Source of the DNA: Escherichia phage vB_EcoM_PHB13 | Reading direction: 5' to 3' (one strand) | DNA length: 64,000 bases | Sequence record: MK573636 | Shown: piece after piece, positions 1 to 64,000 of the stretch | Layout of the letters: every line of letters begins with the position of its first letter | Numbering within the stretch: the stretch's first letter is position 1 | Notes under the pieces: model-generated | Database searches by the model: none | Seen by the model: only the letters and a program-made list of their open reading frames with translations | What the model was told of the DNA's origin: nothing | Position numbers and translations under genes: made by a program

Positions 1-975
1 AGATTCACGCATTACCGGAGCAAGTTCACGAATACGTTCGATTGATTCAGGATCACCACCACCATCTGCACCGACATAATCACGATCATTTGTCGGATTC
101 TCAATAATTTTAACAATAGAGATAGATGCAAGGGTATCCGCGTATGTGAAATTGACAGATCCGTTTGCTTCCGCGCCTTTAGTGCTAATATATTCAATTA
201 CGATATTAGCACCAGTTGACGGCTTAAGTCCACCAATATAATTTGCTTCCAGTGCACCGCCAGCAGCAGATAAAGTTGATTCACCCTCACCAAAGAAAAT
301 TTCAGTATGTCCGTCTACGGTTTCACGCATATAGAAAATATTACTAGCGCCAGTTGCATTAACAATACTTTCTCGCGTCCAGTCTTTCCATTCAGCACCG
401 TCTACCCACAACTTAACCTGAGCGCGGTCAATATCAGGATCGCGGATCAGAATTTGTTTCTTCGGATTAAATAACATCTCTGTACGAACGATACGACCTT
501 GTGCGACTTTAAGCATAGGCGTATATAAACCATTTGAACCCAAAACGCTTACAACATCCTCGGTAGTAACAAACGGGTAAGAAGTCTGGCGATCCACACT
601 TGCAATAAATTTAGTTCCTCGTGGGATTCGAATACTTGCCGGATTTCGTGGATGTGATACGTGCAACATAATAGTAGTTGATGCACTAGTTTTACTCGCT
701 GGCAAATATCCTAAATCTTGCGCGGCTTGAACAACTGAACTACGCTTAATTGCCGTTCTGATAAAAGATTCATATAGCGCGGCGTTAGCGAATTGCTGAA
801 TATACAGAGTGTTATATGCGAGCAAGTCCATCAATACGTTAATACCAGCACCATTAAAATCAAAATCTTTAAATTCTTCCTGGTTTCTCATCCAGTCTGT
901 TAATGCGCTTTTAATTTCATCGAATGTAGCAGCATTAAAAATATCAGGAATTTGTGTAATCTTTTGCTTTGTCAT
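1..975 (-). CDS. 6: baseplate wedge subunit gp6, N-terminal ~325 aa (gene runs off the window start)
   Basis: Reverse-complement translation from the ATG at ~975 ([13 protein letters not shown]...[12 protein letters not shown]...SSVVQAAQD...) stays open to the window edge and resembles the conserved N-terminus of T4 gp6. ATGA overlap with the 5.4 stop; synteny 53-5-5.1-5.4-6. Absent from the ORF track because it is truncated. Confidence 0.75.
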
Positions 976-1265
976 TTTATAAACACCTTCGGTGATGCCA
1001 TAGCGACGGTATCGCCACAGCTAATACGATCTGCCATTTGAATTGCTTTCTTTCCGGTAACAAATACTTTCGGGGTACTGGCGACCGTAGTTCCCCCGTG
1101 TGTATCATAAGGTTTTGTTGTTCTTGTATGTGGGGTAATAGAATCACCTTCTACTAATACAGGGATACCCTCAACAAATACCTTAGATTGAGTTGCATTA
1201 ATTACCGTAGGTGGGTAGTTTCCGTGCCCTGTAGTTTTAGCTTTATCGTAGGATAATCCAGCCAT
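972..1265 (-). CDS. 5.4: PAAR-repeat spike tip protein gp5.4
   Basis: 97 aa, same size as T4 gp5.4; immediately downstream of gp5/gp5.1; start overlaps the 5.1 stop. Confidence 0.8.
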
Positions 1266-1831
1266 TAAACACCCCTATGTACATAATCTCTTAGTTGCTG
1301 CGCCCACACATCCCAATTTCCAAAAACGGTTTGAGTATAAACTTTCTCTATTGTGTGCTCGGTTACTACCGGAGGAGGATTAGTTTCACCAGCACCCTCT
1401 CGGCTATTGGAACCACCACTATTTCCTTCACCAGAACCACCAGAAGACTCTGAAACAGATTGGATATAGGTTAGGGTTACTTTATAAGTATAAACCTCCT
1501 GTAGACGTGTAGGAGCGTTAAAATAATATAGATCTGCGGTAGTTGGATCTGGTAAATCATCAAAACTTCCGGCAGATTTTTTAATTCTATCTTTCGTTAT
1601 ATATTTAAGAGAATCCGCGCCAAGCGAAAAACTATCCCGATACTCACCAGATATTTTAGTTTCTTCAACGGTAACGCCCTTATTAGGGCGATACTCGCTG
1701 ATCTTAAACTCTTTAATCGTGTATGTGGTATTTGCATCCGGTGGCGTTGCTTTATAAGAGAACACCACCTCAAAGATTTCTCGCTCGCTGATATCCTCCA
1801 ATTTTGAACTCATCGGAAGAATTTCAACCAT
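1265..1831 (-). CDS. 5.1: baseplate-associated conserved protein gp5.1
   Basis: 188 aa ORF between gp5 and gp5.4 in the late baseplate operon; Gly/Ser-rich central segment. Confidence 0.55.
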
Positions 1832-1839
1832 TAGTTACC

Positions 1840-3639
1840 TCACCCAAGATCAATACGGCTACCATCAATTTTAACTGTACCAGATGCAATATCTTTAACG
1901 CTTGCACCACAATTACGGGACCAGTCACCATTAACCTGGTCTGATTTAGTGCCATTGACGGTCATATTAAAATTACCCTCAACGGTTAAATCATAGTTAC
2001 CTTTAATTGTTTCGGTAGTGTTACCCTCGATCATTAATTCAGCATTACCCTTGACGTTAGCCGTCAAATTGGCGTCAAGCTGCGCGGTAACATCACCTAC
2101 AACATGCATATTTGCAGTACCTTCAACGGTCTGATTAACATTGCCACGAATAAATTCAGTGACGTTACCATCAACGGTTTGCATCACATTACCCATATAA
2201 TAAACTTGCGCGTCACCTTCAACAACAACTTGCAGATTTCCTTTAACGTTGACTTTGCGACCTTGCTTAACGATCAAATAATCATCACCTTCAATCTTTT
2301 CTACCCTCGTTCCGTCCGGTCTGGTTTCTTCAAATGTACCAGAAGGATGTTTACGATGATAACGCTCGTGAGAAGGAGTATCATCAATCTCGATAATATG
2401 ACCGCTCTCTGACTCGTACACATGGTTATATGGATACCTTGCAGAATACGAACTCTTAGGCTCTTTAAACATGATTCGTGTGTCTTGTGGGGTAAACGGT
2501 GCTTCTGGGTCTTCTTCTGCTCTCTGCGTCTTATAGGCAGCAATACGGGCATTTCTCAAACGTGCTCGCGGATCATCCGAAATTGATTCCTCTTTCTTTG
2601 GAGCAATTACGCCATATGATTCTAAGTTACCAGTTAAAATAATTTTAGAAACACGGCTTGAACGTCCTGGAGTTTGGTTAGCCCATACCGATTGACGTAA
2701 TCCATCATAGGCTTGTTTCCATTCTTCCGCTAACATCGCAGCAAGACTATTCTTAAATTTACCCAATCCACCAACGCCCATTTGAAACGCCATATTTTCT
2801 AATGCCATACGACGAGAAGCATTACACTTATTATAGACAGGTGCAATTCGTGGATGTTTGCGCATATCACGACGAGTCTTTTCTATATCGTCAGCAAATA
2901 CTTTACTGACTTCTTCGGCTGTAAGTCTTCCGTTTGTAACTTCACGCCCTACCAGCTTAGAAAGTTCATTATTGATAATACCCAGATCACTGGTTTTCTT
3001 ATAAATGATCAAATGCCCGATTCCTATTGTCGGATATCCTTCTGAATCAAGATACCATTTCTCACGATATCCCTCATCGCCACGAAGCATTTTTTCTATT
3101 GTAAAATCAGGATTATCATCAACCGGAATTTGATCTAATGGCTCGTCGTCTGGATTTACTGCAACTCCAGTGTTTTCATCTCGAATATAGACACTATCAG
3201 GTTTTGTTGTTTGTCCGGTTTCTGGGTTAATACCGCCACGGGCAAGAATATTAACATCATTACCGATATAACGCGGATATGCACCGGAAGGGTCGCAAAA
3301 ACCTTCTGTAGTGAGTGGTTTCTCTGTATATTGTCCGGCAATAGTACCCAGAATAACGCAGTTTAAATAACGTTCATCTAAAGCCAAACCAAATACCATT
3401 GAACCTTCAACAATACCAGTAGGGCTTTGACCTATACCGGAGATCGCCGCGCTTGTAATATCTTGTACTGGCGTAATCCATAATAGATCTTCGGTTGGAA
3501 GACCTTGAATGTCACCGTGTGCGGATAGCGAAGGATGTATACCATGAATCCTAACCTGAACACGCCCCAGCATTAATGGGTCTTCCCTGTTTTCTACAAT
3601 TCCGGTAAACCATTTAACGGAGTTATTAAACATTAGCAT
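1840..3639 (-). CDS. 5: baseplate central spike / tail lysozyme gp5
   Basis: 599 aa. Central T4-lysozyme-like domain (...MLRGDEGYREKWYLDSEGYPTIGIGHLI...) and C-terminal beta-helix repeats (VxGNxxxxV repeated many times) are typical of the T4 cell-puncturing device. Confidence 0.9.
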   Translation of the reverse strand: MLMFNNSVKWFTGIVENREDPLMLGRVQVRIHGIHPSLSAHGDIQGLPTEDLLWITPVQDITSAAISGIGQSPTGIVEGSMVFGLALDERYLNCVILGTIAGQYTEKPLTTEGFCDPSGAYPRYIGNDVNILARGGINPETGQTTKPDSVYIRDENTGVAVNPDDEPLDQIPVDDNPDFTIEKMLRGDEGYREKWYLDSEGYPTIGIGHLIIYKKTSDLGIINNELSKLVGREVTNGRLTAEEVSKVFADDIEKTRRDMRKHPRIAPVYNKCNASRRMALENMAFQMGVGGLGKFKNSLAAMLAEEWKQAYDGLRQSVWANQTPGRSSRVSKIILTGNLESYGVIAPKKEESISDDPRARLRNARIAAYKTQRAEEDPEAPFTPQDTRIMFKEPKSSYSARYPYNHVYESESGHIIEIDDTPSHERYHRKHPSGTFEETRPDGTRVEKIEGDDYLIVKQGRKVNVKGNLQVVVEGDAQVYYMGNVMQTVDGNVTEFIRGNVNQTVEGTANMHVVGDVTAQLDANLTANVKGNAELMIEGNTTETIKGNYDLTVEGNFNMTVNGTKSDQVNGDWSRNCGASVKDIASGTVKIDGSRIDLG

Positions 3640-3650
3640 AATTAATCACC

Positions 3651-4205
3651 TTACACATCAGCCTTTTCCATTTCTCGAATGAATGCGTTAATAAATTGTT
3701 TAATTTGTGTAGGATCTATGATCTTGATCTTGCGTCGTTCCTCATTACGGAGGATCGCATCTTCCAGTGTGTCTACTGCCGATAATGCACCTTGAAACTG
3801 CAAATGACGATGATGAATATCCCCTTTATCATACCAGTTGCTTGATCCTTTCGGATATTCGGTAAGATTCCAATACTTGTTTCCGTCAATATCAACGTGG
3901 TATAATACTTGATTTCCTCCTACATTTGCATATCGTTGTTCGGCTGATTCATATGCTGTCTCTTGATCGGTGATCCAGTCATGAAACGGATCGTATACGT
4001 CATTAAGCATCAGCAAGATCCAATAAAGTTGCTGGTTTCCGTATACTTCATATGCAACTTGTTCCGGTCGTGGACTACCTTGAATGTAATATGTTTGTAT
4101 GTTATAATCAGAAATTATTGCGTTGAAATATGCGCGGTAATTGCGCACAATGTCAGTAATCATCTTGCCGTTGTATTCTATGGCAGGGAAGAAAGAAAAG
4201 AGCAT
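3651..4205 (-). CDS. 53: baseplate wedge subunit gp53
   Basis: 184 aa, first gene of the minus-strand late operon upstream of gp5; size and position match T4 gp53; late promoter motif just upstream. Confidence 0.75.
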   Translation of the reverse strand: MLFSFFPAIEYNGKMITDIVRNYRAYFNAIISDYNIQTYYIQGSPRPEQVAYEVYGNQQLYWILLMLNDVYDPFHDWITDQETAYESAEQRYANVGGNQVLYHVDIDGNKYWNLTEYPKGSSNWYDKGDIHHRHLQFQGALSAVDTLEDAILRNEERRKIKIIDPTQIKQFINAFIREMEKADV

Positions 4206-4237
4206 TTTATCACCCTCAATTGATAAATAGTATTATG

Positions 4238-4245
4238 TATTTATA
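4238..4245 (-). promoter_or_regulatory. T4-type late promoter (TATAAATA on the minus strand) for the 53-5-5.1-5.4-6 operon
   Basis: Plus-strand TATTTATA, i.e. TATAAATA on the minus strand, about 33 bp upstream of the gene 53 start, with a GAGGGTG Shine-Dalgarno between them. Confidence 0.5.
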
Positions 4246-4260
4246 ATAAAGGGTGCTAAA

Positions 4261-4734
4261 ATGGGAGGATCTAACACTTATAAGGGCAAGTATGTTCCTG
4301 AGAATAAGGAAAAATATAAAGGGGATATACGGAAAATCACATACCGTTCAAGCTGGGAATTGCATGTTTTTAAATGGTGTGACCGTAATCCTCATGTGGT
4401 TAAATGGGGGTCTGAGACCGTTGTAATTCCTTACAATTCATCAACAGACGGTAAGCGTCACAGATATTTTGTTGATGTTTATGTTAAGTTTGATGATGGA
4501 AAAGAGCATTTATGGGAAATTAAGCCAGCCAAAGAGACTAGACCACCAGAAAAGCCAAAGCGATTAACGACTAAAACAAAGCAGCGTTATATGATGGAGG
4601 CTTGGACGTGGACGAAAAATACCGAAAAGTGGGCAGCGGCAGTAGCATTGTGTAAAAAACATAATATGGAATTTAAAATCATAACCGAACACACATTAAA
4701 AAAGGTGTTCGGTTTTAAAGGTTTAAATAAGTGA
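4261..4734 (+). CDS. 4: head completion protein gp4
   Basis: 157 aa, divergent from gene 53 as in T4; contains ...ITYRSSWELHVFKWCDRNPHV... region; size matches T4 gp4 (150 aa). Confidence 0.75.
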   Translation: MGGSNTYKGKYVPENKEKYKGDIRKITYRSSWELHVFKWCDRNPHVVKWGSETVVIPYNSSTDGKRHRYFVDVYVKFDDGKEHLWEIKPAKETRPPEKPKRLTTKTKQRYMMEAWTWTKNTEKWAAAVALCKKHNMEFKIITEHTLKKVFGFKGLNK

Positions 4735-5745
4735 GTTCTTAAAGTCTTTTACTATAGTTTGATAGCATTGGTCGGGATACCCATTCTCGACCGCTATTTT
4801 TCTTGTTTTTCTATCGCTAGGCATACCATGTTCTTTCCACAGCTTATATATTTCGTCATAATATACCCAGACACCAGAATTTTTTCTGGGATTTAATTTT
4901 ATTAGGTCGTTTCCATTCTCCTTTATGTACTTATTTTTCATTTCTTTAACGATGTAATCATATGACCTATCTGGGTATCCACGTTTAATGGCCTCGCGCT
5001 TGAATACATATTGACCCGGCATATTCAGATCAATCCATAATGCATATAACTCATCAAATTTCCCCCATGTTTCTTTCGGTTTTTGTGAATCTGAAAGTAG
5101 TTTGGCGATTCTTTGTTTTTCTTCGTCTGACTTTGAGTTTATAGTTTGTAGAAGCCTTTCTCTTCGTAATTTAAGTTTTTCCTCTGATCTATTACTTAAC
5201 GCCTTTGATATTTTCTTTCCACGTTCTTTATACTTTCTTTCTCGTTCTTCATCGCTCAAGTTTCTAAAATGTTCTTTAACGGAATCAGTTCTTTTCTTAT
5301 GGCGACGTTTTAATTCTTCTTCATCAAGAGAAGCCATGAAACGTTTTTGTGATTCCGACATTTTCAGTCTAGATTCTTCCGTGTATACATGTTTTCGCTT
5401 TGCCTCTTCTGATATACCAGCAAGTTTCAACACAATATCTTCTGGCAATTCCTTCATAATATCAATTCTGGTATTAAACATCATAACAACAGACTTCCAA
5501 ATGGAATTTGTTGCTTTACTGAAATAGTAGTGTGCCATCATATGACGAACGGTGTTCAAGTGAACAGCATTAAAATCATGAATTTTAAGGTCTTCATATT
5601 CCTTCCAAATTGATTTTGGTAGAATATGATGCCTCTCTAATTCCCCATCCTTATCTGGGTTTTCACAAATTTCTAGATACTTTTCTAAATACTTGATATC
5701 TGCATTCGGAAACTGCATCAAAATTTTGTTCTTAATATCTTGCAT
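4723..5745 (-). CDS. free-standing HNH homing endonuclease (seg/mob-like)
   Basis: 340 aa. N-terminal His-Asn-His arrangement (ERHHILPKS...NAVHLNTVRHMMAH); C-terminal half carries two copies of a GYPD(R/Q)xY..IVK(E/D)xKN module consistent with a duplicated DNA-binding domain. Opposite strand, inserted between conserved genes 4 and 2. Confidence 0.5.
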   Translation of the reverse strand: MQDIKNKILMQFPNADIKYLEKYLEICENPDKDGELERHHILPKSIWKEYEDLKIHDFNAVHLNTVRHMMAHYYFSKATNSIWKSVVMMFNTRIDIMKELPEDIVLKLAGISEEAKRKHVYTEESRLKMSESQKRFMASLDEEELKRRHKKRTDSVKEHFRNLSDEERERKYKERGKKISKALSNRSEEKLKLRRERLLQTINSKSDEEKQRIAKLLSDSQKPKETWGKFDELYALWIDLNMPGQYVFKREAIKRGYPDRSYDYIVKEMKNKYIKENGNDLIKLNPRKNSGVWVYYDEIYKLWKEHGMPSDRKTRKIAVENGYPDQCYQTIVKDFKNSLI

Positions 5746-5871
5746 CTAATGTTCCTCCTGTGTTATAATGATATTTATCAACAAGTATCGCTGTTTATTT
5801 TCGTCTGCATTTTAGCAATAGCAAAGAGGATTGTCAAGTGTGTAACAAACATAAACATAGAGGATAATATT

Positions 5872-6693
5872 ATGAGCGTATTTGAAATAATCACCGAAGA
5901 CGAAAAGCCGTCTCCCCAAAAACGAAAGTCTAAACAGTGGGTCGAATTGGGTGTAGAATTTGCGAAGGCAAAAGCCAAAGGCATGACAGCTAAAGCATTT
6001 GCAGATTCTAAGGGAATAGCCTATGCGACTTTCACTAAAAGTATGTCTCGTTATGCAAGCGAAATTAAAACAGCAATAGAAGTTGAAAAACTAAAAGGGA
6101 AAGGTGCAAAGGGTCTCAATAAGCAGCAACGCGCAATGATGATGATTAATGATTTTCGTGCGTCTATGCGTGCTGTATCAAAGAGTCGTCCTAAAGAAAA
6201 ATCACAAGAGTGGTTTACTAAAACAATAAAATCGGGAATAAAGGGACACCAGATTGTAAAACCGCAAGTAGGGCGAATCTATACCTTTATGTATGATGCG
6301 AAGTATAAAGACACTTTGCCATATTGGGATGTTTTCCCGCTGATCATTTGTCTGGGTGATTCTAAGACAAAGGCGGGTAATACTGTAATGCTGGGTCTTA
6401 ACTTACACTATGTAACGCCTAAAGCCCGTCAGCAGTTTTTAGAGGCACTTTTAAAGCAATATGCATCTACTCCTACCTTGAGTAATAAAACACGCTTAAA
6501 AATCAAATGGAGCGATGTAAAAGGTATGCGTGGAAGTGATCACATGATCAAAGCATATCTACCGGGACACATTAAAACAAAACTTGTTGAGATTAGCCCG
6601 AAAGATTGGTCGAATATCATCTATATGCCAACATATCAGTTTATGTCAAAAGGCAAGAAATACGACGCAAGGAAAGTCTGGAAGGATGCATAA
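5872..6693 (+). CDS. 2: DNA end protector protein gp2
   Basis: 273 aa from the ATG at 5872 (SD AGAGGATAATATT-ATG); the ORF-track start at 5740 lies in the promoter region. Size and synteny (4-2-3-1) match T4 gp2. Confidence 0.8.
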   Translation: MSVFEIITEDEKPSPQKRKSKQWVELGVEFAKAKAKGMTAKAFADSKGIAYATFTKSMSRYASEIKTAIEVEKLKGKGAKGLNKQQRAMMMINDFRASMRAVSKSRPKEKSQEWFTKTIKSGIKGHQIVKPQVGRIYTFMYDAKYKDTLPYWDVFPLIICLGDSKTKAGNTVMLGLNLHYVTPKARQQFLEALLKQYASTPTLSNKTRLKIKWSDVKGMRGSDHMIKAYLPGHIKTKLVEISPKDWSNIIYMPTYQFMSKGKKYDARKVWKDA

Positions 6694-6699
6694 GATTAA

Positions 6700-6722
6700 G
6701 CCCGTCAATGACGGGCTTTTTA
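6700..6722 (+). terminator. intrinsic terminator after gene 2
   Basis: GCCCGTCAATGACGGGC hairpin followed by a T-tract. Confidence 0.6.
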
Positions 6723-6977
6723 TTATAGATCGATAGCATGAGCATAACCATGTAAGAAGTCTTTTAATTCTTCCTTATTGGTAACACGCTGTAAAATCTC
6801 TAATGCCTTGTCGCGATCACGTAATGCGCCTGAAAGGGATTTTATTTGGTCATCCCTTTCGGCAATCTGCTTAATCAGATCTGTATTGCATTTAGACAAA
6901 TAGAGAACTTCACCCCGCAATGTTGCTAATTCGTTATCCAAACGATCATAGAGTTTTAACAAAATGTCTTCTGTCAT
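6723..6977 (-). CDS. hypothetical coiled-coil protein
   Basis: 84 aa minus-strand ORF between genes 2 and 3; heptad-like charged sequence; no recognisable domain. Confidence 0.35.
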   Translation of the reverse strand: MTEDILLKLYDRLDNELATLRGEVLYLSKCNTDLIKQIAERDDQIKSLSGALRDRDKALEILQRVTNKEELKDFLHGYAHAIDL

Positions 6978-7166
6978 AAGAAGTCCTCGTATAGTACCCG
7001 TTTTATTTATTACTGTATAAAAATATAGTTATTGGTTAAAACATAACCAAAACGAAGAAAGATCTTTAGAATATAGAAAATTTGTTTCGGTTAAAAAGTA
7101 GTCAGTGCCTACGGCACGTCGCAAAGCGACAATTGTTAATAAATATTTTCATTTGAGGAATCGAAA

Positions 7167-7757
7167 ATGTCCAATCTCTTTAATTATGCTAACCCTAGTA
7201 ACTGGCAGATCAATATTCCAGATGGACAACTAACAAAAGGCTTTACTTTAAATGCTCAAGGTGTTACACTTCCGGCTATAACCATTCCACCGACTAAACA
7301 AGTTGCTGGTCAATATGGTTTGGCGGTCGCTGATTATCCTTCCAGTCATGTAGAGTTTGACCCGTTGGTAGTCCGGTTTATTGTCGATGAGCATTTGGAA
7401 AGCTATCTAAACCTTTACACATGGATGCTTTCTATAGTAGACTACAATAACGGTAACTCCACCGCGTGGAAGGATTCAATGCCGGAAGCCGTTCAAGTTC
7501 ACATGATGGACAACGAACGCCGTAACATTGTGTGCACTTTTAACTTTTATGGTTGTTGGTGTTCACAATTGGGGGAACTTGAGTTAACATACACCGATGA
7601 CATGCATGAATCTCTGGTGTGTACTGCAATTCTTCCATTTAAAACAATGAGCATTGAACGTGATGGTCAACTGATCGTTCCTCGCCCAGCAATTCAGGCG
7701 GCGGATCGTCAGCGAGTGGAAGGTATTAAAGCTATGCACCCTGCATTTAGAAAGTAA
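7167..7757 (+). CDS. 3: tail completion and sheath stabiliser gp3
   Basis: 196 aa; position between 2 and 1 as in T4. Confidence 0.7.
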   Translation: MSNLFNYANPSNWQINIPDGQLTKGFTLNAQGVTLPAITIPPTKQVAGQYGLAVADYPSSHVEFDPLVVRFIVDEHLESYLNLYTWMLSIVDYNNGNSTAWKDSMPEAVQVHMMDNERRNIVCTFNFYGCWCSQLGELELTYTDDMHESLVCTAILPFKTMSIERDGQLIVPRPAIQAADRQRVEGIKAMHPAFRK

Positions 7758-7772
7758 CAAGAGGCTTATATT

Positions 7773-8429
7773 ATGAAATTGATTGCACTTTGTGGTAAAA
7801 AGCGCGTAGGAAAAGACACTGCCGCGTTAATCATTGATGGACACAGTTATCAACTGGCAGCACCGATCAAAGAAATCTTATGCGAATGCCAACCAGACTT
7901 AGGTCTGACTTATCTTGACTTTGACGGGTTGGGGCGTGACAGAGAAGCCGATCTAGGTATTGATACATACACAGCGCATAAGTGGTTTATTCAGTGTCTG
8001 CTTATGCTAGATTCGAAGTATGGCGGTAGTTCCTTTACTTGTGATAGTCTGGCTGAGATTTACAAGGTCGTTAATGAGATCGGCGAAAAACATAATAACG
8101 TCTGGTCTATTCGTCTTATGTTAACCACTCTCGGTACTGACATAATGGTTAACTTGATTAATCCGCTTTATTGGTGTAATCTCTTCGTGAATGAGTTTAT
8201 GAAGCGCAAAAGTGAAGAAGGGTATTTTGTAGTAGTTGATGTGCGTCAGCCTATTGAAATTGCTCTCATGCGTACTATGGGTGCTAAGGTGTTGCATATT
8301 CAGCGTGATACCGGTATTGTATCGACTCACTCCACCGAAAAAGGAATTTTGCCTATTGACGGTGAAACCATTATCATAAATAATGGTACATTAGAAGAAT
8401 TTGAAAGCGCGATTCTCGCGAACATTTAA
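7773..8429 (+). CDS. 1: deoxynucleoside monophosphate kinase gp1
   Basis: 218 aa; N-terminal P-loop (LCGKKRVGKDT) with the T4 gp1 pattern; synteny 3-1-57A. Confidence 0.8.
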   Translation: MKLIALCGKKRVGKDTAALIIDGHSYQLAAPIKEILCECQPDLGLTYLDFDGLGRDREADLGIDTYTAHKWFIQCLLMLDSKYGGSSFTCDSLAEIYKVVNEIGEKHNNVWSIRLMLTTLGTDIMVNLINPLYWCNLFVNEFMKRKSEEGYFVVVDVRQPIEIALMRTMGAKVLHIQRDTGIVSTHSTEKGILPIDGETIIINNGTLEEFESAILANI

Positions 8430-8461
8430 TAAAAAGTTATCAACAAGTAGGAGATGTGAAT

Positions 8462-8722
8462 ATGTCCAATCAGCATGAACAAATGATTAATGTCCTGAAA
8501 GTACGTCTGTTCGACACTCAAGAAAAAGCCGCATTCTTAGAAGGCCAACTGAAAGATCGTGAGCGTGTATTGATGGAACTGGTACGCATTCTGGGTATTC
8601 AGCCAGACGAAAACGGGACTGTTTCCCTTGATGCTATTGTCGAAGAAGTGAAAGCACTTCTCCCTAAAGACGAAGCAGCGGAAGACGCAGAAGAGGAAGT
8701 AGAACTGATCACGGAGGCTTGA
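8462..8722 (+). CDS. 57A: tail-fibre assembly chaperone gp57A
   Basis: About 86 aa, acidic coiled-coil protein after AGGAG SD; position after gene 1 as in T4. Confidence 0.65.
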   Translation: MSNQHEQMINVLKVRLFDTQEKAAFLEGQLKDRERVLMELVRILGIQPDENGTVSLDAIVEEVKALLPKDEAAEDAEEEVELITEA

Positions 8723-9189
8723 TTATGACCCCGTTTAGAGAATCCGTTAAAGGTACATATGCGGCGGTTAAATTCACTGAGGATACACTAGACCGCATTG
8801 AAAAATTGCAGGAGTTCTACGATCTGCCTAATGCCGTTCCTCGTGATAAACTGCATAGCACTATCTTATATTCTCGTGTCTATGTTCCGTTTATCCCAGA
8901 AGAAGGGGAGAAGTTCTTAGGCTCTCTATGCCATCTGAAAGTGTTTGAAACTCAATCCGGTACTAATGCTCTTGTGCTGGCATTTGAAAGCGACTACATG
9001 CAATTCAGACACGATATCGGCACTGCTTTAGGTGCGACGTGGGATTATCCTGAATATGTACCGCATATCACGCTTTCTTATGATGTTGGTGCGCGTAAAT
9101 TTGGCACTGACCTAGAGTTCGATTTAGAGATTGTCCGATCTCATGAGTATGTCGAAGATCTAGACCTGGAGTGGACGACCAAACTGTAA
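8719..9189 (+). CDS. 57B: gp57B-like protein, 2H phosphoesterase fold
   Basis: 156 aa with two H-x-T/S-x motifs (HSTI, HITL) characteristic of the 2H phosphoesterase superfamily; T4 57B position. Confidence 0.6.
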   Translation: MIMTPFRESVKGTYAAVKFTEDTLDRIEKLQEFYDLPNAVPRDKLHSTILYSRVYVPFIPEEGEKFLGSLCHLKVFETQSGTNALVLAFESDYMQFRHDIGTALGATWDYPEYVPHITLSYDVGARKFGTDLEFDLEIVRSHEYVEDLDLEWTTKL

Positions 9190-9196
9190 TTTTATA

Positions 9197-9226
9197 CCCC
9201 GAAAATTTTTCGGGGTTTTTTGTTTT
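9197..9226 (+). terminator. intrinsic terminator after 57B
   Basis: CCCCGAAAATTTTTCGGGG hairpin plus T-tract. Confidence 0.65.
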
Positions 9227-9232
9227 TAGTTG

Positions 9233-9261
9233 TTGACAACCATAAACGACTATAGCATAAT
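9233..9261 (+). promoter_or_regulatory. sigma70-type early promoter cassette (TTGACA-N17-CATAAT) with conserved leader
   Basis: TTGACA, 17-bp spacer, CATAAT, then leader ATCGAAACGAAACAC...AGGAGAATCAAA-ATG. Confidence 0.6.
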
Positions 9262-9298
9262 GCACATATCGAAACGAAACACACTTAGGAGAATCAAA

Positions 9299-9676
9299 AT
9301 GATGATGATGTTTAAAGATAAATTCGAATGTCACTACACCCGTAACTTTGACTTAGTATCCCGCTACTACATTCATAAAGAAACTGGTACGCAAGTAGTT
9401 CTTGAATCTCACAGCGAAGTAGGATTCGATTCAACAAAAGTAGCAATTAGTGCTCGCTTCTGGGATAACGGCAAATTTGCTTATATCGCTTGGAACGACG
9501 ACGAAAATGTAATTACAGTAGCTTTCGGTGATGACTACTACACTAAAAAGACTTTCGATAGTAAGCCATCAAATGAATACCTGAAAGCGTATGTGCAGCA
9601 CATGTTCCAACGTGTTCTGACCGGAATGGAAATCAATGTCATGAAAGACATTGTAGACGAAGTAAAATATTCTTAA
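9299..9676 (+). CDS. hypothetical early protein
   Basis: ATG 8 nt after the GGAG of the conserved leader; the ORF-track start at 9230 is a TTG inside the -35 element. Confidence 0.5.
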   Translation: MMMMFKDKFECHYTRNFDLVSRYYIHKETGTQVVLESHSEVGFDSTKVAISARFWDNGKFAYIAWNDDENVITVAFGDDYYTKKTFDSKPSNEYLKAYVQHMFQRVLTGMEINVMKDIVDEVKYS

Positions 9677-9682
9677 AAATAG

Positions 9683-9711
9683 TTGACAATATGAAACGGG
9701 GGTAGTAAGAT
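9683..9711 (+). promoter_or_regulatory. sigma70-type early promoter cassette
   Basis: TTGACA-N17-TAAGAT followed by the AAGGAGAATCAAA-ATG leader. Confidence 0.55.
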
Positions 9712-9742
9712 ACCACCACAAACAAACGAAAGGAGAATCAAA

Positions 9743-9901
9743 ATGAAATTTATCGGTAAAACTTTTATGTTCGTAGCTGGTACTCTGTTTACTGCAACTC
9801 TGTTAGCTGGTGGGTTGGATATCTTTACTACATTTGAAACTTTCGGGTATACTGTAGCATCGGGTGCTCTCTTCGGATTGGGTTTAGCGATTAGCAAATA
9901 A
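9743..9901 (+). CDS. small hydrophobic protein (52 aa)
   Basis: ORF below the ORF-track size cutoff, directly behind a promoter cassette with consensus SD; predicted single or double TM peptide. Confidence 0.4.
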   Translation: MKFIGKTFMFVAGTLFTATLLAGGLDIFTTFETFGYTVASGALFGLGLAISK

Positions 9902-9910
9902 GGTGATAAT

Positions 9911-10114
9911 ATGGAATTGGATATGGTTAAAGCAAAATTTATGGGTAAGGATAAGAGCGGTAAAACATTTGTTATTAATAGAACATTGTTTCGCTCTGAC
10001 CTTAAGTGGGTGACACAACAATTTGCGGAAGTCAACGAGGCAGTTGTGACATGCTTCGTTGATGATAAAAAAGTTTTTGAAATTGATCGTCGTGGGGTGT
10101 CTAATGATCACTAA
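9911..10114 (+). CDS. hypothetical protein
   Basis: 67 aa ORF with AAGGTG SD. Confidence 0.4.
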   Translation: MELDMVKAKFMGKDKSGKTFVINRTLFRSDLKWVTQQFAEVNEAVVTCFVDDKKVFEIDRRGVSNDH

Positions 10115-10301
10115 ACTGTTTAGCAATACTTTGTTTATGATTGCATTTGTTTTCTTTCTGTGTCTGATGATCGGTGTTGTTACAGTAGGTAGCTATTCCG
10201 GTGTTACCTTAGATGATTTTTGCAAACTTGTTATGGTCTCGTTTATACCTAGTATTCTGCTCGCTTTATGTGGTGCTTTTAAATGGCTTTGTACGCTATG
10301 A
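10104..10301 (+). CDS. small membrane protein
   Basis: Hydrophobic 65 aa from an ATG overlapping the previous stop (ATGATCACTAA). Confidence 0.4.
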   Translation: MITKLFSNTLFMIAFVFFLCLMIGVVTVGSYSGVTLDDFCKLVMVSFIPSILLALCGAFKWLCTL

Positions 10302-10389
10302 ACGAAATAGAACGAATGATGTTGATAGGTGGACCTGAGTTCACTAAATTTGATGCAATTCTTATTGCGTTGGGTTTTCTTATGATCTG

Positions 10390-10629
10390 TTGTATGGTGG
10401 CGCTATGAGTAGTATAAAATATTTCGCTTTCTTGTGCTTTATGATGTTCTTTACATTCTTAGCATGTGTTTTCTTTACCTGGCTTGCTCATGTTGATAAT
10501 GCAACCGGACCGTTTTACTTCTTCTGTGTATTGTCTGTGTTGACTGGTGCTCTTGTTACGTGGATGATTCGAGATTGTTACGGAATGTATAAGTTTGAAA
10601 AGACTCGACCGAAATGGGGCAAACGATGA
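10390..10629 (+). CDS. small membrane protein
   Basis: 79 aa with two hydrophobic segments; start uncertain. Confidence 0.4.
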   Translation: MYGGAMSSIKYFAFLCFMMFFTFLACVFFTWLAHVDNATGPFYFFCVLSVLTGALVTWMIRDCYGMYKFEKTRPKWGKR

Positions 10630-10808
10630 AATTATTTGCGTGGCTAATTATTTTAAATGTAATTGTTAAGACCTTTCTCGCTGGTCTGATGATGGCGCAT
10701 AGCACCGAACCAGAAGAAGCATTAACGTATTTTGTTGCTTATGTGTTGGGATTCTTGCTTACTGCGTGGATGTGTGATGAATATCGAAGAATTGAGGTAA
10801 AACCATGA
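10614..10808 (+). CDS. small membrane protein
   Basis: 64 aa hydrophobic ORF overlapping its neighbours. Confidence 0.4.
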   Translation: MGQTMKLFAWLIILNVIVKTFLAGLMMAHSTEPEEALTYFVAYVLGFLLTAWMCDEYRRIEVKP

Positions 10809-11023
10809 AGATGACTTTTTATATCTTAGCAAGTATCATGCTTGTGATCTCTTCTGCACTATTTGCATTTCTTACCGTTTGGGGGATCTGCACTGATGCG
10901 AAGCCGTGGGATATCATAGAAAATACGGTTATGTTCCTGATCAGTGTCATGTGTCTTTTTGATGCATTTAACTCTATCAAGGAAGAAGATCAAAAACGTC
11001 GCGAGAGAAAGCGATATAAATAA
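10805..11023 (+). CDS. small membrane protein
   Basis: 72 aa with two TM segments and a basic C-terminus. Confidence 0.4.
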   Translation: MKMTFYILASIMLVISSALFAFLTVWGICTDAKPWDIIENTVMFLISVMCLFDAFNSIKEEDQKRRERKRYK

Positions 11024-11029
11024 TAGTGA

Positions 11030-11199
11030 ACTAAAGACAGCGCGGTTAGAATGATTTGGACGTCACCTAGCCGCATTTATTGCAGCGTATGGGGTGATCC
11101 GGTACGCTAAAGCATTCACTTGCTAGGCCGCTAGCAGGTTGGAGACAAGGAAGATTCGCTACCTTCCCCTATAAGCCACTCTTCGGAGTGGCTTTTTTA
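11030..11199 (+). ncRNA. candidate structured small RNA
   Basis: About 170 bp without ORF; TATAAATA late-promoter-like motif at 11015-11022 upstream; four consecutive predicted hairpins then an intrinsic terminator. Syntenic with the T4 tRNA/stable-RNA region, but no tRNA T-loop consensus. Confidence 0.3.
11174..11199 (+). terminator. intrinsic terminator
   Basis: AAGCCACTCTTCGGAGTGGCTT hairpin followed by TTTTTT. Confidence 0.65.
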
Positions 11200-11226
11200 T
11201 TGCCTAAATTTTTTTGAAAAAAGTGG

Positions 11227-11255
11227 TTGACACCAGACCCAGCCTATAGCATAAT
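11227..11255 (+). promoter_or_regulatory. sigma70-type early promoter cassette
   Basis: TTGACA-N17-CATAAT followed by ACACCCATCGAAACGAAACAC...GGAGAATCAAATT-ATG. Confidence 0.6.
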
Positions 11256-11301
11256 ACACCCATCGAAACGAAACACACTTTCTTAAACGGAGAATCAAAT
11301 T

Positions 11302-11487
11302 ATGGCACGTCGCATCACTAAAGCACTGAAAGCAGTAAGCAAAGAAAACGTAGTAGCTATTCTGGTAATCTGGGGTTATAACGAAGAATCCGCTAAACAG
11401 AAAGTTGAAGCAGGGTTTGAACTGGCAGTAAAAGCAATGCCGAATGATGACTCTGTAGGGCTGGCAAACTATATTGCATATTTCTGA
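11302..11487 (+). CDS. hypothetical early protein
   Basis: 61 aa behind a promoter cassette. Confidence 0.45.
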   Translation: MARRITKALKAVSKENVVAILVIWGYNEESAKQKVEAGFELAVKAMPNDDSVGLANYIAYF

Positions 11488-11495
11488 TAAAAGTG

Positions 11496-11524
11496 TTGAC
11501 AGGGGAGGATAACTCCCCTACAAT
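11496..11524 (+). promoter_or_regulatory. sigma70-type early promoter cassette with spacer palindrome
   Basis: TTGACA, then AGGGGAG-GATAA-CTCCCCT inverted repeat filling the spacer, then TACAAT. Confidence 0.55.
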
Positions 11525-11553
11525 ACAACCATCAACGAAACGGGAGAATCAAA

Positions 11554-11781
11554 ATGATTAACTTTAAAGACGCAGCAAAAGAAATTATCGACTTTGAGCG
11601 TGAACTGTTTGAGATGGAACCGCAGATGGGTAAAATGGAACTGGCTAACCAGATCTGGGCTACTAGACTGAATCCGGCTGATCGCTTAGAGATCATGAAC
11701 ATTGTAGGCGCAAGCGACATGAAAGGTGGTGCTATGGCTAAACTCCGCAAATGCACCGCATACATTGCTGATCAACTGTAA
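11554..11781 (+). CDS. hypothetical early protein
   Basis: 75 aa behind a promoter cassette. Confidence 0.45.
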   Translation: MINFKDAAKEIIDFERELFEMEPQMGKMELANQIWATRLNPADRLEIMNIVGASDMKGGAMAKLRKCTAYIADQL

Positions 11782-11792
11782 GAGGGTATATT

Positions 11793-11981
11793 ATGGGGGA
11801 GAAACCATTAGTACAACTAAGAGTACGCTATAACCAGATTTTAGCATTACTTAAAGCTGAGGGTGTAGATCCATCGGACCGCGAGGCTGTAAAAGCGTGT
11901 CTATCTGATACGGTACAACCAAAACAGAACTATGCTTGTTATATGTACTTTCAAAATCGATTGAATAACGTTAAGTGTTGA
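11793..11981 (+). CDS. hypothetical protein
   Basis: 62 aa ORF. Confidence 0.35.
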   Translation: MGEKPLVQLRVRYNQILALLKAEGVDPSDREAVKACLSDTVQPKQNYACYMYFQNRLNNVKC

Positions 11982-11990
11982 GGTGATACT

Positions 11991-12179
11991 ATGGAAGACA
12001 AAATTGAACAATTACGCGAATCCGCTAAAGAGCATGGTATGAGCGAAGAGTTTGTAGAATGGTTTATTTCTAAAAAGGCTGATTCCTGCGGGTGCTTTAC
12101 CTTCATCACTATGTCCATTATGTGGGAAGGTTGGAAAGGTGCGGTAGAAACTGCCCTAGAAATTATGAAAAAAGACTAA
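11991..12179 (+). CDS. hypothetical protein
   Basis: 62 aa ORF with SD. Confidence 0.35.
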   Translation: MEDKIEQLRESAKEHGMSEEFVEWFISKKADSCGCFTFITMSIMWEGWKGAVETALEIMKKD

Positions 12180-12188
12180 AAAAAGTTG

Positions 12189-12217
12189 TTGACACACGAT
12201 AGGGTGTATAGCATAAT
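12189..12217 (+). promoter_or_regulatory. sigma70-type early promoter cassette
   Basis: TTGACA-N17-CATAAT followed by ACACCCATCGAAACGAAACAC...AAGGAG...ATG. Confidence 0.6.
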
Positions 12218-12259
12218 ACACCCATCGAAACGAAACACGAACTACTAAGGAGTATCAAA

Positions 12260-12586
12260 ATGAAACCAGTATCTGTTAAAGTTATCTTCTCTGAATCTTC
12301 TGTATTCGCTAACGCAAACGAAGTATTCCACTTCGAAGACTTCGAGCGTAAAGCACAGGACGCGGCAGCAAAAGCCTATGAAAGCGAATATGACAAAACT
12401 CAAATCGAGGTTACTTTCGAAAACGGCACTACTTACGCTTGCCGCCTTGACCTGGGTGATCGTCTGTCTGGCTTCCGTCACCATGTAGAGAAGACAATCG
12501 CTTTCTCTAAAACCGAAAAAGGAAAACACTACTTTTCTGTTTTCGGTACTGAAAATCTGGATTTCTTGAAAACTGTTTCTTTCTAA
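12260..12586 (+). CDS. hypothetical early protein
   Basis: 108 aa behind a promoter cassette. Confidence 0.45.
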   Translation: MKPVSVKVIFSESSVFANANEVFHFEDFERKAQDAAAKAYESEYDKTQIEVTFENGTTYACRLDLGDRLSGFRHHVEKTIAFSKTEKGKHYFSVFGTENLDFLKTVSF

Positions 12587-12594
12587 GGTATATT

Positions 12595-12777
12595 ATGAAA
12601 AAGATTAATTGGTTAGCGAACATAGGCGCGGTCTGCGCCTTTAACATCCTCGGATGGATAATGTTACATTTTGATGAGCGAGTTTCAAAATGTGAGGGTG
12701 TATTGATTCTCGGATCTGCTAGCATATTCATTATGCTGTATGCAATTGCTGTTGACTTAAGCCGCGATGGTTGTTAA
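12595..12777 (+). CDS. small membrane protein
   Basis: 60 aa, two hydrophobic segments. Confidence 0.4.
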   Translation: MKKINWLANIGAVCAFNILGWIMLHFDERVSKCEGVLILGSASIFIMLYAIAVDLSRDGC

Positions 12778-12976
12778 TATGACGCTCAAGAATATGTTTT
12801 TTAACTTCGTAGGTGCTTCCATTCTTTCAATGCTATATCTTGTGATTGTATGGATGGGCGACTATGAATTAACTAACGATGAAAATTTGACAGTGTTTAC
12901 TGTCTTGACGATGATCATTTACACTGTCTTTCTTGTCTTGGATTTTATTGTGTTTCTTTACAAAACGGTGACTTGA
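12767..12976 (+). CDS. small membrane protein
   Basis: 69 aa hydrophobic. Confidence 0.4.
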   Translation: MVVNMTLKNMFFNFVGASILSMLYLVIVWMGDYELTNDENLTVFTVLTMIIYTVFLVLDFIVFLYKTVT

Positions 12977-13173
12977 TGACGATTAGTAAAAATGATATTG
13001 GTTTTGTTGCGGGTATCGCTAGCGTCTTTACTGTTGTTATTTTGCTAATGCTTTTACCCGGTGTATTCTCTGACCAGATTGAATTGTATGTAGCTTTTAT
13101 CTGTTGCATTTATACTTGGTTTGCAATGTTTGTGATTAGTCTAATTATGCAATTCGTCGTTAACAAATTTTAG
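12973..13173 (+). CDS. small membrane protein
   Basis: 66 aa hydrophobic. Confidence 0.4.
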   Translation: MMTISKNDIGFVAGIASVFTVVILLMLLPGVFSDQIELYVAFICCIYTWFAMFVISLIMQFVVNKF

Positions 13174-13194
13174 ATTTAATGTGAGGATTATATT

Positions 13195-13515
13195 ATGAGT
13201 AAACTGTTTGAAACTCCGCGCGAAATTCTGATCGATAAACTGAAAGAACGTGGTTTTAAGATCAAAGATGCAACCAAATACAGCCGAATTGATGAAATTA
13301 AGTTGCATTCTCTTGATGAACTGGTAGAATATGTTGCGGCAGTTGCTGATCCGCAGTTTGATGTGATTGTAGGTGACGTTGAATATCTCGATAATGTATA
13401 TTCATTCTTCACTTATGGTAAAATTGTGTCGGTGAAAATTTCATTCTGTGAAAATGTGGAGGTAGTTGCTAGTGAACCAGAAGAACCAACTGACAACGGT
13501 CCTACGGCAGCGTAA
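13195..13515 (+). CDS. hypothetical protein
   Basis: 106 aa behind a GAGGATTATATT-ATG type initiation region. Confidence 0.45.
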   Translation: MSKLFETPREILIDKLKERGFKIKDATKYSRIDEIKLHSLDELVEYVAAVADPQFDVIVGDVEYLDNVYSFFTYGKIVSVKISFCENVEVVASEPEEPTDNGPTAA

Positions 13516-13786
13516 CAAGGAAGACCGCCTGATTTATGCGCTGGCGGTTATCCTAGAAAAAGAATTACCGGATCTTGAGGTAGTCTTTACTGACCGACCA
13601 GTAGGCCAACGTTACGGAGGGTATGATAGCCTAGTTTATCCTTCATATAGCCTTGAAATGTGGGTAGAAGATTTTAAAAACCTGGCTGATACATCTAAAC
13701 CGCTTTATCTATGGGATGTTGAGTATAATTGCGATCCTAACTGGCCTGGTATTAATGTCTATGCGTCTATGACTTTGAAGGTGTGA
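13466..13786 (+). CDS. hypothetical protein
   Basis: 106 aa ORF; start uncertain, overlaps the preceding gene. Confidence 0.35.
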   Translation: MLVNQKNQLTTVLRQRNKEDRLIYALAVILEKELPDLEVVFTDRPVGQRYGGYDSLVYPSYSLEMWVEDFKNLADTSKPLYLWDVEYNCDPNWPGINVYASMTLKV

Positions 13787-13788
13787 TA

Positions 13789-13947
13789 ATGATTGAACAA
13801 ATGTTAACTGCAATGGTAATGGCTTTCTGTATGGTTGTTGTTATGATTGCAATGATCCCTAAAGAGAGAATGAGTCTTCTTGTCGCTGTCTGTATGGGTG
13901 TTGTTTGCGGATGGTTTGGAATCGCTTTAGAACAAGCTCTACGTTGA
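13789..13947 (+). CDS. small membrane protein (52 aa)
   Basis: Sub-cutoff hydrophobic ORF starting 2 nt after the previous stop. Confidence 0.3.
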   Translation: MIEQMLTAMVMAFCMVVVMIAMIPKERMSLLVAVCMGVVCGWFGIALEQALR

Positions 13948-14170
13948 TTAACAAAGCGGGTAGGGGAATGTACTACCCGCACTAAATTAGCTAACTGGAG
14001 GGCTTTCTATGGCGTTTTATTATAGTATGCTTTGTGCTGGGGTTGTGCTTCTATACTGGCGTATTCTGTTTGATTGGCTGGATAGACGGCGGATTCTCTA
14101 ATATCATTTTGCTTGCTGGATCAATCGCCTCGTTTCTGTTGATATGGCTTTTTTCTTATTTGTTTGGTAA

Positions 14171-14362
14171 ATGGGATTTATTATGAACAAATATATGTTT
14201 TGGGCGACCATTGCCTATGTTGTGATTGCTGTAGTCTGGGGACTCTGTGTTATCGTCGCTTCCCTTATATGGTGGGAATCACTTGGCGCGGGTTGTCTTA
14301 TTAGCGGCGCATCATGTCTTATCACTGGCGTGATTGTTGGTTTTCTTATGTCGGAGGATTGA
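14171..14362 (+). CDS. small membrane protein, holin-like candidate
   Basis: 63 aa with two TM segments, upstream of the endolysin. Confidence 0.4.
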   Translation: MGFIMNKYMFWATIAYVVIAVVWGLCVIVASLIWWESLGAGCLISGASCLITGVIVGFLMSED

Positions 14363-14364
14363 CA

Positions 14365-14580
14365 ATGGTTTTCTTCGGTCTTATTATAATGGTGCTTAAT
14401 GTCATTTGTGGCGTTGCTATGTTAGCTATGGCCTTTACTGTTCCTATGTCTGTTGACAGCGCCGCGTCAGTAGGTGTGTTGGGAATTGTAAACCTGTTTA
14501 CTGCCATAGCATGTTGGATCACCGGACGCGATGAGGTAATGTATTACTTTTATAAACGTAAACAGAGAAAAGGAAAATAA
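14365..14580 (+). CDS. small membrane protein, holin-like candidate
   Basis: About 72 aa, two TM segments and a highly basic C-terminal tail (KRKQRKGK), the classic holin layout. Confidence 0.4.
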   Translation: MVFFGLIIMVLNVICGVAMLAMAFTVPMSVDSAASVGVLGIVNLFTAIACWITGRDEVMYYFYKRKQRKGK

Positions 14581-14581
14581 T

Positions 14582-14773
14582 ATGAGATTTGCATTTGGTT
14601 TTACCGTGATGTTGATTATTGCTCTGAGTATGTGTACCGGAATGCTTGTATTTGGCCTTGCAAACGGATTTGGCATTTATAATAATCCGTGGGTTGATTG
14701 GGGAATGGTTGTCGTTAATGCGATCCTGATTGGTGCTAATACAAGAACTCTATGCAGGATCGCCGGAATCTAA
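14582..14773 (+). CDS. small membrane protein
   Basis: 63 aa with two TM segments, directly upstream of the endolysin. Confidence 0.4.
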   Translation: MRFAFGFTVMLIIALSMCTGMLVFGLANGFGIYNNPWVDWGMVVVNAILIGANTRTLCRIAGI

Positions 14774-14801
14774 ATATTATCACTCACAAAGGGGGTGAAT
14801 A

Positions 14802-15191
14802 ATGTTTAAATTATCTCAAAGAAGCAAAGATCGGCTTGTTGGTGTACATCCAGACCTAGTAAAAGTCGTTCATCGTGCATTAGAACTGACTCCGGTCGAT
14901 TTTGGTATTACGGAAGGTGTGCGTAGTCTAGAAACGCAAAAGAAATATGTTGCGGAAGGTAAATCTAAGACTATGAAATCTCGTCATCTTCACGGTTTCG
15001 CGGTTGACGTTGTAGCGTATCCTAAAGATAAGGATACATGGAACATGAAATATTACCGCATGATCGCTGATGCATTTAAACAAGCTGGTCGAGAATTGGG
15101 TGTTCCTGTTGAATGGGGTGGGGATTGGTCTAGTTTCAAAGATGGTCCTCATCTACAATTGCCACACAGCAAATACCCAGATCCAAAATAA
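14802..15191 (+). CDS. L-alanyl-D-glutamate peptidase endolysin (peptidase M15 / VanY-like)
   Basis: 129 aa with zinc-binding SRHLHGFAVD motif and a second His (DGPHLQ) diagnostic of M15 peptidases such as the T5 endolysin; occupies the approximate position of T4 gene e but is not a T4-type lysozyme. Confidence 0.75.
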   Translation: MFKLSQRSKDRLVGVHPDLVKVVHRALELTPVDFGITEGVRSLETQKKYVAEGKSKTMKSRHLHGFAVDVVAYPKDKDTWNMKYYRMIADAFKQAGRELGVPVEWGGDWSSFKDGPHLQLPHSKYPDPK

Positions 15192-15253
15192 AATATTAAC
15201 CATCAACGGGGAGACAATCTAAGGATCTCTCCCCGTTCACTGGAGACTTTACC

Positions 15254-15739
15254 ATGAATATTGATGTAAAATTAGAAAGTAAAGATTTGATTTATGCTGC
15301 GTGTGTATCTGCCGTAGATGGCATCATAGAACGCCGTAAGCGACGTAATTTTGCTGATGACCTAGATTCCATCGTCTCAATCAATTTAGGCCGTCAAACA
15401 GGGCATACAGACGCTACAATAAAGTTATATGACCATTATACGCGAAAAGGCTATAGTGTCTTTATCGTTTCAACGACGAGGGAACATGCCAAAACGATCC
15501 GAGAACGCGGTCGCGGTGAAAATGTAAATATTTCAAATGTAGATTGTACGTCGATCCGAACTTTCCTGAATCCGATCACATGGCGAGGTCGTAGTCTTGA
15601 CAAAACAATTTTTATCCTAGATACTACCATGCGCGGATTTACTGACAGCGTATTGCAGTTTTTAGAAGTAAATCGACTTAGTGTTGGGATGGGTAATGTA
15701 GAAGACCAACCTATTTTCATTGGCTTAGGTATCAACTAA
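15254..15739 (+). CDS. hypothetical protein
   Basis: 161 aa ORF; no confident domain. Confidence 0.4.
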   Translation: MNIDVKLESKDLIYAACVSAVDGIIERRKRRNFADDLDSIVSINLGRQTGHTDATIKLYDHYTRKGYSVFIVSTTREHAKTIRERGRGENVNISNVDCTSIRTFLNPITWRGRSLDKTIFILDTTMRGFTDSVLQFLEVNRLSVGMGNVEDQPIFIGLGIN

Positions 15740-15874
15740 TGAAAAATAAAGATAGCGTAGCTCGTCGATTCCGTGCTACAATTAAAAAGAATCGTAAAGT
15801 CCAACCTGATAAACTCTATGGTGTTTTGGTTGGTAAAATTAATGACGAACGTCCTGATCTATAAGAGGTGAATT

Positions 15875-16291
15875 ATGGAATTTAAAGCAATTCAAATCAT
15901 GAAAGGTGAGCATAAAGGTACTATTATCGGTGGACACTTCGCGCCTATGATTCTGGTATCCGAACCGAAAGCACTGATCGGCGCTAAAGTAATTGTTAGT
16001 AAGACTTTCGCAGAAGACCATGCGATCACCGCAGAAGACGTCGATTCTCTGGCACTGCACACAACTAGCTTCCGTCCTGTTATTGTAGATAATGGTGCTC
16101 CTGTTGTCGAAGGTGGTCAGCATTTGAATGTTAACGTATTGTTACGAGAAATGTTGCTGGACGCTGTTGAACATCCTGAGAAGTACCCGCAGCTTACAAT
16201 TCGCGTTTCTGGTTACGCAGTGCGCTTCAATAGTCTGACTCCAGACCAGCAACGTGATGTTATCGCTCGTACCTTTACCGAATCTCTCTAA
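15875..16291 (+). CDS. autonomous glycyl radical cofactor (GrcA/YfiD-like)
   Basis: 138 aa; C-terminal ~60 aa ([59 protein letters not shown]) is nearly identical to the glycyl-radical domain of enterobacterial GrcA/PFL, including the RVSGY motif. Confidence 0.85.
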
Positions 16292-16302
16292 TTTTTCATC
16301 AA

Positions 16303-16334
16303 GCCAATCCGAAAAGGGTTGGCTTTTTCGTTTT
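16303..16334 (+). terminator. intrinsic terminator after the grcA-like gene
   Basis: GCCAATCCGAAAAGGGTTGGC hairpin plus T-tract. Confidence 0.6.
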
Positions 16335-16377
16335 ATGATGATATGATGCAATCTCTTAATCAACTGAGGGTTTAATT

Positions 16378-17076
16378 ATGCATACAATGGTTAAAATGGT
16401 CTTCGGATCTCACTTGTACGGCCTTGATACTGAAAATTCCGATAAAGATTATCGTGGTATCTTTGTTCCGACTGCGAAAGAAATTATCTTAGGATCTATG
16501 AAAGAACACTATGACCAAAGCACTAGCGGTCAAGGTATCAAGAACACCAAAGACGATATTGACGTTAATGTGTTCAGTCTAAAACGGTTTATCAATCTGG
16601 CATGTAAAGGCGATATTGGCGCTATTGACATGGTGCACGCGCCTAGTAACATGTTGATTGAATCCTCCAGAGAATGGGAATACATCCGAACACATCGCGA
16701 TAAATTCTATCATGTTGGTATGTGGGGTTTGTCTGGTTATCTCAAAAAGCAGGTAGCCAAATCTGAAAAGTATTTCAGTAACTGGAAAGATCTTTCTCAT
16801 GCTCTGCGTGTTGGTTATCAGCTACTTGAAATCTATCAGACAGGTGATCTACAATTCCCGCTCGCGCGACGTTCTTCTATTTTAGCGTGTAAATTGGGTG
16901 AGAGAACCTTTGATAATGTGCGGGAAGAATTGAAAGATCTCTACGAGCGTGTTAAACTCGCGCGTGAAGAGGCAAAGAAAAACGGTATGCCGGAAGAACC
17001 AGATGTTGACTTTTGGAAAGATTTATTAGAATATATTCATCTGACCGTTGTTCTGGAACACTATACCCGTGGTTAG
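16378..17076 (+). CDS. predicted nucleotidyltransferase (Pol-beta superfamily)
   Basis: 232 aa with N-terminal GSxxxGxDxxxSDxD motif (GSHLYGLDTENSDKDYRGIF), the nucleotidyltransferase-fold signature. Confidence 0.5.
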   Translation: MHTMVKMVFGSHLYGLDTENSDKDYRGIFVPTAKEIILGSMKEHYDQSTSGQGIKNTKDDIDVNVFSLKRFINLACKGDIGAIDMVHAPSNMLIESSREWEYIRTHRDKFYHVGMWGLSGYLKKQVAKSEKYFSNWKDLSHALRVGYQLLEIYQTGDLQFPLARRSSILACKLGERTFDNVREELKDLYERVKLAREEAKKNGMPEEPDVDFWKDLLEYIHLTVVLEHYTRG

Positions 17077-17097
17077 TTAATATAGGAGATTAAGAAA

Positions 17098-17292
17098 ATG
17101 CAAGTTTATACCAATAGCAATAAAGGACAAGATATTACGCCCGGAAAGATGTATGATTTTACCCCGGCACGAGACGACGAACATCCACCGACTATCGGGT
17201 ATATTGAAGATGATGTGGGGTTTCGTATTACGATCCTTCTTGATGGTGGATGTTCTCATCTTCGCGGTGATAAATGGGAGTTAGTACCATGA
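17098..17292 (+). CDS. small paralogous protein A
   Basis: 64 aa; shares K(M/L)Y.FTP...GYI.DD.G...GCSHL...W motifs with the next two ORFs. Confidence 0.45.
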   Translation: MQVYTNSNKGQDITPGKMYDFTPARDDEHPPTIGYIEDDVGFRITILLDGGCSHLRGDKWELVP

Positions 17293-17534
17293 TGTATGTG
17301 ATGACACCTTATAGTAGTAGATCGTACATCACCCCAAATAAACTGTATAAGTTTACGCCAGATGAAAGAATGTCTACCTACGGTTACATCAAAGATGATA
17401 AAGGATACAAACTTTTTATTTCTCTGAAAAGCTGTGCATACTTAGACGACCGTCCGTGGACACTGATCGAAGAACCAAAACAACCTGAGAATAAAGGTCT
17501 TTGGAATGTGCTAAAAAAATTCTTGAAAAAGTAG
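17289..17534 (+). CDS. small paralogous protein B
   Basis: About 81 aa paralog of 17098; ATG after GGAG SD. Confidence 0.45.
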   Translation: MMYVMTPYSSRSYITPNKLYKFTPDERMSTYGYIKDDKGYKLFISLKSCAYLDDRPWTLIEEPKQPENKGLWNVLKKFLKK

Positions 17535-17563
17535 TTGACAGCATGAAACGGGGGTAGTAATAT
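17535..17563 (+). promoter_or_regulatory. sigma70-type early promoter cassette with spacer palindrome
   Basis: TTGACA...GGGGG-TAGTAATATA-CCCCC...; the -10 (TAATAT) lies in the loop of the palindrome; leader ATCGAAACAAAGGAG. Confidence 0.55.
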
Positions 17564-17591
17564 ACCCCCATCGAAACAAAGGAGTATTAAA

Positions 17592-17927
17592 ATGAGTGTT
17601 AAAGAAGTATTTGTTTATACTGACTATGAAGGGTGTGCCTATCTCACTGCTGGAAAACTTTACCGTTGTGAGATTATTCATGGTACGTTAGGTCGAATTA
17701 TGTGCGATCCTATTACAAAATTGTGGAAAAATAATCCTAGTGAGCGAGAAACTCTTATTAACCTAGATCCAGACGGTTGTTCACATTTGGACTATAGAAA
17801 ATGGCATATAGTTACACATGATGCTTATGGTATTCATCTTGCTACTAAAGAATTAACTATTGACAAGTTCAAGTTTAAAGAAATCCCGTTTGTATACTGG
17901 CTTCGCAATTTGTTTAAGAAAGGATAA
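17592..17927 (+). CDS. small paralogous protein C
   Basis: 111 aa, third member of the family (KLYRCE...DPDGCSHLDYRKW). Confidence 0.45.
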   Translation: MSVKEVFVYTDYEGCAYLTAGKLYRCEIIHGTLGRIMCDPITKLWKNNPSERETLINLDPDGCSHLDYRKWHIVTHDAYGIHLATKELTIDKFKFKEIPFVYWLRNLFKKG

Positions 17928-17931
17928 TAAA

Positions 17932-18354
17932 ATGGAAACAATTAACGTACATGTTCGCCGTAGTAAGCTGCGTAGATTCTTCGAAACCGAAATGCGCAAA
18001 ACCAATGCGCAGATCAAAGAAAAGTGCTTGAATGATGGTTACGGTGAGTATATTTTCATTCGCTTTAGTCCGCATATGATCGACCGTCTAACCGATCGTC
18101 ATATCGATGAACATAAGACAATGGAACTATTCAATAAGGTAGAAACTCGTTTGCCGGAGATCTTCGACTTCCTGAGAATGGAAGACCGACCTAATCGATT
18201 AGAAATTACTGACGGTAACATGTGGATCGGAATGACAGTAGATCTAATCGAAGAGGGTAAACCGTATCACGGTCTATGCTGCCGAATGATTATAGAGAAT
18301 CCAAAACGACTTGCGGGTAAAATGTCGGCTGTTGTTTTGAGGGTAGACCAATAA
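17932..18354 (+). CDS. hypothetical protein; possible RegB-like endoribonuclease by position and size
   Basis: 141 aa from the ATG at 17932 (METINVHVRRSKLRRFFETEMRK...RLEITDGNMW...). Located between the e-equivalent region and tk, where T4 carries regB (153 aa). Assignment is by synteny only. Confidence 0.3.
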   Translation: METINVHVRRSKLRRFFETEMRKTNAQIKEKCLNDGYGEYIFIRFSPHMIDRLTDRHIDEHKTMELFNKVETRLPEIFDFLRMEDRPNRLEITDGNMWIGMTVDLIEEGKPYHGLCCRMIIENPKRLAGKMSAVVLRVDQ

Positions 18355-18376
18355 TGGAAATTGGTTAAATTAATGC

Positions 18377-18405
18377 TTGACTTTCTGGTGATAGGGCTAT
18401 ATTAT
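18377..18405 (+). promoter_or_regulatory. sigma70-type promoter upstream of the transglycosylase gene
   Basis: AATGCTTGACT ... TATATTAT; -35 overlaps a TGCTT MotA-box-like motif. Confidence 0.4.
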
Positions 18406-18439
18406 GGAATCAGAAAGTTAAGCCAAACAGGAGAAATTA

Positions 18440-19030
18440 ATGTTAAAAGTTCTAAAAGCGATAGTATTGAGTCTGTCACTAGCCGTTGGTGCTACACACG
18501 CATCGACTAGCGCACCGATCAAAAAAGCGCCGATAGACAACTTTACAGCACACCAACTAGATAATTTACATTTCGCCTATCAATACGGCGAACAATTCGA
18601 GAAAAGCGGTAAGTTGAAAAAGCACCATCCGAATATTCGCTATAACGGAAAGGGTTTAGGCCACATCCTGGCGGGTATCGCATGGCAAGAATCAAGCGCG
18701 GGTGCAAACTTAGCACCAAAGAAAAATCATCATGCTTATGGATTATTTCAAAATTACCTTAAAACGGTGAAAGCGAAAAATGCAAAGCGCGGTGTTAAAA
18801 TGAGTGATCGCCAGACTATCAACTTTATAATGAATCGCGAGGTTTCTGCATTCTACGCGATGGATGAGTTAGCATACTGGCTGGATGTTCGAAACGGTAA
18901 TATCCGACTCGCGCTAGCTTCTTACAATGCAGGATGGAACTATAAAGCCGGTTTAGGTTATGCTGATGATGTACTAAAAAAGGCTAACCATCTAAAGAGT
19001 AAAGGCATTCTTAAAACTAAACGCTATTGA
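18440..19030 (+). CDS. secreted lytic transglycosylase-like protein (SLT domain)
   Basis: 196 aa; N-terminal signal peptide (MLKVLKAIVLSLSLAVGATHA); SLT signature AWQESS...GLFQ...YNAG. Confidence 0.6.
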   Translation: MLKVLKAIVLSLSLAVGATHASTSAPIKKAPIDNFTAHQLDNLHFAYQYGEQFEKSGKLKKHHPNIRYNGKGLGHILAGIAWQESSAGANLAPKKNHHAYGLFQNYLKTVKAKNAKRGVKMSDRQTINFIMNREVSAFYAMDELAYWLDVRNGNIRLALASYNAGWNYKAGLGYADDVLKKANHLKSKGILKTKRY

Positions 19031-19037
19031 GGAATGT

Positions 19038-19397
19038 ATGAAAAAGTTGACAATAATTGCTATGATTGCTATGATGTTCTCTGCTGGTGCGCTTGCTAGT
19101 AATGAGCGACCTTATCCAAAGTTCGAATACAAAGGATTTGAGATCAACAAAAAGATCATTAAAACCTTCTGTGATGATGATAACATGTGTAGCGATTTTA
19201 TAGCACTTGAACTCGACGAAGCCTATAAACAAGGTCGAGATGAAAAACGAAAAAATCGAGCGTGGGATCTGAGTATTGCCAGCTTTGCTAAAACAAAACG
19301 CAATCTGTGTGATACTGCCCCTGATAAGCAATTATGCTTTGCCTATCGAGACACACTGTTAAGCCGTTTTATGGCTGGGTTGTCTTCCCGTGACTAA
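19038..19397 (+). CDS. secreted hypothetical protein
   Basis: 119 aa with cleavable signal peptide (MKKLTIIAMIAMMFSAGALA) and four Cys; immediately downstream of the SLT gene. Confidence 0.45.
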   Translation: MKKLTIIAMIAMMFSAGALASNERPYPKFEYKGFEINKKIIKTFCDDDNMCSDFIALELDEAYKQGRDEKRKNRAWDLSIASFAKTKRNLCDTAPDKQLCFAYRDTLLSRFMAGLSSRD

Positions 19398-19412
19398 TTA
19401 GAGGTTTATATT

Positions 19413-19868
19413 ATGATTATTGATACTGTAAAGGGCGATCTCATCGCCCTGTTTAAACAAGGAAACGGTCATTTAATTCATGGTTGTAATTGTTTTCATA
19501 CTATGGGCGCTGGTATTGCTGCAAAGATCGCGAAAGAGTTCCCACAAGCGTTAGAGATTGACAAGCAAACTTCTCGCGGTAAGGTAGAAAAGCTGGGTGG
19601 GTTTAGTGTCTGGACGCATCAAGTTAATGGTTATAATTGGTGCGGGGTGAATCTCTATACCCAATTCCGACCGGGTCCAAATGCTGAATATGGTGCTATC
19701 CTGAAAGGATTTGAGACTATCAATGATGTTTTTGAAGGTGCTATACAGCCTTTCTATATTCCTAAAATCGGTTGCGGTATCGGTGGCCTTGAGTGGGAAT
19801 GTGTAGAAGAGATCATTAATATTGCTACTCCAGACATTAACATTGTGGTGGTTGAATATGACAAATAA
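19413..19868 (+). CDS. macro-domain protein (putative ADP-ribose binding / ADP-ribosylhydrolase)
   Basis: 151 aa; Gly-rich motifs (HGCNCFHTMGAGIAAKIA and IPKIGCGIGGL) in macrodomain-like arrangement. Confidence 0.5.
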   Translation: MIIDTVKGDLIALFKQGNGHLIHGCNCFHTMGAGIAAKIAKEFPQALEIDKQTSRGKVEKLGGFSVWTHQVNGYNWCGVNLYTQFRPGPNAEYGAILKGFETINDVFEGAIQPFYIPKIGCGIGGLEWECVEEIINIATPDINIVVVEYDK

Positions 19869-20052
19869 AAATGATCTATATTCCGGTGATTGGGTGAAAC
19901 GTCAGTCTGTAGAAAACGTAACTTGTTTTCGTTGTTTCACTGAATACAATATAAAAACCGCTCCTGTTAGTGTTCCAAAGACAGACGGGTATTATATTAA
20001 AGAACCGCATTGCCCTAAATGTAAATGTCGATTATATTGGAGTCATCTATGA
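19858..20052 (+). CDS. Cys-rich zinc-ribbon-like small protein
   Basis: About 64 aa with CxxC...CPKCKC motifs. Confidence 0.4.
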   Translation: MTNKNDLYSGDWVKRQSVENVTCFRCFTEYNIKTAPVSVPKTDGYYIKEPHCPKCKCRLYWSHL

Positions 20053-20267
20053 ATAAGCCTAATACCGCTCACATGAAGGAAAACTGCCGTTGTGGTAGAT
20101 GTGGTTGGCCTATCATCTTCACTTGCTGTAACGACGATATGCAGCGTTTACCGTGGGGAATGTGGGATTGGTGGATGTATTGCAGCAATAAAGGTTGCGA
20201 CCATCATGAAGGTGAAGGAGTCTTTCAGGAAACACCTGATTGGGTGGAGGTGATAGAAAATGCTTGA
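20049..20267 (+). CDS. Cys-rich small protein
   Basis: About 72 aa with CRCGRCG and CCND...CSNKGC motifs. Confidence 0.4.
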   Translation: MNKPNTAHMKENCRCGRCGWPIIFTCCNDDMQRLPWGMWDWWMYCSNKGCDHHEGEGVFQETPDWVEVIENA

Positions 20268-20553
20268 GACTATCATTAACCTTGTTATGTGGACTTTCAA
20301 TTTCGTTATTGTTATTATGGCGGGTATTGAGATTGTCAAGCAGTATCTGTTACAATCCAGAAATAAACATGTTGTAATTGATATGGACTCTCAAGGAAAT
20401 AAGCTGATCCGGTTAGAAGATGGTCGGGAATATTGGGTAGGTTATCCAAAGACACTACGCGGATTTATCTTTGCTATGGGTGTTTGCTTCTTTTTCCTTT
20501 GTATCTGGACTTATATCGGTTTAGGTCTTGTTGGATTTTTGGAGATTAATTAA
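20260..20553 (+). CDS. small membrane protein
   Basis: 97 aa with two TM segments; start overlaps the upstream stop, and its end overlaps the tk start (ATGGCG at 20553). Confidence 0.4.
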   Translation: MLETIINLVMWTFNFVIVIMAGIEIVKQYLLQSRNKHVVIDMDSQGNKLIRLEDGREYWVGYPKTLRGFIFAMGVCFFFLCIWTYIGLGLVGFLEIN

Positions 20554-21149
20554 TGGCGCAATTATATTTCTACTATGCATCTATGAACGCTGGCAAATCA
20601 ACTTCTCTGTTACAAAGTGCTTATAACTATACCGAACGTGATATGCGAGTATTAATTCTTAAGCCAGCGATTGATAATCGAGATTCAGAAAGTGAAGTCG
20701 TTTCCCGAATTGGCCTAAGTGTCCCAGCGATCACCTTCACTAAATCTGATGATCTTTTCGATTTGGTTTATCGTGAATCGTTAGGTAAGCGTAGACCGGA
20801 TCGATGGCGTCCAGATGCAGTTTTTGTAGACGAAGCCCAATTTATGACTAAAGAGCATGTTTTAGGCTTGTGTGCGCTTGTTGATGATGCTAATATCCCT
20901 GTACTGTGCTATGGCCTTCGCACTGACTTTCAGGGCAATCTATTTGAAGGATCTGCGGCATTAATGGCATTTGCTGATAAACTGGTCGAAATGAAGGGTA
21001 TTTGTCATTGTGGCAAGAAAGCGACTATGGTCCTTCGCGTAGATAAAGATGGTAATGTTATTCGCGATGGTGCTCAAATAGAAGTTGGTGCAGAGGATAA
21101 ATATGTTTCTGTGTGTCGTAAACATTTTATTGATGGTACTACCAAATAA
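20553..21149 (+). CDS. tk: thymidine kinase
   Basis: 198 aa; P-loop (ASMNAGKST) and C-terminal zinc ribbon (CHCGKKAT...CRKHF) of type II thymidine kinases; T4 tk position. Confidence 0.9.
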   Translation: MAQLYFYYASMNAGKSTSLLQSAYNYTERDMRVLILKPAIDNRDSESEVVSRIGLSVPAITFTKSDDLFDLVYRESLGKRRPDRWRPDAVFVDEAQFMTKEHVLGLCALVDDANIPVLCYGLRTDFQGNLFEGSAALMAFADKLVEMKGICHCGKKATMVLRVDKDGNVIRDGAQIEVGAEDKYVSVCRKHFIDGTTK

Positions 21150-21176
21150 GAGTTAATCATAAATAAAGCCCCGGAT

Positions 21177-21184
21177 TATAAATA
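21177..21184 (+). promoter_or_regulatory. T4-type late promoter motif TATAAATA upstream of the rI-like gene
   Basis: Exact TATAAATA about 34 bp upstream of the ATG at 21218. Confidence 0.45.
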
Positions 21185-21217
21185 TAACTGAATATTTTCA
21201 ATCTGGGGGAATGACTT

Positions 21218-21520
21218 ATGTCATTTATTCGTAAAACTCTAACAGCGGCAATATGCTTGACTGCGGTCGGAAGTGTCAGTGCTGATCAATATGATCCAAC
21301 TGGTGACTTTACTGATTATTTCGACGGCGCAATGATAGTATATGTAAACAAAATATCTCCTTCCATTGAAACCAGCCAGAAATTTCATGCCCATATTATG
21401 AAGATGTATGCTCGTAGTAAATGTATGGATTCTAGGCAGTGTTTTATTATGGGGGGATATGCCGCACAACAATTTGTTCTGTTGCATAATATGGAGAATC
21501 GAGAACATGAAATTCAGTGA
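21218..21520 (+). CDS. rI: lysis inhibition regulator RI-like periplasmic protein (antiholin)
   Basis: 100 aa with N-terminal signal-anchor sequence and a two-Cys C-terminal domain; directly after tk, as rI is in T4 (97 aa). Confidence 0.5.
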   Translation: MSFIRKTLTAAICLTAVGSVSADQYDPTGDFTDYFDGAMIVYVNKISPSIETSQKFHAHIMKMYARSKCMDSRQCFIMGGYAAQQFVLLHNMENREHEIQ

Positions 21521-21905
21521 TTTTCTAAAGACTTCCGAAGAGGGAAAGGCTAATAAAGTTGACCGCTTTATCGGTGAATGTCTGATGAGTGTTACTTATA
21601 TGCATTCTGCGCATTTTGGGGTAACTGGTCCTGGATCTTATGCAAAACATAAGGCTCTAGAAGAGTTCTATCTTGAAATGCAAGAATTGGTTGATAATTT
21701 CACTGAAACCAATATTGGGATCACTGGTCGTTATCAGCCAAAGTTGGTCGTCCGCAAGGAGATTAGCGAAATTGCCTATTTGCAAGAGTTAACGCAAATG
21801 GCTAGTGAGATTTATAATGATGTTGATAGCTCGTTACAGAGTGTTTTAGACGATATCAAAGCTCTATGCTTTAAAACAATTTATAAACTCACTCGACTGG
21901 CTTAA
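21507..21905 (+). CDS. hypothetical protein (rI.-1 position)
   Basis: About 133 aa from the ATG overlapping the rI-like stop. Confidence 0.4.
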   Translation: MKFSDFLKTSEEGKANKVDRFIGECLMSVTYMHSAHFGVTGPGSYAKHKALEEFYLEMQELVDNFTETNIGITGRYQPKLVVRKEISEIAYLQELTQMASEIYNDVDSSLQSVLDDIKALCFKTIYKLTRLA

Positions 21906-22139
21906 TGTTAGTCACCGTGGGATGCATACCATAAGTAAAAGAATACTAGCATTAACACAACTATTTGGCTTCCTCATAATTTCGCGTGTTCAATTACTGC
22001 CGAATCGGAAGACCCGTCTAAGACGAGGAAGGGTTATCATTGGAAAGGGATGGTGAATTGGTTACTATGTTTAACTAGTTTAGCAAAGGTCGATTCAAAC
22101 ACTACTATACAAATGGACGTGAATAAAATATAATCAAAA

Positions 22140-22164
22140 GCCATCCGAAAGGGTGGCTTTTTTG
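22140..22164 (+). terminator. intrinsic terminator
   Basis: GCCATCCGAAAGGGTGGC hairpin plus TTTTTT. Confidence 0.65.
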
Positions 22165-22174
22165 TTTTTAGGTG

Positions 22175-22203
22175 TTGACAACCGGAATAGTGTATAGCAT
22201 AAT
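22175..22203 (+). promoter_or_regulatory. sigma70-type early promoter cassette
   Basis: TTGACA-N17-CATAAT followed by GCACACATCGACAACAAAGGAGAATCAAAA-ATG. Confidence 0.6.
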
Positions 22204-22233
22204 GCACACATCGACAACAAAGGAGAATCAAAA

Positions 22234-22449
22234 ATGATTAATCCAGTAGCGGCAGCACTTGCTTCCGAAGAAACTTTGAAGTATATGGTAGAACATGCAG
22301 CAAAGAAAGGAGAAATTGTTACTGCCGATGAGATCGTAGAAACCATGCTCCGCGATCCGAATGGTAACACTGCAAAGTTTTTCGGTGATCATCTTAAACT
22401 GGCTTACAAAACAATTATGGAGACCGTGAAAAAATGCAAAATGATGTGA
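22234..22449 (+). CDS. hypothetical early protein
   Basis: 71 aa behind a promoter cassette. Confidence 0.45.
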   Translation: MINPVAAALASEETLKYMVEHAAKKGEIVTADEIVETMLRDPNGNTAKFFGDHLKLAYKTIMETVKKCKMM

Positions 22450-22772
22450 TTGAAGTTATTATGAATCAATACCGAAACCGGATTTGGTCTGGACGTATCA
22501 AAGAAGAAAAGGCAAAACGGATCATCGAAAAATATGCTGAAAAGACTAAGCAAGCGCCAACGGCTAACAGAGTTATGATTCTTAAATGTCTGGTGCTTTC
22601 CGGTGACGATATGCCTATTGATGCAGAGACAGCCACCGATTTTCATAAGACCTATCGCCAGTGTGATGTAATTTTTACTTCTGGCTTCGGTAGTTATGAC
22701 TCTATTATGTGGAATTTAATGCACCTTGACGCAACGATCTGGGATGTACTTTCGGAGGAGGGTTACAAATGA
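22434..22772 (+). CDS. hypothetical protein
   Basis: 112 aa ORF overlapping its neighbours. Confidence 0.4.
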   Translation: MQNDVIEVIMNQYRNRIWSGRIKEEKAKRIIEKYAEKTKQAPTANRVMILKCLVLSGDDMPIDAETATDFHKTYRQCDVIFTSGFGSYDSIMWNLMHLDATIWDVLSEEGYK

Positions 22773-23119
22773 ACATTGACATTCAACGACTAATTGATCA
22801 CCTTCACGCGGGAATACCTTATCATGGCGACGTTACCCGTGATATTCTTGATGTGTTGGAATATACCAAGCAAGTGATCAACGAAAAGCAAGCATTAGAA
22901 TCATGGATCGACGAGGCAATAGGAAACATTGCAACCGAAGATGAATTAGATAATCACTTTGGACCTGTTCTTGATGCTCTTATGGCTGCGCGTGATACCA
23001 AACTGAAACAGGATAAACAAGAATTTATCCTTGATGGTTTAGCTCGTTATCACAATGCAATTGATATTATGAATAACCAGCATGATTATGCTATTAGTGT
23101 TTTGCGAGGTCTGGCATGA
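22769..23119 (+). CDS. hypothetical protein
   Basis: 116 aa; ATGA overlap with the upstream gene. Confidence 0.4.
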   Translation: MNIDIQRLIDHLHAGIPYHGDVTRDILDVLEYTKQVINEKQALESWIDEAIGNIATEDELDNHFGPVLDALMAARDTKLKQDKQEFILDGLARYHNAIDIMNNQHDYAISVLRGLA

Positions 23120-23400
23120 AAGACACAAACGAATTTAACTGTATTCAGGTAAGCCCGAATTTTATTGTTCCATCACTGGTGACTAAGCTGAATGGTCATA
23201 TGGTCGCTTTGTCTTCCACACCGCCAGAATCAGGAAAGTTTATTACTATCGTAGTTTATGCGGGGCAAATTTTCTCTCATGATTGCTGCATGAAAAATGG
23301 TCAGTTGATGGTTGCAAATTATGACTACGGCGACCTTGAATGGGAAGTTTTAGGACTGGCTAAAGGCGCTGAAATTCTGGGCTATATTCGATTAATTTAA
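23116..23400 (+). CDS. hypothetical protein
   Basis: 94 aa; ATGA overlap. Confidence 0.4.
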   Translation: MKDTNEFNCIQVSPNFIVPSLVTKLNGHMVALSSTPPESGKFITIVVYAGQIFSHDCCMKNGQLMVANYDYGDLEWEVLGLAKGAEILGYIRLI

Positions 23401-23418
23401 ATTTTTTCTTAGAAAGTG

Positions 23419-23447
23419 TTGACAGCGATCCGGTGTCATTGCATAAT
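23419..23447 (+). promoter_or_regulatory. sigma70-type early promoter cassette
   Basis: TTGACA-N17-CATAAT followed by ACACCCATCGAAACGAGATAC...AGGAGAATCAAAA-ATG. Confidence 0.6.
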
Positions 23448-23488
23448 ACACCCATCGAAACGAGATACACTTTCTAGGAGAATCAAAA

Positions 23489-23710
23489 ATGGCAACTGTT
23501 AAAATTATCAAATCTTCCGCTGGTTTCGGTTTCATGCGTGGAGCTAAGTACCCGATGATTATTGAAAACGTTGCCATCGAAGATGGTATGGCTAAAGTGA
23601 CCAGCCGTCAATTGTTCGAAGCTGGTGTTAAAACTGCTGAATCATGGGCGCTTCGTTACCCAAACAAAACTTGGTCTTTCTTCCTGAATGGAGAAGCAGA
23701 GGTCATCTAA
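23489..23710 (+). CDS. small protein, KIEII/GVKLPII family member
   Basis: 73 aa; KIIKSSAGFGFMRGAKYPMIIE resembles the N-termini of ORFs at 26061, 26277 and 26534. Confidence 0.45.
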   Translation: MATVKIIKSSAGFGFMRGAKYPMIIENVAIEDGMAKVTSRQLFEAGVKTAESWALRYPNKTWSFFLNGEAEVI

Positions 23711-23728
23711 GTAATATTATTAATCAAT

Positions 23729-23750
23729 GCCCCTTAATTGGGGCTTTTCT
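23729..23750 (+). terminator. intrinsic terminator
   Basis: GCCCCTTAATTGGGGC hairpin plus T-rich tail. Confidence 0.5.
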
Positions 23751-23764
23751 TGTGAGGAAATTTT

Positions 23765-24544
23765 ATGGCAATATCTTCTGGATGGGTAGGATCATCTGCT
23801 GTGTCCGAGACTGGTCAACGGTGGATGAGTGCCGCAATGGAAGCTGTACGCTTAGGTCGTCCGGCGTATATGTCAGCAATGGTCGGACGTTCTAAAGAGA
23901 TTCATTATAGCATTGGTGCTAGTAACTCTTACAATAAAGATACGCTTATTAACTGGATGAAAGCACAAGGATCTACTCCGGTAGTAATTACTATCACAGG
24001 TAATATTGTTTCCCAATCTACTGGCGTTCCTTGTCTTGACTTCCCTAGCTCGTTAACAAACGAATATGTAACATTGATCATTAACTCCGGTGTTCATGTT
24101 TGGGGGCGTGGTGGTAATGGTGGCAATAACTCCGCTGGTGGTGCTGGTGGTAATGCAATTAACAACGGTATAGGCACACGCTTACGCATCACAAATAACG
24201 GTGTTATCGCAGGCGGTGGCGGTGGCGGTGGTGGCGGATATTATTCTCCTACGAAACCAATGAAATTAACCTTTGGTGGTGGCGGCGGTCGTCCATTTGG
24301 TGCTGCTGGTGGGTCTGCTAATATGGAACGGGGTGCTACTGCTGGTACTATTTCCGCGCCAGGTAAAGGGTCTGTCAACGGTGTATATAATGGCGGTAAC
24401 GGTGGTGATGCTGGCGGTGCTGGTGGTAAATGTAATATCCGTGGACAGGGATCGGAATATAATGGCGGTGCGGCTGGTAAGGCTGTTACTGGCAATGCCC
24501 CTCGCTGGGATAAAGTAGGCACGATCTACGGTGCTCGCGTGTAA
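23765..24544 (+). CDS. glycine-rich protein with gp38-adhesin-like polyglycine motifs
   Basis: 259 aa; about 110 aa N-terminal domain, then GGNGGNN, GGAGG, a run of nine Gly, GGGGG and GGNGGDAGGAGG segments resembling the glycine-rich motifs of T2-type gp38 adhesins and colicin translocation domains. Confidence 0.5.
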   Translation: MAISSGWVGSSAVSETGQRWMSAAMEAVRLGRPAYMSAMVGRSKEIHYSIGASNSYNKDTLINWMKAQGSTPVVITITGNIVSQSTGVPCLDFPSSLTNEYVTLIINSGVHVWGRGGNGGNNSAGGAGGNAINNGIGTRLRITNNGVIAGGGGGGGGGYYSPTKPMKLTFGGGGGRPFGAAGGSANMERGATAGTISAPGKGSVNGVYNGGNGGDAGGAGGKCNIRGQGSEYNGGAAGKAVTGNAPRWDKVGTIYGARV

Positions 24545-24550
24545 TTTTAT

Positions 24551-24587
24551 GGGCTATCCTTCGGGATAGCCTTTTTGTTTTTTGGGT
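24551..24587 (+). terminator. intrinsic terminator
   Basis: GGGCTATCCTTCGGGATAGCC hairpin plus T-tract. Confidence 0.65.
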
Positions 24588-24588
24588 G

Positions 24589-24616
24589 TTGACAATGAAA
24601 ATCATAGTGCTATAAT
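24589..24616 (+). promoter_or_regulatory. sigma70-type early promoter cassette
   Basis: TTGACA-N16-TATAAT followed by GCACACATACCAACTAAGGAGAATCAAAG-ATG. Confidence 0.6.
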
Positions 24617-24645
24617 GCACACATACCAACTAAGGAGAATCAAAG

Positions 24646-24936
24646 ATGACCGCTGAACAATTAATCAAACATATCCGCAACATTATTTGGGATCTGTCTG
24701 GTGATAAAGAGGAACAGGCTGAACGCATTTTAGCTAAACTCTATGAGCGCCGTGACCGTGGAGTATCCGTAAAGAAAGTAGAAACTTTCAAAGAGTTATC
24801 TTTCATCGAAGCTAAAAAGGATGGATTAATTTATCAGTTGACAGATGGTTACTGGTGCTATGATAATACTCGCTATGACACCGCGACTGATGCATTAAAA
24901 GCATGTAATGACCATCTTCGCAAAACTACAATTTGA
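24646..24936 (+). CDS. hypothetical early protein
   Basis: 96 aa behind a promoter cassette. Confidence 0.45.
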   Translation: MTAEQLIKHIRNIIWDLSGDKEEQAERILAKLYERRDRGVSVKKVETFKELSFIEAKKDGLIYQLTDGYWCYDNTRYDTATDALKACNDHLRKTTI

Positions 24937-24946
24937 GGATTATATT

Positions 24947-25144
24947 ATGAAGGTTAAAACATTGGCTGATATGGATGAGATCGAGACTCAAGTACATGCG
25001 GCGCTAGTCGGTTATGAGTTTGGTCGATTCCTTAATAAGTTCCATGATTATAAATGCTTAAATTGTGGTGCTCATAACGTAATTGGTGCTTGCTGTATTA
25101 ATCCTGTTATAGTACCATATAAAAGAAATGAAACAGAAGAGTGA
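24947..25144 (+). CDS. Cys-rich small protein
   Basis: About 65 aa from GAGGATTATATT-ATG; CxxC and CC motifs. Confidence 0.4.
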   Translation: MKVKTLADMDEIETQVHAALVGYEFGRFLNKFHDYKCLNCGAHNVIGACCINPVIVPYKRNETEE

Positions 25145-25154
25145 GGAATATAGA

Positions 25155-25412
25155 ATGAATGCCAACGAACAAGTAATACCGCCACCTTTCGGTCGCATTC
25201 CTATAGTTATCACAAAGTCAAATATGTCTTTCGTTGAGGTTGGTGAGCGTACACACATAACAACGATGCACGGAAAACAGTATATTTGGTCATCTTTCTG
25301 TAAATCGTATGAGCTTTTAAGCTGGGCGATTGATGTATGGAAAATTGAATATGAAGTAATTACAGAAGAGAGAGGAATACAAAATGAAAAAGTTGATGGC
25401 TACATTTCATGA
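25155..25412 (+). CDS. small paralogous protein
   Basis: About 85 aa; ITKSNMSFVEVGERTHITTM...SWAIDVWKIEYEVITEE duplicated in the next ORF. Confidence 0.45.
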   Translation: MNANEQVIPPPFGRIPIVITKSNMSFVEVGERTHITTMHGKQYIWSSFCKSYELLSWAIDVWKIEYEVITEERGIQNEKVDGYIS

Positions 25413-25474
25413 CATGCGAGATCTACCAGGTTTAGCACATATCGATTTTCCTGTTACTATGGAAGTGTCGGAAT

Positions 25475-25819
25475 ATGACGGTTATCATGATATTCTGTTC
25501 ATTAAAAAATACTGAGTTTATCCGCTTAGGCGCTAAACCTGCTGTGCTATACCCAGAAGGAAACCGGACAGCGGTCAGAAAAACAAATTCTGTTAAATTG
25601 TCATTTAGTTCAGATGTTGGCTTGGAACCCGCTTTCGGATATACTCCGGTCGAGATCACAAAATCGAATACTTCTTTCGTGAAAGTTGGAGAGAAAACGC
25701 ATATTTCAACTATGCCGAACGGTGCACAATATCTATGGTCCGATTTCTGCCAGCGTTATGAGCGTTTATCATGGGCTACCCGCTTATGGTGTGTTGAGTA
25801 TAAGGAGATCACAAAATGA
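25475..25819 (+). CDS. small paralogous protein
   Basis: Paralog of 25155 (EITKSNTSFVKVGEKTHISTM...SWATRLWCVEYKEITK); start uncertain. Confidence 0.4.
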   Translation: MTVIMIFCSLKNTEFIRLGAKPAVLYPEGNRTAVRKTNSVKLSFSSDVGLEPAFGYTPVEITKSNTSFVKVGEKTHISTMPNGAQYLWSDFCQRYERLSWATRLWCVEYKEITK

Positions 25820-26064
25820 TCACCGGATATATTCCATATTCAACGACAAAACACATTATCGGATTTGAAGACATAGAAAAGTCTTGCTTTCCTCTCAAGG
25901 TTGAAGTAGACTTTATTACAGCGAACGGATGGGCTTACGTCACTGTTTCAGAAATGAAGCGAGTGGGGTGGGAAAACTGCATACACCTACCGCATCTTAT
26001 CCTAGATGTTCGCGCTGGTGAAATTGATATTGCTGGAAAGATCTATGGAGATAATGTAACATGA
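25816..26064 (+). CDS. hypothetical protein
   Basis: 82 aa; ATGA overlap. Confidence 0.4.
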   Translation: MITGYIPYSTTKHIIGFEDIEKSCFPLKVEVDFITANGWAYVTVSEMKRVGWENCIHLPHLILDVRAGEIDIAGKIYGDNVT

Positions 26065-26258
26065 AAATTGAAATTATTGATGACGGTGGATTTTCTTTCA
26101 TGAATGGCGTTAAACTTCCTATTATCGTGGAAGGTCGTCGGTATGGGCTTGATTATCTTGTAGAAACGCAGGAACTACAAAAAGCTGGAGTGCCGATTAA
26201 AGGTTATTTTCCTGAGTATGAATGGTGTTTTCGTGCCAATGAAGCATGGGTAGTGTAA
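26061..26258 (+). CDS. small protein, KIEII/GVKLPII family
   Basis: 65 aa (MKIEIIDDGGFSFMNGVKLPIIVEG...YEWCF). Confidence 0.45.
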   Translation: MKIEIIDDGGFSFMNGVKLPIIVEGRRYGLDYLVETQELQKAGVPIKGYFPEYEWCFRANEAWVV

Positions 26259-26276
26259 CTAATTGAGGATTATATT

Positions 26277-26534
26277 ATGAAGATTGAAATTATTAGTGAT
26301 GCCGATTATTCTTTCTTGAAAGGTGTTAAACTTCCGATCATTGTTAGAGGAACTCCCTTCTATGATAGTTTTTTGGTAACGACCAAAGAATTACGCAAAG
26401 CTGGCGTTTCCTTTGAGGGAATTTACAATGATGATTATGAATGGTGTTTCTTGGATAGATTTGCCCGTAAAGCAGAAAAAGCACGAAAAGAATCATGCTT
26501 TGCTCGCTTTAATAACTGGTTGAGGAAGCTGTAA
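26277..26534 (+). CDS. small protein, KIEII/GVKLPII family
   Basis: 85 aa (MKIEIISDADYSFLKGVKLPIIVRG...YEWCF), tandem paralog. Confidence 0.45.
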   Translation: MKIEIISDADYSFLKGVKLPIIVRGTPFYDSFLVTTKELRKAGVSFEGIYNDDYEWCFLDRFARKAEKARKESCFARFNNWLRKL

Positions 26535-26872
26535 TGAACGAACCGAAAATGTATTTGTTGCTGAATGATTCAGGATACACCTTCTTACAAGGTGTCGAAA
26601 GTGATTCCCGTCCGATTGTATATGGCAAGGAGCATCCGACCATTCCTGGGATCATTCTTGTTACGACAAGATCACTTCGTCGAGTGTCGGAAAGCCCATA
26701 CCTACAAAACGTAAAGCAAGACCGAGAATGGGCTTTCGAGTTGGGTAAAGACCTTGTTGAATGGGTAAACTGTGAAGACAAGAACCAAAGAAATCATGAA
26801 AAGAAGATTGCACGACTTGAACATAGAAGAAAACTTGATGAAATCAAAAACAGGATTCTACAATCAATGTAA
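26534..26872 (+). CDS. small protein, KIEII/GVKLPII family (divergent)
   Basis: 112 aa (..DSGYTFLQGVESDSRPIVYG...REWAF). Confidence 0.4.
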   Translation: MNEPKMYLLLNDSGYTFLQGVESDSRPIVYGKEHPTIPGIILVTTRSLRRVSESPYLQNVKQDREWAFELGKDLVEWVNCEDKNQRNHEKKIARLEHRRKLDEIKNRILQSM

Positions 26873-27101
26873 CAGAGTATTCATTGTCCTGATGGAGTCG
26901 GAAAACTATCCTGAACTCTCTAAAACGCGTTTTCCGTGCGTTGTTGAAGCATATAAGGTAAATGCACCGGATAAACAGTTTATCGTGTTAGCTAGCGAAA
27001 TAGAGCGGCTAGGGGCGATTCCTAAACATGATGAATACGTGTTTCGTAAGGTGTACTCTGTACATCATTTTGATGTAGTAGTTAATTTACTAAAATCATA
27101 A
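26772..27101 (+). CDS. hypothetical protein
   Basis: ORF-track frame; the true start is probably an internal ATG near 26892 after the upstream stop. Confidence 0.3.
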   Translation: MKTRTKEIMKRRLHDLNIEENLMKSKTGFYNQCNRVFIVLMESENYPELSKTRFPCVVEAYKVNAPDKQFIVLASEIERLGAIPKHDEYVFRKVYSVHHFDVVVNLLKS

Positions 27102-27109
27102 AAAAGTTG

Positions 27110-27138
27110 TTGACAGGGGATCGCGTATCCCCTATACT
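27110..27138 (+). promoter_or_regulatory. sigma70-type early promoter cassette with spacer palindrome
   Basis: TTGACA-GGGGATCGCGTATCCCC-TATACT followed by ...ACGAAACACACTTTCTTAAGGAGAATCAAA-ATG. Confidence 0.55.
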
Positions 27139-27180
27139 ACACACATCAAAACGAAACACACTTTCTTAAGGAGAATCAAA

Positions 27181-27459
27181 ATGAGCAATCTGTCTTTCGC
27201 TAAAGTAGAAATTTCTAAAACTCGCGGTGGCTTTAAAATCAAAACTTCCAATATCACTTCCTGCCGTGGTTGCGACCAGTTTGCTCGTGACCTTGCTGTG
27301 AAGCTGGGTATCAAAACCTTTACCGTTGAGAGCGGATCTAACTGGACTACCCTGATTGTTGCTGCCGCTTGGATCAATGGCGAGTATGTGGAAAAAGCAT
27401 ACTTTGACATTTTCTACGACTACGAAGAAAAATGCTTTTATGCACTGCAAGACATGTAA
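27181..27459 (+). CDS. hypothetical early protein
   Basis: 92 aa behind a promoter cassette. Confidence 0.45.
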   Translation: MSNLSFAKVEISKTRGGFKIKTSNITSCRGCDQFARDLAVKLGIKTFTVESGSNWTTLIVAAAWINGEYVEKAYFDIFYDYEEKCFYALQDM

Positions 27460-27468
27460 GGAGGTATT

Positions 27469-27777
27469 ATGGATTTAAACGCGTTAGGCAGAAATCTTTC
27501 TATCTGGGCGGTAGGTGCAATGATCTCGTATCTTGTATTCTGCTTGTATGCCAGATTCGACAAGGACACTAAAGAGGTTGATATAGGAGCATTTTGTATT
27601 GCTGCGATCGTCTGGCCTATAACGTGGATTATTGTAGAAATTGTCATGATCTATAAAGGATTGAAATGTTTTGGTCTATCAATTGCTGGTAAGCCGGAAG
27701 CTAAACCGCGCACGCATAAAGGATTCAGTCCAAAACAGGAAGATGGCGGTCGATATAAACCGGAAGAAGATTTTTAA
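27469..27777 (+). CDS. small membrane protein
   Basis: 102 aa with two TM segments and a charged C-terminus. Confidence 0.4.
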   Translation: MDLNALGRNLSIWAVGAMISYLVFCLYARFDKDTKEVDIGAFCIAAIVWPITWIIVEIVMIYKGLKCFGLSIAGKPEAKPRTHKGFSPKQEDGGRYKPEEDF

Positions 27778-27783
27778 AAACTG

Positions 27784-27812
27784 TTGACATGAAAATGCGG
27801 TTATCCTATAAT
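27784..27812 (+). promoter_or_regulatory. sigma70-type early promoter cassette
   Basis: TTGACA-N17-TATAAT with ATGCGG...CCGCAT inverted repeat around the -10; leader of the GAGGATTATATT-ATG type. Confidence 0.55.
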
Positions 27813-27846
27813 AGCCGCATCAAATGAACGATGTGAGGATTATATT

Positions 27847-28155
27847 ATGTTTATCTCTTCTGCTACTCCAGTTAAAGTTTACGGCGAAACTGTGTATCTT
27901 CCGGCTGGCTATCGCTATGTTATCGTTGACCGTTACGGTGATGTATATGCTTTTAAAGGCCGTCCGGTTGAGATTGATGCTGAATATTGTACATGGGGAT
28001 ATAAAGCCGCTTACATGGATATTCCTGATTTGGGAGTACGCTTAGGAAGATTTGATAATGATGTTAAACCATGCTTGATTAAGTATGCATCCTATGGTAA
28101 AACTGTTAAACCAAATAGCGTCGGCTGGATTGATGACGGCGTTAACGTGAAATAA
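27847..28155 (+). CDS. hypothetical early protein
   Basis: 102 aa. Confidence 0.45.
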   Translation: MFISSATPVKVYGETVYLPAGYRYVIVDRYGDVYAFKGRPVEIDAEYCTWGYKAAYMDIPDLGVRLGRFDNDVKPCLIKYASYGKTVKPNSVGWIDDGVNVK

Positions 28156-28169
28156 TGTGAGGTGAATTT

Positions 28170-28463
28170 ATGCTGTCTACTCGTAAAATGGTTGTTGGTG
28201 TCGCTGAAAATGCTTTAGAAATCGCTGATGAGGCTTTGACCGTCGCTTATGTTCGACGTGAAGAACTGCTACTGAAACACGCGGATCTGTTGGTTGAACT
28301 GAAAGAGACTATGAAAGCGGGTAAAAGCAGTACCGCTATTGCCATTAAACTTTCTGATAGTGAAGATGAGATCGTGGAGATCCACACTAAGATCAAGGAA
28401 GTAGAAAAATACTCTGAAATGCTGCGACACAATCTTGATGAATTGGGGGTAAATCATGGCTAA
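28170..28463 (+). CDS. hypothetical protein
   Basis: 97 aa. Confidence 0.4.
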   Translation: MLSTRKMVVGVAENALEIADEALTVAYVRREELLLKHADLLVELKETMKAGKSSTAIAIKLSDSEDEIVEIHTKIKEVEKYSEMLRHNLDELGVNHG

Positions 28464-28677
28464 GTTACGATCTGGACGAATTTTAACGCTGGCTGAACTG
28501 AGAGAAAAAGGATTAGACCCTGATTCTGTCGGTATAAGACCTATTAATTACATTCTGTTTCTAGAGGGTAAACTCTTTACTAATGCTCATCCAGCATTAA
28601 ATGCACCACATTTTTATAAGTGCAATGACTTTAACGGTTATATCGTTCCAGAATATTTCTTAGAATTTGATGATTAG
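28456..28677 (+). CDS. hypothetical protein
   Basis: 73 aa. Confidence 0.4.
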   Translation: MAKLRSGRILTLAELREKGLDPDSVGIRPINYILFLEGKLFTNAHPALNAPHFYKCNDFNGYIVPEYFLEFDD

Positions 28678-28963
28678 TATAAAACACTCACCGACCGGAA
28701 AGGGGTCGGTGATTTTCAATGACGATAAACCGTTAATCTTAATTCGTAATGGTGACTGGACATTACACGATACCCGTGTTACTATCCATTCACCGCCTAA
28801 AGAGATTCAACGGGAATTGGTTAGGATCGCCCTAACCGATAAGCATAAAGAGGCGGTAGGCTATTCTCTTTTGAAGTTGGGTGTTGACTTTCCTTTCGAG
28901 TATACGCTAACATTCAGAGAGCAGTCAGTGCGATTAACAGAGATTCTATTCTCTGAGATATGA
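28667..28963 (+). CDS. hypothetical protein
   Basis: 98 aa. Confidence 0.4.
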   Translation: MMISIKHSPTGKGSVIFNDDKPLILIRNGDWTLHDTRVTIHSPPKEIQRELVRIALTDKHKEAVGYSLLKLGVDFPFEYTLTFREQSVRLTEILFSEI

Positions 28964-28973
28964 GGATTATATA

Positions 28974-29405
28974 ATGGTTTATCCAACTCCTAGTAAGATT
29001 TACATTGATGATACCCATTTTATGGTTGATATGATGGGTATAAAGTTTAGTGGTATTGTTAAAATTGTAGAATGGGAATTGCACGGTCAACCTGTCACTG
29101 ACTATGACCATTACATTCCTTTTTTGGGTGATGACAATTTTGTCTCGTTTGACCATGAAGGTTACATGATCTTTGAACAGTCTGACGTACCGACCTATCT
29201 GGCAATGATGCAAATTCCTACGAAGGTTTCTGTTGCTGAGGGTGATTGCGATTGCTGCGGTTGGTATAGTGTAACAGATATTAAGTTGCCATCCGGTAAA
29301 GAACTCTATAACGAAGACCATTTTGGAAACTGCAACTTTCCGTGTGATTGGGATGAATTTTTCGAACTGGTAGAAACTGAAAGAACTTATTTAAGGAAGG
29401 GATAA
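28974..29405 (+). CDS. hypothetical Cys-rich protein
   Basis: 143 aa; CDCC and CNFPC motifs. Confidence 0.4.
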   Translation: MVYPTPSKIYIDDTHFMVDMMGIKFSGIVKIVEWELHGQPVTDYDHYIPFLGDDNFVSFDHEGYMIFEQSDVPTYLAMMQIPTKVSVAEGDCDCCGWYSVTDIKLPSGKELYNEDHFGNCNFPCDWDEFFELVETERTYLRKG

Positions 29406-30220
29406 TGAAGAAAGCATTAGGTTTAATTCCCTATACTGGCAATAAGGAAAAGTTATTGCCTGGTGTTAGTAAGTATTTCCCTAAGCACTACAACCGCTTT
29501 GTTGATGCCTTTTGTGGTGGTTTGAGCGTGTCTCTGTATGTTGAAGGTGATGTGCTGGCTAATGACTATGATCACCGTTTAATTGACGCTTACAAGGCCA
29601 TTGATGCGTGTCCTGACCCAGTTTCTACGATCAAGCGGATTATTGCCGAGAATGGTTTGTCTCGCGATGATAAAGATGCTTACATGGCATTCCGCAAGAA
29701 GTATAACGAGAATCCAGATCCGCTATCTCTGTTTGTGTTGATTCAACATAGTTTTAGCAACATTAACCGCCATAACCGGAAGGGCGAATTTAATGCTAAT
29801 TTTGGTCGCCGGACTTTTAACGAAAACGCGGTAGAGCGTGTCCTGAATTTTAAGGAAGAAAACAAAGACGGTCGAATCAGTTTTACGTCTGGACGATATG
29901 ACGAGATCGAGATCTTGCCGGATGATTTCGTTTTCCTTGATCCGCCATATTGGATCACGTCGGCAGAATATAATAAGTTCTGGAGTGAAGAAGAAGAGAT
30001 TAAATTCTACATGTGGATAGAATCATTAATGTCTAGCGGTGCTAAGTTTGGATTAAGCAATGTTACTCACCACAAAGGGAAAGTTAACAACCATCTGCTC
30101 GATTTTATCGAACGTAATGATGTTTCTGTTGTTGAACTGGATAAAACATATTGTTTAGATCGTAGCGGGGGTAAAAAATCCGATACTAAGGAAGTTTATG
30201 TCACCAATGTTAAAATATGA
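29405..30220 (+). CDS. dam: DNA adenine methyltransferase (Dam-like, N6-A MTase)
   Basis: 271 aa; N-terminal AdoMet motif (FVDAFCGGLSV) and catalytic DPPY (FLDPPYW), typical of T4 Dam / GATC MTases. Confidence 0.85.
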   Translation: MKKALGLIPYTGNKEKLLPGVSKYFPKHYNRFVDAFCGGLSVSLYVEGDVLANDYDHRLIDAYKAIDACPDPVSTIKRIIAENGLSRDDKDAYMAFRKKYNENPDPLSLFVLIQHSFSNINRHNRKGEFNANFGRRTFNENAVERVLNFKEENKDGRISFTSGRYDEIEILPDDFVFLDPPYWITSAEYNKFWSEEEEIKFYMWIESLMSSGAKFGLSNVTHHKGKVNNHLLDFIERNDVSVVELDKTYCLDRSGGKKSDTKEVYVTNVKI

Positions 30221-30953
30221 GGTTATACACAAGACTCCAGAAGATAAACGTTTATATGATTTATATCATTCACGGTTTTATTATGATGATGGTTTTCTTA
30301 GGTGGAAGATTCACCCGCACCGAAAAGGTGTTATAAACGGATTAGCTGGAAGTGATACCCCCGATGGGTATCGTATTGTATGGACTGGCGAGCGATACGA
30401 ACGTATGCACCGTGTTATCTATCATATGTTTCATGGTCATTGTCCTAAGTATATAGATCATAAAGACCGAGATCGTTATAATAGCCGCATTGAAAACCTT
30501 AGAGAGACGACAAGCAAACAAAATAATATGAATATGAGCAAGACCAAATGCAAAACATATTCGAAGTATAAAGGTGTGTCGTTTAATAAGAATAAAGGTT
30601 ATTGGACTGGTGCAATAATGTTGGATGGGAAGTCGATACATTTAGGATATTTTCCCTCTGAGATCGGTGCGGCGTATGCATATAATCTTGCAGCGTTGAA
30701 ACATTTTGGTGATAGGTATTGTATAAACGAGATTGATGATATAGAATATGCAAAGTCTGAATATGGCAAGAAGCTCCAAAAAGCAGCAAGTTCCCGTCAT
30801 AGATACGTTTACAAAGTACCAAAACAAGGTAATTACGGTGCTAAAGTTCGCGGTGTGTATATAGGAAGATTTGACACAGAAGATGATGCGGCACGGGCAG
30901 TTAATGCCTATATTATTGAAAATGAACTTGATATAGAACTGAATGAGGTATAA
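30198..30953 (+). CDS. HNH-AP2 homing endonuclease
   Basis: 251 aa; HNH_3-type motif (IDHKDRDRYNSRIENLRETTSKQNNMN) followed by two AP2-like DNA-binding domains (YKGVSFNKNKGYWTGAI..., NYGAKVRGVYIGRFDTEDDAARAVNAYI). Start overlaps the last 23 nt of dam. Confidence 0.75.
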   Translation: MSPMLKYEVIHKTPEDKRLYDLYHSRFYYDDGFLRWKIHPHRKGVINGLAGSDTPDGYRIVWTGERYERMHRVIYHMFHGHCPKYIDHKDRDRYNSRIENLRETTSKQNNMNMSKTKCKTYSKYKGVSFNKNKGYWTGAIMLDGKSIHLGYFPSEIGAAYAYNLAALKHFGDRYCINEIDDIEYAKSEYGKKLQKAASSRHRYVYKVPKQGNYGAKVRGVYIGRFDTEDDAARAVNAYIIENELDIELNEV

Positions 30954-30954
30954 C

Positions 30955-31236
30955 ATGGTAGAAATTTTTGGTTTTGAGGGTTACAACTGTAAGTATTGCC
31001 AGAATGCAAAGCGACTTTGTGAATCGCGTAAGATCCCTTACATCTACATTCCGGTTAATGATGGTGTAGACGAAAACGGTCGTCCGGTAAAGATTGATTA
31101 TATCATTGCCGACATTCAGGATCGCGCAGGGGTAGAAGTTATTGCCACCATGCCGCAGATTTTCTATAATGGTGATTATATTGGTGGTTTTGATGAGTTC
31201 CGTTCCTTTGTAGTCAAAAACAAGATTAATGGTTAA
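30955..31236 (+). CDS. nrdC: glutaredoxin / thioredoxin NrdC
   Basis: About 93 aa with CKYC active site and C-terminal PQIFYNGDYIGGFDEF glutaredoxin signature; T4 nrdC position next to gene 49. Confidence 0.75.
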   Translation: MVEIFGFEGYNCKYCQNAKRLCESRKIPYIYIPVNDGVDENGRPVKIDYIIADIQDRAGVEVIATMPQIFYNGDYIGGFDEFRSFVVKNKING

Positions 31237-31260
31237 ATACCTTCTTTGGAGGGTGAATTT

Positions 31261-31734
31261 ATGTTACTGACTGCTAAGAGTGCTAAAGAGTACAAACAAG
31301 AACTATTCGAAAAACAAGGGGGCATTTGCCCCCTTTGTCAATTGCCACTTTTTGAGGATATGAGCAAAAACCATCTTGACCATGATCACGATCTAGATGG
31401 GAAAGGGCAAGGCCGCGTAAGGGGATTGCTTCATTCGTGTTGCAACCGCCTAGAAGGATCGTTGACCGGAGACTTTAAACGGTTTGGTGTTGGTGCTTTA
31501 GGTGCTGATTTCGTTGTTTGGGCTACAAACTATGTTAATTACATCAAAGGAGACTACACCGACAATCATTTACATCCTCAATATGCTGTTGATAAAGTAA
31601 AACGATTTTCACGCTTGACACGCGCGGAGATGGTTGCTATTATGGACGCAGAAGGTTTCGATTATTGTGACGCTGATACACGAGAAGAAATCACGAAGAA
31701 GTATAAGAAACAATTTATACAAAGATTAAGATAG
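31261..31734 (+). CDS. 49: endonuclease VII (Holliday junction resolvase) gp49
   Basis: 157 aa from MLLTAK; zinc site CPLCQ...HLDHDHDLDG...RGLLHSCCN and overall pattern match T4 endo VII. Confidence 0.85.
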   Translation: MLLTAKSAKEYKQELFEKQGGICPLCQLPLFEDMSKNHLDHDHDLDGKGQGRVRGLLHSCCNRLEGSLTGDFKRFGVGALGADFVVWATNYVNYIKGDYTDNHLHPQYAVDKVKRFSRLTRAEMVAIMDAEGFDYCDADTREEITKKYKKQFIQRLR

Positions 31735-31737
31735 TAG

Positions 31738-31766
31738 TTGACAATAAGAAATGGGAGTAGTAAAAT
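31738..31766 (+). promoter_or_regulatory. sigma70-type early promoter cassette with spacer palindrome
   Basis: TTGACA...GGGAGTAGTAAAATACTCCC...; the -10 is inside the palindrome; leader AAGGAGAATCAACA-ATG. Confidence 0.55.
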
Positions 31767-31797
31767 ACTCCCATCTAATCAAGAAGGAGAATCAACA

Positions 31798-32070
31798 ATG
31801 CGTAAGATGTTTAAATCCGGTGTGGCCTATGTTTTTAAATCTGAGCAAGCACGTAAAGACTTCTTAGAGGATGACTACGAAGGTTTGAAAGATACCTACG
31901 AAGTCATCAAGAATGGGTTTACTGTTCTTAAAGTGTCACCTATTGGTTATGTAAGTGAAATCTCGGTTGATGGGAAAACATATACCGCTAAAGACTTTGA
32001 TCCGCGTTGGGAATTTATGCTTCTTCCGTGTGACCGCATTCTGTTTCGTGCTGTTCAATTAGTGAAATGA
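31798..32070 (+). CDS. hypothetical protein, FKVL/ERKYFKRI-family module
   Basis: About 90 aa; the ORF-track start at 31738 is the promoter TTG. Shares the GFxVLKV...G.V...DG..YTA.DF module with the next two genes. Confidence 0.45.
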   Translation: MRKMFKSGVAYVFKSEQARKDFLEDDYEGLKDTYEVIKNGFTVLKVSPIGYVSEISVDGKTYTAKDFDPRWEFMLLPCDRILFRAVQLVK

Positions 32071-32084
32071 TAGAGGATTATATT

Positions 32085-32645
32085 ATGGTACAGAAAACGT
32101 ATAAATTGTATCCGGCTAAGTCTTCAACTGATGCTGTTTTTGAACGAGGTCGTTATTACACTTTCCGTAATGCTGAGTCCGCAGAGGAATTTATCAAACG
32201 ATGTCCGCAACATAATAAGTTCTTGTATGACGTGCTTTGTAACGGCTTTAAAGTTCTCACTGTTGATGCGATGGGGCGTGTGTATCTGGTAGAAACTCAT
32301 GAGTATGAAGGTGCATCTGTTCTGATTGCTGCAAACGAGCGCAAATACTTTAAACGCATCACTAAAAAGCAGTTTGAAGAAATGAAACCAGTTAAGAAAG
32401 AAGAATCTCTGGGAGATCTGATTAACTTGTTTGGTAAAGTTCGCTCGATCTCCTTTGCGATTGAAGATGACATTACTGACAATAAAATCTTTATCAAGAG
32501 CGCGGAAGACCTGAAAGAGTTTCTTATTGAAAATAGATTTCGGCTGGAAACCTTTCTTGAAAGTGAAATTATTCGACATGATACTTACGCTAAATTCAGC
32601 GCCGATAAAGTAGCTGAACTGAAAGAGATCCAAAAGTCACTTTAA
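32085..32645 (+). CDS. hypothetical protein, FKVL/ERKYFKRI family
   Basis: About 186 aa from GAGGATTATATT-ATG; contains ...GFKVLTVDAMGRVYLVE...ERKYFKRITKKQFEEM. Confidence 0.45.
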   Translation: MVQKTYKLYPAKSSTDAVFERGRYYTFRNAESAEEFIKRCPQHNKFLYDVLCNGFKVLTVDAMGRVYLVETHEYEGASVLIAANERKYFKRITKKQFEEMKPVKKEESLGDLINLFGKVRSISFAIEDDITDNKIFIKSAEDLKEFLIENRFRLETFLESEIIRHDTYAKFSADKVAELKEIQKSL

Positions 32646-32648
32646 CAC

Positions 32649-32677
32649 TTGACATGATGAAACGGGAGTAGTAAGAT
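32649..32677 (+). promoter_or_regulatory. sigma70-type early promoter cassette with spacer palindrome
   Basis: TTGACA...GGGAGTAGTAAGATACTCCC... Confidence 0.55.
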
Positions 32678-32708
32678 ACTCCCATTTAAACAACTAGAGG
32701 ATTATATT

Positions 32709-33887
32709 ATGGCTAAATTCTTTGAAGGTCATTACTATGCATTCCGTGAAGGTGGTAAAGATGAGTTTCTAGACTTTTCTCGCTATTCAATTATTCTGAC
32801 CGATGCTTCGCGCCGTGGTCATATTCGGGTTGCTGAAATCGTCGAAAAGGGCTTTAAAGTATTAGAAAAAGATGACAACGGTCATGTTATTACTATTGAA
32901 GCTGGAGATGTAGTTTATTCCGCTGAGGATATCGTTTATTATTGGGCTACTATGATTATGCACGATGAGCGTAAATACTTTAAACGCATCTCAAAAGAGG
33001 CATACGAAGCGATGAACAAGAAAGAGGATGCAATGCCGACTTACTTTGAAAAAGGTAAATGTTATTCGTTTACACCAGAAGGTTTGCAAGAATTTAAGCG
33101 ATTCTGGGGAGAGCATGATCCAGATCACAAAGAAGCTATGAAACTTGTTGATTTTGTCGAATATGGCTTTTTAGTTGAAGAAGAATTGCACGGATCAGCT
33201 ACCATGATCACCGCGAAAGGTGAAACTGTTAAGGCAGATCGTTTTTGTGATCAATGGGCTTGTGTGTTTGATGGTGGCGAATTTGAATACTTCGCGGAAA
33301 TCACGAAACAACAATTTCATTCTATGCAAGCGGATGGTCAGAGATTTAAAGTAGGTGAACGCTACAAGCCAAATCAGCATAATTTGCCATATTGGTTTAC
33401 CGCTGAAACTGTATCAAGTCATGTTGTTGAAATTGTTCAAAAGCTGGGACAAGGATTTAAGGTGACTAAAGTAGATGATTATGGAAGTGTTGACGCGGTT
33501 GAAATTGATGGTGTAGAATATACACCGAAATCTTTCGGGCTTTGCTGGTATCACTTGATCAGCAATGATGAACGTTATAACTTTGTTGAACTGCCATCTG
33601 AACCGGAAGAAGCACTAGAAGATCATGATCATCTGTCTGAACTGGTTAAACTGTTTGGTGATCTGCCGGATGGTGTAGGCGTGGCGGTAATGGGTGAAGG
33701 TACTGTTATTCGCAACCTGAAAGACCTTAAAAAGTTCTTGATTGACATGCTGCCTAAACTTGATGATAATCTCGATAAAGATATTCAGAATCGCAAAGAA
33801 ATTGTTAAAGATACTGAAAAAGAGATCGAAGAGATTCGAGCAATTCGCCAGAAGGTGAAAGCAGTAAAGAAAAAAGTTAGTGCTTGA
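32709..33887 (+). CDS. hypothetical protein, FKVL/ERKYFKRI family (multi-module)
   Basis: 392 aa with at least three related internal modules (GFKVLEKDDNGHV..ERKYFKRISKEAYEAM; GFLVEEELHG...; GFKVTKVDDYGSV...). Confidence 0.45.
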   Translation: MAKFFEGHYYAFREGGKDEFLDFSRYSIILTDASRRGHIRVAEIVEKGFKVLEKDDNGHVITIEAGDVVYSAEDIVYYWATMIMHDERKYFKRISKEAYEAMNKKEDAMPTYFEKGKCYSFTPEGLQEFKRFWGEHDPDHKEAMKLVDFVEYGFLVEEELHGSATMITAKGETVKADRFCDQWACVFDGGEFEYFAEITKQQFHSMQADGQRFKVGERYKPNQHNLPYWFTAETVSSHVVEIVQKLGQGFKVTKVDDYGSVDAVEIDGVEYTPKSFGLCWYHLISNDERYNFVELPSEPEEALEDHDHLSELVKLFGDLPDGVGVAVMGEGTVIRNLKDLKKFLIDMLPKLDDNLDKDIQNRKEIVKDTEKEIEEIRAIRQKVKAVKKKVSA

Positions 33888-33911
33888 CATGCGAAGGGAG
33901 TATGCTATAAT
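33884..33911 (+). promoter_or_regulatory. sigma70-type early promoter cassette with spacer palindrome
   Basis: TGCTTGACA-...GGGAGTATGCTATAATACTCCC...; consensus TATAAT within the palindrome. Confidence 0.55.
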
Positions 33912-33941
33912 ACTCCCACTTAACAACGAGAGGATTATATT

Positions 33942-34436
33942 ATGTGGGTACAAGATGTTTGGTATACTGTAACTAAAGAAAACCTTGACGCATTCAGCGA
34001 CCAATCTTGCGCTAATAGCTCAATTGCTGGTATACTTACTGATGTGTTTGGTGGTGTAGATAAAATTCGTTTTAAAGTTGTTGTTAGTTCGCTGGGTCAG
34101 GTGAAAGATCTTTACACCGAAGATAAAGACCTTGATCTTGAACTTCGTCTTCGTATTGATAATGCAAGTCTAGGTTATTGGTTTGAAGATAACGAATATG
34201 AATACTTCACACCAGCAATTAAAGTTTTTGCGACTAAACTGGAAGCTGTACTGAATCTACGACCAATTAATGTTGACGGCTACATTATCAAAAATATTCA
34301 GGATTGGGAGTTGTATCTAGATCAGGTTATCCGAAATAGTAAGCAGGAAGCCGCTAATAAGAAGCGACAAGAGATTAAACAGCTTAAAGCTGAACTGGAA
34401 GCGGCGGAAAAAGAATTAGCAGAACTGGTAAAATAA
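33942..34436 (+). CDS. hypothetical protein
   Basis: 164 aa; C-terminal coiled coil. Confidence 0.45.
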   Translation: MWVQDVWYTVTKENLDAFSDQSCANSSIAGILTDVFGGVDKIRFKVVVSSLGQVKDLYTEDKDLDLELRLRIDNASLGYWFEDNEYEYFTPAIKVFATKLEAVLNLRPINVDGYIIKNIQDWELYLDQVIRNSKQEAANKKRQEIKQLKAELEAAEKELAELVK

Positions 34437-34444
34437 CTATCAAC

Positions 34445-34468
34445 GAGCGGGAGAAATCCCGCTTTTTC
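34445..34468 (+). terminator. intrinsic terminator
   Basis: AGCGGGAGAAATCCCGCT hairpin plus TTTTT. Confidence 0.6.
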
Positions 34469-34480
34469 ATAGGTGATACA

Positions 34481-36343
34481 ATGGAAAAACTAATCAAAGA
34501 CATTACAGAGATCGCAACGGGTAAAGAAAACGAAGTAAGCAAAGAGAACGCGAACAAAGACGCGCGAACATTCCCGACACGTCGAGATCTGATTGCTGGT
34601 GCTGTGTCTAAACAGATTGCTAAAACCGTGTTACCTGAGCACATCTATAAAGCGCATGTAGACGGTGACATTCATTATCATGATATGGATTATGCACCCG
34701 CTATGCCGTTTACTAACTGCTGTCTTGTTAATCTCAAAGACATGTTAGAGAATGGTTTTAAATTGGGTAGCGCACAAATCGAAAGTCCGAAATCAATCGG
34801 CGTTGCTTGTGCTGTAACCGCTCAAATTATCGCACAGGTGGCAAGTCATCAATATGGCGGGACCACAATCGCAAACATCGACCAGGTGTTAGCGCCGTAT
34901 GTTAAGAAAACATATCATAAACACCTTGCTGATGCCGAAGCCTACGGAATCAAAGCTGATACTCTCTATGCACAAGAGAAAACAGAAAAAGAAACGTTAG
35001 ACGGATATCAGGCGTTGGAATATGAGATCAACACTTTGTTCTCTACCAACGGTCAAACACCTTTTGTGACTTTAACCTTTGGTATGGGTACTAGCTGGGA
35101 AGAAAAACTGATTCAGAAAGCGATCCTGAAAGTTCGAACTAAAGGTTTAGGTAAAGACGGTATAACTCCGGTGTTTCCTAAGCTGGTGATGTTCTTAGAA
35201 GAAGGATTAAACCTTAAACCGGAAGATCCGAACTACGACATTAAGCAACTTGCATTGGAATGTTCTAGTAAGCGTCTTTACCCTGATTATATCTCTGCGA
35301 AGAATAACCGTAGCATCACTGGATCTAGTGTTCCGGTTAGCCCGATGGGTTGTCGTAGCTTCCTGGGTGTGTGGCATAATGATAAAGGCGAGGAAGTATT
35401 AGACGGACGTAATAACTTAGGTGTTGTGACTCTGAATCTTCCGCGTATTGCCCTTATTGCCGCTCGTCGTGCTGGTAAAGCGTCTGTAATGCGCAGAATT
35501 GAGCTATTCGAACAAGAGCTAGCTAATCGTATGCCTATTTGCTTTGATGCGCTCATGAGTCGCGTAGACGCTTTAAAAGGGGCTAAAGCCAATGTTGCTC
35601 CGGTGCTGTATACAGAAGGTGCATTTTTCCGTATTCATCAAAACGATGAAATTTTGGAAGTGTTGAAAGATGGTCGCGCTAGTATCTCTCTTGGGTATAT
35701 TGGTTTACATGAGGTATTGAGCGTCCTGTTTGGTGTTCATCCGTTTGATTCGGAAGATGCGCAGCGATACGGTAAACATATTCTTAAGATCTTGCGTCAT
35801 TATACTGAAAAATGGAAGGATGAAACCGGACTTGGGTTTAGTCTTTACGGTACGCCAGCCGAGAGCCTTTGCTATCGATTTAATCGACTGGATCGAGAGC
35901 AATTTGGTATTGTTAAGGGTGCTACCGATAAAGACTGGTACACCAACTCATTCCACCTTGACGTAGACCGGAAAGTCACACCATTTGAGAAAATCGACTT
36001 TGAGAAAGATTATCACTGGCTGGCGTCCGGTGGCATGATCTCTTATGTTGAGTTCCCAGACATGAAAAACAACCTGAAAGGTCTTGAAACTGTAGTAGAC
36101 TATGCAATGGATAAATTGCACTACTTCGGTGTTAATACTCCTTCTGATGTATGTCATGTATGCGGATCTAATAAGGAAATGAGAGCGACCGAGTCTGGTT
36201 TTGTTTGCCCTGATTGCGGCAATGACAATCTGGAAAAGATGAATGTTATCCGTCGCGTTAGTGGATATCTTGGATCTGTTGATCTGCGTCCATTCAACCA
36301 CGGGAAACACTCCGAGATGGTAAACCGCGTTAAGCACATGTAA
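34481..36343 (+). CDS. nrdD: anaerobic ribonucleoside-triphosphate reductase NrdD
   Basis: 620 aa; class III RNR size with C-terminal zinc ribbon (CHVCG...CPDCG) and glycyl-radical region (RRVSGYLGS). Uninterrupted reading frame, no intron. Confidence 0.9.
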   Translation: MEKLIKDITEIATGKENEVSKENANKDARTFPTRRDLIAGAVSKQIAKTVLPEHIYKAHVDGDIHYHDMDYAPAMPFTNCCLVNLKDMLENGFKLGSAQIESPKSIGVACAVTAQIIAQVASHQYGGTTIANIDQVLAPYVKKTYHKHLADAEAYGIKADTLYAQEKTEKETLDGYQALEYEINTLFSTNGQTPFVTLTFGMGTSWEEKLIQKAILKVRTKGLGKDGITPVFPKLVMFLEEGLNLKPEDPNYDIKQLALECSSKRLYPDYISAKNNRSITGSSVPVSPMGCRSFLGVWHNDKGEEVLDGRNNLGVVTLNLPRIALIAARRAGKASVMRRIELFEQELANRMPICFDALMSRVDALKGAKANVAPVLYTEGAFFRIHQNDEILEVLKDGRASISLGYIGLHEVLSVLFGVHPFDSEDAQRYGKHILKILRHYTEKWKDETGLGFSLYGTPAESLCYRFNRLDREQFGIVKGATDKDWYTNSFHLDVDRKVTPFEKIDFEKDYHWLASGGMISYVEFPDMKNNLKGLETVVDYAMDKLHYFGVNTPSDVCHVCGSNKEMRATESGFVCPDCGNDNLEKMNVIRRVSGYLGSVDLRPFNHGKHSEMVNRVKHM

Positions 36344-36349
36344 TTTTCA

Positions 36350-36381
36350 GCCGATCCGAAAGGGTCGGCTTTTTCGTTTTT
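36350..36381 (+). terminator. intrinsic terminator after nrdD
   Basis: GCCGATCCGAAAGGGTCGGC hairpin plus T-tract. Confidence 0.65.
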
Positions 36382-36386
36382 GGGTG

Positions 36387-36414
36387 TTGACAACCTGATT
36401 AGCTAATGTATAAT
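36387..36414 (+). promoter_or_regulatory. sigma70-type early promoter cassette
   Basis: TTGACA-N16-TATAAT followed by ...CATCGAAAACAACGAGAGG...ATG. Confidence 0.6.
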
Positions 36415-36443
36415 GCTCACATCGAAAACAACGAGAGGACAAC

Positions 36444-36986
36444 ATGATGATGATGTTTTGTGTACTGAGCAAAGAAGTTAAACTTCGTAAACTGGAAATT
36501 GGCGATGGTGTTGTTGTTAAAATGCACGCTAGCACATTGGCTAGTTTTAATTTAAAGGAAAGTTTTTTTATTAGAGGAACGGTGGTTAATGTCTGCTGGA
36601 GTCAAGGCGAAGGAATCCGTAGCTTTTGCGTAATTGACGATGATAATAACCTGTATGTGATTCGCTATCATAATAATTCTGTATTGGTCTATACCGACAA
36701 TTCACGAGAATTATATACTCTTGAATTTGTTAAGCGTACTGATTGCGACCGATTTGTTCGTGCTTATGAAGAAGATGGCTGTTTTGCGACTGAAACAGAA
36801 ACAAATGAATATGTTCCTATGGAAGTAGGAGCAGAAATTAAACACAAGATCACGGATCGTATTTTTAAGGTTGTGGCGGTTGCTCATACTCAATTTGTAG
36901 CGCAAGCGCCGGATGAAGAATTTATTATCTACAATATTGGTAATGCAAGTTCTCATTTTCATAATGTACTATATCGCGACCTTTGA
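36444..36986 (+). CDS. hypothetical protein
   Basis: 180 aa between nrdD and nrdG, where T4 has mobC / I-TevIII; no nuclease motif recognised. Confidence 0.45.
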   Translation: MMMMFCVLSKEVKLRKLEIGDGVVVKMHASTLASFNLKESFFIRGTVVNVCWSQGEGIRSFCVIDDDNNLYVIRYHNNSVLVYTDNSRELYTLEFVKRTDCDRFVRAYEEDGCFATETETNEYVPMEVGAEIKHKITDRIFKVVAVAHTQFVAQAPDEEFIIYNIGNASSHFHNVLYRDL

Positions 36987-37003
36987 TAATGTGTGAGGTG
37001 AAT

Positions 37004-37531
37004 ATGAAATCATTAAACCGTAAGCGTAAAGCACAACGACACAAAGAACTAGCTAAAAAGATTGCTATTGAACTGGTTGAGCGTGAGGATAGCTATTTGT
37101 CTACGGGTCGTTTGTATACATTCCATGCATTGATTGATGGTAAGCCAGTGTTGCATAATCATGATTGTTTGGCACTGTTTCACGAAATCAAACCAATTCA
37201 TCGTGAATGGGATGACAACAAAGCAAAAGGTCAATATTTCCTTACTTGTTCGTGTGGTCATGCTGGATGTGCTGGATATTGGGAACCTGTTACTATCCGT
37301 GAGAAAAATGATACCATTCAATGGGTCGCCCGTACCCGCGATGGTTATGATAAAGGTGCTGATGGTACTGGAGATAACGTAGTTTACTTTAATCGTGATT
37401 GGTATTATATGGCGCGATGTATGATCCTGTTTTATCTTGACTCGATGCCGTATGAATATTTCAGTTTCCAGAATGGGACCGAACTGACAGGGAAGGAATG
37501 GTCTGACTACATTCGAAAAAATTTAAAATAA
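37004..37531 (+). CDS. hypothetical protein
   Basis: About 175 aa from GAGGTGAAT-ATG; contains CSCGHAGCAG. Confidence 0.45.
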   Translation: MKSLNRKRKAQRHKELAKKIAIELVEREDSYLSTGRLYTFHALIDGKPVLHNHDCLALFHEIKPIHREWDDNKAKGQYFLTCSCGHAGCAGYWEPVTIREKNDTIQWVARTRDGYDKGADGTGDNVVYFNRDWYYMARCMILFYLDSMPYEYFSFQNGTELTGKEWSDYIRKNLK

Positions 37532-37535
37532 ATGC

Positions 37536-37564
37536 TTGACGGGGATCGCGAGATCCCCTATACT
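37536..37564 (+). promoter_or_regulatory. sigma70-type early promoter cassette with spacer palindrome
   Basis: TGCTTGACG-GGGATCGCGAGATCCCC-TATACT followed by ...ACGAGATAC...AGGAGAATCAAAT-ATG. Confidence 0.55.
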
Positions 37565-37606
37565 ATATTCATCAAGACGAGATACAACTTTACAGGAGAA
37601 TCAAAT

Positions 37607-37759
37607 ATGTGGACTTTACTGATTTGGGAAACTGAAAACGCACAAGTAGAAATCCGTGAATACGAATACCTAAGCCCAGCTTATCTATTAGCATCTCGCG
37701 GTGGTTACTATAAAGCGCAGATTGTAAACGAGTTCGGGGTAATTGAATATGAGTTCTGA
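37607..37759 (+). CDS. small hypothetical protein (50 aa)
   Basis: ATG at consensus distance from the cassette SD; the ORF-track start at 37532 lies in the promoter. Confidence 0.4.
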   Translation: MWTLLIWETENAQVEIREYEYLSPAYLLASRGGYYKAQIVNEFGVIEYEF

Positions 37760-38252
37760 TACATACGGCAAACTACGCTATGCCGATATTAAAGATTGTG
37801 ATATGGTTAACGGTGAGGGAGTGAGAGTCTCCCTTTACGTTACCGGATGTTCACACGCATGTGATGGTTGCTTTAATGCTAGCCTACTCAATCCTAAGAA
37901 CGGGGAACCATTCACCGATGATACAATGGGATTGATTCTGGATCTGCTTAGACCTGATTTTATTCAGGGGCTAACATTCTTAGGTGGCGATCCACTGTAT
38001 AAACGCAATTTAAAGGGTGTACAGCGGATCATCGATGAAGTAAAATCATGGATGCCAAATAAAGATATTTGGCTATGGTCTGGTTATACCCTTGACCAAT
38101 TGAATGATGAGCAAAGAAAAATTGTAGAATCAGTTGACATGTTCATCGATGGGCGTTATATTAAAGATATGCCAACGAAGAAGCCGTGGCGGGGGTCTGA
38201 CAATCAAGTACAATACAAGATTGTTAATAGTATTCCAGTGAAAATTATTTGA
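37743..38252 (+). CDS. nrdG: anaerobic RNR activating protein NrdG (radical SAM)
   Basis: 169 aa with radical-SAM Cx3Cx2C cluster motif (GCSHACDGC) and NrdG size; T4 order nrdD-nrdG. Confidence 0.8.
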   Translation: MNMSSDTYGKLRYADIKDCDMVNGEGVRVSLYVTGCSHACDGCFNASLLNPKNGEPFTDDTMGLILDLLRPDFIQGLTFLGGDPLYKRNLKGVQRIIDEVKSWMPNKDIWLWSGYTLDQLNDEQRKIVESVDMFIDGRYIKDMPTKKPWRGSDNQVQYKIVNSIPVKII

Positions 38253-38262
38253 GGTGATTATT

Positions 38263-38790
38263 ATGGAATGGGAAGTTGGTAAAACTTACAAGATTGAATG
38301 CGAAGCGTCGAAAGCCGAACTGACTAAATTTTCGTCGTCTATTAACAGATGTATTGTTGACTTGTTGGCTGGTCGCCCGTTTAGGGTAGAAGACCTTGAC
38401 GATGATGGTGATGTTAGAGAAATTACTATTATTGGTAGTAATTTCGACTCTATGACGTTAAAAGAATCCCCTATTGGCTGTTCCGGTGTGTGGTTTTGGT
38501 CGGGTGAGCGTCGTTTCTTTACCGAAGTTACTATTGAACCTAAGATTCCAGATTCGGAAGAAAAAGAAGAAGACCTAACTTTAGAACGCCTGGGTCTGCT
38601 TATGGAAGCCTACGACATTCAGTTGATCGATAAGATGGGGTTACATAATAGCATTGCCAAAATTACTACCCTAGAAGGTATTAAGAGCGTGCTTGATGGT
38701 ATGCCTAGCCGGATCGGTGCTATCCGAGAATACAAGCAAACGCGCGACCGTATGATCCAATTAGAATCACGTATCAAAAATGAGAGATGA
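38263..38790 (+). CDS. WExGKTY-family protein (paralog 1)
   Basis: About 175 aa starting MEWEVGKTYK. Confidence 0.45.
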   Translation: MEWEVGKTYKIECEASKAELTKFSSSINRCIVDLLAGRPFRVEDLDDDGDVREITIIGSNFDSMTLKESPIGCSGVWFWSGERRFFTEVTIEPKIPDSEEKEEDLTLERLGLLMEAYDIQLIDKMGLHNSIAKITTLEGIKSVLDGMPSRIGAIREYKQTRDRMIQLESRIKNER

Positions 38791-38794
38791 TATT

Positions 38795-39259
38795 ATGAAA
38801 TGGGAAGCTGGTAAGACCTATGCGTGGAAAGATGTAAAAGATGCAAACCAATTTTTTAAATGGTATGATGTTGATTATTTGAAATATCTGAGATTACCGT
38901 TTAAAGTTGCGTCGGTTGATGCGAAAAAAGGATACGTGCGGTCTGTTTATCTTCATGATGGAACTTATATGAGTTCAACCGATGTAGGTCTATCTTGTTG
39001 GTTTCTGGATCATGACCGTAGCAGATTTGAAGAAATTATTATTCCAGAAGAATCTAAATTAATTGATCTTCTCAAGTTGGCGATGGATAATTATAAAATC
39101 CGCTTTGAATGCAAATCACATGCGGCTATCGGTGCTAACGCCTTGCGTCATATCTCCAGTTTTGAAGAGTTGAAAGATTTTCTTGACAAAATGCCGGAAA
39201 GGGTGCAAGCTATACAGGAAGCAGAGAAAGCATTAAACGAACTTGATAAAATCGGTTAA
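38795..39259 (+). CDS. WExGKTY-family protein (paralog 2)
   Basis: About 154 aa starting MKWEAGKTYAWKD. Confidence 0.45.
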   Translation: MKWEAGKTYAWKDVKDANQFFKWYDVDYLKYLRLPFKVASVDAKKGYVRSVYLHDGTYMSSTDVGLSCWFLDHDRSRFEEIIIPEESKLIDLLKLAMDNYKIRFECKSHAAIGANALRHISSFEELKDFLDKMPERVQAIQEAEKALNELDKIG

Positions 39260-39271
39260 GGGGAATATATT

Positions 39272-40096
39272 ATGAAATGGGAAATTGGTAAAACTTACAC
39301 CTGGAAAGACGAAAACGCTAAAACTGAGTTTATTACTAACGGAGAAGGTGTTCTTTCTCCACTTAACAGCGATATTAGTGCAGCTATTGGTGACAAGCCA
39401 TTTACCATCATCGAGATCGAGGGTAACGGTTGGATTGATGCAATAGAGCTAGACGGTGTTTATCATACGGCGAAAACTGCTACAGGAAAAGACATTTGGA
39501 AGTCAACATATTTGTTTAGTCCATTTGATAGAAAATTCTTTCGTGAAGTTGAAGAAGTTCCCCAGAAATGGGAAGTTGGTAAAACTTATACTTGGAAAGA
39601 TATTAAGGCTATGACCGACTTCTGTCATTATGCCGAAAACGTATCTAACCTTAATTATGTTATTGCACGAGCAATAAATTATAGACCTTTTACTGTTAAA
39701 AATGTTCGTCCATGTGGGCAAATTGATGTAATTGAAATTGATGGTAAAGACCATACTCTAATGAGCGCAACCGAAGATAGAGACCATAAAGGAACTAGCT
39801 GGTTTATTGATTCTGATAGAAAATTCTTTCGTGAAGTAGAAGAATTGGAAGTTATAACCACTGATTCTAAGATCGTTGGACAGTTGAAACGTCTGTTTAG
39901 TAGTCGTTACGGCCTGACAATGGTTAAATTTGGCGAAGCAAATGAAGGTAAAACCTTTGAACGTTTCGATGATTTCATTTCGGCACTTGACAAGATGGAT
40001 GAAATCATGCAAGATCGCCAGAAGATTAAAGACCTTCAAGAAGACATTAAACGTCGTGAAGTTGAATTTTTGATTGGTAAAGAGCGAGGATGGTAA
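39272..40096 (+). CDS. WExGKTY-family protein (paralog 3, internally duplicated)
   Basis: 274 aa with two copies of the module (MKWEIGKTYTWKD... and ...QKWEVGKTYTWKD..., each ending DRKFFREVEE). Confidence 0.45.
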   Translation: MKWEIGKTYTWKDENAKTEFITNGEGVLSPLNSDISAAIGDKPFTIIEIEGNGWIDAIELDGVYHTAKTATGKDIWKSTYLFSPFDRKFFREVEEVPQKWEVGKTYTWKDIKAMTDFCHYAENVSNLNYVIARAINYRPFTVKNVRPCGQIDVIEIDGKDHTLMSATEDRDHKGTSWFIDSDRKFFREVEELEVITTDSKIVGQLKRLFSSRYGLTMVKFGEANEGKTFERFDDFISALDKMDEIMQDRQKIKDLQEDIKRREVEFLIGKERGW

Positions 40097-40097
40097 T

Positions 40098-40583
40098 ATG
40101 TTTGTTGCTGGCGTGACCTATCAGTGGAAAGATAAGAAAACGAGAGAAGATTTTGCAAACTTTAGCGTTGCAAATGATGCAATAGCAGAGTTTATCGGCG
40201 ACCGTCCATTTAAAGTTATTGCATTTGATCACCACCATGCATCGGATGTGAATTATGTTTCTGTGATTGAAATTGATGGCACGGTATACACCTGCTGCAA
40301 TGTTGATGATGTACGGGAATACGCGCACAACTGGTTTTTGCAATCAGAAGAACGTCATTTTAAAGTGGTATCGGCAGAGCTATCATCCGAAGCAATGTTG
40401 GAACAATTTTTCAACAACTACGAAGTTTCTGTACGTCGCTATGGCGAAGAAGAAGTGTTTAAAATCGATGATTACAATCAGTTTAAACGAGTATTCGCCA
40501 CTAAGTTACAGCGTGATTTTGAACGCGAGAAGCGCATCAAGGAACTGGAAGAAGAATTGGAAAGATTAAAGGCTGAGAAATGA
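40098..40583 (+). CDS. WExGKTY-family protein (paralog 4)
   Basis: About 161 aa starting MFVAGVTYQWKD. Confidence 0.45.
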   Translation: MFVAGVTYQWKDKKTREDFANFSVANDAIAEFIGDRPFKVIAFDHHHASDVNYVSVIEIDGTVYTCCNVDDVREYAHNWFLQSEERHFKVVSAELSSEAMLEQFFNNYEVSVRRYGEEEVFKIDDYNQFKRVFATKLQRDFEREKRIKELEEELERLKAEK

Positions 40584-40849
40584 TCGAGATATACGGTATA
40601 CCGAAAGAGGCTTATCATTGTTATGGTTGTATTAGTGCAATGAAGCTACTGGATGATCTGGGTATTCCGTATACACTTAAACCAGTATTCAAGCAGGTCG
40701 GGGTTGACATTATTCCCGACCGTGATATGATTGAAGAACTGGCGGGGAGGCTAAACTCAAAGAGCCTCCGGTTTGTATACCCCCAGATATTCATTGACAA
40801 CGAGCACATTGGAGGCTATAAAGAACTGAGGGCGATTTATGATTATTGA
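40580..40849 (+). CDS. nrdH: glutaredoxin-like protein NrdH
   Basis: 89 aa with CYGC redox motif and C-terminal PQIFIDNEHIGGY glutaredoxin signature; T4 nrdH position. Confidence 0.7.
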   Translation: MIEIYGIPKEAYHCYGCISAMKLLDDLGIPYTLKPVFKQVGVDIIPDRDMIEELAGRLNSKSLRFVYPQIFIDNEHIGGYKELRAIYDY

Positions 40850-40997
40850 GAATTTAGTTTCGGTGTTCATTATTGCTTTATTTGCTATAATGACTTTACC
40901 GTTGAAGAAGTGTAAACACTGTAACGGAACAGGATTGCGTGGTGATGGGTGTTGCGCTCATTGTCATGGATCTGGTAAAGTAAGTATCATTAAGTAA
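40839..40997 (+). CDS. small membrane-anchored protein with DnaJ-type zinc-finger repeats (52 aa)
   Basis: Sub-cutoff ORF: N-terminal TM helix followed by two CxxCxGxG repeats (CKHCNGTG, CAHCHGSG). Start overlaps the end of nrdH in another frame. Confidence 0.35.
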   Translation: MIIENLVSVFIIALFAIMTLPLKKCKHCNGTGLRGDGCCAHCHGSGKVSIIK

Positions 40998-41018
40998 TTC
41001 TTGAGTGAGGAATATATT

Positions 41019-41306
41019 ATGTTAGTACACAATGCAATCGCACACATGGTTTATTCTCGATTTGGGCGCAGGGAAGAAATCAATATTACCGACGCAGATT
41101 TAGATCTGATGCAAGTAGAAGGTCAGACATATCTGAAAAATAACGGCGTGAATATCGGTAAAGCGCGTGTGCGTGAATTGTTGGTTGAATATATTCTCTC
41201 TGAATTTGGCATTAGTGCTTTCGGTGTGAAAGAGCTTGCACCTAAGCGCGAAATTTCTGATAAAATGATCAAGAAATGCCAGAAAGCACGACGTAAGGGT
41301 TTCTAA
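41019..41306 (+). CDS. hypothetical protein
   Basis: About 95 aa from GAGGAATATATT-ATG; stop overlaps the start of the NTPase gene. Confidence 0.45.
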   Translation: MLVHNAIAHMVYSRFGRREEINITDADLDLMQVEGQTYLKNNGVNIGKARVRELLVEYILSEFGISAFGVKELAPKREISDKMIKKCQKARRKGF

Positions 41307-42775
41307 TGAAGATTGAAACATTAATCGCATTGCCAGCGGCGGGGAAAACTGATGCTATACTTTCCCACGTCCTAGAGACAAAAGAAAAAGCGGTTATTGC
41401 TTCGCCATCTCGTGTTTTAAGTGAACAATCTTACAATAAGTTTAAAAGAATGGGCGGTCGTGCTGTCTTGATCGATAGCACAAGACTAAGAAGCCTTAAG
41501 ACAGTGCAAGCGTCGATAATGCAATCAGTTAAAGACGGTGCTGATGTGATATTCATTACACATACAGCGTTATCTAATATGGAACGTTCAAAAATGTTTG
41601 GTGAATATGCTCTTTACATTGATGAAGTTCCTCAACTGGTTGAATTTAATGAGTATCCGTTTAAGTCTAATCTTGAACTTATCACGAAGCATTGCGAACC
41701 AATCGCCGACGAATCGGAATGCCTACAGAACTTAGTTCTAAAAGACTCTGAGAAGGCCGCTATCAAAGAAAAGATAGAAAGTGCAAAGGATGGTACTGAT
41801 ATGATCGATTCTTCTCTTAGAGGGCTTTATGAGGCGTTATTAGAGAAGAAAATCAACGTTATGGTAAAACATAACGAAGGACACCGGAAGAATGGGTCGA
41901 AAATTGTTTTCTTGAACGATAACAAACACGGTACGTGGGGAGACTTTAAAAAGGTTACGATAGCATGTGCAAATCTCTTTGATACATATAGCGGGAAGTA
42001 TCTACGATACTATGCAAATTGCGATTTTGTTCCGAGTGCGCTAGAATCCAGACTATATTTCAAAGAGTATAAAAATACAGATAGAGTTAATATCATCCTT
42101 ATGACGGACTCCGAACGATGGTCGCGTCACCAGTCAGAAACAAACAATACCTTTGAACGTCTTGTTGATATGGTTAAAAATGAATGTGGTGATGACTTCA
42201 TTTATACCGTGAATCGGGACCGTGAAGCGTGCACAAATGGTATTGGCGAGCGGATACCTTACGGATCTTATGGTCTTAACTCTTACATTCATCATAAAAA
42301 TGTTGCTGTGATGTTCAGCTTTAACCCTCAACGATGGGAGATTGATATTTTAAAAGGTCTTGCTAATAGTTGTGATCTCCCGACAAATGAGTTTTTGAAA
42401 GCGCGTCATGTGTCTGATTATCTGGAACCAGCATTTCAATTATGTTTGCGTTGTAACCTGAGAGACAACGAGAGCAAGGAGAATGTTAATCTATATGTTC
42501 CTGATTGGGCGTTGGTAGATTATCTAAAAACGTTTCTACCTAATGCCAATGTAATAACAGACAGAATGATTCCGCTAGAATGTGGTGAGCGTAAAGGGCG
42601 AAAATCATTTAAAAAGATGTTCGATTTTAACGAGCAAGAGAATGCAAGATTTAACGGATTTAAGTACCGCATGAAGAAAAAGGGAAAAACTCTTGATCCG
42701 TCTGACGGTGAATCAGTAGAGATGGTTAGAGTGTGGATAACTAAGCAAAGAAAGTATAATGGCAATGGGGAATAG
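41306..42775 (+). CDS. P-loop NTPase of unknown function
   Basis: 489 aa; Walker A-like LPAAGKT near the N-terminus and Walker B-like ALYIDEV about 95 residues later; no further helicase motifs recognised. Lies between nrdH and gene 55, where T4 has only small 55.x ORFs. Confidence 0.5.
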   Translation: MKIETLIALPAAGKTDAILSHVLETKEKAVIASPSRVLSEQSYNKFKRMGGRAVLIDSTRLRSLKTVQASIMQSVKDGADVIFITHTALSNMERSKMFGEYALYIDEVPQLVEFNEYPFKSNLELITKHCEPIADESECLQNLVLKDSEKAAIKEKIESAKDGTDMIDSSLRGLYEALLEKKINVMVKHNEGHRKNGSKIVFLNDNKHGTWGDFKKVTIACANLFDTYSGKYLRYYANCDFVPSALESRLYFKEYKNTDRVNIILMTDSERWSRHQSETNNTFERLVDMVKNECGDDFIYTVNRDREACTNGIGERIPYGSYGLNSYIHHKNVAVMFSFNPQRWEIDILKGLANSCDLPTNEFLKARHVSDYLEPAFQLCLRCNLRDNESKENVNLYVPDWALVDYLKTFLPNANVITDRMIPLECGERKGRKSFKKMFDFNEQENARFNGFKYRMKKKGKTLDPSDGESVEMVRVWITKQRKYNGNGE

Positions 42776-42815
42776 CCCGAAAGGGTTATTTCCTAAATAA
42801 TAGCGAGGGTGCGAA

Positions 42816-43349
42816 GTGTCTGATTATGTAAACAATAAAGAGCTTTACGAAGAAATTTGCCGTTGGAAACAACAAATTGCAGCAGAAGGTCGGCAAGTTC
42901 CAATGAGCGATCAAATCGGCCTAGCAATTATGCAAATCTCTAAAAATCTATCACGTCGTTTTAACTTTTCTGGTTATAGTCAAACATGGCGCGAAGAAAT
43001 GATCGACGACGGAATCGAAGCGGCGGTCAAGGGTTTGATTAATTTTGACGAGACAAAGTATAAAAATCCTCATGCTTACATCACGCAAGCGTGCTTTAAT
43101 GCTTTTGTACAGCGCATTAAAAAAGAGAGAACAGCGACAGCCGCAAAATACAAATATTTTGTGCATCATGTATATGACGAACGCGACGCTGATATGTGCC
43201 AGATTGCTGATGAGGCATTCATACAGGACATTTACGATAAAATCAACAACTACGAGGAATCGGTCAATAAACCGAAAGCGCCAAAGGTTGAAGATGTATT
43301 GACTGAGGAATTGCCTAGCCTGGACCAATTTTATGAGATTGAAAATTAA
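42816..43349 (+). CDS. 55: late-transcription sigma factor gp55
   Basis: 177 aa (GTG start); size, order (nrdH...55...47) and conserved central region ([21 protein letters not shown]...[15 protein letters not shown]) fit T4 gp55. Confidence 0.8.
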
Positions 43350-43566
43350 CATTTCCCGTTTGCTGGAAGAAGCAGAGTTTGAAACTGACCTCGTGCCGTA
43401 TTTCGCCAAATTATTTTTGAGAGATTGCGGCGTTCCGGTGATTATCGATCCGTGCAATATCAAATCACCGGATCTTGAGGTCTTGACGGGTACAATCTCA
43501 CATAGCTATAATGTATCAGAAGATGAATTTTCTTTAATAATTGATTATATCCCAGAGGTAAAATAA
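43333..43566 (+). CDS. hypothetical protein
   Basis: 77 aa. Confidence 0.4.
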
Positions 43567-43567
43567 C

Positions 43568-43855
43568 ATGACTTACGATGAACAGCATGACAAGATTGCA
43601 GTGAATGAAGTAGACAAAGTACAAGCAGAACTAGAGGCTAAAGCCGCTAAGAAAGCGGAAAAGATCTTGCGTAAGAACTCGCGAGAGATTGCACGACTTA
43701 AGCGGTGGGCTGAACAAGCTATCATCGATGATAACCGTGATGCGTATATCTACGCTATCGGAAAGTTACGTGATATCTACAAACAGCCACACACGCCAGA
43801 ACTGCTTTCTGCTATGTGGATTAGTACACGGCAAACGGTATTAAGTATGCTGTAA
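43568..43855 (+). CDS. hypothetical protein
   Basis: 95 aa, basic and helical. Confidence 0.4.
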   Translation: MTYDEQHDKIAVNEVDKVQAELEAKAAKKAEKILRKNSREIARLKRWAEQAIIDDNRDAYIYAIGKLRDIYKQPHTPELLSAMWISTRQTVLSML

Positions 43856-43945
43856 TGGCTTTATAAGGGAGACTCCGAAAGGGGTTTCCCTTTTTATTTT
43901 TCTGTGATATAGTGAGAGCATCGAAAACGAAGAGAGGAAGAGACT

Positions 43946-44971
43946 ATGAAAATTTTGCTTTTAGGTGATCTGCATACTGGCATCGGTGGCGATGATCCGT
44001 GGGTGCATGAGTATATTTTAGACACGATCAAGAAAGCTGTTGATTATTCTAAAGAAAATGGTATTAAGATATGGATTCAAACAGGGGATTGGTTTGATTG
44101 TCGCAAGGCTATCACACATGAAACCATGAAATTTAACCGTACTAAGGTCATCCCATTACTGGAAGAGGCAGGAATCACCTGTTATATCACGGTCGGGAAT
44201 CATGATATGTTTAAACGCAATAAGATCCAGCCTAACGCGCCGCGTGAAGTGTTAAGCCAGTATGATTGCATTAAGGTTATTGATAAGCCAGAAACAGTTA
44301 CCTTTGATGGGGTATCATTCGACCTGTTCCCGTGGTTTTGTGATGACAATAAATCCGAGGTTTTAGAGTTTATTCAAAATTCATTCAGCGAATATTGTGT
44401 AGGCCATTGGGAATTGTCCGGCTACTATTTCTATAAAGGGTTAAAATCCGAAGGTTATAGCGCGGACTTCCTCAAGAAATACCGTGAAGTGTTTTCCGGT
44501 CACTTTCATACTATCAGTGATGGCGGTAACGTAACGTATATTGGCACACCATACACACTAACGGCTGGCGACGAAAATGATCCGCGTGGTTTTTGGGTAT
44601 TCGATACAGATACACACAAAAAGGAGTTTATCCAGAATGACAAAACTTATCATGTGCGTATCACTTACCCGTCAGATGATAAAATCGATGTAGAACGCTT
44701 TAAAGGGCTTAGTGTGCGCCTAATTGCAACGGTCGCTGATAATGGGTTAACTAAGTTAGAAAGCGCGTTAGAAGCCGTTGTGCATAAGCTAAAAGTTGTC
44801 CATAAGCTGGAGAGTAGCGCATCACAGGAAACAGGTGTTATTGAAGTTAAAAGCACTATTCAGATGGTCTATGAATATCTGGAAGAACAAAACCTAGAAC
44901 CGGAAGAACTTGCGGCGGTCAAGCGTATTTCTGATGAACTTTTAGCCGAAGTAAATAACGCAAAAAGTTAG
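43946..44971 (+). CDS. 47: recombination endonuclease subunit gp47 (Mre11-like)
   Basis: 341 aa; calcineurin-like phosphoesterase motifs (LGDLHTG, GDWFD, GNHD, GHFH); T4 gp47 is 339 aa. Confidence 0.85.
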   Translation: MKILLLGDLHTGIGGDDPWVHEYILDTIKKAVDYSKENGIKIWIQTGDWFDCRKAITHETMKFNRTKVIPLLEEAGITCYITVGNHDMFKRNKIQPNAPREVLSQYDCIKVIDKPETVTFDGVSFDLFPWFCDDNKSEVLEFIQNSFSEYCVGHWELSGYYFYKGLKSEGYSADFLKKYREVFSGHFHTISDGGNVTYIGTPYTLTAGDENDPRGFWVFDTDTHKKEFIQNDKTYHVRITYPSDDKIDVERFKGLSVRLIATVADNGLTKLESALEAVVHKLKVVHKLESSASQETGVIEVKSTIQMVYEYLEEQNLEPEELAAVKRISDELLAEVNNAKS

Positions 44972-45000
44972 TTGACGCGGGGAGAAATCCCCGTTATACT
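44972..45000 (+). promoter_or_regulatory. sigma70-type early promoter cassette with spacer palindrome
   Basis: TTGACG-CGGGGAGAAATCCCCG-TATACT. Confidence 0.55.
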
Positions 45001-45025
45001 CTCTAAAAATTGATTGGAGGTTGTT

Positions 45026-45271
45026 ATGGTTACTAATGCACTGAAAGAAATCAACGAAGGTTTGTCGAAATTCACTAAGATCCATGTATTTGAGGTTGTG
45101 CGAGATGGTCAGTATATGCTATCATTTCGGTCTAACTATGGTTTATGGACTCATGACGAAATCCCATTTGATCGTGAAAATATCACCAAAGAGTGGCTAA
45201 CAAACATCGTATCCCGTAAGGTTGCTGATATTACCCAGAATGTTATTGCTCGTGAATCGTGGAGTATGTAA
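45026..45271 (+). CDS. hypothetical protein
   Basis: About 81 aa after GGAGG SD. Confidence 0.4.
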   Translation: MVTNALKEINEGLSKFTKIHVFEVVRDGQYMLSFRSNYGLWTHDEIPFDRENITKEWLTNIVSRKVADITQNVIARESWSM

Positions 45272-45272
45272 A

Positions 45273-45590
45273 ATGAAAACACTTGCACAAAAAGTAGTAG
45301 AATTTAATGCAGCTTTGCCTATGTTTGCTCGACGTAAGGGGATCTCCGTTGATGTATGGTATTCTAAAGAGCATGAAGAAGTTCGGATGATGGTCGAAAA
45401 GCGACTCACCGATACTACTGTTAAGTGTAAGATTCGCTCTATTCCTCGCGCGGAAATAGAATTTGATGAAAGCTATTACTTTACGCTGCGTCATGTGCTG
45501 AAACAAGCAGTGGATGAACTTTTAGAAGACCTGAAACAATATGAGATTGAACGAGGAACATATTATGAATACGACTATGGTCGCGGCTGA
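45273..45590 (+). CDS. hypothetical protein
   Basis: About 105 aa. Confidence 0.4.
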   Translation: MKTLAQKVVEFNAALPMFARRKGISVDVWYSKEHEEVRMMVEKRLTDTTVKCKIRSIPRAEIEFDESYYFTLRHVLKQAVDELLEDLKQYEIERGTYYEYDYGRG

Positions 45591-46137
45591 TTCTGATTGG
45601 TTGGTAATGGAACATTTTATTAAATTGGTGCACACATACACACTAAAACAATCACATTGCAAGAATCCGATCTATGGCTATCTGAAAGCGCGTATTGCTA
45701 AAATGTGGGGTCAGCCAGTGGTTAAGATGTGGTATGATGACGGTTATCGTCGTTACCTTAAAGTGATTCATCCACAGGATTTGATGGTAACTATGGACAT
45801 TGGCGACTTTGTAAAAGACAAAGTAGAATCCATTATTAAGAGTGTGGTTGGTGAATATAATCCGATTGTATATGGTGCTTTCGTACAGTGGAAACAATCC
45901 AGCAAGTATTATTTTCCGAATACTCCATTGACGTTAACAGGTTGGATCTCTGTCATGCATAGTGGGGTATTCCTGGAAGCGTCAGAGACAATGTATAAAG
46001 GGTATATTCTCCCGCATCGACTGGTGAAATGTGATTACCGCTTGACTGTAGGTGAATTTCGCGATATTCTGGAACAGCAAGCGGAAGACCTGCAAGGTGA
46101 AATTGAAGAATTTTTAGAGGAACATAAACTAAAATGA
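45565..46137 (+). CDS. hypothetical protein
   Basis: About 190 aa from GAGGAACATATT-ATG. Confidence 0.4.
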   Translation: MNTTMVAADSDWLVMEHFIKLVHTYTLKQSHCKNPIYGYLKARIAKMWGQPVVKMWYDDGYRRYLKVIHPQDLMVTMDIGDFVKDKVESIIKSVVGEYNPIVYGAFVQWKQSSKYYFPNTPLTLTGWISVMHSGVFLEASETMYKGYILPHRLVKCDYRLTVGEFRDILEQQAEDLQGEIEEFLEEHKLK

Positions 46138-46397
46138 TTCTATCGATGACCTACCTTAGACACAGGGTTATAGAAGGTCTTCGCGAATATCTGGCATTGA
46201 ATAAAGGGATTTATGTTGATCCCTTTATGACATATGATCCTGCGACACTGGATTATGTGATCATGTTGCCAGATCGCAGAGACACATTAGTTAAAGTGAA
46301 GGCGGCAAGTGTTTACAACATTGATGAAGATGTGTTAGCATTTAATATTATGGAATGTGTGATTGCGGAGTGGCTTAATGGCAAAGTTAAATTTTAA
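46134..46397 (+). CDS. hypothetical protein
   Basis: 87 aa; ATGA overlap. Confidence 0.4.
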   Translation: MILSMTYLRHRVIEGLREYLALNKGIYVDPFMTYDPATLDYVIMLPDRRDTLVKVKAASVYNIDEDVLAFNIMECVIAEWLNGKVKF

Positions 46398-48060
46398 AAC
46401 CTTGCGCTATCAAAATATAATGAGCGTGGGTGCTGAACCTGTTGAGATTCAGCTAGACGGATTCAAAAAGACACTAATCACTGGTGTCAACGGTGCTGGT
46501 AAATCGACCATGATCGAGGCGCTTTGCTTTGTGTTGTTCGGTAAACCGTTTCGTAGTATCAAGAAAGGCCAATTGATTAACAGCGTCAACAAAAAGAAAC
46601 TGTTAGTCGAAGTCTGGTTTGAACTGGACGGGAAAGAGTTTTATATCAAACGTGGTCAAAAACCGGAAGTATTCGAAGTGCATCGAGACGGTCAAAAGAT
46701 CGACGAGAGCGCAAGCACCAAAGACTTTCAGGAATATTTTGAAGGTATCATAGGAATGAACCTAGCCAGCTTTAAACAGATCGTTGTTTTAGGCACTGCT
46801 GGTTATGTTCCGTTTATGAGTCTTCCGGCAGCGGGTCGCCGTAAACTGGTCGAGGATTTGCTTGATATTGCTACGCTAGGCGAAATGGATAAACTGAATA
46901 AAGCGTATGTGCGCGAGATAACCCAGAATATCCAAATGCAGGAAATGAAAGCTAATCACGTTCAGCAACAAATCAACACTCATAAAAAGTACATAGAGGA
47001 CGCGAGCAAGGCTAGTGCCGAGAATCTACAGCGTTTGCAGAATATGTATGATAAAGAGGTAGAATCGGCTAAAGCATTTAAAGCCGAAGAAACGCGCTTG
47101 ACCGATGAGCTATTGGCTGTTGTTATGCCGGAAGATCCTAGCGCGGCATTGGCTAAAATTAATACGGCTATCGCACAGATTGGTGCGCAGATCCAGAACT
47201 TTGACCGTGTTATCCATATGCACGAGAAAGGCGGGATCTGTCCTACGTGCACACAACCGATCATTCAAGGTAATGATCAAGCTGTACGCGAACAAAAAGC
47301 ACAAGCAGAACATAAACTGTCTCTGATTGACGAGAAACGCGTAGAATACGCAGAGAAGGCCAATTCTTTCCAGACAGCACAAACTAAGGTCTTGGAAATT
47401 AAACGCGCTATAGAGTCACAGAGAGCGAATTTAACAGCATCTGTAGGTCGGGCTAAACAGATCCAGAAAGAAATTCAGGAATTACAAAAAGAAAGGGTTG
47501 ACAATTCCGAAGAACTTGCTAAACTGGAACACGAACTGGTAGAGATTACTAATGAAAAATCAAAGCTAGTTCTTGAAAAATATCACCGTGGATTTGTAAC
47601 AGAAATGTTGAAGGATTCCGGTGTTAAGGCGTCTATCGTCAAGAAATATATTCCATATTTCAATGATCGGATTGCGTATTATCTTGATATCATGGAAGCG
47701 GATTATATCTTTACGCTAGATGAAGAGTTTAACGAAACAATCAAATCACGGGGGCGTGAATCGTTTTCGTATACATCGTTCAGTCAAGGCGAAAAGGCAC
47801 GTATTGACCTTGCGATGCTCTTTACATGGCGTGATGTTGCTGGTAAAGTATCTGGTACTAATATTTCTTTGTTGGTGCTCGACGAAATTTATGATGGGGC
47901 TACGGACGTTCAAGGCGTAAAAGCACTTGATTCCATCATTGACAAATTAGATGATAACGTGTATATTATCAGCCATCGTGACCATAACCCTGATGATTTT
48001 AGCCGTCATCTCAAGATGGTTAAACGTGGGCGATTCACTGAAATGAATGTTAACATTTGA
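46378..48060 (+). CDS. 46: recombination endonuclease subunit gp46 (Rad50/SbcC-like ATPase)
   Basis: 560 aa; N-terminal Walker A (GVNGAGKST), long central coiled coil with CxxC zinc hook (CPTC), C-terminal ABC signature/Walker B (SQGEKARIDLA...LLVLDE). Confidence 0.85.
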   Translation: MAKLNFKTLRYQNIMSVGAEPVEIQLDGFKKTLITGVNGAGKSTMIEALCFVLFGKPFRSIKKGQLINSVNKKKLLVEVWFELDGKEFYIKRGQKPEVFEVHRDGQKIDESASTKDFQEYFEGIIGMNLASFKQIVVLGTAGYVPFMSLPAAGRRKLVEDLLDIATLGEMDKLNKAYVREITQNIQMQEMKANHVQQQINTHKKYIEDASKASAENLQRLQNMYDKEVESAKAFKAEETRLTDELLAVVMPEDPSAALAKINTAIAQIGAQIQNFDRVIHMHEKGGICPTCTQPIIQGNDQAVREQKAQAEHKLSLIDEKRVEYAEKANSFQTAQTKVLEIKRAIESQRANLTASVGRAKQIQKEIQELQKERVDNSEELAKLEHELVEITNEKSKLVLEKYHRGFVTEMLKDSGVKASIVKKYIPYFNDRIAYYLDIMEADYIFTLDEEFNETIKSRGRESFSYTSFSQGEKARIDLAMLFTWRDVAGKVSGTNISLLVLDEIYDGATDVQGVKALDSIIDKLDDNVYIISHRDHNPDDFSRHLKMVKRGRFTEMNVNI

Positions 48061-48277
48061 CAGAGTAACGCAGCCGGAGTTAGAATTGTATACCTTAATC
48101 AATCTATATTCCGGTGAAGAATATGTAGTTAGTATGGGGGATATGAAAAACAGCATATACAGCGATGCAGACATAACAAAAATGTTGTCTTGTCGTCATC
48201 ATGAGTTTATGCTGGTCCCCAACTTTGATAAACTTGATTACCCTGATGCTGGGGTTGCAACAAACTTTAGAACGTGA
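48047..48277 (+). CDS. hypothetical protein
   Basis: 76 aa. Confidence 0.35.
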   Translation: MLTFDRVTQPELELYTLINLYSGEEYVVSMGDMKNSIYSDADITKMLSCRHHEFMLVPNFDKLDYPDAGVATNFRT

Positions 48278-48307
48278 TATACTGATTTTATTTTGGAGAT
48301 TAATATT

Positions 48308-48685
48308 ATGACTACTTCCGCAAACCTGGCTAAAATTACTGTAGCAGACATTCAGAACAAGAAAACCAGTCTCGAATTTGACCGAGCAATGAACAAGATC
48401 CGTAAAGCGTGGGTACTACAAATGCCAGAAAGCGAGAAAGCTAAAATGAAGGTTATCCCGCAGCAAGCACGCTTTGAACTGTACGCGCATATTGATGATA
48501 TGGTGCAAAAAGAATGGATCGCGGCAATGCGCAAGTATTACGATGATTCAATTGCTAAAGGCGCTAAAACTATTCGAGGTAAAGATATTCTCGAAAAGGG
48601 TTATCAGATTGACACCGATGAACTGCTGATTGAAGCCGCTAGCGTAGTAGTAACTCGTCTGATCGCAATTGCTGATGGGAAGTGA
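48308..48685 (+). CDS. hypothetical protein
   Basis: About 125 aa from GGAGATTAATATT-ATG. Confidence 0.4.
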   Translation: MTTSANLAKITVADIQNKKTSLEFDRAMNKIRKAWVLQMPESEKAKMKVIPQQARFELYAHIDDMVQKEWIAAMRKYYDDSIAKGAKTIRGKDILEKGYQIDTDELLIEAASVVVTRLIAIADGK

Positions 48686-48689
48686 TAGA

Positions 48690-49067
48690 ATGAAACGTAT
48701 GAGCTTAAAAGAACAATTAATGTTTATCGACCTTGACTATAAACTATTCCCGATACCGTTTGATTATGTCAAACGTGGCTGTGTGGTTAATTTTGATATT
48801 GGAACCGATAGCAACATTTGGCATTTTGTTGTTGATGAGTTTGTTGATAATGTGATTCGTCGTAAACTTGCGTTTGATGTTCGTGGTGATCTGGTATATC
48901 TCGAAGGTAAGAAGACCGCAAAGAATCCTGTTACTGTCTATGCTCTGCAACAATACTTGACAGCATACATTGGATTTAAGTATACTCATGCTATTGATGA
49001 GCAAGCTGCGGAAAACTTCCAAAACAAAATGCTCAAGATTCGTAACGAACACGCAGTAAACCCATAA
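48690..49067 (+). CDS. hypothetical protein, possible RNA polymerase-binding protein RpbA by position
   Basis: About 125 aa, immediately upstream of gene 45 where T4 has rpbA (129 aa). Synteny only. Confidence 0.3.
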   Translation: MKRMSLKEQLMFIDLDYKLFPIPFDYVKRGCVVNFDIGTDSNIWHFVVDEFVDNVIRRKLAFDVRGDLVYLEGKKTAKNPVTVYALQQYLTAYIGFKYTHAIDEQAAENFQNKMLKIRNEHAVNP

Positions 49068-49099
49068 TTAATTGATTAACATGATAAGGTGATTTGAAT

Positions 49100-49786
49100 A
49101 TGAAACTAACTAAAGAAACTGTTGCGATCCTGAAAAACTTTTCCGCTATTAACCCAGGTATCATCCTGAAAAAAGGAAACGTCCTGATCACCAAAAACAT
49201 GACAAACGTTGTATATGGTGAAGCGACTCTGAATCAAGAACTGGAACACGAAATCGGGATCTATGATCTTAACTCTTTCCTGGGCATTCTGAATCTGGTG
49301 GGCGATGAAGCAGATATTACGGTTGATAACCGCACCGGAAACATTCGTGTGTCTAATGATCGTCTGAAAATTAATTATCCTGGTGCTAGTGCTGCTGCTA
49401 TCGTATCACCGAAAGGCCGAGTTACTCCACCTGCAAGCGATGTAGATTACGAACTGAGCAACGACGATCTGAAACAGCTTATGAAAATGAGCAATCAGCT
49501 TAAAGTGGATCGCCTTGAATTTCTTCCGATTGATGGTCGTCTGATGATCAAAGGTTGGGAAGAGATTGACAAAAATAATCCTAATGAGATGTTTTGTCTT
49601 GATATGGGCGAATATACCGGAACCGCAGACTTCCATTTCTTTATTCGTAAAGATAACATGAAACTGGTTGCTACTGACTTCGGCGATTACAAACTTAGCT
49701 TCACTCGCCGTAAGGCTGTATGGCTGGCAAGTGAAACCGTATCTTATATGATCGCGTGTGACCTTGACTCAAGCTACACCGACTAA
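49100..49786 (+). CDS. 45: sliding clamp gp45
   Basis: 228 aa, same length as T4 gp45; N-terminus MKLTKETVAILKNFSAINPGIILKKG matches the T4 pattern. Confidence 0.85.
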   Translation: MKLTKETVAILKNFSAINPGIILKKGNVLITKNMTNVVYGEATLNQELEHEIGIYDLNSFLGILNLVGDEADITVDNRTGNIRVSNDRLKINYPGASAAAIVSPKGRVTPPASDVDYELSNDDLKQLMKMSNQLKVDRLEFLPIDGRLMIKGWEEIDKNNPNEMFCLDMGEYTGTADFHFFIRKDNMKLVATDFGDYKLSFTRRKAVWLASETVSYMIACDLDSSYTD

Positions 49787-49851
49787 TATAATATTTGTGG
49801 GGAGTGTAAATACTCCCCGTTTTAATGATGTAATTTGTGAGAGGTGATTAT

Positions 49852-50826
49852 ATGCTGAGTGTTAATGAAAATGAGTTTCAGTGGGAACAGAAATACCGTC
49901 CGAAATCAATTTCTGAATGTATTCTGCCGGAAGCAGATAAAAAGATCTTCGCGCAGATTGTTAAGCAAGGCCGAATCCCTTCTATGATCCTGCATAGCCC
50001 ATCGCCAGGTACTGGTAAAACAACCGTTGCTAAGGCGCTTTGCGAAGATGTGGGTGTTGATTATCTGTTTGTTAACGGCGCAGATTGTAAGATTGATTTT
50101 ATCCGCGATGAGATTACACGCTTTGCGCAGAGTGTATCACTCGATGAAGAAAAACGAGAAAAAGGCAAAGTTGTTATTATCGATGAGTATGACCGAGCGG
50201 GGTTGGCTGACGCTCAAAGACACTTGCGTAGTTTCTCTGAGGCATACTCAAACAACGTGACATTCATTATCACAGCAAACGATCTAGAAGGTATTATCCC
50301 GGCATTACGATCTCGATTTGATCCCATCACGTTTGGATCTCCGACTAAAGATGATCAGCTTCGCATGATGAAAGAAATGATCGTCCGGTGTAAAGCAATT
50401 CTTGATAAAGAAGGTGTACCAGTAGAAGAAATGCGCGTATTAGCGGAATTGGTTAAGCAGAACTTCCCAGACTTCCGGCGCGTAATGAAACTTTTGGACC
50501 GCTACGCTAAACATGGTAAAATTGATGCTGGCGTATTGAGCATGGTTATCGAAAGTAGCAATACCGAAGTAACCGATGTGGTGGAAGCACTTAAAACTAA
50601 ACAGTTTGCTAATGTGCGTAAACTCGCACCACGCTATACCAATACATACGCTCAATTTGTCAAGAAACTTTATAATGAGTTGTATACTCAAGTTAAGCCA
50701 GCTTCTATTATTCGTCTCACTGAGATTATCGGTGAAAATAATCAGATGTTTGCGCACGCGGCTGATAAAGAGATTCACATTGTCTTTTTGTTAATGCAAT
50801 TAATGGTTGAATTGGAGTTCGTATAA
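49852..50826 (+). CDS. 44: clamp loader large subunit gp44 (AAA+)
   Basis: About 324 aa; Walker A SPSPGTGKTT, Walker B VVIIDEYD, sensor SRF; T4 order 45-44-62. Confidence 0.85.
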   Translation: MLSVNENEFQWEQKYRPKSISECILPEADKKIFAQIVKQGRIPSMILHSPSPGTGKTTVAKALCEDVGVDYLFVNGADCKIDFIRDEITRFAQSVSLDEEKREKGKVVIIDEYDRAGLADAQRHLRSFSEAYSNNVTFIITANDLEGIIPALRSRFDPITFGSPTKDDQLRMMKEMIVRCKAILDKEGVPVEEMRVLAELVKQNFPDFRRVMKLLDRYAKHGKIDAGVLSMVIESSNTEVTDVVEALKTKQFANVRKLAPRYTNTYAQFVKKLYNELYTQVKPASIIRLTEIIGENNQMFAHAADKEIHIVFLLMQLMVELEFV

Positions 50827-51404
50827 TGTTAGGTCAATTTTTCGGTGAAGATGATACACAATTAAACGAGCATGAAATTGCATGGCGCTCTCGTGATTGG
50901 GAAAAGGTGTCTGAATTAGCTGACACATTCACCGAGAAAACCGACAATGCATTGTTTGCTCTGATGGATCATATCACCTTAGATAAACAGCGTGTTAATG
51001 TGGGAAACAATTCTGCATATAACCAGAGATGGATTAATACCGCTCTTTCCCAGCACGCAGATTGCCTATATAGCGCGTATGTGATGAATTTAATCGGTCA
51101 TGGCCTCCCAGATCAAATGCATTTTGATTATCTCTTACAGAGTATTTCTAAGGGGAAACGATACGGTAAATGGGCTAAACTAACAGAAGAATTGGACCAA
51201 AAATTGGTTTTAATGGCAGTGGCGAAAGCATATTGTGTAAATATGGATGACGCCCGGTTTTATCTCGATTTGGCTAATGAAAAGGGATATATGGACAAGT
51301 TATTGAAGCACATTAAACCGTATGCGACCGATGAACTTTTGGCGGGTGTTACTAAGAATCAGACAGAAAGGAAACGACTTAAAAAGATTATAGAAAGGTG
51401 GTAA
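50826..51404 (+). CDS. 62: clamp loader small subunit gp62
   Basis: 192 aa; ATGTTAG overlap with the gp44 stop; position as in T4. Confidence 0.7.
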   Translation: MLGQFFGEDDTQLNEHEIAWRSRDWEKVSELADTFTEKTDNALFALMDHITLDKQRVNVGNNSAYNQRWINTALSQHADCLYSAYVMNLIGHGLPDQMHFDYLLQSISKGKRYGKWAKLTEELDQKLVLMAVAKAYCVNMDDARFYLDLANEKGYMDKLLKHIKPYATDELLAGVTKNQTERKRLKKIIERW

Positions 51405-51405
51405 A

Positions 51406-51768
51406 ATGATTGAAATTAATTTGATTAGTCCTGAAAACTTCCTTAAAATTAAGGAGACTTTAACCCGCTGCGGCATTGCCAACAATCGTGACAAGACCCT
51501 GTATCAGTCTTGTCATATTCTCCAGAAGAAAGGGCGCTATTACATCGTTCATTTCAAGGAGTTGTTGAAATTAGATGGTCGTAGTGTTAAAATGACGTGG
51601 GAAGATGAATTACGCCGTAATAACATTGCAAAACTTCTTGCGCAGTGGAATCTGTGTACCCTGATTGATAGTGATTTTGAAACTACCGAAGTTAATAATT
51701 TCCGTGTACTGTCTTTCAAACAGAAAGAAGAGTGGACGCTGATCGAGAAATATCAGATCGGACGCTAA
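51406..51768 (+). CDS. regA: translational repressor RegA
   Basis: 120 aa; MIEINL...HILQKKGRYYIVHFKELL; T4 RegA is 122 aa at the same position. Confidence 0.8.
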   Translation: MIEINLISPENFLKIKETLTRCGIANNRDKTLYQSCHILQKKGRYYIVHFKELLKLDGRSVKMTWEDELRRNNIAKLLAQWNLCTLIDSDFETTEVNNFRVLSFKQKEEWTLIEKYQIGR

Positions 51769-51789
51769 GATACTGATGGGATAGGGGTA

Positions 51790-51818
51790 TTGACAAACTA
51801 AGTCGATTCCCCTATAAT
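51790..51818 (+). promoter_or_regulatory. sigma70-type promoter upstream of gene 43 with palindrome around the -35
   Basis: AGGGG-TATTGACAAACTAAGTCGATT-CCCCT then TATAAT; canonical TTGACA-N17-TATAAT. Confidence 0.55.
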
Positions 51819-51850
51819 GAGTGTCTTTCGTAAGTGAAGGAGTTTATATT

Positions 51851-54529
51851 ATGTATTTTCTGTCATGTGAGCGAGTAGGTGATAAGATCTACGAGCGTTA
51901 TATTGATGATGCTGGACAAGAACAAGAGCGTTACGTTGAATATACGCCAACTTTATTTCATCATGCCGCGCCTGGTATGGTTACGAATTATAAAGATATC
52001 TATGGCAAGCCTTGCATTGCTAAAAAATTCCCCTCTATGAACGAGGCCAACAAATGGCGTAAAAAGATGGGGGAGATGGGGCAAGAGGCACTAGGGATGG
52101 ATGATTTTATCATCTCCTATCTGTCTGATACGTATAAAGGCGAGATTCGATATGACCGAAATAAAATCCGTGTAGCATGGGTTGATATCGAGGTCACTGC
52201 CCCAGAATTTCCTAAACCAGAAGAAGCGAAATATCCTATCGATGCAATTACGCATTATGATTCCGTACATGATCGTTTCTTTGTATTTGATTTGAAAGGA
52301 AAAAACGGTGAATCTTGGGAAGCAAGCAAGTCTATTCTTCGCCCAGATATTGTAGAACGTGTTGTTTATAACGTCTATGACACAGAAGATGAATTGCTGT
52401 TAGAATACATCCGATTCTTTGAGGAAAACCGACCCGTTGGTTTCACTGGCTGGAACACAGAAACATTCGATATTCCATATATCATTAAACGTATCAGTAA
52501 TAAGTTCGGAAGTAGAACCGCTAACCGTCTAAGCCCGTGCGGTAAGATTAAATCCCGAATCTCACAGGATGATTTTGGCAACGAGCGTGAAGCATTTACG
52601 ATCATGGGGATCGAAAGCCTTGATTATATTGACCTGTACAAGAAATTTAGCTTTACGACTCAACCAACATATGCATTAGATTATGTTGCTGAATACGAGA
52701 CAGGAATCGGTAAGGTTGATTATGATGGTCCGTTAAAGAAATTGCGTGATGACAACCATCAACTTTACATCGATTATAACATCGGCGACGTTGATCGTGT
52801 GCTGGCGATTGATAAAAAGCGTGGATTTATCGATCTGGTGTATAGCCTATGTTTCTATGCAAAGATTAAATTTAACCATGTTTATAACCCGATGAAAGTA
52901 TGGGATGCTATTATCTTCGGATCTCTGAAAGCTGAGGGTAAAGTAGTACCGGAAAATAAGATACAACCTAAGCAGACGTATCCAGGCGCATTTGTAAAAG
53001 AACCTGTGCCAAATGCTTACCGTTGGATGATGAGCTTTGACTTAACAAGTTTGTACCCATCTATTATTCGACAGGTTAATATTTCGCCTGAAACAATCGC
53101 TGGATCTTTTGATGCTGCACCGATGCACGAGTATATCAATAAAACTGCACCACGTCCTAGTGATGAGTATTCTTGCTCGCCTAACGGATGGATGTATCGA
53201 AAAGATATTCATGGTATCGTACCGATTGAGATTAAAAAGGTATTCGATCAGCGTAAGCAGTACAAAAACATGATGTTGGCATGTGATCGCAATGCTGAAC
53301 TATGTAAAGCGATTCTACACGATGAAAATCATGTTTATGGGGGAACCATTAGCTATAGCGTTGAAGTGCGTCACGACTTCGATGAAGCGTTTAAATCGAT
53401 GCTTTCTGAATTAAGTAAAGACGCCTTAGAGAAATTGCTGGAAGAATGTAAAGACGAGTCGATCTTGTGCAATACAAACCAGCTTTCTCGAAAAGTTTTG
53501 ATCAACTCCCTTTATGGTGCGTTGGGGAATCCTAAATTCCGTTTTTATGATCTCCGTAACGCTAGTGCGATCACACTGTTCGGTCAGCTTGCAATTCAGT
53601 GGATTGAGCGTAAGATTAACGAATACTTAAACGAGCTTTGCGGAACAACCGATTTTGCATATGTTCGTTATTGTGATACTGACTCCGTTTATGTGCTGGT
53701 TAACAATGTTGTTGATAAGGTTGGCGGGGAAGACCGTTTCGACGATACCGAAAAACTTGTTGACTTCCTTGATAATTTCGGTAAACATCGAATGGAACCT
53801 ATTATCGACAAGGGATATCGCGAGTTATGCGAGTACATGAACAACTATGAGCACTTGATGTTTATGGACCGCGAGGCAATTGCTGGTCCTCCGTTGAAAT
53901 CTGCGGGTATCGGTGGATTCTGGACTGGTAAAAAGCGTTATGCTCTTAATGTTTGGGATATGGAAGGAACGCGCTTTGCTGAACCTAAGCTAAAAATCAT
54001 GGGCTTGGAAACGCAACGTAGCTCCACCCCGAAAGCATGTCAGAAATCACTGAAAGAATGTATTCGCCGTATGTTGCAGGAAGGTGAAGAGTCATTGCAG
54101 GAATACTACGGTATTTTTGAGCAAGAATTTAGAAAACTTGACTATCTTGATGTTGCTGCGGTATCATCTGCAAACAACCTACAGAAATACAGCGATTCAA
54201 ACGGGTATCCGATTAAGGGTTGTCCGTATGCGGTTAAGAGTGTATTGTGTTATAATCGTAATGCTCGAAAATTCGGACTAGATCCGATTCGTGAAGGCGA
54301 GAAGGTTATGATTGTACCGCTGAAAGATCGAAATCCGTTTGGAGAAATCTGTTTTGGTTGGTTGTCCGGTACTCGTATTCCTCCAGAGATTGAAAGCGAG
54401 GTGTTAAAGTGGTTAGACTGGTCTTTGTTGTTTAATAAGACTTTCGTCAAACCACTGGAGAACATTACAACGGCTGCAAAGCTGCAATATGAAAAAGTGG
54501 CATCTCTTACAGACCTGTTTGACATTTAA
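51851..54529 (+). CDS. 43: DNA polymerase gp43 (family B)
   Basis: 892 aa from the ATG at 51851; exonuclease motifs (WVDIEV, YNIGDVD), polymerase motifs (SFDLTSLYPSIIRQ, KILINSLYGALG, YCDTDSVY); strong resemblance to T4 gp43 throughout. Confidence 0.92.
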   Translation: MYFLSCERVGDKIYERYIDDAGQEQERYVEYTPTLFHHAAPGMVTNYKDIYGKPCIAKKFPSMNEANKWRKKMGEMGQEALGMDDFIISYLSDTYKGEIRYDRNKIRVAWVDIEVTAPEFPKPEEAKYPIDAITHYDSVHDRFFVFDLKGKNGESWEASKSILRPDIVERVVYNVYDTEDELLLEYIRFFEENRPVGFTGWNTETFDIPYIIKRISNKFGSRTANRLSPCGKIKSRISQDDFGNEREAFTIMGIESLDYIDLYKKFSFTTQPTYALDYVAEYETGIGKVDYDGPLKKLRDDNHQLYIDYNIGDVDRVLAIDKKRGFIDLVYSLCFYAKIKFNHVYNPMKVWDAIIFGSLKAEGKVVPENKIQPKQTYPGAFVKEPVPNAYRWMMSFDLTSLYPSIIRQVNISPETIAGSFDAAPMHEYINKTAPRPSDEYSCSPNGWMYRKDIHGIVPIEIKKVFDQRKQYKNMMLACDRNAELCKAILHDENHVYGGTISYSVEVRHDFDEAFKSMLSELSKDALEKLLEECKDESILCNTNQLSRKVLINSLYGALGNPKFRFYDLRNASAITLFGQLAIQWIERKINEYLNELCGTTDFAYVRYCDTDSVYVLVNNVVDKVGGEDRFDDTEKLVDFLDNFGKHRMEPIIDKGYRELCEYMNNYEHLMFMDREAIAGPPLKSAGIGGFWTGKKRYALNVWDMEGTRFAEPKLKIMGLETQRSSTPKACQKSLKECIRRMLQEGEESLQEYYGIFEQEFRKLDYLDVAAVSSANNLQKYSDSNGYPIKGCPYAVKSVLCYNRNARKFGLDPIREGEKVMIVPLKDRNPFGEICFGWLSGTRIPPEIESEVLKWLDWSLLFNKTFVKPLENITTAAKLQYEKVASLTDLFDI

Positions 54530-54590
54530 GATAAAGTGTGTATAATGGCGGGTGTTGGGTGACGATACCCGCCAATGTGAGAAATATATT

Positions 54591-54779
54591 ATGAGAGACA
54601 TTGAAAAGATTAAACGTGAACGTGAGGAAGGCATAGAGCATTTCAAGAAAGTTCACGGAAATCACAGTAACGAAGTATTTGTGACGATCAATGTTGATGC
54701 GATGAAAAAGTTAATTCAAGAGCACTACAAAGATCGAATAACAATGAAGCAATTAAAGTATTACGGATTAACTGAATAG
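54591..54779 (+). CDS. small hypothetical protein
   Basis: About 62 aa from GAGAAATATATT-ATG; the only ORF between genes 43 and uvsX. Confidence 0.4.
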   Translation: MRDIEKIKREREEGIEHFKKVHGNHSNEVFVTINVDAMKKLIQEHYKDRITMKQLKYYGLTE

Positions 54780-54790
54780 AGGTATTAATA

Positions 54791-55861
54791 ATGTCTGTAC
54801 TGGAAAAACTGAAAAAGAACTCTACCCTGAAAACTACTGCGGTACTGTCTAAATCCAGCTTCTTTAACGAAAAAACAAATACTCGCACTAAGATCCCGAT
54901 GCTGAATATTGCGTTTTCCGGTGATCTTAAAAAAGGCTTTCAATCTGGTCTGATTTTCTTTGCTGGTCCGTCTAAGCACTTTAAATCAAACATGGGATTA
55001 ACCTGTGTTAGTGCATACATGAAACAGAATCCTGATGCGGCTTGTTTGTTCTTTGATTCTGAGTTCGGTATTACTCCCGCTTATCTGGAATCTATGGGCG
55101 TAGATCCTGATCGCGTAGTGCATGTTCCAATCAAGAACATCGAAGAACTTAAATTTGAAATCATGAACCAGCTTGAGCAAATTACCCGTGAAGATAAAGT
55201 GATCATCTTTATTGACTCAATTGGTAACTTAGCAAGTAAAAAAGAAGTTGAAGACGCGATTAATGAGAAATCCGCACAGGATATGACGCGAGCGAAAGCA
55301 CTTAAAGGCTTGTTCCGTATGGTTACGCCGTATCTGACTATGAATGATATCCCGTGCATCGCTATTAACCACACTTACGAAACGCAAGAAATGTTTAGTA
55401 AGACCGTTATGTCCGGCGGTACGGGCGCGATGTACAGCGCGAATGAAGTTTTTATTATCGGTCGTCGCCAGCAGAAAGAAGGTACAGAGTTGACTGGTTA
55501 TGAGTTTATATTGAAGGCCGATAAGTCACGAACTGTTAAAGAAGGGTCGAAGTTCCCGATTGATGTAACGTTTAGCGGTGGTATTAACCCATATTCCGGT
55601 TTACTGGATCTCGCAATCGAGCTTGGGTGGGTCGTCAGCCCGTCGAAAGGTTGGTATTCTCGTTCCATTCTGAATACTGAAACAGGAGAAATGGAAACAG
55701 AAGAACGCAAGTTCCGTGCTAAAGAAACTAATAGTGTTGATTTTTGGAGACCGCTTCTGACTAATGATAAGTTTAACGAAGCGATTAACGAACACTATCA
55801 GCTGGGTCAAGTTATAAGCGATGAGGCAGTTGACAAAGAAGTCGAAGATATGTTAGCATAA
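54791..55861 (+). CDS. uvsX: RecA-like recombinase UvsX
   Basis: 356 aa; Walker A AGPSKHFKS, conserved IAINHTYETQEMFSKTVMSGGTG region typical of T4 UvsX. Confidence 0.85.
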   Translation: MSVLEKLKKNSTLKTTAVLSKSSFFNEKTNTRTKIPMLNIAFSGDLKKGFQSGLIFFAGPSKHFKSNMGLTCVSAYMKQNPDAACLFFDSEFGITPAYLESMGVDPDRVVHVPIKNIEELKFEIMNQLEQITREDKVIIFIDSIGNLASKKEVEDAINEKSAQDMTRAKALKGLFRMVTPYLTMNDIPCIAINHTYETQEMFSKTVMSGGTGAMYSANEVFIIGRRQQKEGTELTGYEFILKADKSRTVKEGSKFPIDVTFSGGINPYSGLLDLAIELGWVVSPSKGWYSRSILNTETGEMETEERKFRAKETNSVDFWRPLLTNDKFNEAINEHYQLGQVISDEAVDKEVEDMLA

Positions 55862-55872
55862 CAATGGTAGTA

Positions 55873-55895
55873 AAGGGGCTACGTGCCCCTTTTTC
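55873..55895 (+). terminator. intrinsic terminator after uvsX
   Basis: GGGGCTACGTGCCCC hairpin plus TTTTT. Confidence 0.6.
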
Positions 55896-55916
55896 ATATC
55901 TAGAGAGGATTATATT

Positions 55917-56234
55917 ATGGATAAGAAACCAACAAGTTTAGAAGAAGCACACAGCTTGATTCAAGAAGCAATGAAGACAGTTATCCAGGAACTGATAATT
56001 GTTGATGAAGAGGGAGAACATCATATTGTCTATATTCATAATGTTGAATACGATCCAGACACTAAAGGTATTGTGGTCGACTACTCCACGCCGTCAGATC
56101 GTGATGTGGTATATCCACACGTCATTAAGGCGTTAACCGCGCAGATCAAAGAAGCAGAAGAAAAGTTGAAAAAAGAAACTTTCTGGTATAAACTCAAGAC
56201 CTTTGTTATGCGTGTAGTTGGGGGCTATGTATGA
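55917..56234 (+). CDS. 40: gp40-like head vertex assembly chaperone (by position)
   Basis: 105 aa between uvsX and the gene 41 helicase, as gene 40 is in T4; C-terminal hydrophobic tail. Confidence 0.4.
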   Translation: MDKKPTSLEEAHSLIQEAMKTVIQELIIVDEEGEHHIVYIHNVEYDPDTKGIVVDYSTPSDRDVVYPHVIKALTAQIKEAEEKLKKETFWYKLKTFVMRVVGGYV

Positions 56235-57643
56235 TTAAAACTATCTTTTCACAGTTGATTTACAATGGCGCATTCTTTACGAATGTATGGCCTCACCTTA
56301 AAGCGGACTACTTCACCGAAGACGAAGAAAAACTGATTTATAAGCTGATTAAAAAGCACGTAGACGAATATTCCAATATTCCTACGCCAACAGCATTACA
56401 GATTGCTTTAGACAAGGAGAGAGGCAATCAGACAACATATGAAGGGGCTAAAACTCTTCTTGATTCGCTTGAGAATACACCGGAAGACCTTGATTGGTTA
56501 ATGAAGGAAACCGAAAAATTTATTCGTGACCGTGCCATGTATAATGCAATGTCACGGGCGCTAGAGATTCAGGCGAACGCACAACTACCAAAAGAGAAAC
56601 AGAATAAGAAATTGCCGAGTGAGGGTGCTATTCCTGAGATCATGCAGGAAGCACTATCCATTACGTTTGATTCTGATGTAGGTCATGACTGGTTTAATGA
56701 CTTTGAAAAACGATTCTTGCTATATCAGACTAAGGCGAATAAGATCCCGTTTAAGCTGCCGATGTTGAATAAAATCACGAAAGGAGGTGCGGAAAGAAAA
56801 ACGCTAAATGTGTTGCTTGCTGGTGTAAACGTTGGTAAATCGCTTGGCTTGTGTTCTCTTGCTGCGGATTATATGGAATGTGGTTATGATGTATTGTATA
56901 TATCAATGGAGATGGCAGAGCATGTCGTAGCAAAACGTATCGACGCAAACTTGCTTGACATTACATTAGATGAATTGGATAATGGTAATGTTTCTTTTGC
57001 GGAATATTCCGCACGCATGAAGCGTGTTAAGAATAAGAAGATCGGAGATCGTCCGGTTGGAAAATTGATGATCAAGCAGTATCCGACTGGTGGCGCAAAC
57101 TCCAATCACTTTGAGGCGTTAATGAATGAATTGCGACTCAAGAAACAGTTTAAACCTGATGTTGTGATTGTTGACTATCTGGGGATTTGCGCATCGTCTC
57201 GCTTGCGTGTATACTCTGAAAATAGTTACACACTAGTTAAGGCGATTGCGGAAGAACTGCGAGGATTTTTTGTTAAGTGGGATGTTGTTGGTTGGACTGC
57301 GGCACAGACTACCCGCGCGGGTTGGGATGCTTCCGACCTTAACATGAGTGATACCGCTGAATCAGCAGGTCTTCCGGCTACTGCCGACTTTATGTTGGGT
57401 GTTATCGAAACCGAAGACCTGGCTAAAATGGGCGTCCAACTCATGAAGCAGATCAAGTCTCGTTACGGTGATAAGAACTATTATTCACGGTTTAACGTTG
57501 GTGTGAAGAAAGGCAATCAGCGTTGGTATGAAGTACCAAACCAGATCGCAGATCAGGAGAATACACAAGTTAAACCACAAAGCGCACAGCAAGCCGAGAA
57601 ACGCGAAAAACTCGACGAGCTAGCAAATACCATGACTTTCTAA
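56231..57643 (+). CDS. 41: replicative DNA helicase gp41 (DnaB-like)
   Basis: 470 aa; Walker A AGVNVGKS, Walker B VVIVDYLG, DnaB-family layout; T4 gp41 is 475 aa. Confidence 0.85.
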   Translation: MIKTIFSQLIYNGAFFTNVWPHLKADYFTEDEEKLIYKLIKKHVDEYSNIPTPTALQIALDKERGNQTTYEGAKTLLDSLENTPEDLDWLMKETEKFIRDRAMYNAMSRALEIQANAQLPKEKQNKKLPSEGAIPEIMQEALSITFDSDVGHDWFNDFEKRFLLYQTKANKIPFKLPMLNKITKGGAERKTLNVLLAGVNVGKSLGLCSLAADYMECGYDVLYISMEMAEHVVAKRIDANLLDITLDELDNGNVSFAEYSARMKRVKNKKIGDRPVGKLMIKQYPTGGANSNHFEALMNELRLKKQFKPDVVIVDYLGICASSRLRVYSENSYTLVKAIAEELRGFFVKWDVVGWTAAQTTRAGWDASDLNMSDTAESAGLPATADFMLGVIETEDLAKMGVQLMKQIKSRYGDKNYYSRFNVGVKKGNQRWYEVPNQIADQENTQVKPQSAQQAEKREKLDELANTMTF

Positions 57644-57693
57644 TAAAATGCGCCCTACGGGGCGCTGGTGAATGATTTGATAGGAGATATAAC

Positions 57694-58329
57694 ATGATCG
57701 CTAATGCTTTACCGCCAAAATGGATCGTAAGTCGCTTTTATACTCTCAAGGAAGGTAACGCACCTGATGGTCGTCCGATCCGAGATCTGTTTCTGGAGAT
57801 GACTACCGCCGAAGCACAATTTTATAATGATCTGACAGACGATAAGCCGTTTCTTGTAAATTCTGTGGATCTTGATGGTAATGTTACGTCAATTATCGCA
57901 CATGGTGGGGAAGTGAAAAATATTACTTCTCTGCGTGAACACGGTTGGGAAATTGCTTGTGTATTTCCTGCGGATGTACGCGGATTCTTTGATGAGGTAT
58001 CTGATATTAAAGTAAATGCACTAGAACCATATGACGAGATCCCACCACTGAAAGAAGAAAAAGAGTTGACACCGGAAGATGTAGATAGTACACTACACCC
58101 AGACCTATTTAAGAAGATTAGCGGTTTATGGACTGTTACCCTGCATCCAACCGCATTAGGTCTAGAATTGGGTATGCCAACTTATTCTGATATTGATAAT
58201 TGGACTAAGCATATTGATAAAGATGTTGAAAAACAGCGAAATAATGCTAAAATGCAACTTAAAGAGAAACGAAAAGATCTTGAACGACAACTGAAAGAAA
58301 CCAAACATTTGCTTTCTACGTTCGCTTGA
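57694..58329 (+). CDS. hypothetical protein
   Basis: 211 aa. Confidence 0.4.
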   Translation: MIANALPPKWIVSRFYTLKEGNAPDGRPIRDLFLEMTTAEAQFYNDLTDDKPFLVNSVDLDGNVTSIIAHGGEVKNITSLREHGWEIACVFPADVRGFFDEVSDIKVNALEPYDEIPPLKEEKELTPEDVDSTLHPDLFKKISGLWTVTLHPTALGLELGMPTYSDIDNWTKHIDKDVEKQRNNAKMQLKEKRKDLERQLKETKHLLSTFA

Positions 58330-58359
58330 TCTATAATGAAACTCTAAGGAGACTATATT

Positions 58360-58734
58360 ATGAAAAATATGATTACGCCGGAAGATGTAGCATTTAAAAC
58401 CGCAAATAACGGAGACATTCTTATTTTTATCGACGGTAAACATGCTGGTATGGTTGAACCGGAAGGACGCTGGGGAGTCGCCGAACTTTATGATGTGGCT
58501 GGTGTAGATCCGAAAACTGCAATTGTTTTTCTGGCGGATAAAGATCAAATGCGTCGAAAAATTGCTGCGCTCTATAATGAAGCATTGTATTTCTACGAAC
58601 CGTTTCATCGTATTAAAACGATCTCCCGCGTGACTCGAAAAGATGTTAATGCTTGTGTTATCAAGATTGTAGAGAATCAGGATAAACTGACGAAAGACCA
58701 GATTGTTGACTTACTGAAAGAGATTATTCTATGA
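58360..58734 (+). CDS. hypothetical protein
   Basis: 124 aa from AGGAGACTATATT-ATG. Confidence 0.4.
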   Translation: MKNMITPEDVAFKTANNGDILIFIDGKHAGMVEPEGRWGVAELYDVAGVDPKTAIVFLADKDQMRRKIAALYNEALYFYEPFHRIKTISRVTRKDVNACVIKIVENQDKLTKDQIVDLLKEIIL

Positions 58735-59054
58735 TTGGCTTTAAACAGTTTGTTGAAGAAAATAAACTCAAAGAAGATATGACCGCTGGCGATGCTGGCG
58801 GCAATCCTGAGAAGATCGCAGCAGGTGAAACGAGCGGATCTATTACCAATCGTGGACCTAGTGTAGCGGGTAAAGAAAAACGCAAAAAGGAGAAAGACGG
58901 TGCTTAGTATCATCATGTTTATCGTTGGCTTGCTGTCCGCTATTATCGGTGTTGTTGTTTTCGGATTATCTGGACACAAAACAAAAACAGAAAAGTTATC
59001 CGAGATCACAATGTATGTTGGTGTAGTTCTCATTCTGTTGTCGGTGGCGCTTAA

Positions 59055-59258
59055 ATGATTACGATGAAATGTCTTAAAAGCACATATGCACTTTTTGAAG
59101 CCGGAAAAGAATATGAATTTACAGAACTTGACCCGGTAGGACGTTTTCGTGTATTCTCTTACACATCGCCAGATGGTAGTGTCTACAAATTTGGCTTAGA
59201 TGAAAACGGAGAGAATGAAAATGAAAGTGTAGGAACTTTCATGAAATTTGAGCTATAA
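59055..59258 (+). CDS. hypothetical protein
   Basis: 67 aa. Confidence 0.35.
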   Translation: MITMKCLKSTYALFEAGKEYEFTELDPVGRFRVFSYTSPDGSVYKFGLDENGENENESVGTFMKFEL

Positions 59259-59267
59259 GAGGTTATT

Positions 59268-60296
59268 ATGATTTACTACGCAGATTATGAAATAGCGGAA
59301 AAAGCCATATACGGCGAACGAAATTTTAAACGGTTGCATACTAGCTCATTTACGCTGGTCTGTAGTTGTCCGATCTGCGGTGACTCAAAGAAAAATCATA
59401 CTCAAGCGCGATTCCGTATCTATACCTATAAGGATAGTTTGCGTTGCGGCTGTTTCAACTGTAACTACAATCAGCCGTTAGGTGAATTTCTCAAACAGTA
59501 TAAGCCGGACCTATTCAGGGAATGGCTTATGGAACGACGGAAGGAACAAGGCGACCACAAGAACACCACGTTCAAGCCACTGAAAAAGGTAGAAAAGCCG
59601 GAGATTAAGAAAGTGCAAACATTGCCTTTCTGCGAGAGATTAGATACTCTTCCGGCTAATCATCCTATAATAAAGTATGTCAGTGATCGTTGCATCCCTC
59701 ACGATAAATGGGATCTTCTGTATTTCACGAGAGAATGGCAAAAGGTAGCAAATCACATTAAGGCTGATACTTTCAAGAATCCACAACCTGAACCGCGTTT
59801 AGTGATTCCTATCTTTAACCGCGAGAACAAGATAGAATCCATTCAGGGGCGAGCATTGAGAAAGGATTACGGAAAGACCAAATATATGACGATTAAAACT
59901 CACGAGTTAGCGAGTAAGGTCTATGGTCTTGAACGCGCCGATCCGAGTAAACCAGTGTATTTCTTAGAAGGTCCGATCGATTCATTGTTTATTGATAACG
60001 GGTGTGCAATTACTGGCGGTACGTTGGGATTAGATGAAATCCCTTTCCCAGACCAGCGAGTGTTTGTACTTGATGCGGAACCACGGTCTGCCGATACAAT
60101 GCACCGACTGGAAAAGTTTATCAACGCAGGGGAAAAGATTGTATTATGGGATCGTTGCCCGTGGCATTCTAAAGACGTTAACGCCATGATTCAGGATGAG
60201 GGTGCTACACGCGACCAGATCATGGAATATATCAAAGAGAACACCGTACAAGGTCTGATGGCTAAAATGCGGTTTATGAAATATTGTAAATTTTAA
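59268..60296 (+). CDS. 61: DNA primase gp61
   Basis: 342 aa, same length as T4 gp61; N-terminal zinc ribbon (CSCPICGD...CGCFNC) followed by TOPRIM region. Confidence 0.85.
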   Translation: MIYYADYEIAEKAIYGERNFKRLHTSSFTLVCSCPICGDSKKNHTQARFRIYTYKDSLRCGCFNCNYNQPLGEFLKQYKPDLFREWLMERRKEQGDHKNTTFKPLKKVEKPEIKKVQTLPFCERLDTLPANHPIIKYVSDRCIPHDKWDLLYFTREWQKVANHIKADTFKNPQPEPRLVIPIFNRENKIESIQGRALRKDYGKTKYMTIKTHELASKVYGLERADPSKPVYFLEGPIDSLFIDNGCAITGGTLGLDEIPFPDQRVFVLDAEPRSADTMHRLEKFINAGEKIVLWDRCPWHSKDVNAMIQDEGATRDQIMEYIKENTVQGLMAKMRFMKYCKF

Positions 60297-60310
60297 TTAA
60301 TGAGGTGAAT

Positions 60311-60829
60311 ATGTCAGAATTTAATTCTTGTGCTGGTCTGGTTAACGAAAAAGATATTAACGCGGCTATCGCCGCATATCATCACGCTATTGCAGAAGGT
60401 AAAGATCCGTTTCAGGTGATGCTCGAAATGCAAACTGGTTTGCAGGTTGCATTATCCGAAAAATTTGATTGGGTCCCAAATCCAACTAAGCTAGAGACTT
60501 GCGGTGAAATGCTGGATTGGATGCAACGGATGGATGACGCTATCGCAGACGAAACACGAGAGCTTTACACATCGCTGGGTGGAATGTCCAATGGTAAAGA
60601 TGCAAGTGCAATCTGGAAAATGTGGAAAAAGAACCACGGAGAAGCGCGAGCGCGTAAATTCTCTGAACTGTCACCGGAAGATCAGCTTGAAGTGAAATTT
60701 GAATTTGTGGACGCGATCCACTTCATTCTGTCAAAGATGATCCCGCTGGGTATTGACGCTCAAGAACTCTTTATTCTGTACTATCTGAAAAATGCTGAAA
60801 ACTTCGCCCGTCAAGAACGCGGCTACTAA
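60311..60829 (+). CDS. gp56-like nucleotide pyrophosphatase candidate (assignment by position and size)
   Basis: About 172 aa acidic protein after gene 61, where T4 carries gene 56 (dCTPase, 171 aa). No active-site motif verified. Confidence 0.4.
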   Translation: MSEFNSCAGLVNEKDINAAIAAYHHAIAEGKDPFQVMLEMQTGLQVALSEKFDWVPNPTKLETCGEMLDWMQRMDDAIADETRELYTSLGGMSNGKDASAIWKMWKKNHGEARARKFSELSPEDQLEVKFEFVDAIHFILSKMIPLGIDAQELFILYYLKNAENFARQERGY

Positions 60830-60865
60830 AAATTAGTTGACACTACTCTATCATGGTTTTATTAT

Positions 60866-60896
60866 GCCTCCCGTCGAAAGATTGGAGGCTTTTTTA
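60866..60896 (+). terminator. terminator-like hairpin sequestering the SD of the downstream gene
   Basis: GCCTCCCGTCGAAAGATTGGAGGC hairpin plus TTTTTT, ending 3 nt before the ATG at 60899; the only GGAGG upstream of that ATG is the 3-prime arm of the stem. Confidence 0.5.
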
Positions 60897-60898
60897 TT

Positions 60899-61402
60899 AT
60901 GCAATTTACACCAGAAGAACTTAACATCATTGATGAGGTGATGAACTCTAAAGAAAATATCGATATGTCGATCCTTAATGGATTGATTGAAAAGACTGAG
61001 CGGTTAGTGCATCATGAAGCCTTGTATCGCGGTGTGAGCAAAAGAGAAGGTCGTAAGCTGGATACCTTAATTGTAGGCGATTCTTTCGTTGTAGAGCGTC
61101 CTATGAGCTTTACGCCACTGCAATCAACAGCAGAGGACTTTGCAACCGATGTTTATGCAACAGGAAAGATTATTGCAATAAAACCTACCAAGCCTTGCAT
61201 GAATTATTACGAACATGCTATTGACCGAGTGGTGTCTAAAGAGTATGACAATCCGACTACTCGACTGTCTTTGTATGCTATGTTGGCAGATGAGCGCGAG
61301 TGCATATACAAGACAGGGACGACCATGATCCTTGACGAGATCGAGGAAGTTTACGCGTGTAATGGCGATCTGATAGAGATTTACAAATTTTCTTTAATTT
61401 AA
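60899..61402 (+). CDS. putative mono-ADP-ribosyltransferase (ModA/ModB-like)
   Basis: 167 aa with an ordered R (ALYRGVSKR) - S/T (MSFTPLQST) - ExE (DERE) triad like R-S-E ADP-ribosyltransferases; position corresponds to T4 modA/modB between 56 and srd. Confidence 0.4.
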   Translation: MQFTPEELNIIDEVMNSKENIDMSILNGLIEKTERLVHHEALYRGVSKREGRKLDTLIVGDSFVVERPMSFTPLQSTAEDFATDVYATGKIIAIKPTKPCMNYYEHAIDRVVSKEYDNPTTRLSLYAMLADERECIYKTGTTMILDEIEEVYACNGDLIEIYKFSLI

Positions 61403-61405
61403 GTG

Positions 61406-61434
61406 TTGACAGCACAAACCAGATAGACAATAAT
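61406..61434 (+). promoter_or_regulatory. sigma70-type early promoter cassette
   Basis: TTGACA-N17-(C)AATAAT followed by ACACACATACCAACTAAGGAGAATCAATT-ATG, a leader identical to the one at 24617-24645. Confidence 0.55.
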
Positions 61435-61463
61435 ACACACATACCAACTAAGGAGAATCAATT

Positions 61464-62219
61464 ATGAAACTGTTTGCTTTTAAATCTAACGAAGAATTGG
61501 CGCTGGTTGTTTTCCGTCTGAACTCTATCATGGCTGGTGCTTCACGTCGCAACAAAGACTTCTCTATGAGCTTAGTCACTGTGCGTAACATTTACCGACA
61601 GACTCATTGCGCCTATTCCGGTGAGGCTTTCGGTGAAGGTGATGATGGACTCTCCTTAGAGCGCATTGATTGCAATCTGGGATATGTTGATGGCAATGTA
61701 ATTCCGGTTAAACTGAAATACAATTCTTTCCGTGGCAATCACACTATCGAATCTCTTAAAGAGATCCAGGAACTAGGAACTAACGGTAAACTTTCTGATG
61801 ATGAAATTGCCCTACGTGCGAAGTACATCGAGTGGATCGAACTTAACGAGAATCGCATCAAAAATCAGGAAATGGCAATCGAAGAAAAGAAATTAGCAAT
61901 CGAGCGCCATAAAAAGCACAACGAACCGGAGAAAGCAGAGGCAGCCGAGCGAGCGATTAAAAATACTCTCTTCCGTATGGAAGAACGTTATCAGAAAATT
62001 GCAGATCTCAAGCAAGCCCTTAGCGAAATCAACAAGAAAGAAGAAAAACTTAAGGCTATTGCAAACAATACCGAAATCGTGCTAAAATATACCAGCGTTT
62101 TGATTGAATCTCTTTCTAAGTATGAGAACTTAACGCCAGCACAAAAAGAACGCGTGAAATACGGGCTTCCGATTGATGCGTCGTGGATTGAATTGATGAA
62201 AGCGAAGGTAGGTTTATAA
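61464..62219 (+). CDS. Srd-like protein (by synteny)
   Basis: 251 aa; position between the mod-like gene and dda.1/dda matches T4 srd (about 250 aa). Confidence 0.35.
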   Translation: MKLFAFKSNEELALVVFRLNSIMAGASRRNKDFSMSLVTVRNIYRQTHCAYSGEAFGEGDDGLSLERIDCNLGYVDGNVIPVKLKYNSFRGNHTIESLKEIQELGTNGKLSDDEIALRAKYIEWIELNENRIKNQEMAIEEKKLAIERHKKHNEPEKAEAAERAIKNTLFRMEERYQKIADLKQALSEINKKEEKLKAIANNTEIVLKYTSVLIESLSKYENLTPAQKERVKYGLPIDASWIELMKAKVGL

Positions 62220-62533
62220 TGCATGTATTTGCTGTATGTTATCGTGATAAAGACGGATTCTTTCAATACTCAGTGGACGCGAAGGGTCGCGTCCTAACTT
62301 GCGAAACACATGATGCTGCGTTAGCGTCAATGTGTGATCAGATAGATTATTGTGAGAGTCTATTGGCGGGTGAACCGAAATACAAGGTTGTACCTAAACG
62401 AAAATTTGGCATAATCCGGTCTTCTGAAATTGTTCGGGATGGTATCGAATATAAAATTCCTGAATATGAAAAAGAACGGGTACGGCGAGAACTCAATACT
62501 ATCTGTGTTCGCAAGGTGAGGATTTTAGGATAA
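62219..62533 (+). CDS. hypothetical protein (dda.1 position)
   Basis: 104 aa; ATGA overlaps at both ends. Confidence 0.4.
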   Translation: MHVFAVCYRDKDGFFQYSVDAKGRVLTCETHDAALASMCDQIDYCESLLAGEPKYKVVPKRKFGIIRSSEIVRDGIEYKIPEYEKERVRRELNTICVRKVRILG

Positions 62534-63924
62534 TGAGCAGAGTATTAACTTTCGATATGTTAACAGACGGGCAAAAACATGCTTTTGATGTTCTAATGAA
62601 ACGCATTGAACAAAAGAAGCATACAACTGTCCGTGGTGCGGCGGGTACTGGTAAAACCGCAATGATGAAATTCATTGTTCAGGAAATGGTCCGTCGTGGT
62701 GTAACTGGTGTGGTTTTGGCAACGCCTACCCACCAGGCTAAAAAAGTTTTGAGTAAAGCGGTAGGTCGTCAAGCATTTACTTTACATGCTTTATTGCGTC
62801 TTAATCCGACCAACTATGAAGATACTCAAGTATTTGAACAAAAAGATACTCCTAAGCTAGATGATGTTCAGATCATCATTGTTGATGAAGCGAGTATGGT
62901 CGATAAGAAGTTATTTGATATTCTCATGAAGAGTATCAACGGTCGAATTGTTGTTATTGCAGTTGGCGATCCGCACCAGTTACGACCAGTTGATCCAAGC
63001 GGTGCAACGTCAATTTCTCCTTTCTTCACGGATGAAAATTTTCAAAACGTGGAGTTGACAGAAATTAAACGATCTAATGCACCGATCATTGATGTGGCGA
63101 CCGCTGTCCGTAACGGTAAATGGGTATTCGAAAAGCAGTGCGGTAACGAGGGTGTATTCCATAGCTCAACTCTGCCGGAGTTTATGAAGCATTATTTCGA
63201 AACCGTTAAAACGCCGGAAGACCTTCTAGAAAACCGTATTCTGGCTTACACTAACAAGAGCGTCGAAAAACTCAATGAAATTGTGCGTAAGCGCGTTTAT
63301 AACACCGATGAACCCGTGATTGTAGATGAAATTCTGGTTACTCAGGAACCGTTGATCGAATATCTGCGAGATGAACGCGGGAAGAAAATTCCCAATGTTA
63401 TTTTTAACAATGGTGAGATGATCCGGGTTAAAGAGGTTATACCGCGTGAATTTACATTACGTTGCACGGGGGTAGATCCGCAACCAGTTTTAGGCTATAC
63501 TCTGAAAGTGGAAAGCGTCGATGATGACGAAGACAAAGAAATCCTAAATCAGAAAGTCGGTTTAGATGCAGTCGGAATCACTACAGATAAACCAGATTTA
63601 GTAGAAATCAACATTCTGACAGAACAACGTCAGAAGAACATTTTCTCTATCTATCTGAATACGGTCGCCGGACAATATCGCGAAATGAAGAAAGAGAATC
63701 CAAAATTTAAACCAGATTGGGATTCCTTCTGGACGATGAAACGTATGTTCTTGAATGTAAAAGCATTACCAGCTTGCACCATTCATAAGTCACAAGGGAT
63801 CAGCGTAGACCGCGTGTTCCTGTATACTCCTTGTATGTGTACAGACAATGTTGACTTTGAATTGGCAATGCAGTTATTATATGTGGGTGTTACCCGTGCG
63901 CGGTATCGAGTAGACTATATTTGA
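62533..63924 (+). CDS. dda: SF1 DNA helicase Dda
   Basis: 463 aa; Walker A GAAGTGKT, motif II IIVDEASM, conserved ATPTHQAKK and ELTEIKRSNAPIIDVATAVRNGKW regions closely matching T4 Dda. Confidence 0.85.
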   Translation: MSRVLTFDMLTDGQKHAFDVLMKRIEQKKHTTVRGAAGTGKTAMMKFIVQEMVRRGVTGVVLATPTHQAKKVLSKAVGRQAFTLHALLRLNPTNYEDTQVFEQKDTPKLDDVQIIIVDEASMVDKKLFDILMKSINGRIVVIAVGDPHQLRPVDPSGATSISPFFTDENFQNVELTEIKRSNAPIIDVATAVRNGKWVFEKQCGNEGVFHSSTLPEFMKHYFETVKTPEDLLENRILAYTNKSVEKLNEIVRKRVYNTDEPVIVDEILVTQEPLIEYLRDERGKKIPNVIFNNGEMIRVKEVIPREFTLRCTGVDPQPVLGYTLKVESVDDDEDKEILNQKVGLDAVGITTDKPDLVEINILTEQRQKNIFSIYLNTVAGQYREMKKENPKFKPDWDSFWTMKRMFLNVKALPACTIHKSQGISVDRVFLYTPCMCTDNVDFELAMQLLYVGVTRARYRVDYI

Positions 63925-63934
63925 GGAAATTATT

Positions 63935-64000
63935 ATGATTATGCGAAGTATCCCAGAATTTAATGATGTGACGGTAAGCCGTCACAATGGAACTGTTACC
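63935..64000 (+). CDS. start of a further early gene (truncated by the window end)
   Basis: ATG after AGGAAATTATT SD; open to the window edge (MIMRSIPEFNDVTVSRHNGTVT...). Confidence 0.3.
   Translation, partial: MIMRSIPEFNDVTVSRHNGTVT

Follow-up and report, generated by a model that had tools for sequence, protein, structure and literature searches.

Absence of the T4 cytosine-modification genes and depletion of restriction sites in a Krischvirus genome segment

The lack of cytosine-modification genes is a well-documented and already known trait of the genus Krischvirus. In RB49-type phages, gene 42 and the glucosyltransferase (gt) genes are missing while gene 56 is present (Petrov 2010, Table 4, PMC2993671), and the absence of cytosine-modification genes from Krischvirus-type phages agrees with PMC12115623 (Table 4) and PMC8056088. 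At the level of the DNA itself, cytosine has been shown experimentally to be canonical in RB49, as HpaII and NheI both cleave its DNA (PMC4041780), and in TB34 by HPLC/MS (PMC13390438). The genus is further characterized by a G+C content of ~40% and by having no tRNA genes (PMC6563267). According to the literature, the RB43-like phages (Pseudotevenvirus) likewise lack 42, the gt genes, alc and denB and keep 56 and denA, but they form a different genus, in which ndd and a C5-cytosine methylase have been reported (PMC12115623 Table 4, PMC8056088).

The DNA analysed here is a stretch of 64,000 nucleotides (the window) from Escherichia phage vB_EcoM_PHB13 (sequence record MK573636), corresponding to ~40% of a 164-kb genome; the content of the other ~100 kb is taken from relatives at ~97% identity. 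The window belongs to Krischvirus, the RB49-like T4-type phages, as 13 kb of it align at 100% coverage with 57 Krischvirus records, at 96.5–97.4% nucleotide identity. Close relatives are FL38, ECD7, Phi1, JSE and RB49 (96–97% identity), with FL38 being the closest (97.4%). Both of the compositional traits of the genus are found within the window, which has a G+C content of 40.2% and in which ARAGORN detected no tRNA genes along the 64 kb. Apart from three small insertions, the window runs colinear with FL38 and Phi1 over its entire length. Two segments, 4722-5856 and 30211-30940, are missing in Phi1, and the differences from Krischvirus phages in general consist only of insertions of the homing-endonuclease type and otherwise of scattered substitutions. 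The window shares with the Krischvirus phages (RB49, Phi1, JSE, GEC-3S and FL38; the ‘pseudo-T-even’ RB49 group) the gene order 55, a-gt.5, a-gt.4, 47 ... 43, ORF025, uvsX, the absence of 42, a-gt, b-gt, alc, denB, ndd and arn, and the retention of 56, dam, 1, cd, td, frd and denA.

While the backbone and the order of the replication and recombination genes are the same as in T4, the two junctions at which T4 carries its cytosine-modification genes are much shorter (Table 1). Between 55 and 47 the gap is 596 bp, compared with ~3.15 kb in T4, where the interval holds a-gt.5, a-gt.4, a-gt.3, a-gt.2, mobB, a-gt and 47.1; in the window only homologues of a-gt.5 and a-gt.4 are found. Between 43 and uvsX the gap is 261 bp, compared with ~3.6 kb in T4, and a single ORF, the homologue of Phi1 ORF025, stands in place of imm.1, imm, 42, b-gt and segA. 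This ORF encodes 75 aa if started from a GTG (54552) or 62 aa from an ATG (54591). We considered whether it could be a diverged imm and rejected this assignment, as it gave no alignment with T4 imm and no Pfam family, its one match being to PHROG 12120. Both junctions are conserved among relatives: 55 of 58 phage records are colinear with the window across the 55-47 junction, and 58 of 59 across the 43-uvsX junction. The ORF listing and a 1:1 map onto the Phi1 RefSeq record thus bear out the initial annotation, which had described two small ORFs and no gene of alpha-glucosyltransferase size between 55 and 47, and one ORF of about 62 aa between 43 and uvsX.

Table 1. Features of the window discussed in the text, with positions counted from the first nucleotide of the window
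Feature	Position	Strand	Basis and remarks
gene 1, dNMP kinase	7773..8429	+	Colinear with FL38 14021-14677, product of which matches Pfam DNMK (E 4e-68)
Dam, D12-class N6-adenine DNA methyltransferase	29405..30220	+	Pfam MethyltransfD12 (E 1e-29); 46% identity to T4 Dam; DPPY motif
gene 55, late sigma factor	42816..43349	+	ORF; maps onto Phi1 gene 55; upstream landmark
a-gt.5 homologue, predicted protein of 77 aa	43333..43566	+	32% identity to T4 a-gt.5 (E 4e-11); weak DUF5491 match; PHROG 1169
a-gt.4 homologue, predicted protein of 95 aa	43568..43855	+	43% identity to T4 a-gt.4 (E 3e-20); Pfam DUF2654 (E 1e-22)
90-bp spacer	43856..43945	.	Site of a-gt.3, a-gt.2, mobB, a-gt and 47.1 in T4
gene 47, SbcD-like recombination nuclease subunit	43946..44971	+	ORF; Phi1 map; downstream landmark
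gene 43, DNA polymerase	51821..54529	+	ORF; Phi1 map; probable ATG near 51851 by Phi1 homology
62-aa ORF, homologue of Phi1 ORF025	54591..54779	+	PHROG 12120 (E 1e-41), no assigned function
uvsX, RecA-like recombinase	54791..55861	+	ORF; Phi1 map; downstream landmark
gene 56 homologue, predicted NTP pyrophosphohydrolase of the dCTPase-dUTPase family	60305..60829	+	49% identity to T4 gp56 over full length (E 2e-60); Pfam dUTPase_2; PHROG 173

Absence from the T4 positions could also mean that gene 42 and a glucosyltransferase were relocated into the ~100 kb beyond the window, of which the window, as a minor part of the genome, would give no sign; the displacement of Dam (see below) indicates that T4 genes can occupy non-T4 positions in this lineage. 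Searching the six frames of the window with T4 gp42, a-gt and b-gt (tblastn) returned only noise, with best E-values of 2.8, 0.83 and 0.14, respectively, and no homologue of the three was found in positions 1-80499 of Phi1 (a-gt and b-gt noise at E of at least 0.14). Positions 1-126000 of FL38, which span everything outside the window, contained no homologue of a-gt or b-gt (noise at E of at least 0.14), and the sole gp42 match in FL38 beyond the window was the thymidylate synthase paralogue td (E 0.002, 23% identity), a distant paralogue whose detection serves as a positive control for the gp42 query. No gene 42 or glucosyltransferase is annotated anywhere in Phi1. None of the published surveys reports these genes in any Krischvirus (PMC13390438, PMC12115623, PMC2993671, PMC8056088), and the purge of restriction sites within the window, described below, argues for exposed cytosines. 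Relocation is therefore extremely improbable.

The loss extends beyond gene 42 and the glucosyltransferases. Alc, DenB and Arn act against DNA that contains cytosine or protect DNA with hydroxymethylcytosine (hmC), and these three, like Ndd, are meaningful only if the DNA of the phage itself is cytosine-free or carries hmC. T4 Alc, DenB, Ndd and Arn matched the window and the FL38 remainder only at noise level (tblastn, E of at least 0.03). The same search did detect DenA, Cd, Frd, RnlA and gp52. As a non-homologous enzyme could have taken over, we also examined the larger ORFs of the window that lack an annotation, among them those at 39272-40096, 41306-42775, 32709-33887, 45541-46137 and 57694-58329. 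Pfam showed no glycosyltransferase or thymidylate-synthase domain and nothing else relevant in them, and we rejected this possibility for these ORFs.

Among the genes that were kept are those for gp56, Dam, gp1, Cd, Frd and DenA, and the identities to T4 in this lineage are 56% for Cd and 49% for DenA, besides those given in Table 1 for gp56, Dam, a-gt.4 and a-gt.5. The initial annotation had noted that an ORF at the gene 56 position and a Dam methyltransferase are retained. Both are genuine homologues, and the gene 56 homologue lies directly downstream of gene 61, but Dam is off its T4 position: it adjoins nrdC here and lies between genes 61 and 56 in T4. In the T4 modification system, gp56 is the dCTPase-dUTPase that clears dCTP from the pool. 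No solved structure related by sequence to the gp56 homologue was found. Most likely this protein acts as a dUTPase, and possibly it has a tempered dCTPase activity, feeding dCMP to dUMP to dTMP for a genome of 60% A+T. The retained gp56, Cd, Td, Frd and gp1 would then make up a normal pathway of pyrimidine salvage and dTMP supply.

We next consider the restriction sites, in which the window differs markedly from T4. C/G-containing 6-bp palindromes have an observed/expected ratio of 0.58–0.64, compared with 0.97 in the matched T4 region, and 13 palindromes with an expectation of at least 5 have no copy at all, compared with none in T4. Sites absent at that expectation account for 13 of 53 palindromes and for only 4 of 1957 non-palindromic 6-mer pairs. 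EcoKI sites are likewise absent (0 observed, against expectations of 5.6 for the window and 14.4 for a 165-kb composite), and CCWGG occurs 31 times where 60.5 are expected. GATC, with 364 copies against 335 expected, shows no depletion. There are zero sites for EcoRI, HindIII, BamHI, KpnI, NcoI, PstI, SacII, SphI, StuI, ScaI and BspEI, while CCGG (HpaII/MspI) is found at 126 sites and sites for NheI (GCTAGC) and XbaI (TCTAGA) also exist. The depletion of palindromes and of EcoKI sites is the footprint expected where DNA has faced restriction over a long time with its cytosines unprotected, and the expectation that this genome would be open to host restriction is thereby substantiated, in a way that has no parallel in T4. 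Restriction-site avoidance is a general phenomenon of phages with unmodified DNA (e.g. PMC6286503), and the window resembles them in that palindromic type II sites and the site of a host type I enzyme (EcoKI) have been selectively lost. For RB49-type phages we found no description of restriction-site avoidance in the accessible literature, though the subscription literature may hold one.

The phage is not defenceless, because site avoidance and Dam methylation give it passive protection. The first part of such a defence against host restriction would be the purging of sites from the sequence, and the second the methylation of GATC by the phage Dam, together with that of the host. For the digests proposed in the initial annotation the footprint sets a trap: if EcoRI, HindIII, BamHI, KpnI and similar enzymes fail to cut, this will reflect missing sites rather than modified cytosine, and valid digests need enzymes whose sites exist (HpaII/MspI, NheI).

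Taken together, we are confident that the window represents a Krischvirus lineage that has the T4 order of replication and recombination genes but is without the whole hmC module, and whose DNA should carry canonical cytosine. The missing module comprises gene 42 (dCMP hydroxymethylase), the alpha- and beta-glucosyltransferases, Alc, DenB, Ndd and Arn. Lacking it, the phage would use ordinary dCTP in replication and package canonical-cytosine DNA, an inference in the case of this isolate. The prediction of unmodified cytosine ‘as in RB49’ is supported by the absent genes, by the canonical cytosine measured in RB49 and TB34 and by the restriction footprint; since the window is Krischvirus, the comparison with RB49 is literally true.

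A report on another isolate suggests a different possibility, namely that Krischvirus cytosine is hypermodified by a cryptic route not homologous to that of T4, which is on or off between near-identical isolates. In a 2026 study, DNA of phage SAP was reported to contain 5-hmdC, alpha-glucosyl-mdC and alpha-gentiobiosyl-mdC and to be sensitive to BrxU (PMC13390438). Room for such a pathway could be sought in the ~130-aa insertion in Krischvirus td, which has no assigned role, and in the many window ORFs without known function. However, RB49 and TB34 were measured as canonical (PMC4041780 and PMC13390438, respectively), SAP has 99.96% identity to TB34, the SNPs offered no lead, and no genes were found to explain the modification of SAP (PMC13390438). 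SAP shares its modification profile with seven Tequatrovirus phages of that collection, and its DNA was the one that BrxU cleaved least (PMC13390438); from these two observations we infer that a mixed or contaminated DNA preparation accounts for the SAP result no less well than a new pathway would. A strong purge of C/G sites, moreover, would not be maintained with hypermodified cytosine, and no purge is seen in T4. We regard a switchable hmC route as very unlikely; if true, it would mean that DNA chemistry is not predictable from gene content.

Canonical cytosine throughout the genome may still be an approximation, as phage methyltransferases encoded outside the window could place m5C or m4C at specific sites, a scenario that complements the loss of the hmC module. 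In Phi1 two more genes, ORF143 and ORF189, are annotated as DNA methyltransferases, both outside the window, and one of the two is given as a ‘DNA-cytosine methyltransferase’ for the RB49 group (PMC8056088). Neither gene is present in the window itself. The domains matched by the FL38 homologue of ORF143, however, are generic methyltransferase domains and those of the Eco57I type, as is usual for enzymes that methylate N6-adenine, and the FL38 homologue of ORF189 has no Pfam match. No modified nucleoside was detected in TB34 by HPLC/MS (PMC13390438), and digestion of RB49 DNA succeeds with HpaII, an enzyme sensitive to methylated cytosine (PMC4041780). Site-specific cytosine methylation is thus unlikely, and canonical cytosine remains our preferred reading of this genome.

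It is already appreciated that a T4-type virus with ordinary cytosine can be cloned and is a target for Cas9 as well as for restriction enzymes, that generalized transduction is possible with it, and that it is insensitive to type IV (modification-dependent) restriction. What the present analysis adds is that the lineage makes up for its unprotected cytosine by purging restriction sites from its DNA.

A megablast search with window 43000-56000 against a phage collection matched 67 records, 57 of them at 95-99% identity and 58 with at least 80% query coverage. The top matches, Escherichia phages FL38 (97.4%), ECD7, KMB43, Phi1 and JSE, all belong to the genus Krischvirus of the Straboviridae, the RB49 group, as does the window, in line with the likeness to RB49 proposed in the initial annotation. 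Its G+C content of 40.2% and its lack of tRNA genes agree with the genus description (PMC6563267). Gene-for-gene transfer of the Phi1 RefSeq annotation gave the plus-strand order 55.2, a 489-aa ORF, 55, a-gt.5, a-gt.4, 47, four small ORFs, 46, ORF033, rpbA, ORF031, 45, 44, 62, regA, 43, ORF025, uvsX, 40, 41. At the position of the 489-aa ORF, T4 has small ORFs only (55.1, 55.2). No homologue of MotA or AsiA, the T4 middle-transcription activator and co-activator, was found in the window and the FL38 remainder.

The 261 bp that separate the end of gene 43 (54529) from the start of uvsX (54791) contain a single ORF, whereas the T4 interval spans approximately 3.6 kb and holds imm.1, imm, 42, b-gt and segA. 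Between the end of gene 55 (43349) and the start of gene 47 (43946) lie two ORFs, homologues of a-gt.5 and a-gt.4; relative to T4, the block a-gt.3, a-gt.2, mobB, a-gt and 47.1 is missing. The initial reading of both junctions, a single ORF of about 62 aa in place of 42, imm and b-gt, and two small ORFs with no gene the size of a-gt, is thus confirmed, in the former case by the ORF listing and the Phi1 annotation. The 62-aa ORF falls in PHROG 12120 (function unknown); a relationship to T4 imm was considered and rejected, as the two are unrelated on comparison. Across the first junction, 58 of 59 matching records (RB49, Phi1, JSE, GEC-3S, SAP and TB34 included) align colinearly as one piece; across the second, 55 of 58 are colinear, with a homing endonuclease near gene 47 in at least one (JK32) of the three remaining records. 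The two junctions are invariant across Krischvirus.

Features of the window and the td gene of its relatives
Feature	Coordinates	Strand	Description
Segment between genes 4 and 2	4722-5856		1.1 kb; absent from Phi1 and FL38
340-aa ORF in this segment	4723-5745	-	HNH-like 'ERHHILPKS' motif; strand opposite to neighbours
Segment downstream of gene 38	25160-25361		202 bp; hyperplastic small-ORF region; no Phi1 match
Dam	29405-30220		D12-class N6-adenine methyltransferase; 46% identity to T4 Dam; DPPY motif
Homing endonuclease between dam and nrdC	30198-30953	+	251 aa; HNH + AP2 domains
Segment with this endonuclease	30211-30940		Missing from Phi1
489-aa ORF between 55.2 and 55	41306-42775	+	Phi1 ORF044; weak N-terminal DEAD-box helicase match; PHROG 2467, function unknown
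a-gt.5 homologue	43333-43566	+	77 aa; 32% identity to T4 a-gt.5, E 4e-11
a-gt.4 homologue	43568-43855	+	95 aa; 43% identity to T4 a-gt.4, E 3e-20; Pfam DUF2654
ORF between 43 and uvsX	GTG 54552 or ATG 54591	+	75 aa (GTG) or 62 aa (ATG, Phi1 annotation)
Gene 56 homologue	60305-60829		Full-length; 49% identity to T4 gp56, E 7e-51
td (outside window)	FL38 segment 39598-40830; Phi1 record 136878-138098		406-410 aa in Krischvirus; thymidylate synthase domain split into two Pfam stretches by ~130-aa insertion

For the 340-aa protein, neither Pfam nor tblastn against the Phi1, FL38 and T4 segments compared gave a match; it is probably a homing endonuclease of the free-standing type. In FL38 and Phi1, gene 2 is instead flanked on its other side by a different endonuclease ORF. 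The 251-aa endonuclease shares its length and description with GEC-3S ORF 63 (PMC3528706).

In a tblastn search of the entire window in six frames, T4 gp42, a-gt and b-gt returned only noise (best E 2.8, 0.83 and 0.14, respectively), and T4 gp56, run alongside them, matched the full-length gene 56 homologue. Pfam scans of its larger unannotated ORFs found no glycosyltransferase or thymidylate-synthase-like domain. Since FL38 record positions 1-22346 and 123434-end align colinearly with the window, FL38 22346-123434 served as a stand-in for the rest of the genome. Against FL38 1-126000 and Phi1 1-80499, a-gt and b-gt gave only noise, and the sole above-noise match to gp42 was td (23% identity, E 0.002), an expected superfamily paralogue that doubles as a positive control for sensitivity. 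In the window plus FL38 remainder, tblastn recovered T4 DenA (49%), Cd (56%), Frd (35%), RnlA and gp52; Alc, DenB, Ndd and Arn had no match. The complete Phi1 annotation likewise includes td, cd, frd, gene 1, denA, 56 and dam, and none of 42, a-gt, b-gt, alc, denB, ndd or arn. Extending the search beyond the window through FL38 and Phi1 therefore yielded no gene 42 or glucosyltransferase candidate besides the td paralogue.

Absence of the cytosine module is a defining and already published property of RB49-like phages, and is not new here. RB49-type phages lack gene 42, alc and denB (Petrov et al. 2010, PMC2993671, Table 4; PMC8056088 agrees), alpha-gt is limited to T-even-type phages and beta-gt to T4 and CC31, and gene 56 is found in nearly all T4 relatives (PMC2993671). 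HpaII and NheI cut RB49 DNA but not T4 or T4 gt DNA (PMC4041780), and HPLC/MS of TB34 DNA detected canonical nucleosides only (PMC13390438). The predicted unmodified cytosine is thus supported by the missing module and by experiment in RB49 and TB34.

One report is discordant. DNA of SAP, also a Krischvirus, was found to contain 5-hmdC (~1/3), alpha-gentiobiosyl-mdC (~2/3) and trace alpha-glucosyl-mdC, and to be BrxU-sensitive; it was the least cut in BrxU digestion in vitro (PMC13390438, 2026). SAP and TB34 are 99.96% identical; the study identified no genes behind the modification and drew nothing from comparing SNPs, and its authors leave the difference unexplained (PMC13390438). Both SAP (OZ034687.1) and TB34 (OX001802.1) are 96.6% identical to the window. 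A new cytosine-modification pathway could account for this chemistry, but we consider it improbable: the SAP profile is that of seven Tequatrovirus phages of the same collection (PMC13390438), which raises the suspicion of a mixed preparation, and a mixed stock or DNA sample would explain the data at least as well.

Homology to T4 gp56 (49%) and Dam (46%) bears out the retention of both genes, dam adjoining nrdC here and lying between genes 61 and 56 in T4. By sequence, the pyrimidine pathway genes 56, cd, td, frd, 1, the nrd genes and tk are present. Retention of DenA and gp56 has been flagged as a puzzle (PMC8056088). With DNA of the PHB13 isolate presumably synthesised from dCTP, the main role of gp56 would be to exclude dUTP from DNA and to supply dUMP for dTMP synthesis, to which Cd may add dCMP-derived dUMP in a genome of 60% A+T. 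The dCTP activity of the gp56 homologue would have to be lower or balanced, since a dCTPase as active as that of T4 would leave replication short of dCTP.

Long-unprotected cytosine should lead to selection against restriction sites, whereas hypermodified cytosine should not. We compared observed counts of all 64 six-bp palindromes with a maximal-order Markov expectation. The window lacks 24 of them altogether, including 13 for which at least 5 copies were expected: TCCGGA (0/26.6 expected), GAATTC (0/15.4), AAGCTT (0/15.2), GGATCC (0/13.8), AGCGCT (0/11.1), CCGCGG, AGTACT, AGGCCT, GGTACC, GCATGC, CCATGG, GCGCGC and GGCGCC. Palindromes containing C/G occur 415 times against 712 expected (ratio 0.58) and AT-only palindromes 275 times against 322, with depletion strengthening from two (349/467) to four (58/210) and six (8/35) G/C bases. 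For the 165-kb composite of window and FL38 remainder the ratio is 0.61, and 18 sites with expectation ≥5 are missing. Compared like for like over the gene 2-to-30 structural block, FL38 shows a ratio of 0.64 and 14 such absences, and T4 0.97 and none. As a control at the same expectation, 13 of 53 palindromes are absent from the window versus 4 of 1957 non-palindromic 6-mer pairs. Among the non-palindromes, CTGAAG (0/28.8), which we take to be the Eco57I/AcuI site, shows the strongest depletion. No EcoKI site (AACN6GTGC) occurs, against expectations of 5.6 for the window and 14.4 for the composite. CCWGG stands at half its expected count (31/60.5), and there is a deficit of GGCC (31/66.6) and AGCT (133/217). 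GATC shows no depletion (364/335), which fits Dam methylation; the opposite holds in the T4 structural region (segment 76001-126000), where GATC is scarce (61/175) even though T4 encodes Dam.

This depletion, absent from T4, supports unmodified cytosine and the predicted exposure to host restriction. We found no description of restriction-site avoidance in RB49-type phages in the searchable literature. One useful practical addition of the analysis is the set of zero-site cutters: many common six-base cutters have no site in this DNA, and uncut DNA must not be read as modified. The site counts show that the lineage copes with restriction by site avoidance.

Follow-up and report, generated by a model that had tools for sequence, protein, structure and literature searches.

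Gene order and features of the mod locus

The stretch analysed here, hereafter the window, comprises 64,000 nt of Escherichia phage vB_EcoM_PHB13 (record MK573636). Its genes 61, 56, mod, srd, dda.1 and dda follow one another in this order (Table 1), and region 60300–62300 shared 99% identity with Escherichia phages JEP8, RB49 and GEC-3S and with about 50 other genomes of Krischvirus, the RB49-like T4-type myoviruses. The gene order in T4 is identical, with modB-modA in the equivalent place, which bears out the synteny of the mod slot with T4 modA/modB that had been claimed in the original prediction, made from the letters of this DNA alone. Upstream of mod, the AT-rich sequence AAAAATTAG precedes the -35 box of an early promoter, giving the arrangement AAAAATTAG-TTGACA-17-TATTAT; the promoter is followed by a hairpin whose 3′ arm contains the Shine–Dalgarno (SD) sequence, and then by a T-tract and the start codon. 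Transcripts of gene 56 would run into this hairpin.

Table 1 Genes, regulatory features and catalytic codons of the mod locus, with positions in the window
Feature	Position	Strand	Evidence or remark
Primase gp61	59268-60296		
Gene 56, dCTP/dUTP pyrophosphatase (dCTPase)	60305..60829	+	PHROG 173, E 5e-37; RB49 and GEC-3S annotation
-35 hexamer TTGACA	60837..60842	+	Promoter scan; minus_35_signal in GEC-3S; within RB49 Pe:9496
-10 hexamer TATTAT	60860..60865	+	17-nt spacer; ends one base before hairpin
Hairpin 5′ arm GCCTCC (anti-SD)	60866..60871	+	Promoter positions -6 to -1
Predicted modB transcription start	60872..60873	+	Placed 7-8 nt past the -10 box; Pe:9496 model ends at the equivalent of 60873
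Hairpin apical part, GUC / GAAA tetraloop / GAU	60873..60882	+	
Hairpin 3′ arm GGAGGC	60884..60889	+	Includes SD GGAGG, 60884-60888
T6 tract	60890..60895	+	Followed by ATT and by the ATG at 60899
modB-like mono-ADP-ribosyltransferase, 167 aa	60899..61402	+	ORF from ATG 60899; PHROG, alignments, predicted fold
Catalytic codon R44 (in LYRG)	61028-61030	+	
Catalytic codon S70 (in SFT, S70-F-T72)	61106-61108	+	
ExE motif E132-R-E134	61292-61300	+	E132 61292-94, E134 61298-300
srd early promoter TTGACA-17-AATAAT	61406..61434	+	Internal control; srd leader without SD-sequestering hairpin
srd	61464-62219		
dda.1	62219-62533		
dda	62533-63924		

The mod product belongs to the ModA/ModB family of ADP-ribosyltransferases

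The 167-aa ORF is the gene annotated as modB in the RB49-like phages (Krischvirus), where RB49, GEC-3S and dozens of relatives carry it under the name modB or ADP-ribosylase. Its product matched PHROG 832 (‘RNA polymerase ADP-ribosylase’) with an E-value of 1e-20, its homologues bear precomputed tags for the Pfam family PF26816 (Mod_ADP_RT), and tblastn retrieved the Mod genes of Dhakavirus and related phages with E-values down to 2e-10, as well as T4 modB with an E-value of 6e-4. Searches with the protein itself returned nothing but an insignificant DUF5507 match in the local Pfam-A search, no match in NCBIfam and no match among PDB sequences; family membership therefore rests on the PHROGs, the PF26816 tags, the alignments and the predicted fold.

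An alignment of 16 Mod sequences, including T4 ModA/ModB, JS98 ModA/ModB, a Marfavirus Mod and metagenomic relatives, revealed that R44, G45, S70, E132 and E134 were invariant. The pair E132-x-E134 was invariant in two alignments and nearly invariant in a third, which includes one shorter member, and the ExE motif of the ORF is the ERE at residues 132–134, not the EIEE further on. R44 aligns with R73 of T4 ModB, whose replacement (R73A) abolished both ADP-ribosylation and RNAylation (PMC10468400). The AlphaFold2 model of the protein had a mean pLDDT of 90.7 and a pTM of 0.84. When it was compared with the PDB using Foldseek, 115 matches were obtained at E<=1e-3, and the best matches listed were ADP-ribosyltransferases, mostly toxins of the R-S-E type (Certhrax, CDTa, C3, VIP2 and iota Ia), with E-values of about 3e-7 and a probability of 1.00.

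These alignments and the modelled fold identify the ORF as the representative, in Krischvirus, of the T4 ModA/ModB arginine-specific R-S-ExE mono-ADP-ribosyltransferases, with a predicted enzymatic activity. Both the putative assignment to the ADP-ribosyltransferases, for which a fold search and structure prediction had been suggested, and the ordered R / S-T / ExE triad on which it was based have thus held up, since AlphaFold2 and Foldseek point to an R-S-E ADP-ribosyltransferase and R44, S70 and E132-x-E134 align with T4 ModA/ModB. This identity is correct but not new, as the gene was already annotated. By its family, the 167-aa Mod would be an immediate-early enzyme of host takeover. The candidate targets are RNA polymerase alpha for ModA, and S1, EF-Tu and trigger factor, together with RNAylation, for ModB. 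BLASTP scores of Krischvirus Mod against the ModA and ModB clades were 30–65 bits, placing it at roughly equal distance from both; its target is thus not assignable from this relationship, and the database label ‘modB’ is conventional.

A stable hairpin contains the only Shine–Dalgarno sequence of mod

The SD sequence GGAGG lies 10 nt before the ATG and is the sole SD-like motif available to modB; the interval from the stem to the start codon at 60899 has no second one. The hairpin at 60866–60889 had a predicted folding energy of -15.0 kcal/mol (z = -4.7), and none of 200 dinucleotide shuffles folded as well. It is the sole inverted repeat of at least 6 nt within 60780–60960 (181 nt). Its stem, located 37 nt past the gene 56 stop codon, consists of nine pairs, six of them G-C/C-G, and is followed by U6, so that the sequence has the make-up of an intrinsic terminator. 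The TransTerm table of Nolan et al. 2006 includes an RB49 terminator at 9430–9453 (‘modB<--56’, confidence 100), and this RB49 interval maps exactly onto window 60866–60889. A simple terminator scan of our own missed the modB hairpin because its loop was counted as 12 nt, and an Rfam search of 58000–64000 gave no match.

We also considered the loop motif CCGTCGAAAG as a possible shared element and rejected it: a second copy at 55640 is located inside a long ORF (54791–55861), and the four matches found at up to one mismatch, compared with 2.5 expected, correspond to chance. Elsewhere in the window, a weaker look-alike hairpin was observed at 45026 (-10.2 kcal/mol, z -2.5).

The early promoter of mod is predicted to start transcription past the 5′ arm

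The promoter scan showed that the modB sigma-70 early promoter matches the consensus at 11 of 12 positions. The same promoter is annotated in phage GEC-3S, and Nolan et al. 2006 predicted an early promoter in RB49, Pe:9496, which maps to window 60823–60873. The two RB49 predictions, terminator 9430–9453 and Pe:9496, overlap by 8 nt; no comment on this overlap was found in the text of Nolan 2006 or in its supplementary tables that were searched. Relative to the predicted +1, the last nucleotide of the 5′ arm of the hairpin is at -1. In RB49 coordinates the predicted start corresponds to about 9447/9446. Since the predicted start lies just past the 5′ arm, modB's own mRNA should be without that arm and its SD should be mostly open.

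Folding calculations agreed with this geometry. The leader of modB's own transcript had a folding energy of only -2.3 kcal/mol (z +1.6), and 193 of 200 shuffles folded at least as well. In the partition function, the probability of the SD being unpaired was 0.000 in read-through RNA and 0.43 if transcription starts at 60872 or later. With the SD open to this extent and a long 10-nt spacing between the SD and the AUG, the model indicates that expression from modB's own mRNA may be modest.

The original prediction had described a terminator-like hairpin with the SD as its 3′ arm and a T-tract ending 3 nt before the ATG, and these features are located exactly where it had placed them. Its proposal that the SD is sequestered in read-through transcripts is likewise supported by the computed unpaired probability. 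The further idea of a ‘locked’ ribosome binding site under tight translational control stands for read-through RNA but not for modB's own early-promoter mRNA, whose leader is largely open. The original prediction overlooked the early promoter of modB; with that promoter in place, the hairpin is better read as a gate set by the origin of the transcript, and at the same time as the terminator of gene 56, than as a constitutive lock.

Leaders of mod genes across T4-like phages

For a wider comparison we took the leader of the first mod gene of each source, which gave 25 distinct leaders from nine named genera plus unclassified records. The sample covered T4; JS98 and MX01 (Dhakavirus); SP18 (Gaprivervirus); pzk-kv8 and MY02 (Marfavirus); myPSH1140 (Karamvirus); S16 (Gelderlandvirus); PEi26 (Kanagawavirus); X20 and Gravdalen (Winklervirus); Mizar; IMG/VR contigs; and Krischvirus. 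The mod leader of the unclassified phage Biddle was identical to that of pzk-kv8. For T4 (MT984581.1), the modB start is predicted at 13136/13135 on the minus strand.

All 25 leaders contained an early promoter with a TTTACA or TTGACA box, a spacer of 16–17 nt and a TATGAT-like -10 box. In every one of them the -10 box and/or the discriminator constituted the 5′ arm of a helix of 10–16 bp, the last base of this arm was positioned at -2 to +3 of the predicted +1, and the SD was in the 3′ arm (25/25 in each case); in most leaders outside Krischvirus the 3′ arm also included the AUG. Folding energies of the 25 leaders ranged from -15 to -24 kcal/mol for the full sequence and from 0 to -3 kcal/mol for own-promoter transcripts. 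The sequences of the helices differ between genera, as illustrated by the arms AUGAUAGCUUCUG / CGGAGGCUAUCAU in T4, AUGAUGACCUUCA / UGGAGGUCAUCAU in PEi26, AUAAUGGUCUUUCU / AGAGAGGCCAUUAU in SP18 and GUUAGUAUCUCUU / AGGAGAUACUAAC in Marfavirus. The Krischvirus version alone has an added U-tract and an AUG located outside the stem.

Analysis of an alignment of 17 non-Krischvirus sequences revealed that 6 of 14 pairs were changed on both sides, although the sequences are mutually related and such counts overstate the number of independent events. Standard pairs occupied 84% of the cells in this alignment, compared with 33–50% when the 3′ partner was slid by 1–3 columns, and none of 500 column shuffles reached the observed covariation score. 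The start context ATTATG/ATCATG is common and is in part complementary to the -10 consensus, so that some of the pairing outside Krischvirus may come cheaply.

Comparison of the Krischvirus-type hairpins was confined to four distinct leaders, including those of the metagenomic relatives L003, L007 and L004, because searching IMG/VR and metagenomes for Mod of the Krischvirus type gave mostly identical copies and one 75% relative. The Mod proteins of L003 and L007 share 74–75% identity with that of the window, and that of L004 shares 63%. In all three relatives the -35 and -10 boxes (the latter TATTAT or TATGAT), the length of the spacer and the position of the stem are preserved. L003 and L007 retain the stem, and in L004 the stem is GCCCCC/GGGGGC in place of GCCUCC/GGAGGC, a change from U-A to C-G that keeps the pairing and alters the SD itself; this is the one compensatory event among the four distinct Krischvirus-type leaders. 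The L004 tetraloop is GAGA (GNRA-type) compared with GAAA in the window.

Two comparisons served as controls. The srd and modA leaders, which are located at the same loci and have early promoters, contained no SD-sequestering helix. In a survey of promoter-proximal starts, modB alone of 29 starts in the window combined heavy pairing between the start region and the pre-start sequence with a large loss of folding energy in its own transcript, and it was the strongest of nine in 50 kb of T4, although the pairing count used in this survey is crude, as weak AU helices scored 8–13 in several unrelated leaders and one scored above modB. The difference in energy between the full sequence and the own transcript separated modB more clearly than the pairing count did. 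In the T4 gene mrh.2, the SD was found to pair with the -35 region.

Proposed gating mechanism

We consider it likely that the 5′ region of modB is a promoter–terminator cassette of the PeSL (promoter-early stem-loop) type acting as a gate set by the origin of the transcript, in which the start site, the termination and the differential translation are all predicted. RNA polymerase arriving from genes 61/56 would transcribe both arms, and the GC-rich hairpin with U6 would terminate most of these transcripts. The remaining read-through RNA would have its sole SD within the -15 kcal/mol stem and would be poorly translated. Polymerase starting at about 60872/3, past the 5′ arm, would form no hairpin and would encounter no termination, leaving the SD accessible. 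The hairpin thus probably allows translation only of messages begun at modB's own early promoter, and the Mod enzyme would be made solely while sigma-70 early promoters fire.

Confinement of Mod synthesis to the firing of early promoters fits the toxicity of the T4 relatives: reviews describe T4 ModA as highly toxic and over-expression of ModB as lethal (PMC2988021, PMC3014915). The rationale of tight control for a potentially toxic enzyme, as given in the original prediction, is reasonable in light of these reviews. As Mod enzymes modify RNA polymerase and early promoters are shut off within minutes, there is also a weak suggestion that gating makes Mod synthesis self-limiting.

For the T4-like phages examined as a group, we tentatively put forward an extension that we hold to be plausible though somewhat short of probable, namely that the first mod gene has a gene-specific module in which the -10/discriminator doubles as the anti-SD strand, tying Mod synthesis strictly to that promoter and producing a self-limiting pulse. 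In Krischvirus this logic would have been re-created around a GC stem of unrelated sequence, which would double as a terminator.

Alternative explanations

One alternative is that the hairpin acts solely as an intrinsic terminator for gene 56 and adjoins the next promoter and ribosome binding site for the sake of compactness; it would then overlap the SD by coincidence, without any effect on translation. The GC-rich stem with T6 located 37 nt after the gene 56 stop, and the TransTerm confidence of 100, are what such a terminator would look like; PeSL stem-loops have been described as terminators or attenuators, and efficient termination would leave few read-through RNAs to regulate. However, the modB hairpins of other T4-like phages are without a T-tract, yet in them the SD, usually with the AUG, pairs with the pre-start sequence, and these hairpins are preserved by compensatory changes. 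Even within the Krischvirus type, L004 retains the stem through a double change that also alters the SD. The window provides a further contrast in its many PeSL-like cassettes: in most of them the stem-loop spans or precedes the -10 box, and the SD remains free. On this evidence we judge a purely terminating role to be unlikely.

The reading of the original prediction, taken to mean that the ribosome binding site is locked in all modB mRNAs, so that translation either stays very low throughout or depends on a trans-acting factor or an unfolding event, is consistent with an SD that constitutes the 3′ arm of a stable stem, with the toxicity of Mod enzymes and with the long spacing between the SD and the AUG. 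It is nevertheless very improbable in view of the 11/12 sigma-70 promoter, which ends one base before the stem, has been predicted or annotated independently by others and is conserved in 4/4 Krischvirus-type leaders. Transcripts from this promoter would be without the 5′ arm unless initiation occurred about 6 nt upstream of the normal position, and T4 ModA and ModB have been detected as early proteins (PMC9697503), which also argues against a lock on every message.

Least credible of all is the view that the stem-loop matters mainly as DNA, namely as a PeSL linker for the recombination and shuffling of gene modules, with its RNA effects as by-products, because, even though indels and mini-circles form through PeSLs in RB49 and phi1 (PMC2839356) and many promoter cassettes of the window have a common AAAA-T-GTTGACA context, the modB cassette is located between the conserved, syntenic genes 56 and mod and not among variable ORFans, its stem sequence was not found in the other cassettes of the window, and the SD-pairing logic at modB is conserved across genera that differ in the sequence of the promoter region.

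Novelty and implications

The modB gene, its promoter, its terminator and the class of cassette are already known or annotated, the promoter and the terminator each having been predicted for RB49 in 2006, and the finding specific to the window is therefore largely a rediscovery of annotated and published features. The location of the SD within the stem, together with the conservation of this arrangement at modB across the T4-like phages examined, appears to be a new example of a regulatory principle already known. We found no description of the modB leader hairpin or module in the literature searched, which for T4 was its more recent part, and no start-site data for T4 modB were found in the same search. 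ModB has recently attracted notice for RNAylation, the attachment of RNA chains to ribosomal proteins, and both Mod enzymes are toxic if produced outside an infection. A gate that reads the promoter of origin and is conserved in the lineages examined, if true, would explain how toxic Mod enzymes are confined to a brief immediate-early pulse, and mutations in the 5′ arm would then offer a simple handle on Mod dosage in engineered phages. For annotation, the lesson is that a hairpin plus T-tract placed on a ribosome binding site needs to be interpreted jointly with any overlapping promoter.

Comparison with known systems

The protein resembles T4 ModB/ModA in that it is homologous to them, has the invariant R-S-ExE residues and the ADP-ribosyltransferase fold, and is encoded in the same slot between gene 56 and srd behind an early promoter of its own. 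It differs in size, with 167 aa compared with 200–207 aa for T4 ModA/ModB, and is without about 30 N-terminal residues and an insertion of 8–12 residues; furthermore, Krischvirus has a single mod gene, whereas T4 has the modB-modA pair. The clostridial and Bacillus R-S-E ADP-ribosyltransferase toxins were the best structural matches (query-normalised TM 0.5–0.62) and have the same order of catalytic motifs, but identity to them is only 10–17%, and the phage protein, besides being smaller, is devoid of domains for delivery or binding.

At the level of the leader, the closest known elements are the cassettes of RB49 and phi1 that were named PeSLs in 2010 (Arbiol et al. 2010, PMC2839356; Comeau et al. 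2014, PMC4122927). These are intergenic elements in which a strong sigma-70 promoter is combined with a stem-loop that terminates upstream transcription, and they have been divided into five positional subclasses; for representative PeSLs, termination at the stem-loop was shown experimentally and the promoters were very strong (PMC2839356). The modB cassette likewise consists of an intergenic AT-rich stretch, a consensus sigma-70 promoter, a stable stem-loop, an SD and an ATG, and it fits the subclass whose stem-loop comes after the -10 box and just ahead of the start site, its stem starting at -6. In modB, however, the 3′ arm is the SD itself, whereas in the text of the PeSL paper the SD is an element of its own on the 3′ side, and occlusion of the ribosome binding site is not discussed there (PMC2839356). 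The modB stem is also followed by a canonical U-tract, unlike the PeSL description, and, where PeSLs are defined by about 100 bp of shared sequence and a hyperplastic location, the modB cassette has neither and shares the promoter context alone.

The closest parallel for the gate itself is provided by T4 genes e, soc, 49 and I-TevI, in which RNAs initiated upstream fold the SD and/or the AUG into a helix (McPheeters et al. 1986, reviewed in PMC3014915), and a promoter in or next to the 5′ strand gives rise to transcripts that are without that strand and are translated (PMC3014915). By prediction, modB combines the same two features, with its SD paired in upstream-initiated RNA and its own transcripts, by their geometry, without the 5′ strand. 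The timing differs, since in e, soc, 49 and I-TevI the internal promoter is of the late (gp55) type and expression is delayed, whereas that of modB is a sigma-70 early promoter predicted to confine expression to the immediate-early window. Unlike the classic T4 cases, the Krischvirus modB gate is also predicted to terminate transcription.

Promoter content and stem-loop cassettes of the window

Analysis of promoter motifs revealed 20 exact TTGACA-N16-18-TAnnAT sites in the window, compared with approximately 1 expected, and 19 of these were located on the + strand, whereas the T4 late-promoter consensus TATAAATA occurred 3 times in 64 kb against approximately 6 expected by chance. The low number of late-promoter matches, together with the abundance of early-type sites and their shared strand, indicates that the window is, as judged from its motifs, an almost purely early-transcribed region with a single orientation. 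Six promoter cassettes in the window form a family with a G-run/C-run stem-loop bracketing the -10 box (for example, GGGGGUAGUAAUAUACCCCC); downstream of every stem-loop cassette come an unpaired, free SD and then an ATG, and several of the six have near-identical sequence in common. These six are typical PeSLs, the promoter-early stem-loop cassettes of RB49 and phi1. A second group of intervals is listed with them in the table.

Features elsewhere in the window
Feature	Position	Strand	Remark
G-run/C-run cassette	9683-9743	+	
G-run/C-run cassette	17535-17592	+	
G-run/C-run cassette	27784-27847	+	
G-run/C-run cassette	31738-31798	+	
G-run/C-run cassette	32649-32709	+	
G-run/C-run cassette	33884-33942	+	
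Second-group interval	11496-11554	+	
Second-group interval	27110-27181	+	
Second-group interval	37560-37607	+	
Second-group interval	44970-45026	+	
Leader with second, weaker helix	44990-45031	+	folding; small ORF starting 45026
Promoter-like site	55830-55859		upstream of terminator, within coding end of ORF 54791-55861
Clean intrinsic terminator (AAAGGGGCUACGUGCCCCUUUUU)	55872-55894	+	between long ORF 54791-55861 and ORF starting 55917
Srd homologue	61464-62219	+	

Candidate promoter-gated ribosome binding sites, and an intrinsic terminator

In the leader of the small ORF, which sits directly after a long ORF (43946-44971), the SD (UUGGAGGUUGU) is paired with the -10/discriminator (UAUACUCUCUAA) in a helix of -10.2 kcal/mol (z -2.5), and this may be another promoter-gated ribosome binding site. 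A further possible case of the gating logic of the modB-like gene is the mrh.2 leader of T4 (L020, MT984581.1; start 15218, minus strand), in which the -35 region of the gene's own early promoter (UACUUUCC) pairs with the SD (GGAGAGUA); folding gave -13.8 kcal/mol for the full leader versus -3.0 kcal/mol for its own transcript. At the intrinsic terminator, transcripts from the promoter-like site would contain the whole terminator.

Srd and the mod locus in other phages

Residues 20-100 of the Srd homologue also matched the PHROG families 'decoy of host sigma70' and HNH endonuclease (E 1e-12), and these matches suggest that the N-terminal part of Srd is folded like an HNH domain. In Marfavirus and the unclassified Klebsiella phage Biddle (L012, L037, L038), mod and srd are separated by a small dmd-like gene, which is annotated as Dmd in two of the loci (L037, L038) and as hypothetical in L012. 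The same three loci contain a single mod gene, as do Krischvirus, Karamvirus, Gelderlandvirus, Kanagawavirus and Winklervirus; among the loci examined, the modB and modA pair was found only in T4, Dhakavirus phages, SP18 and Mizar.
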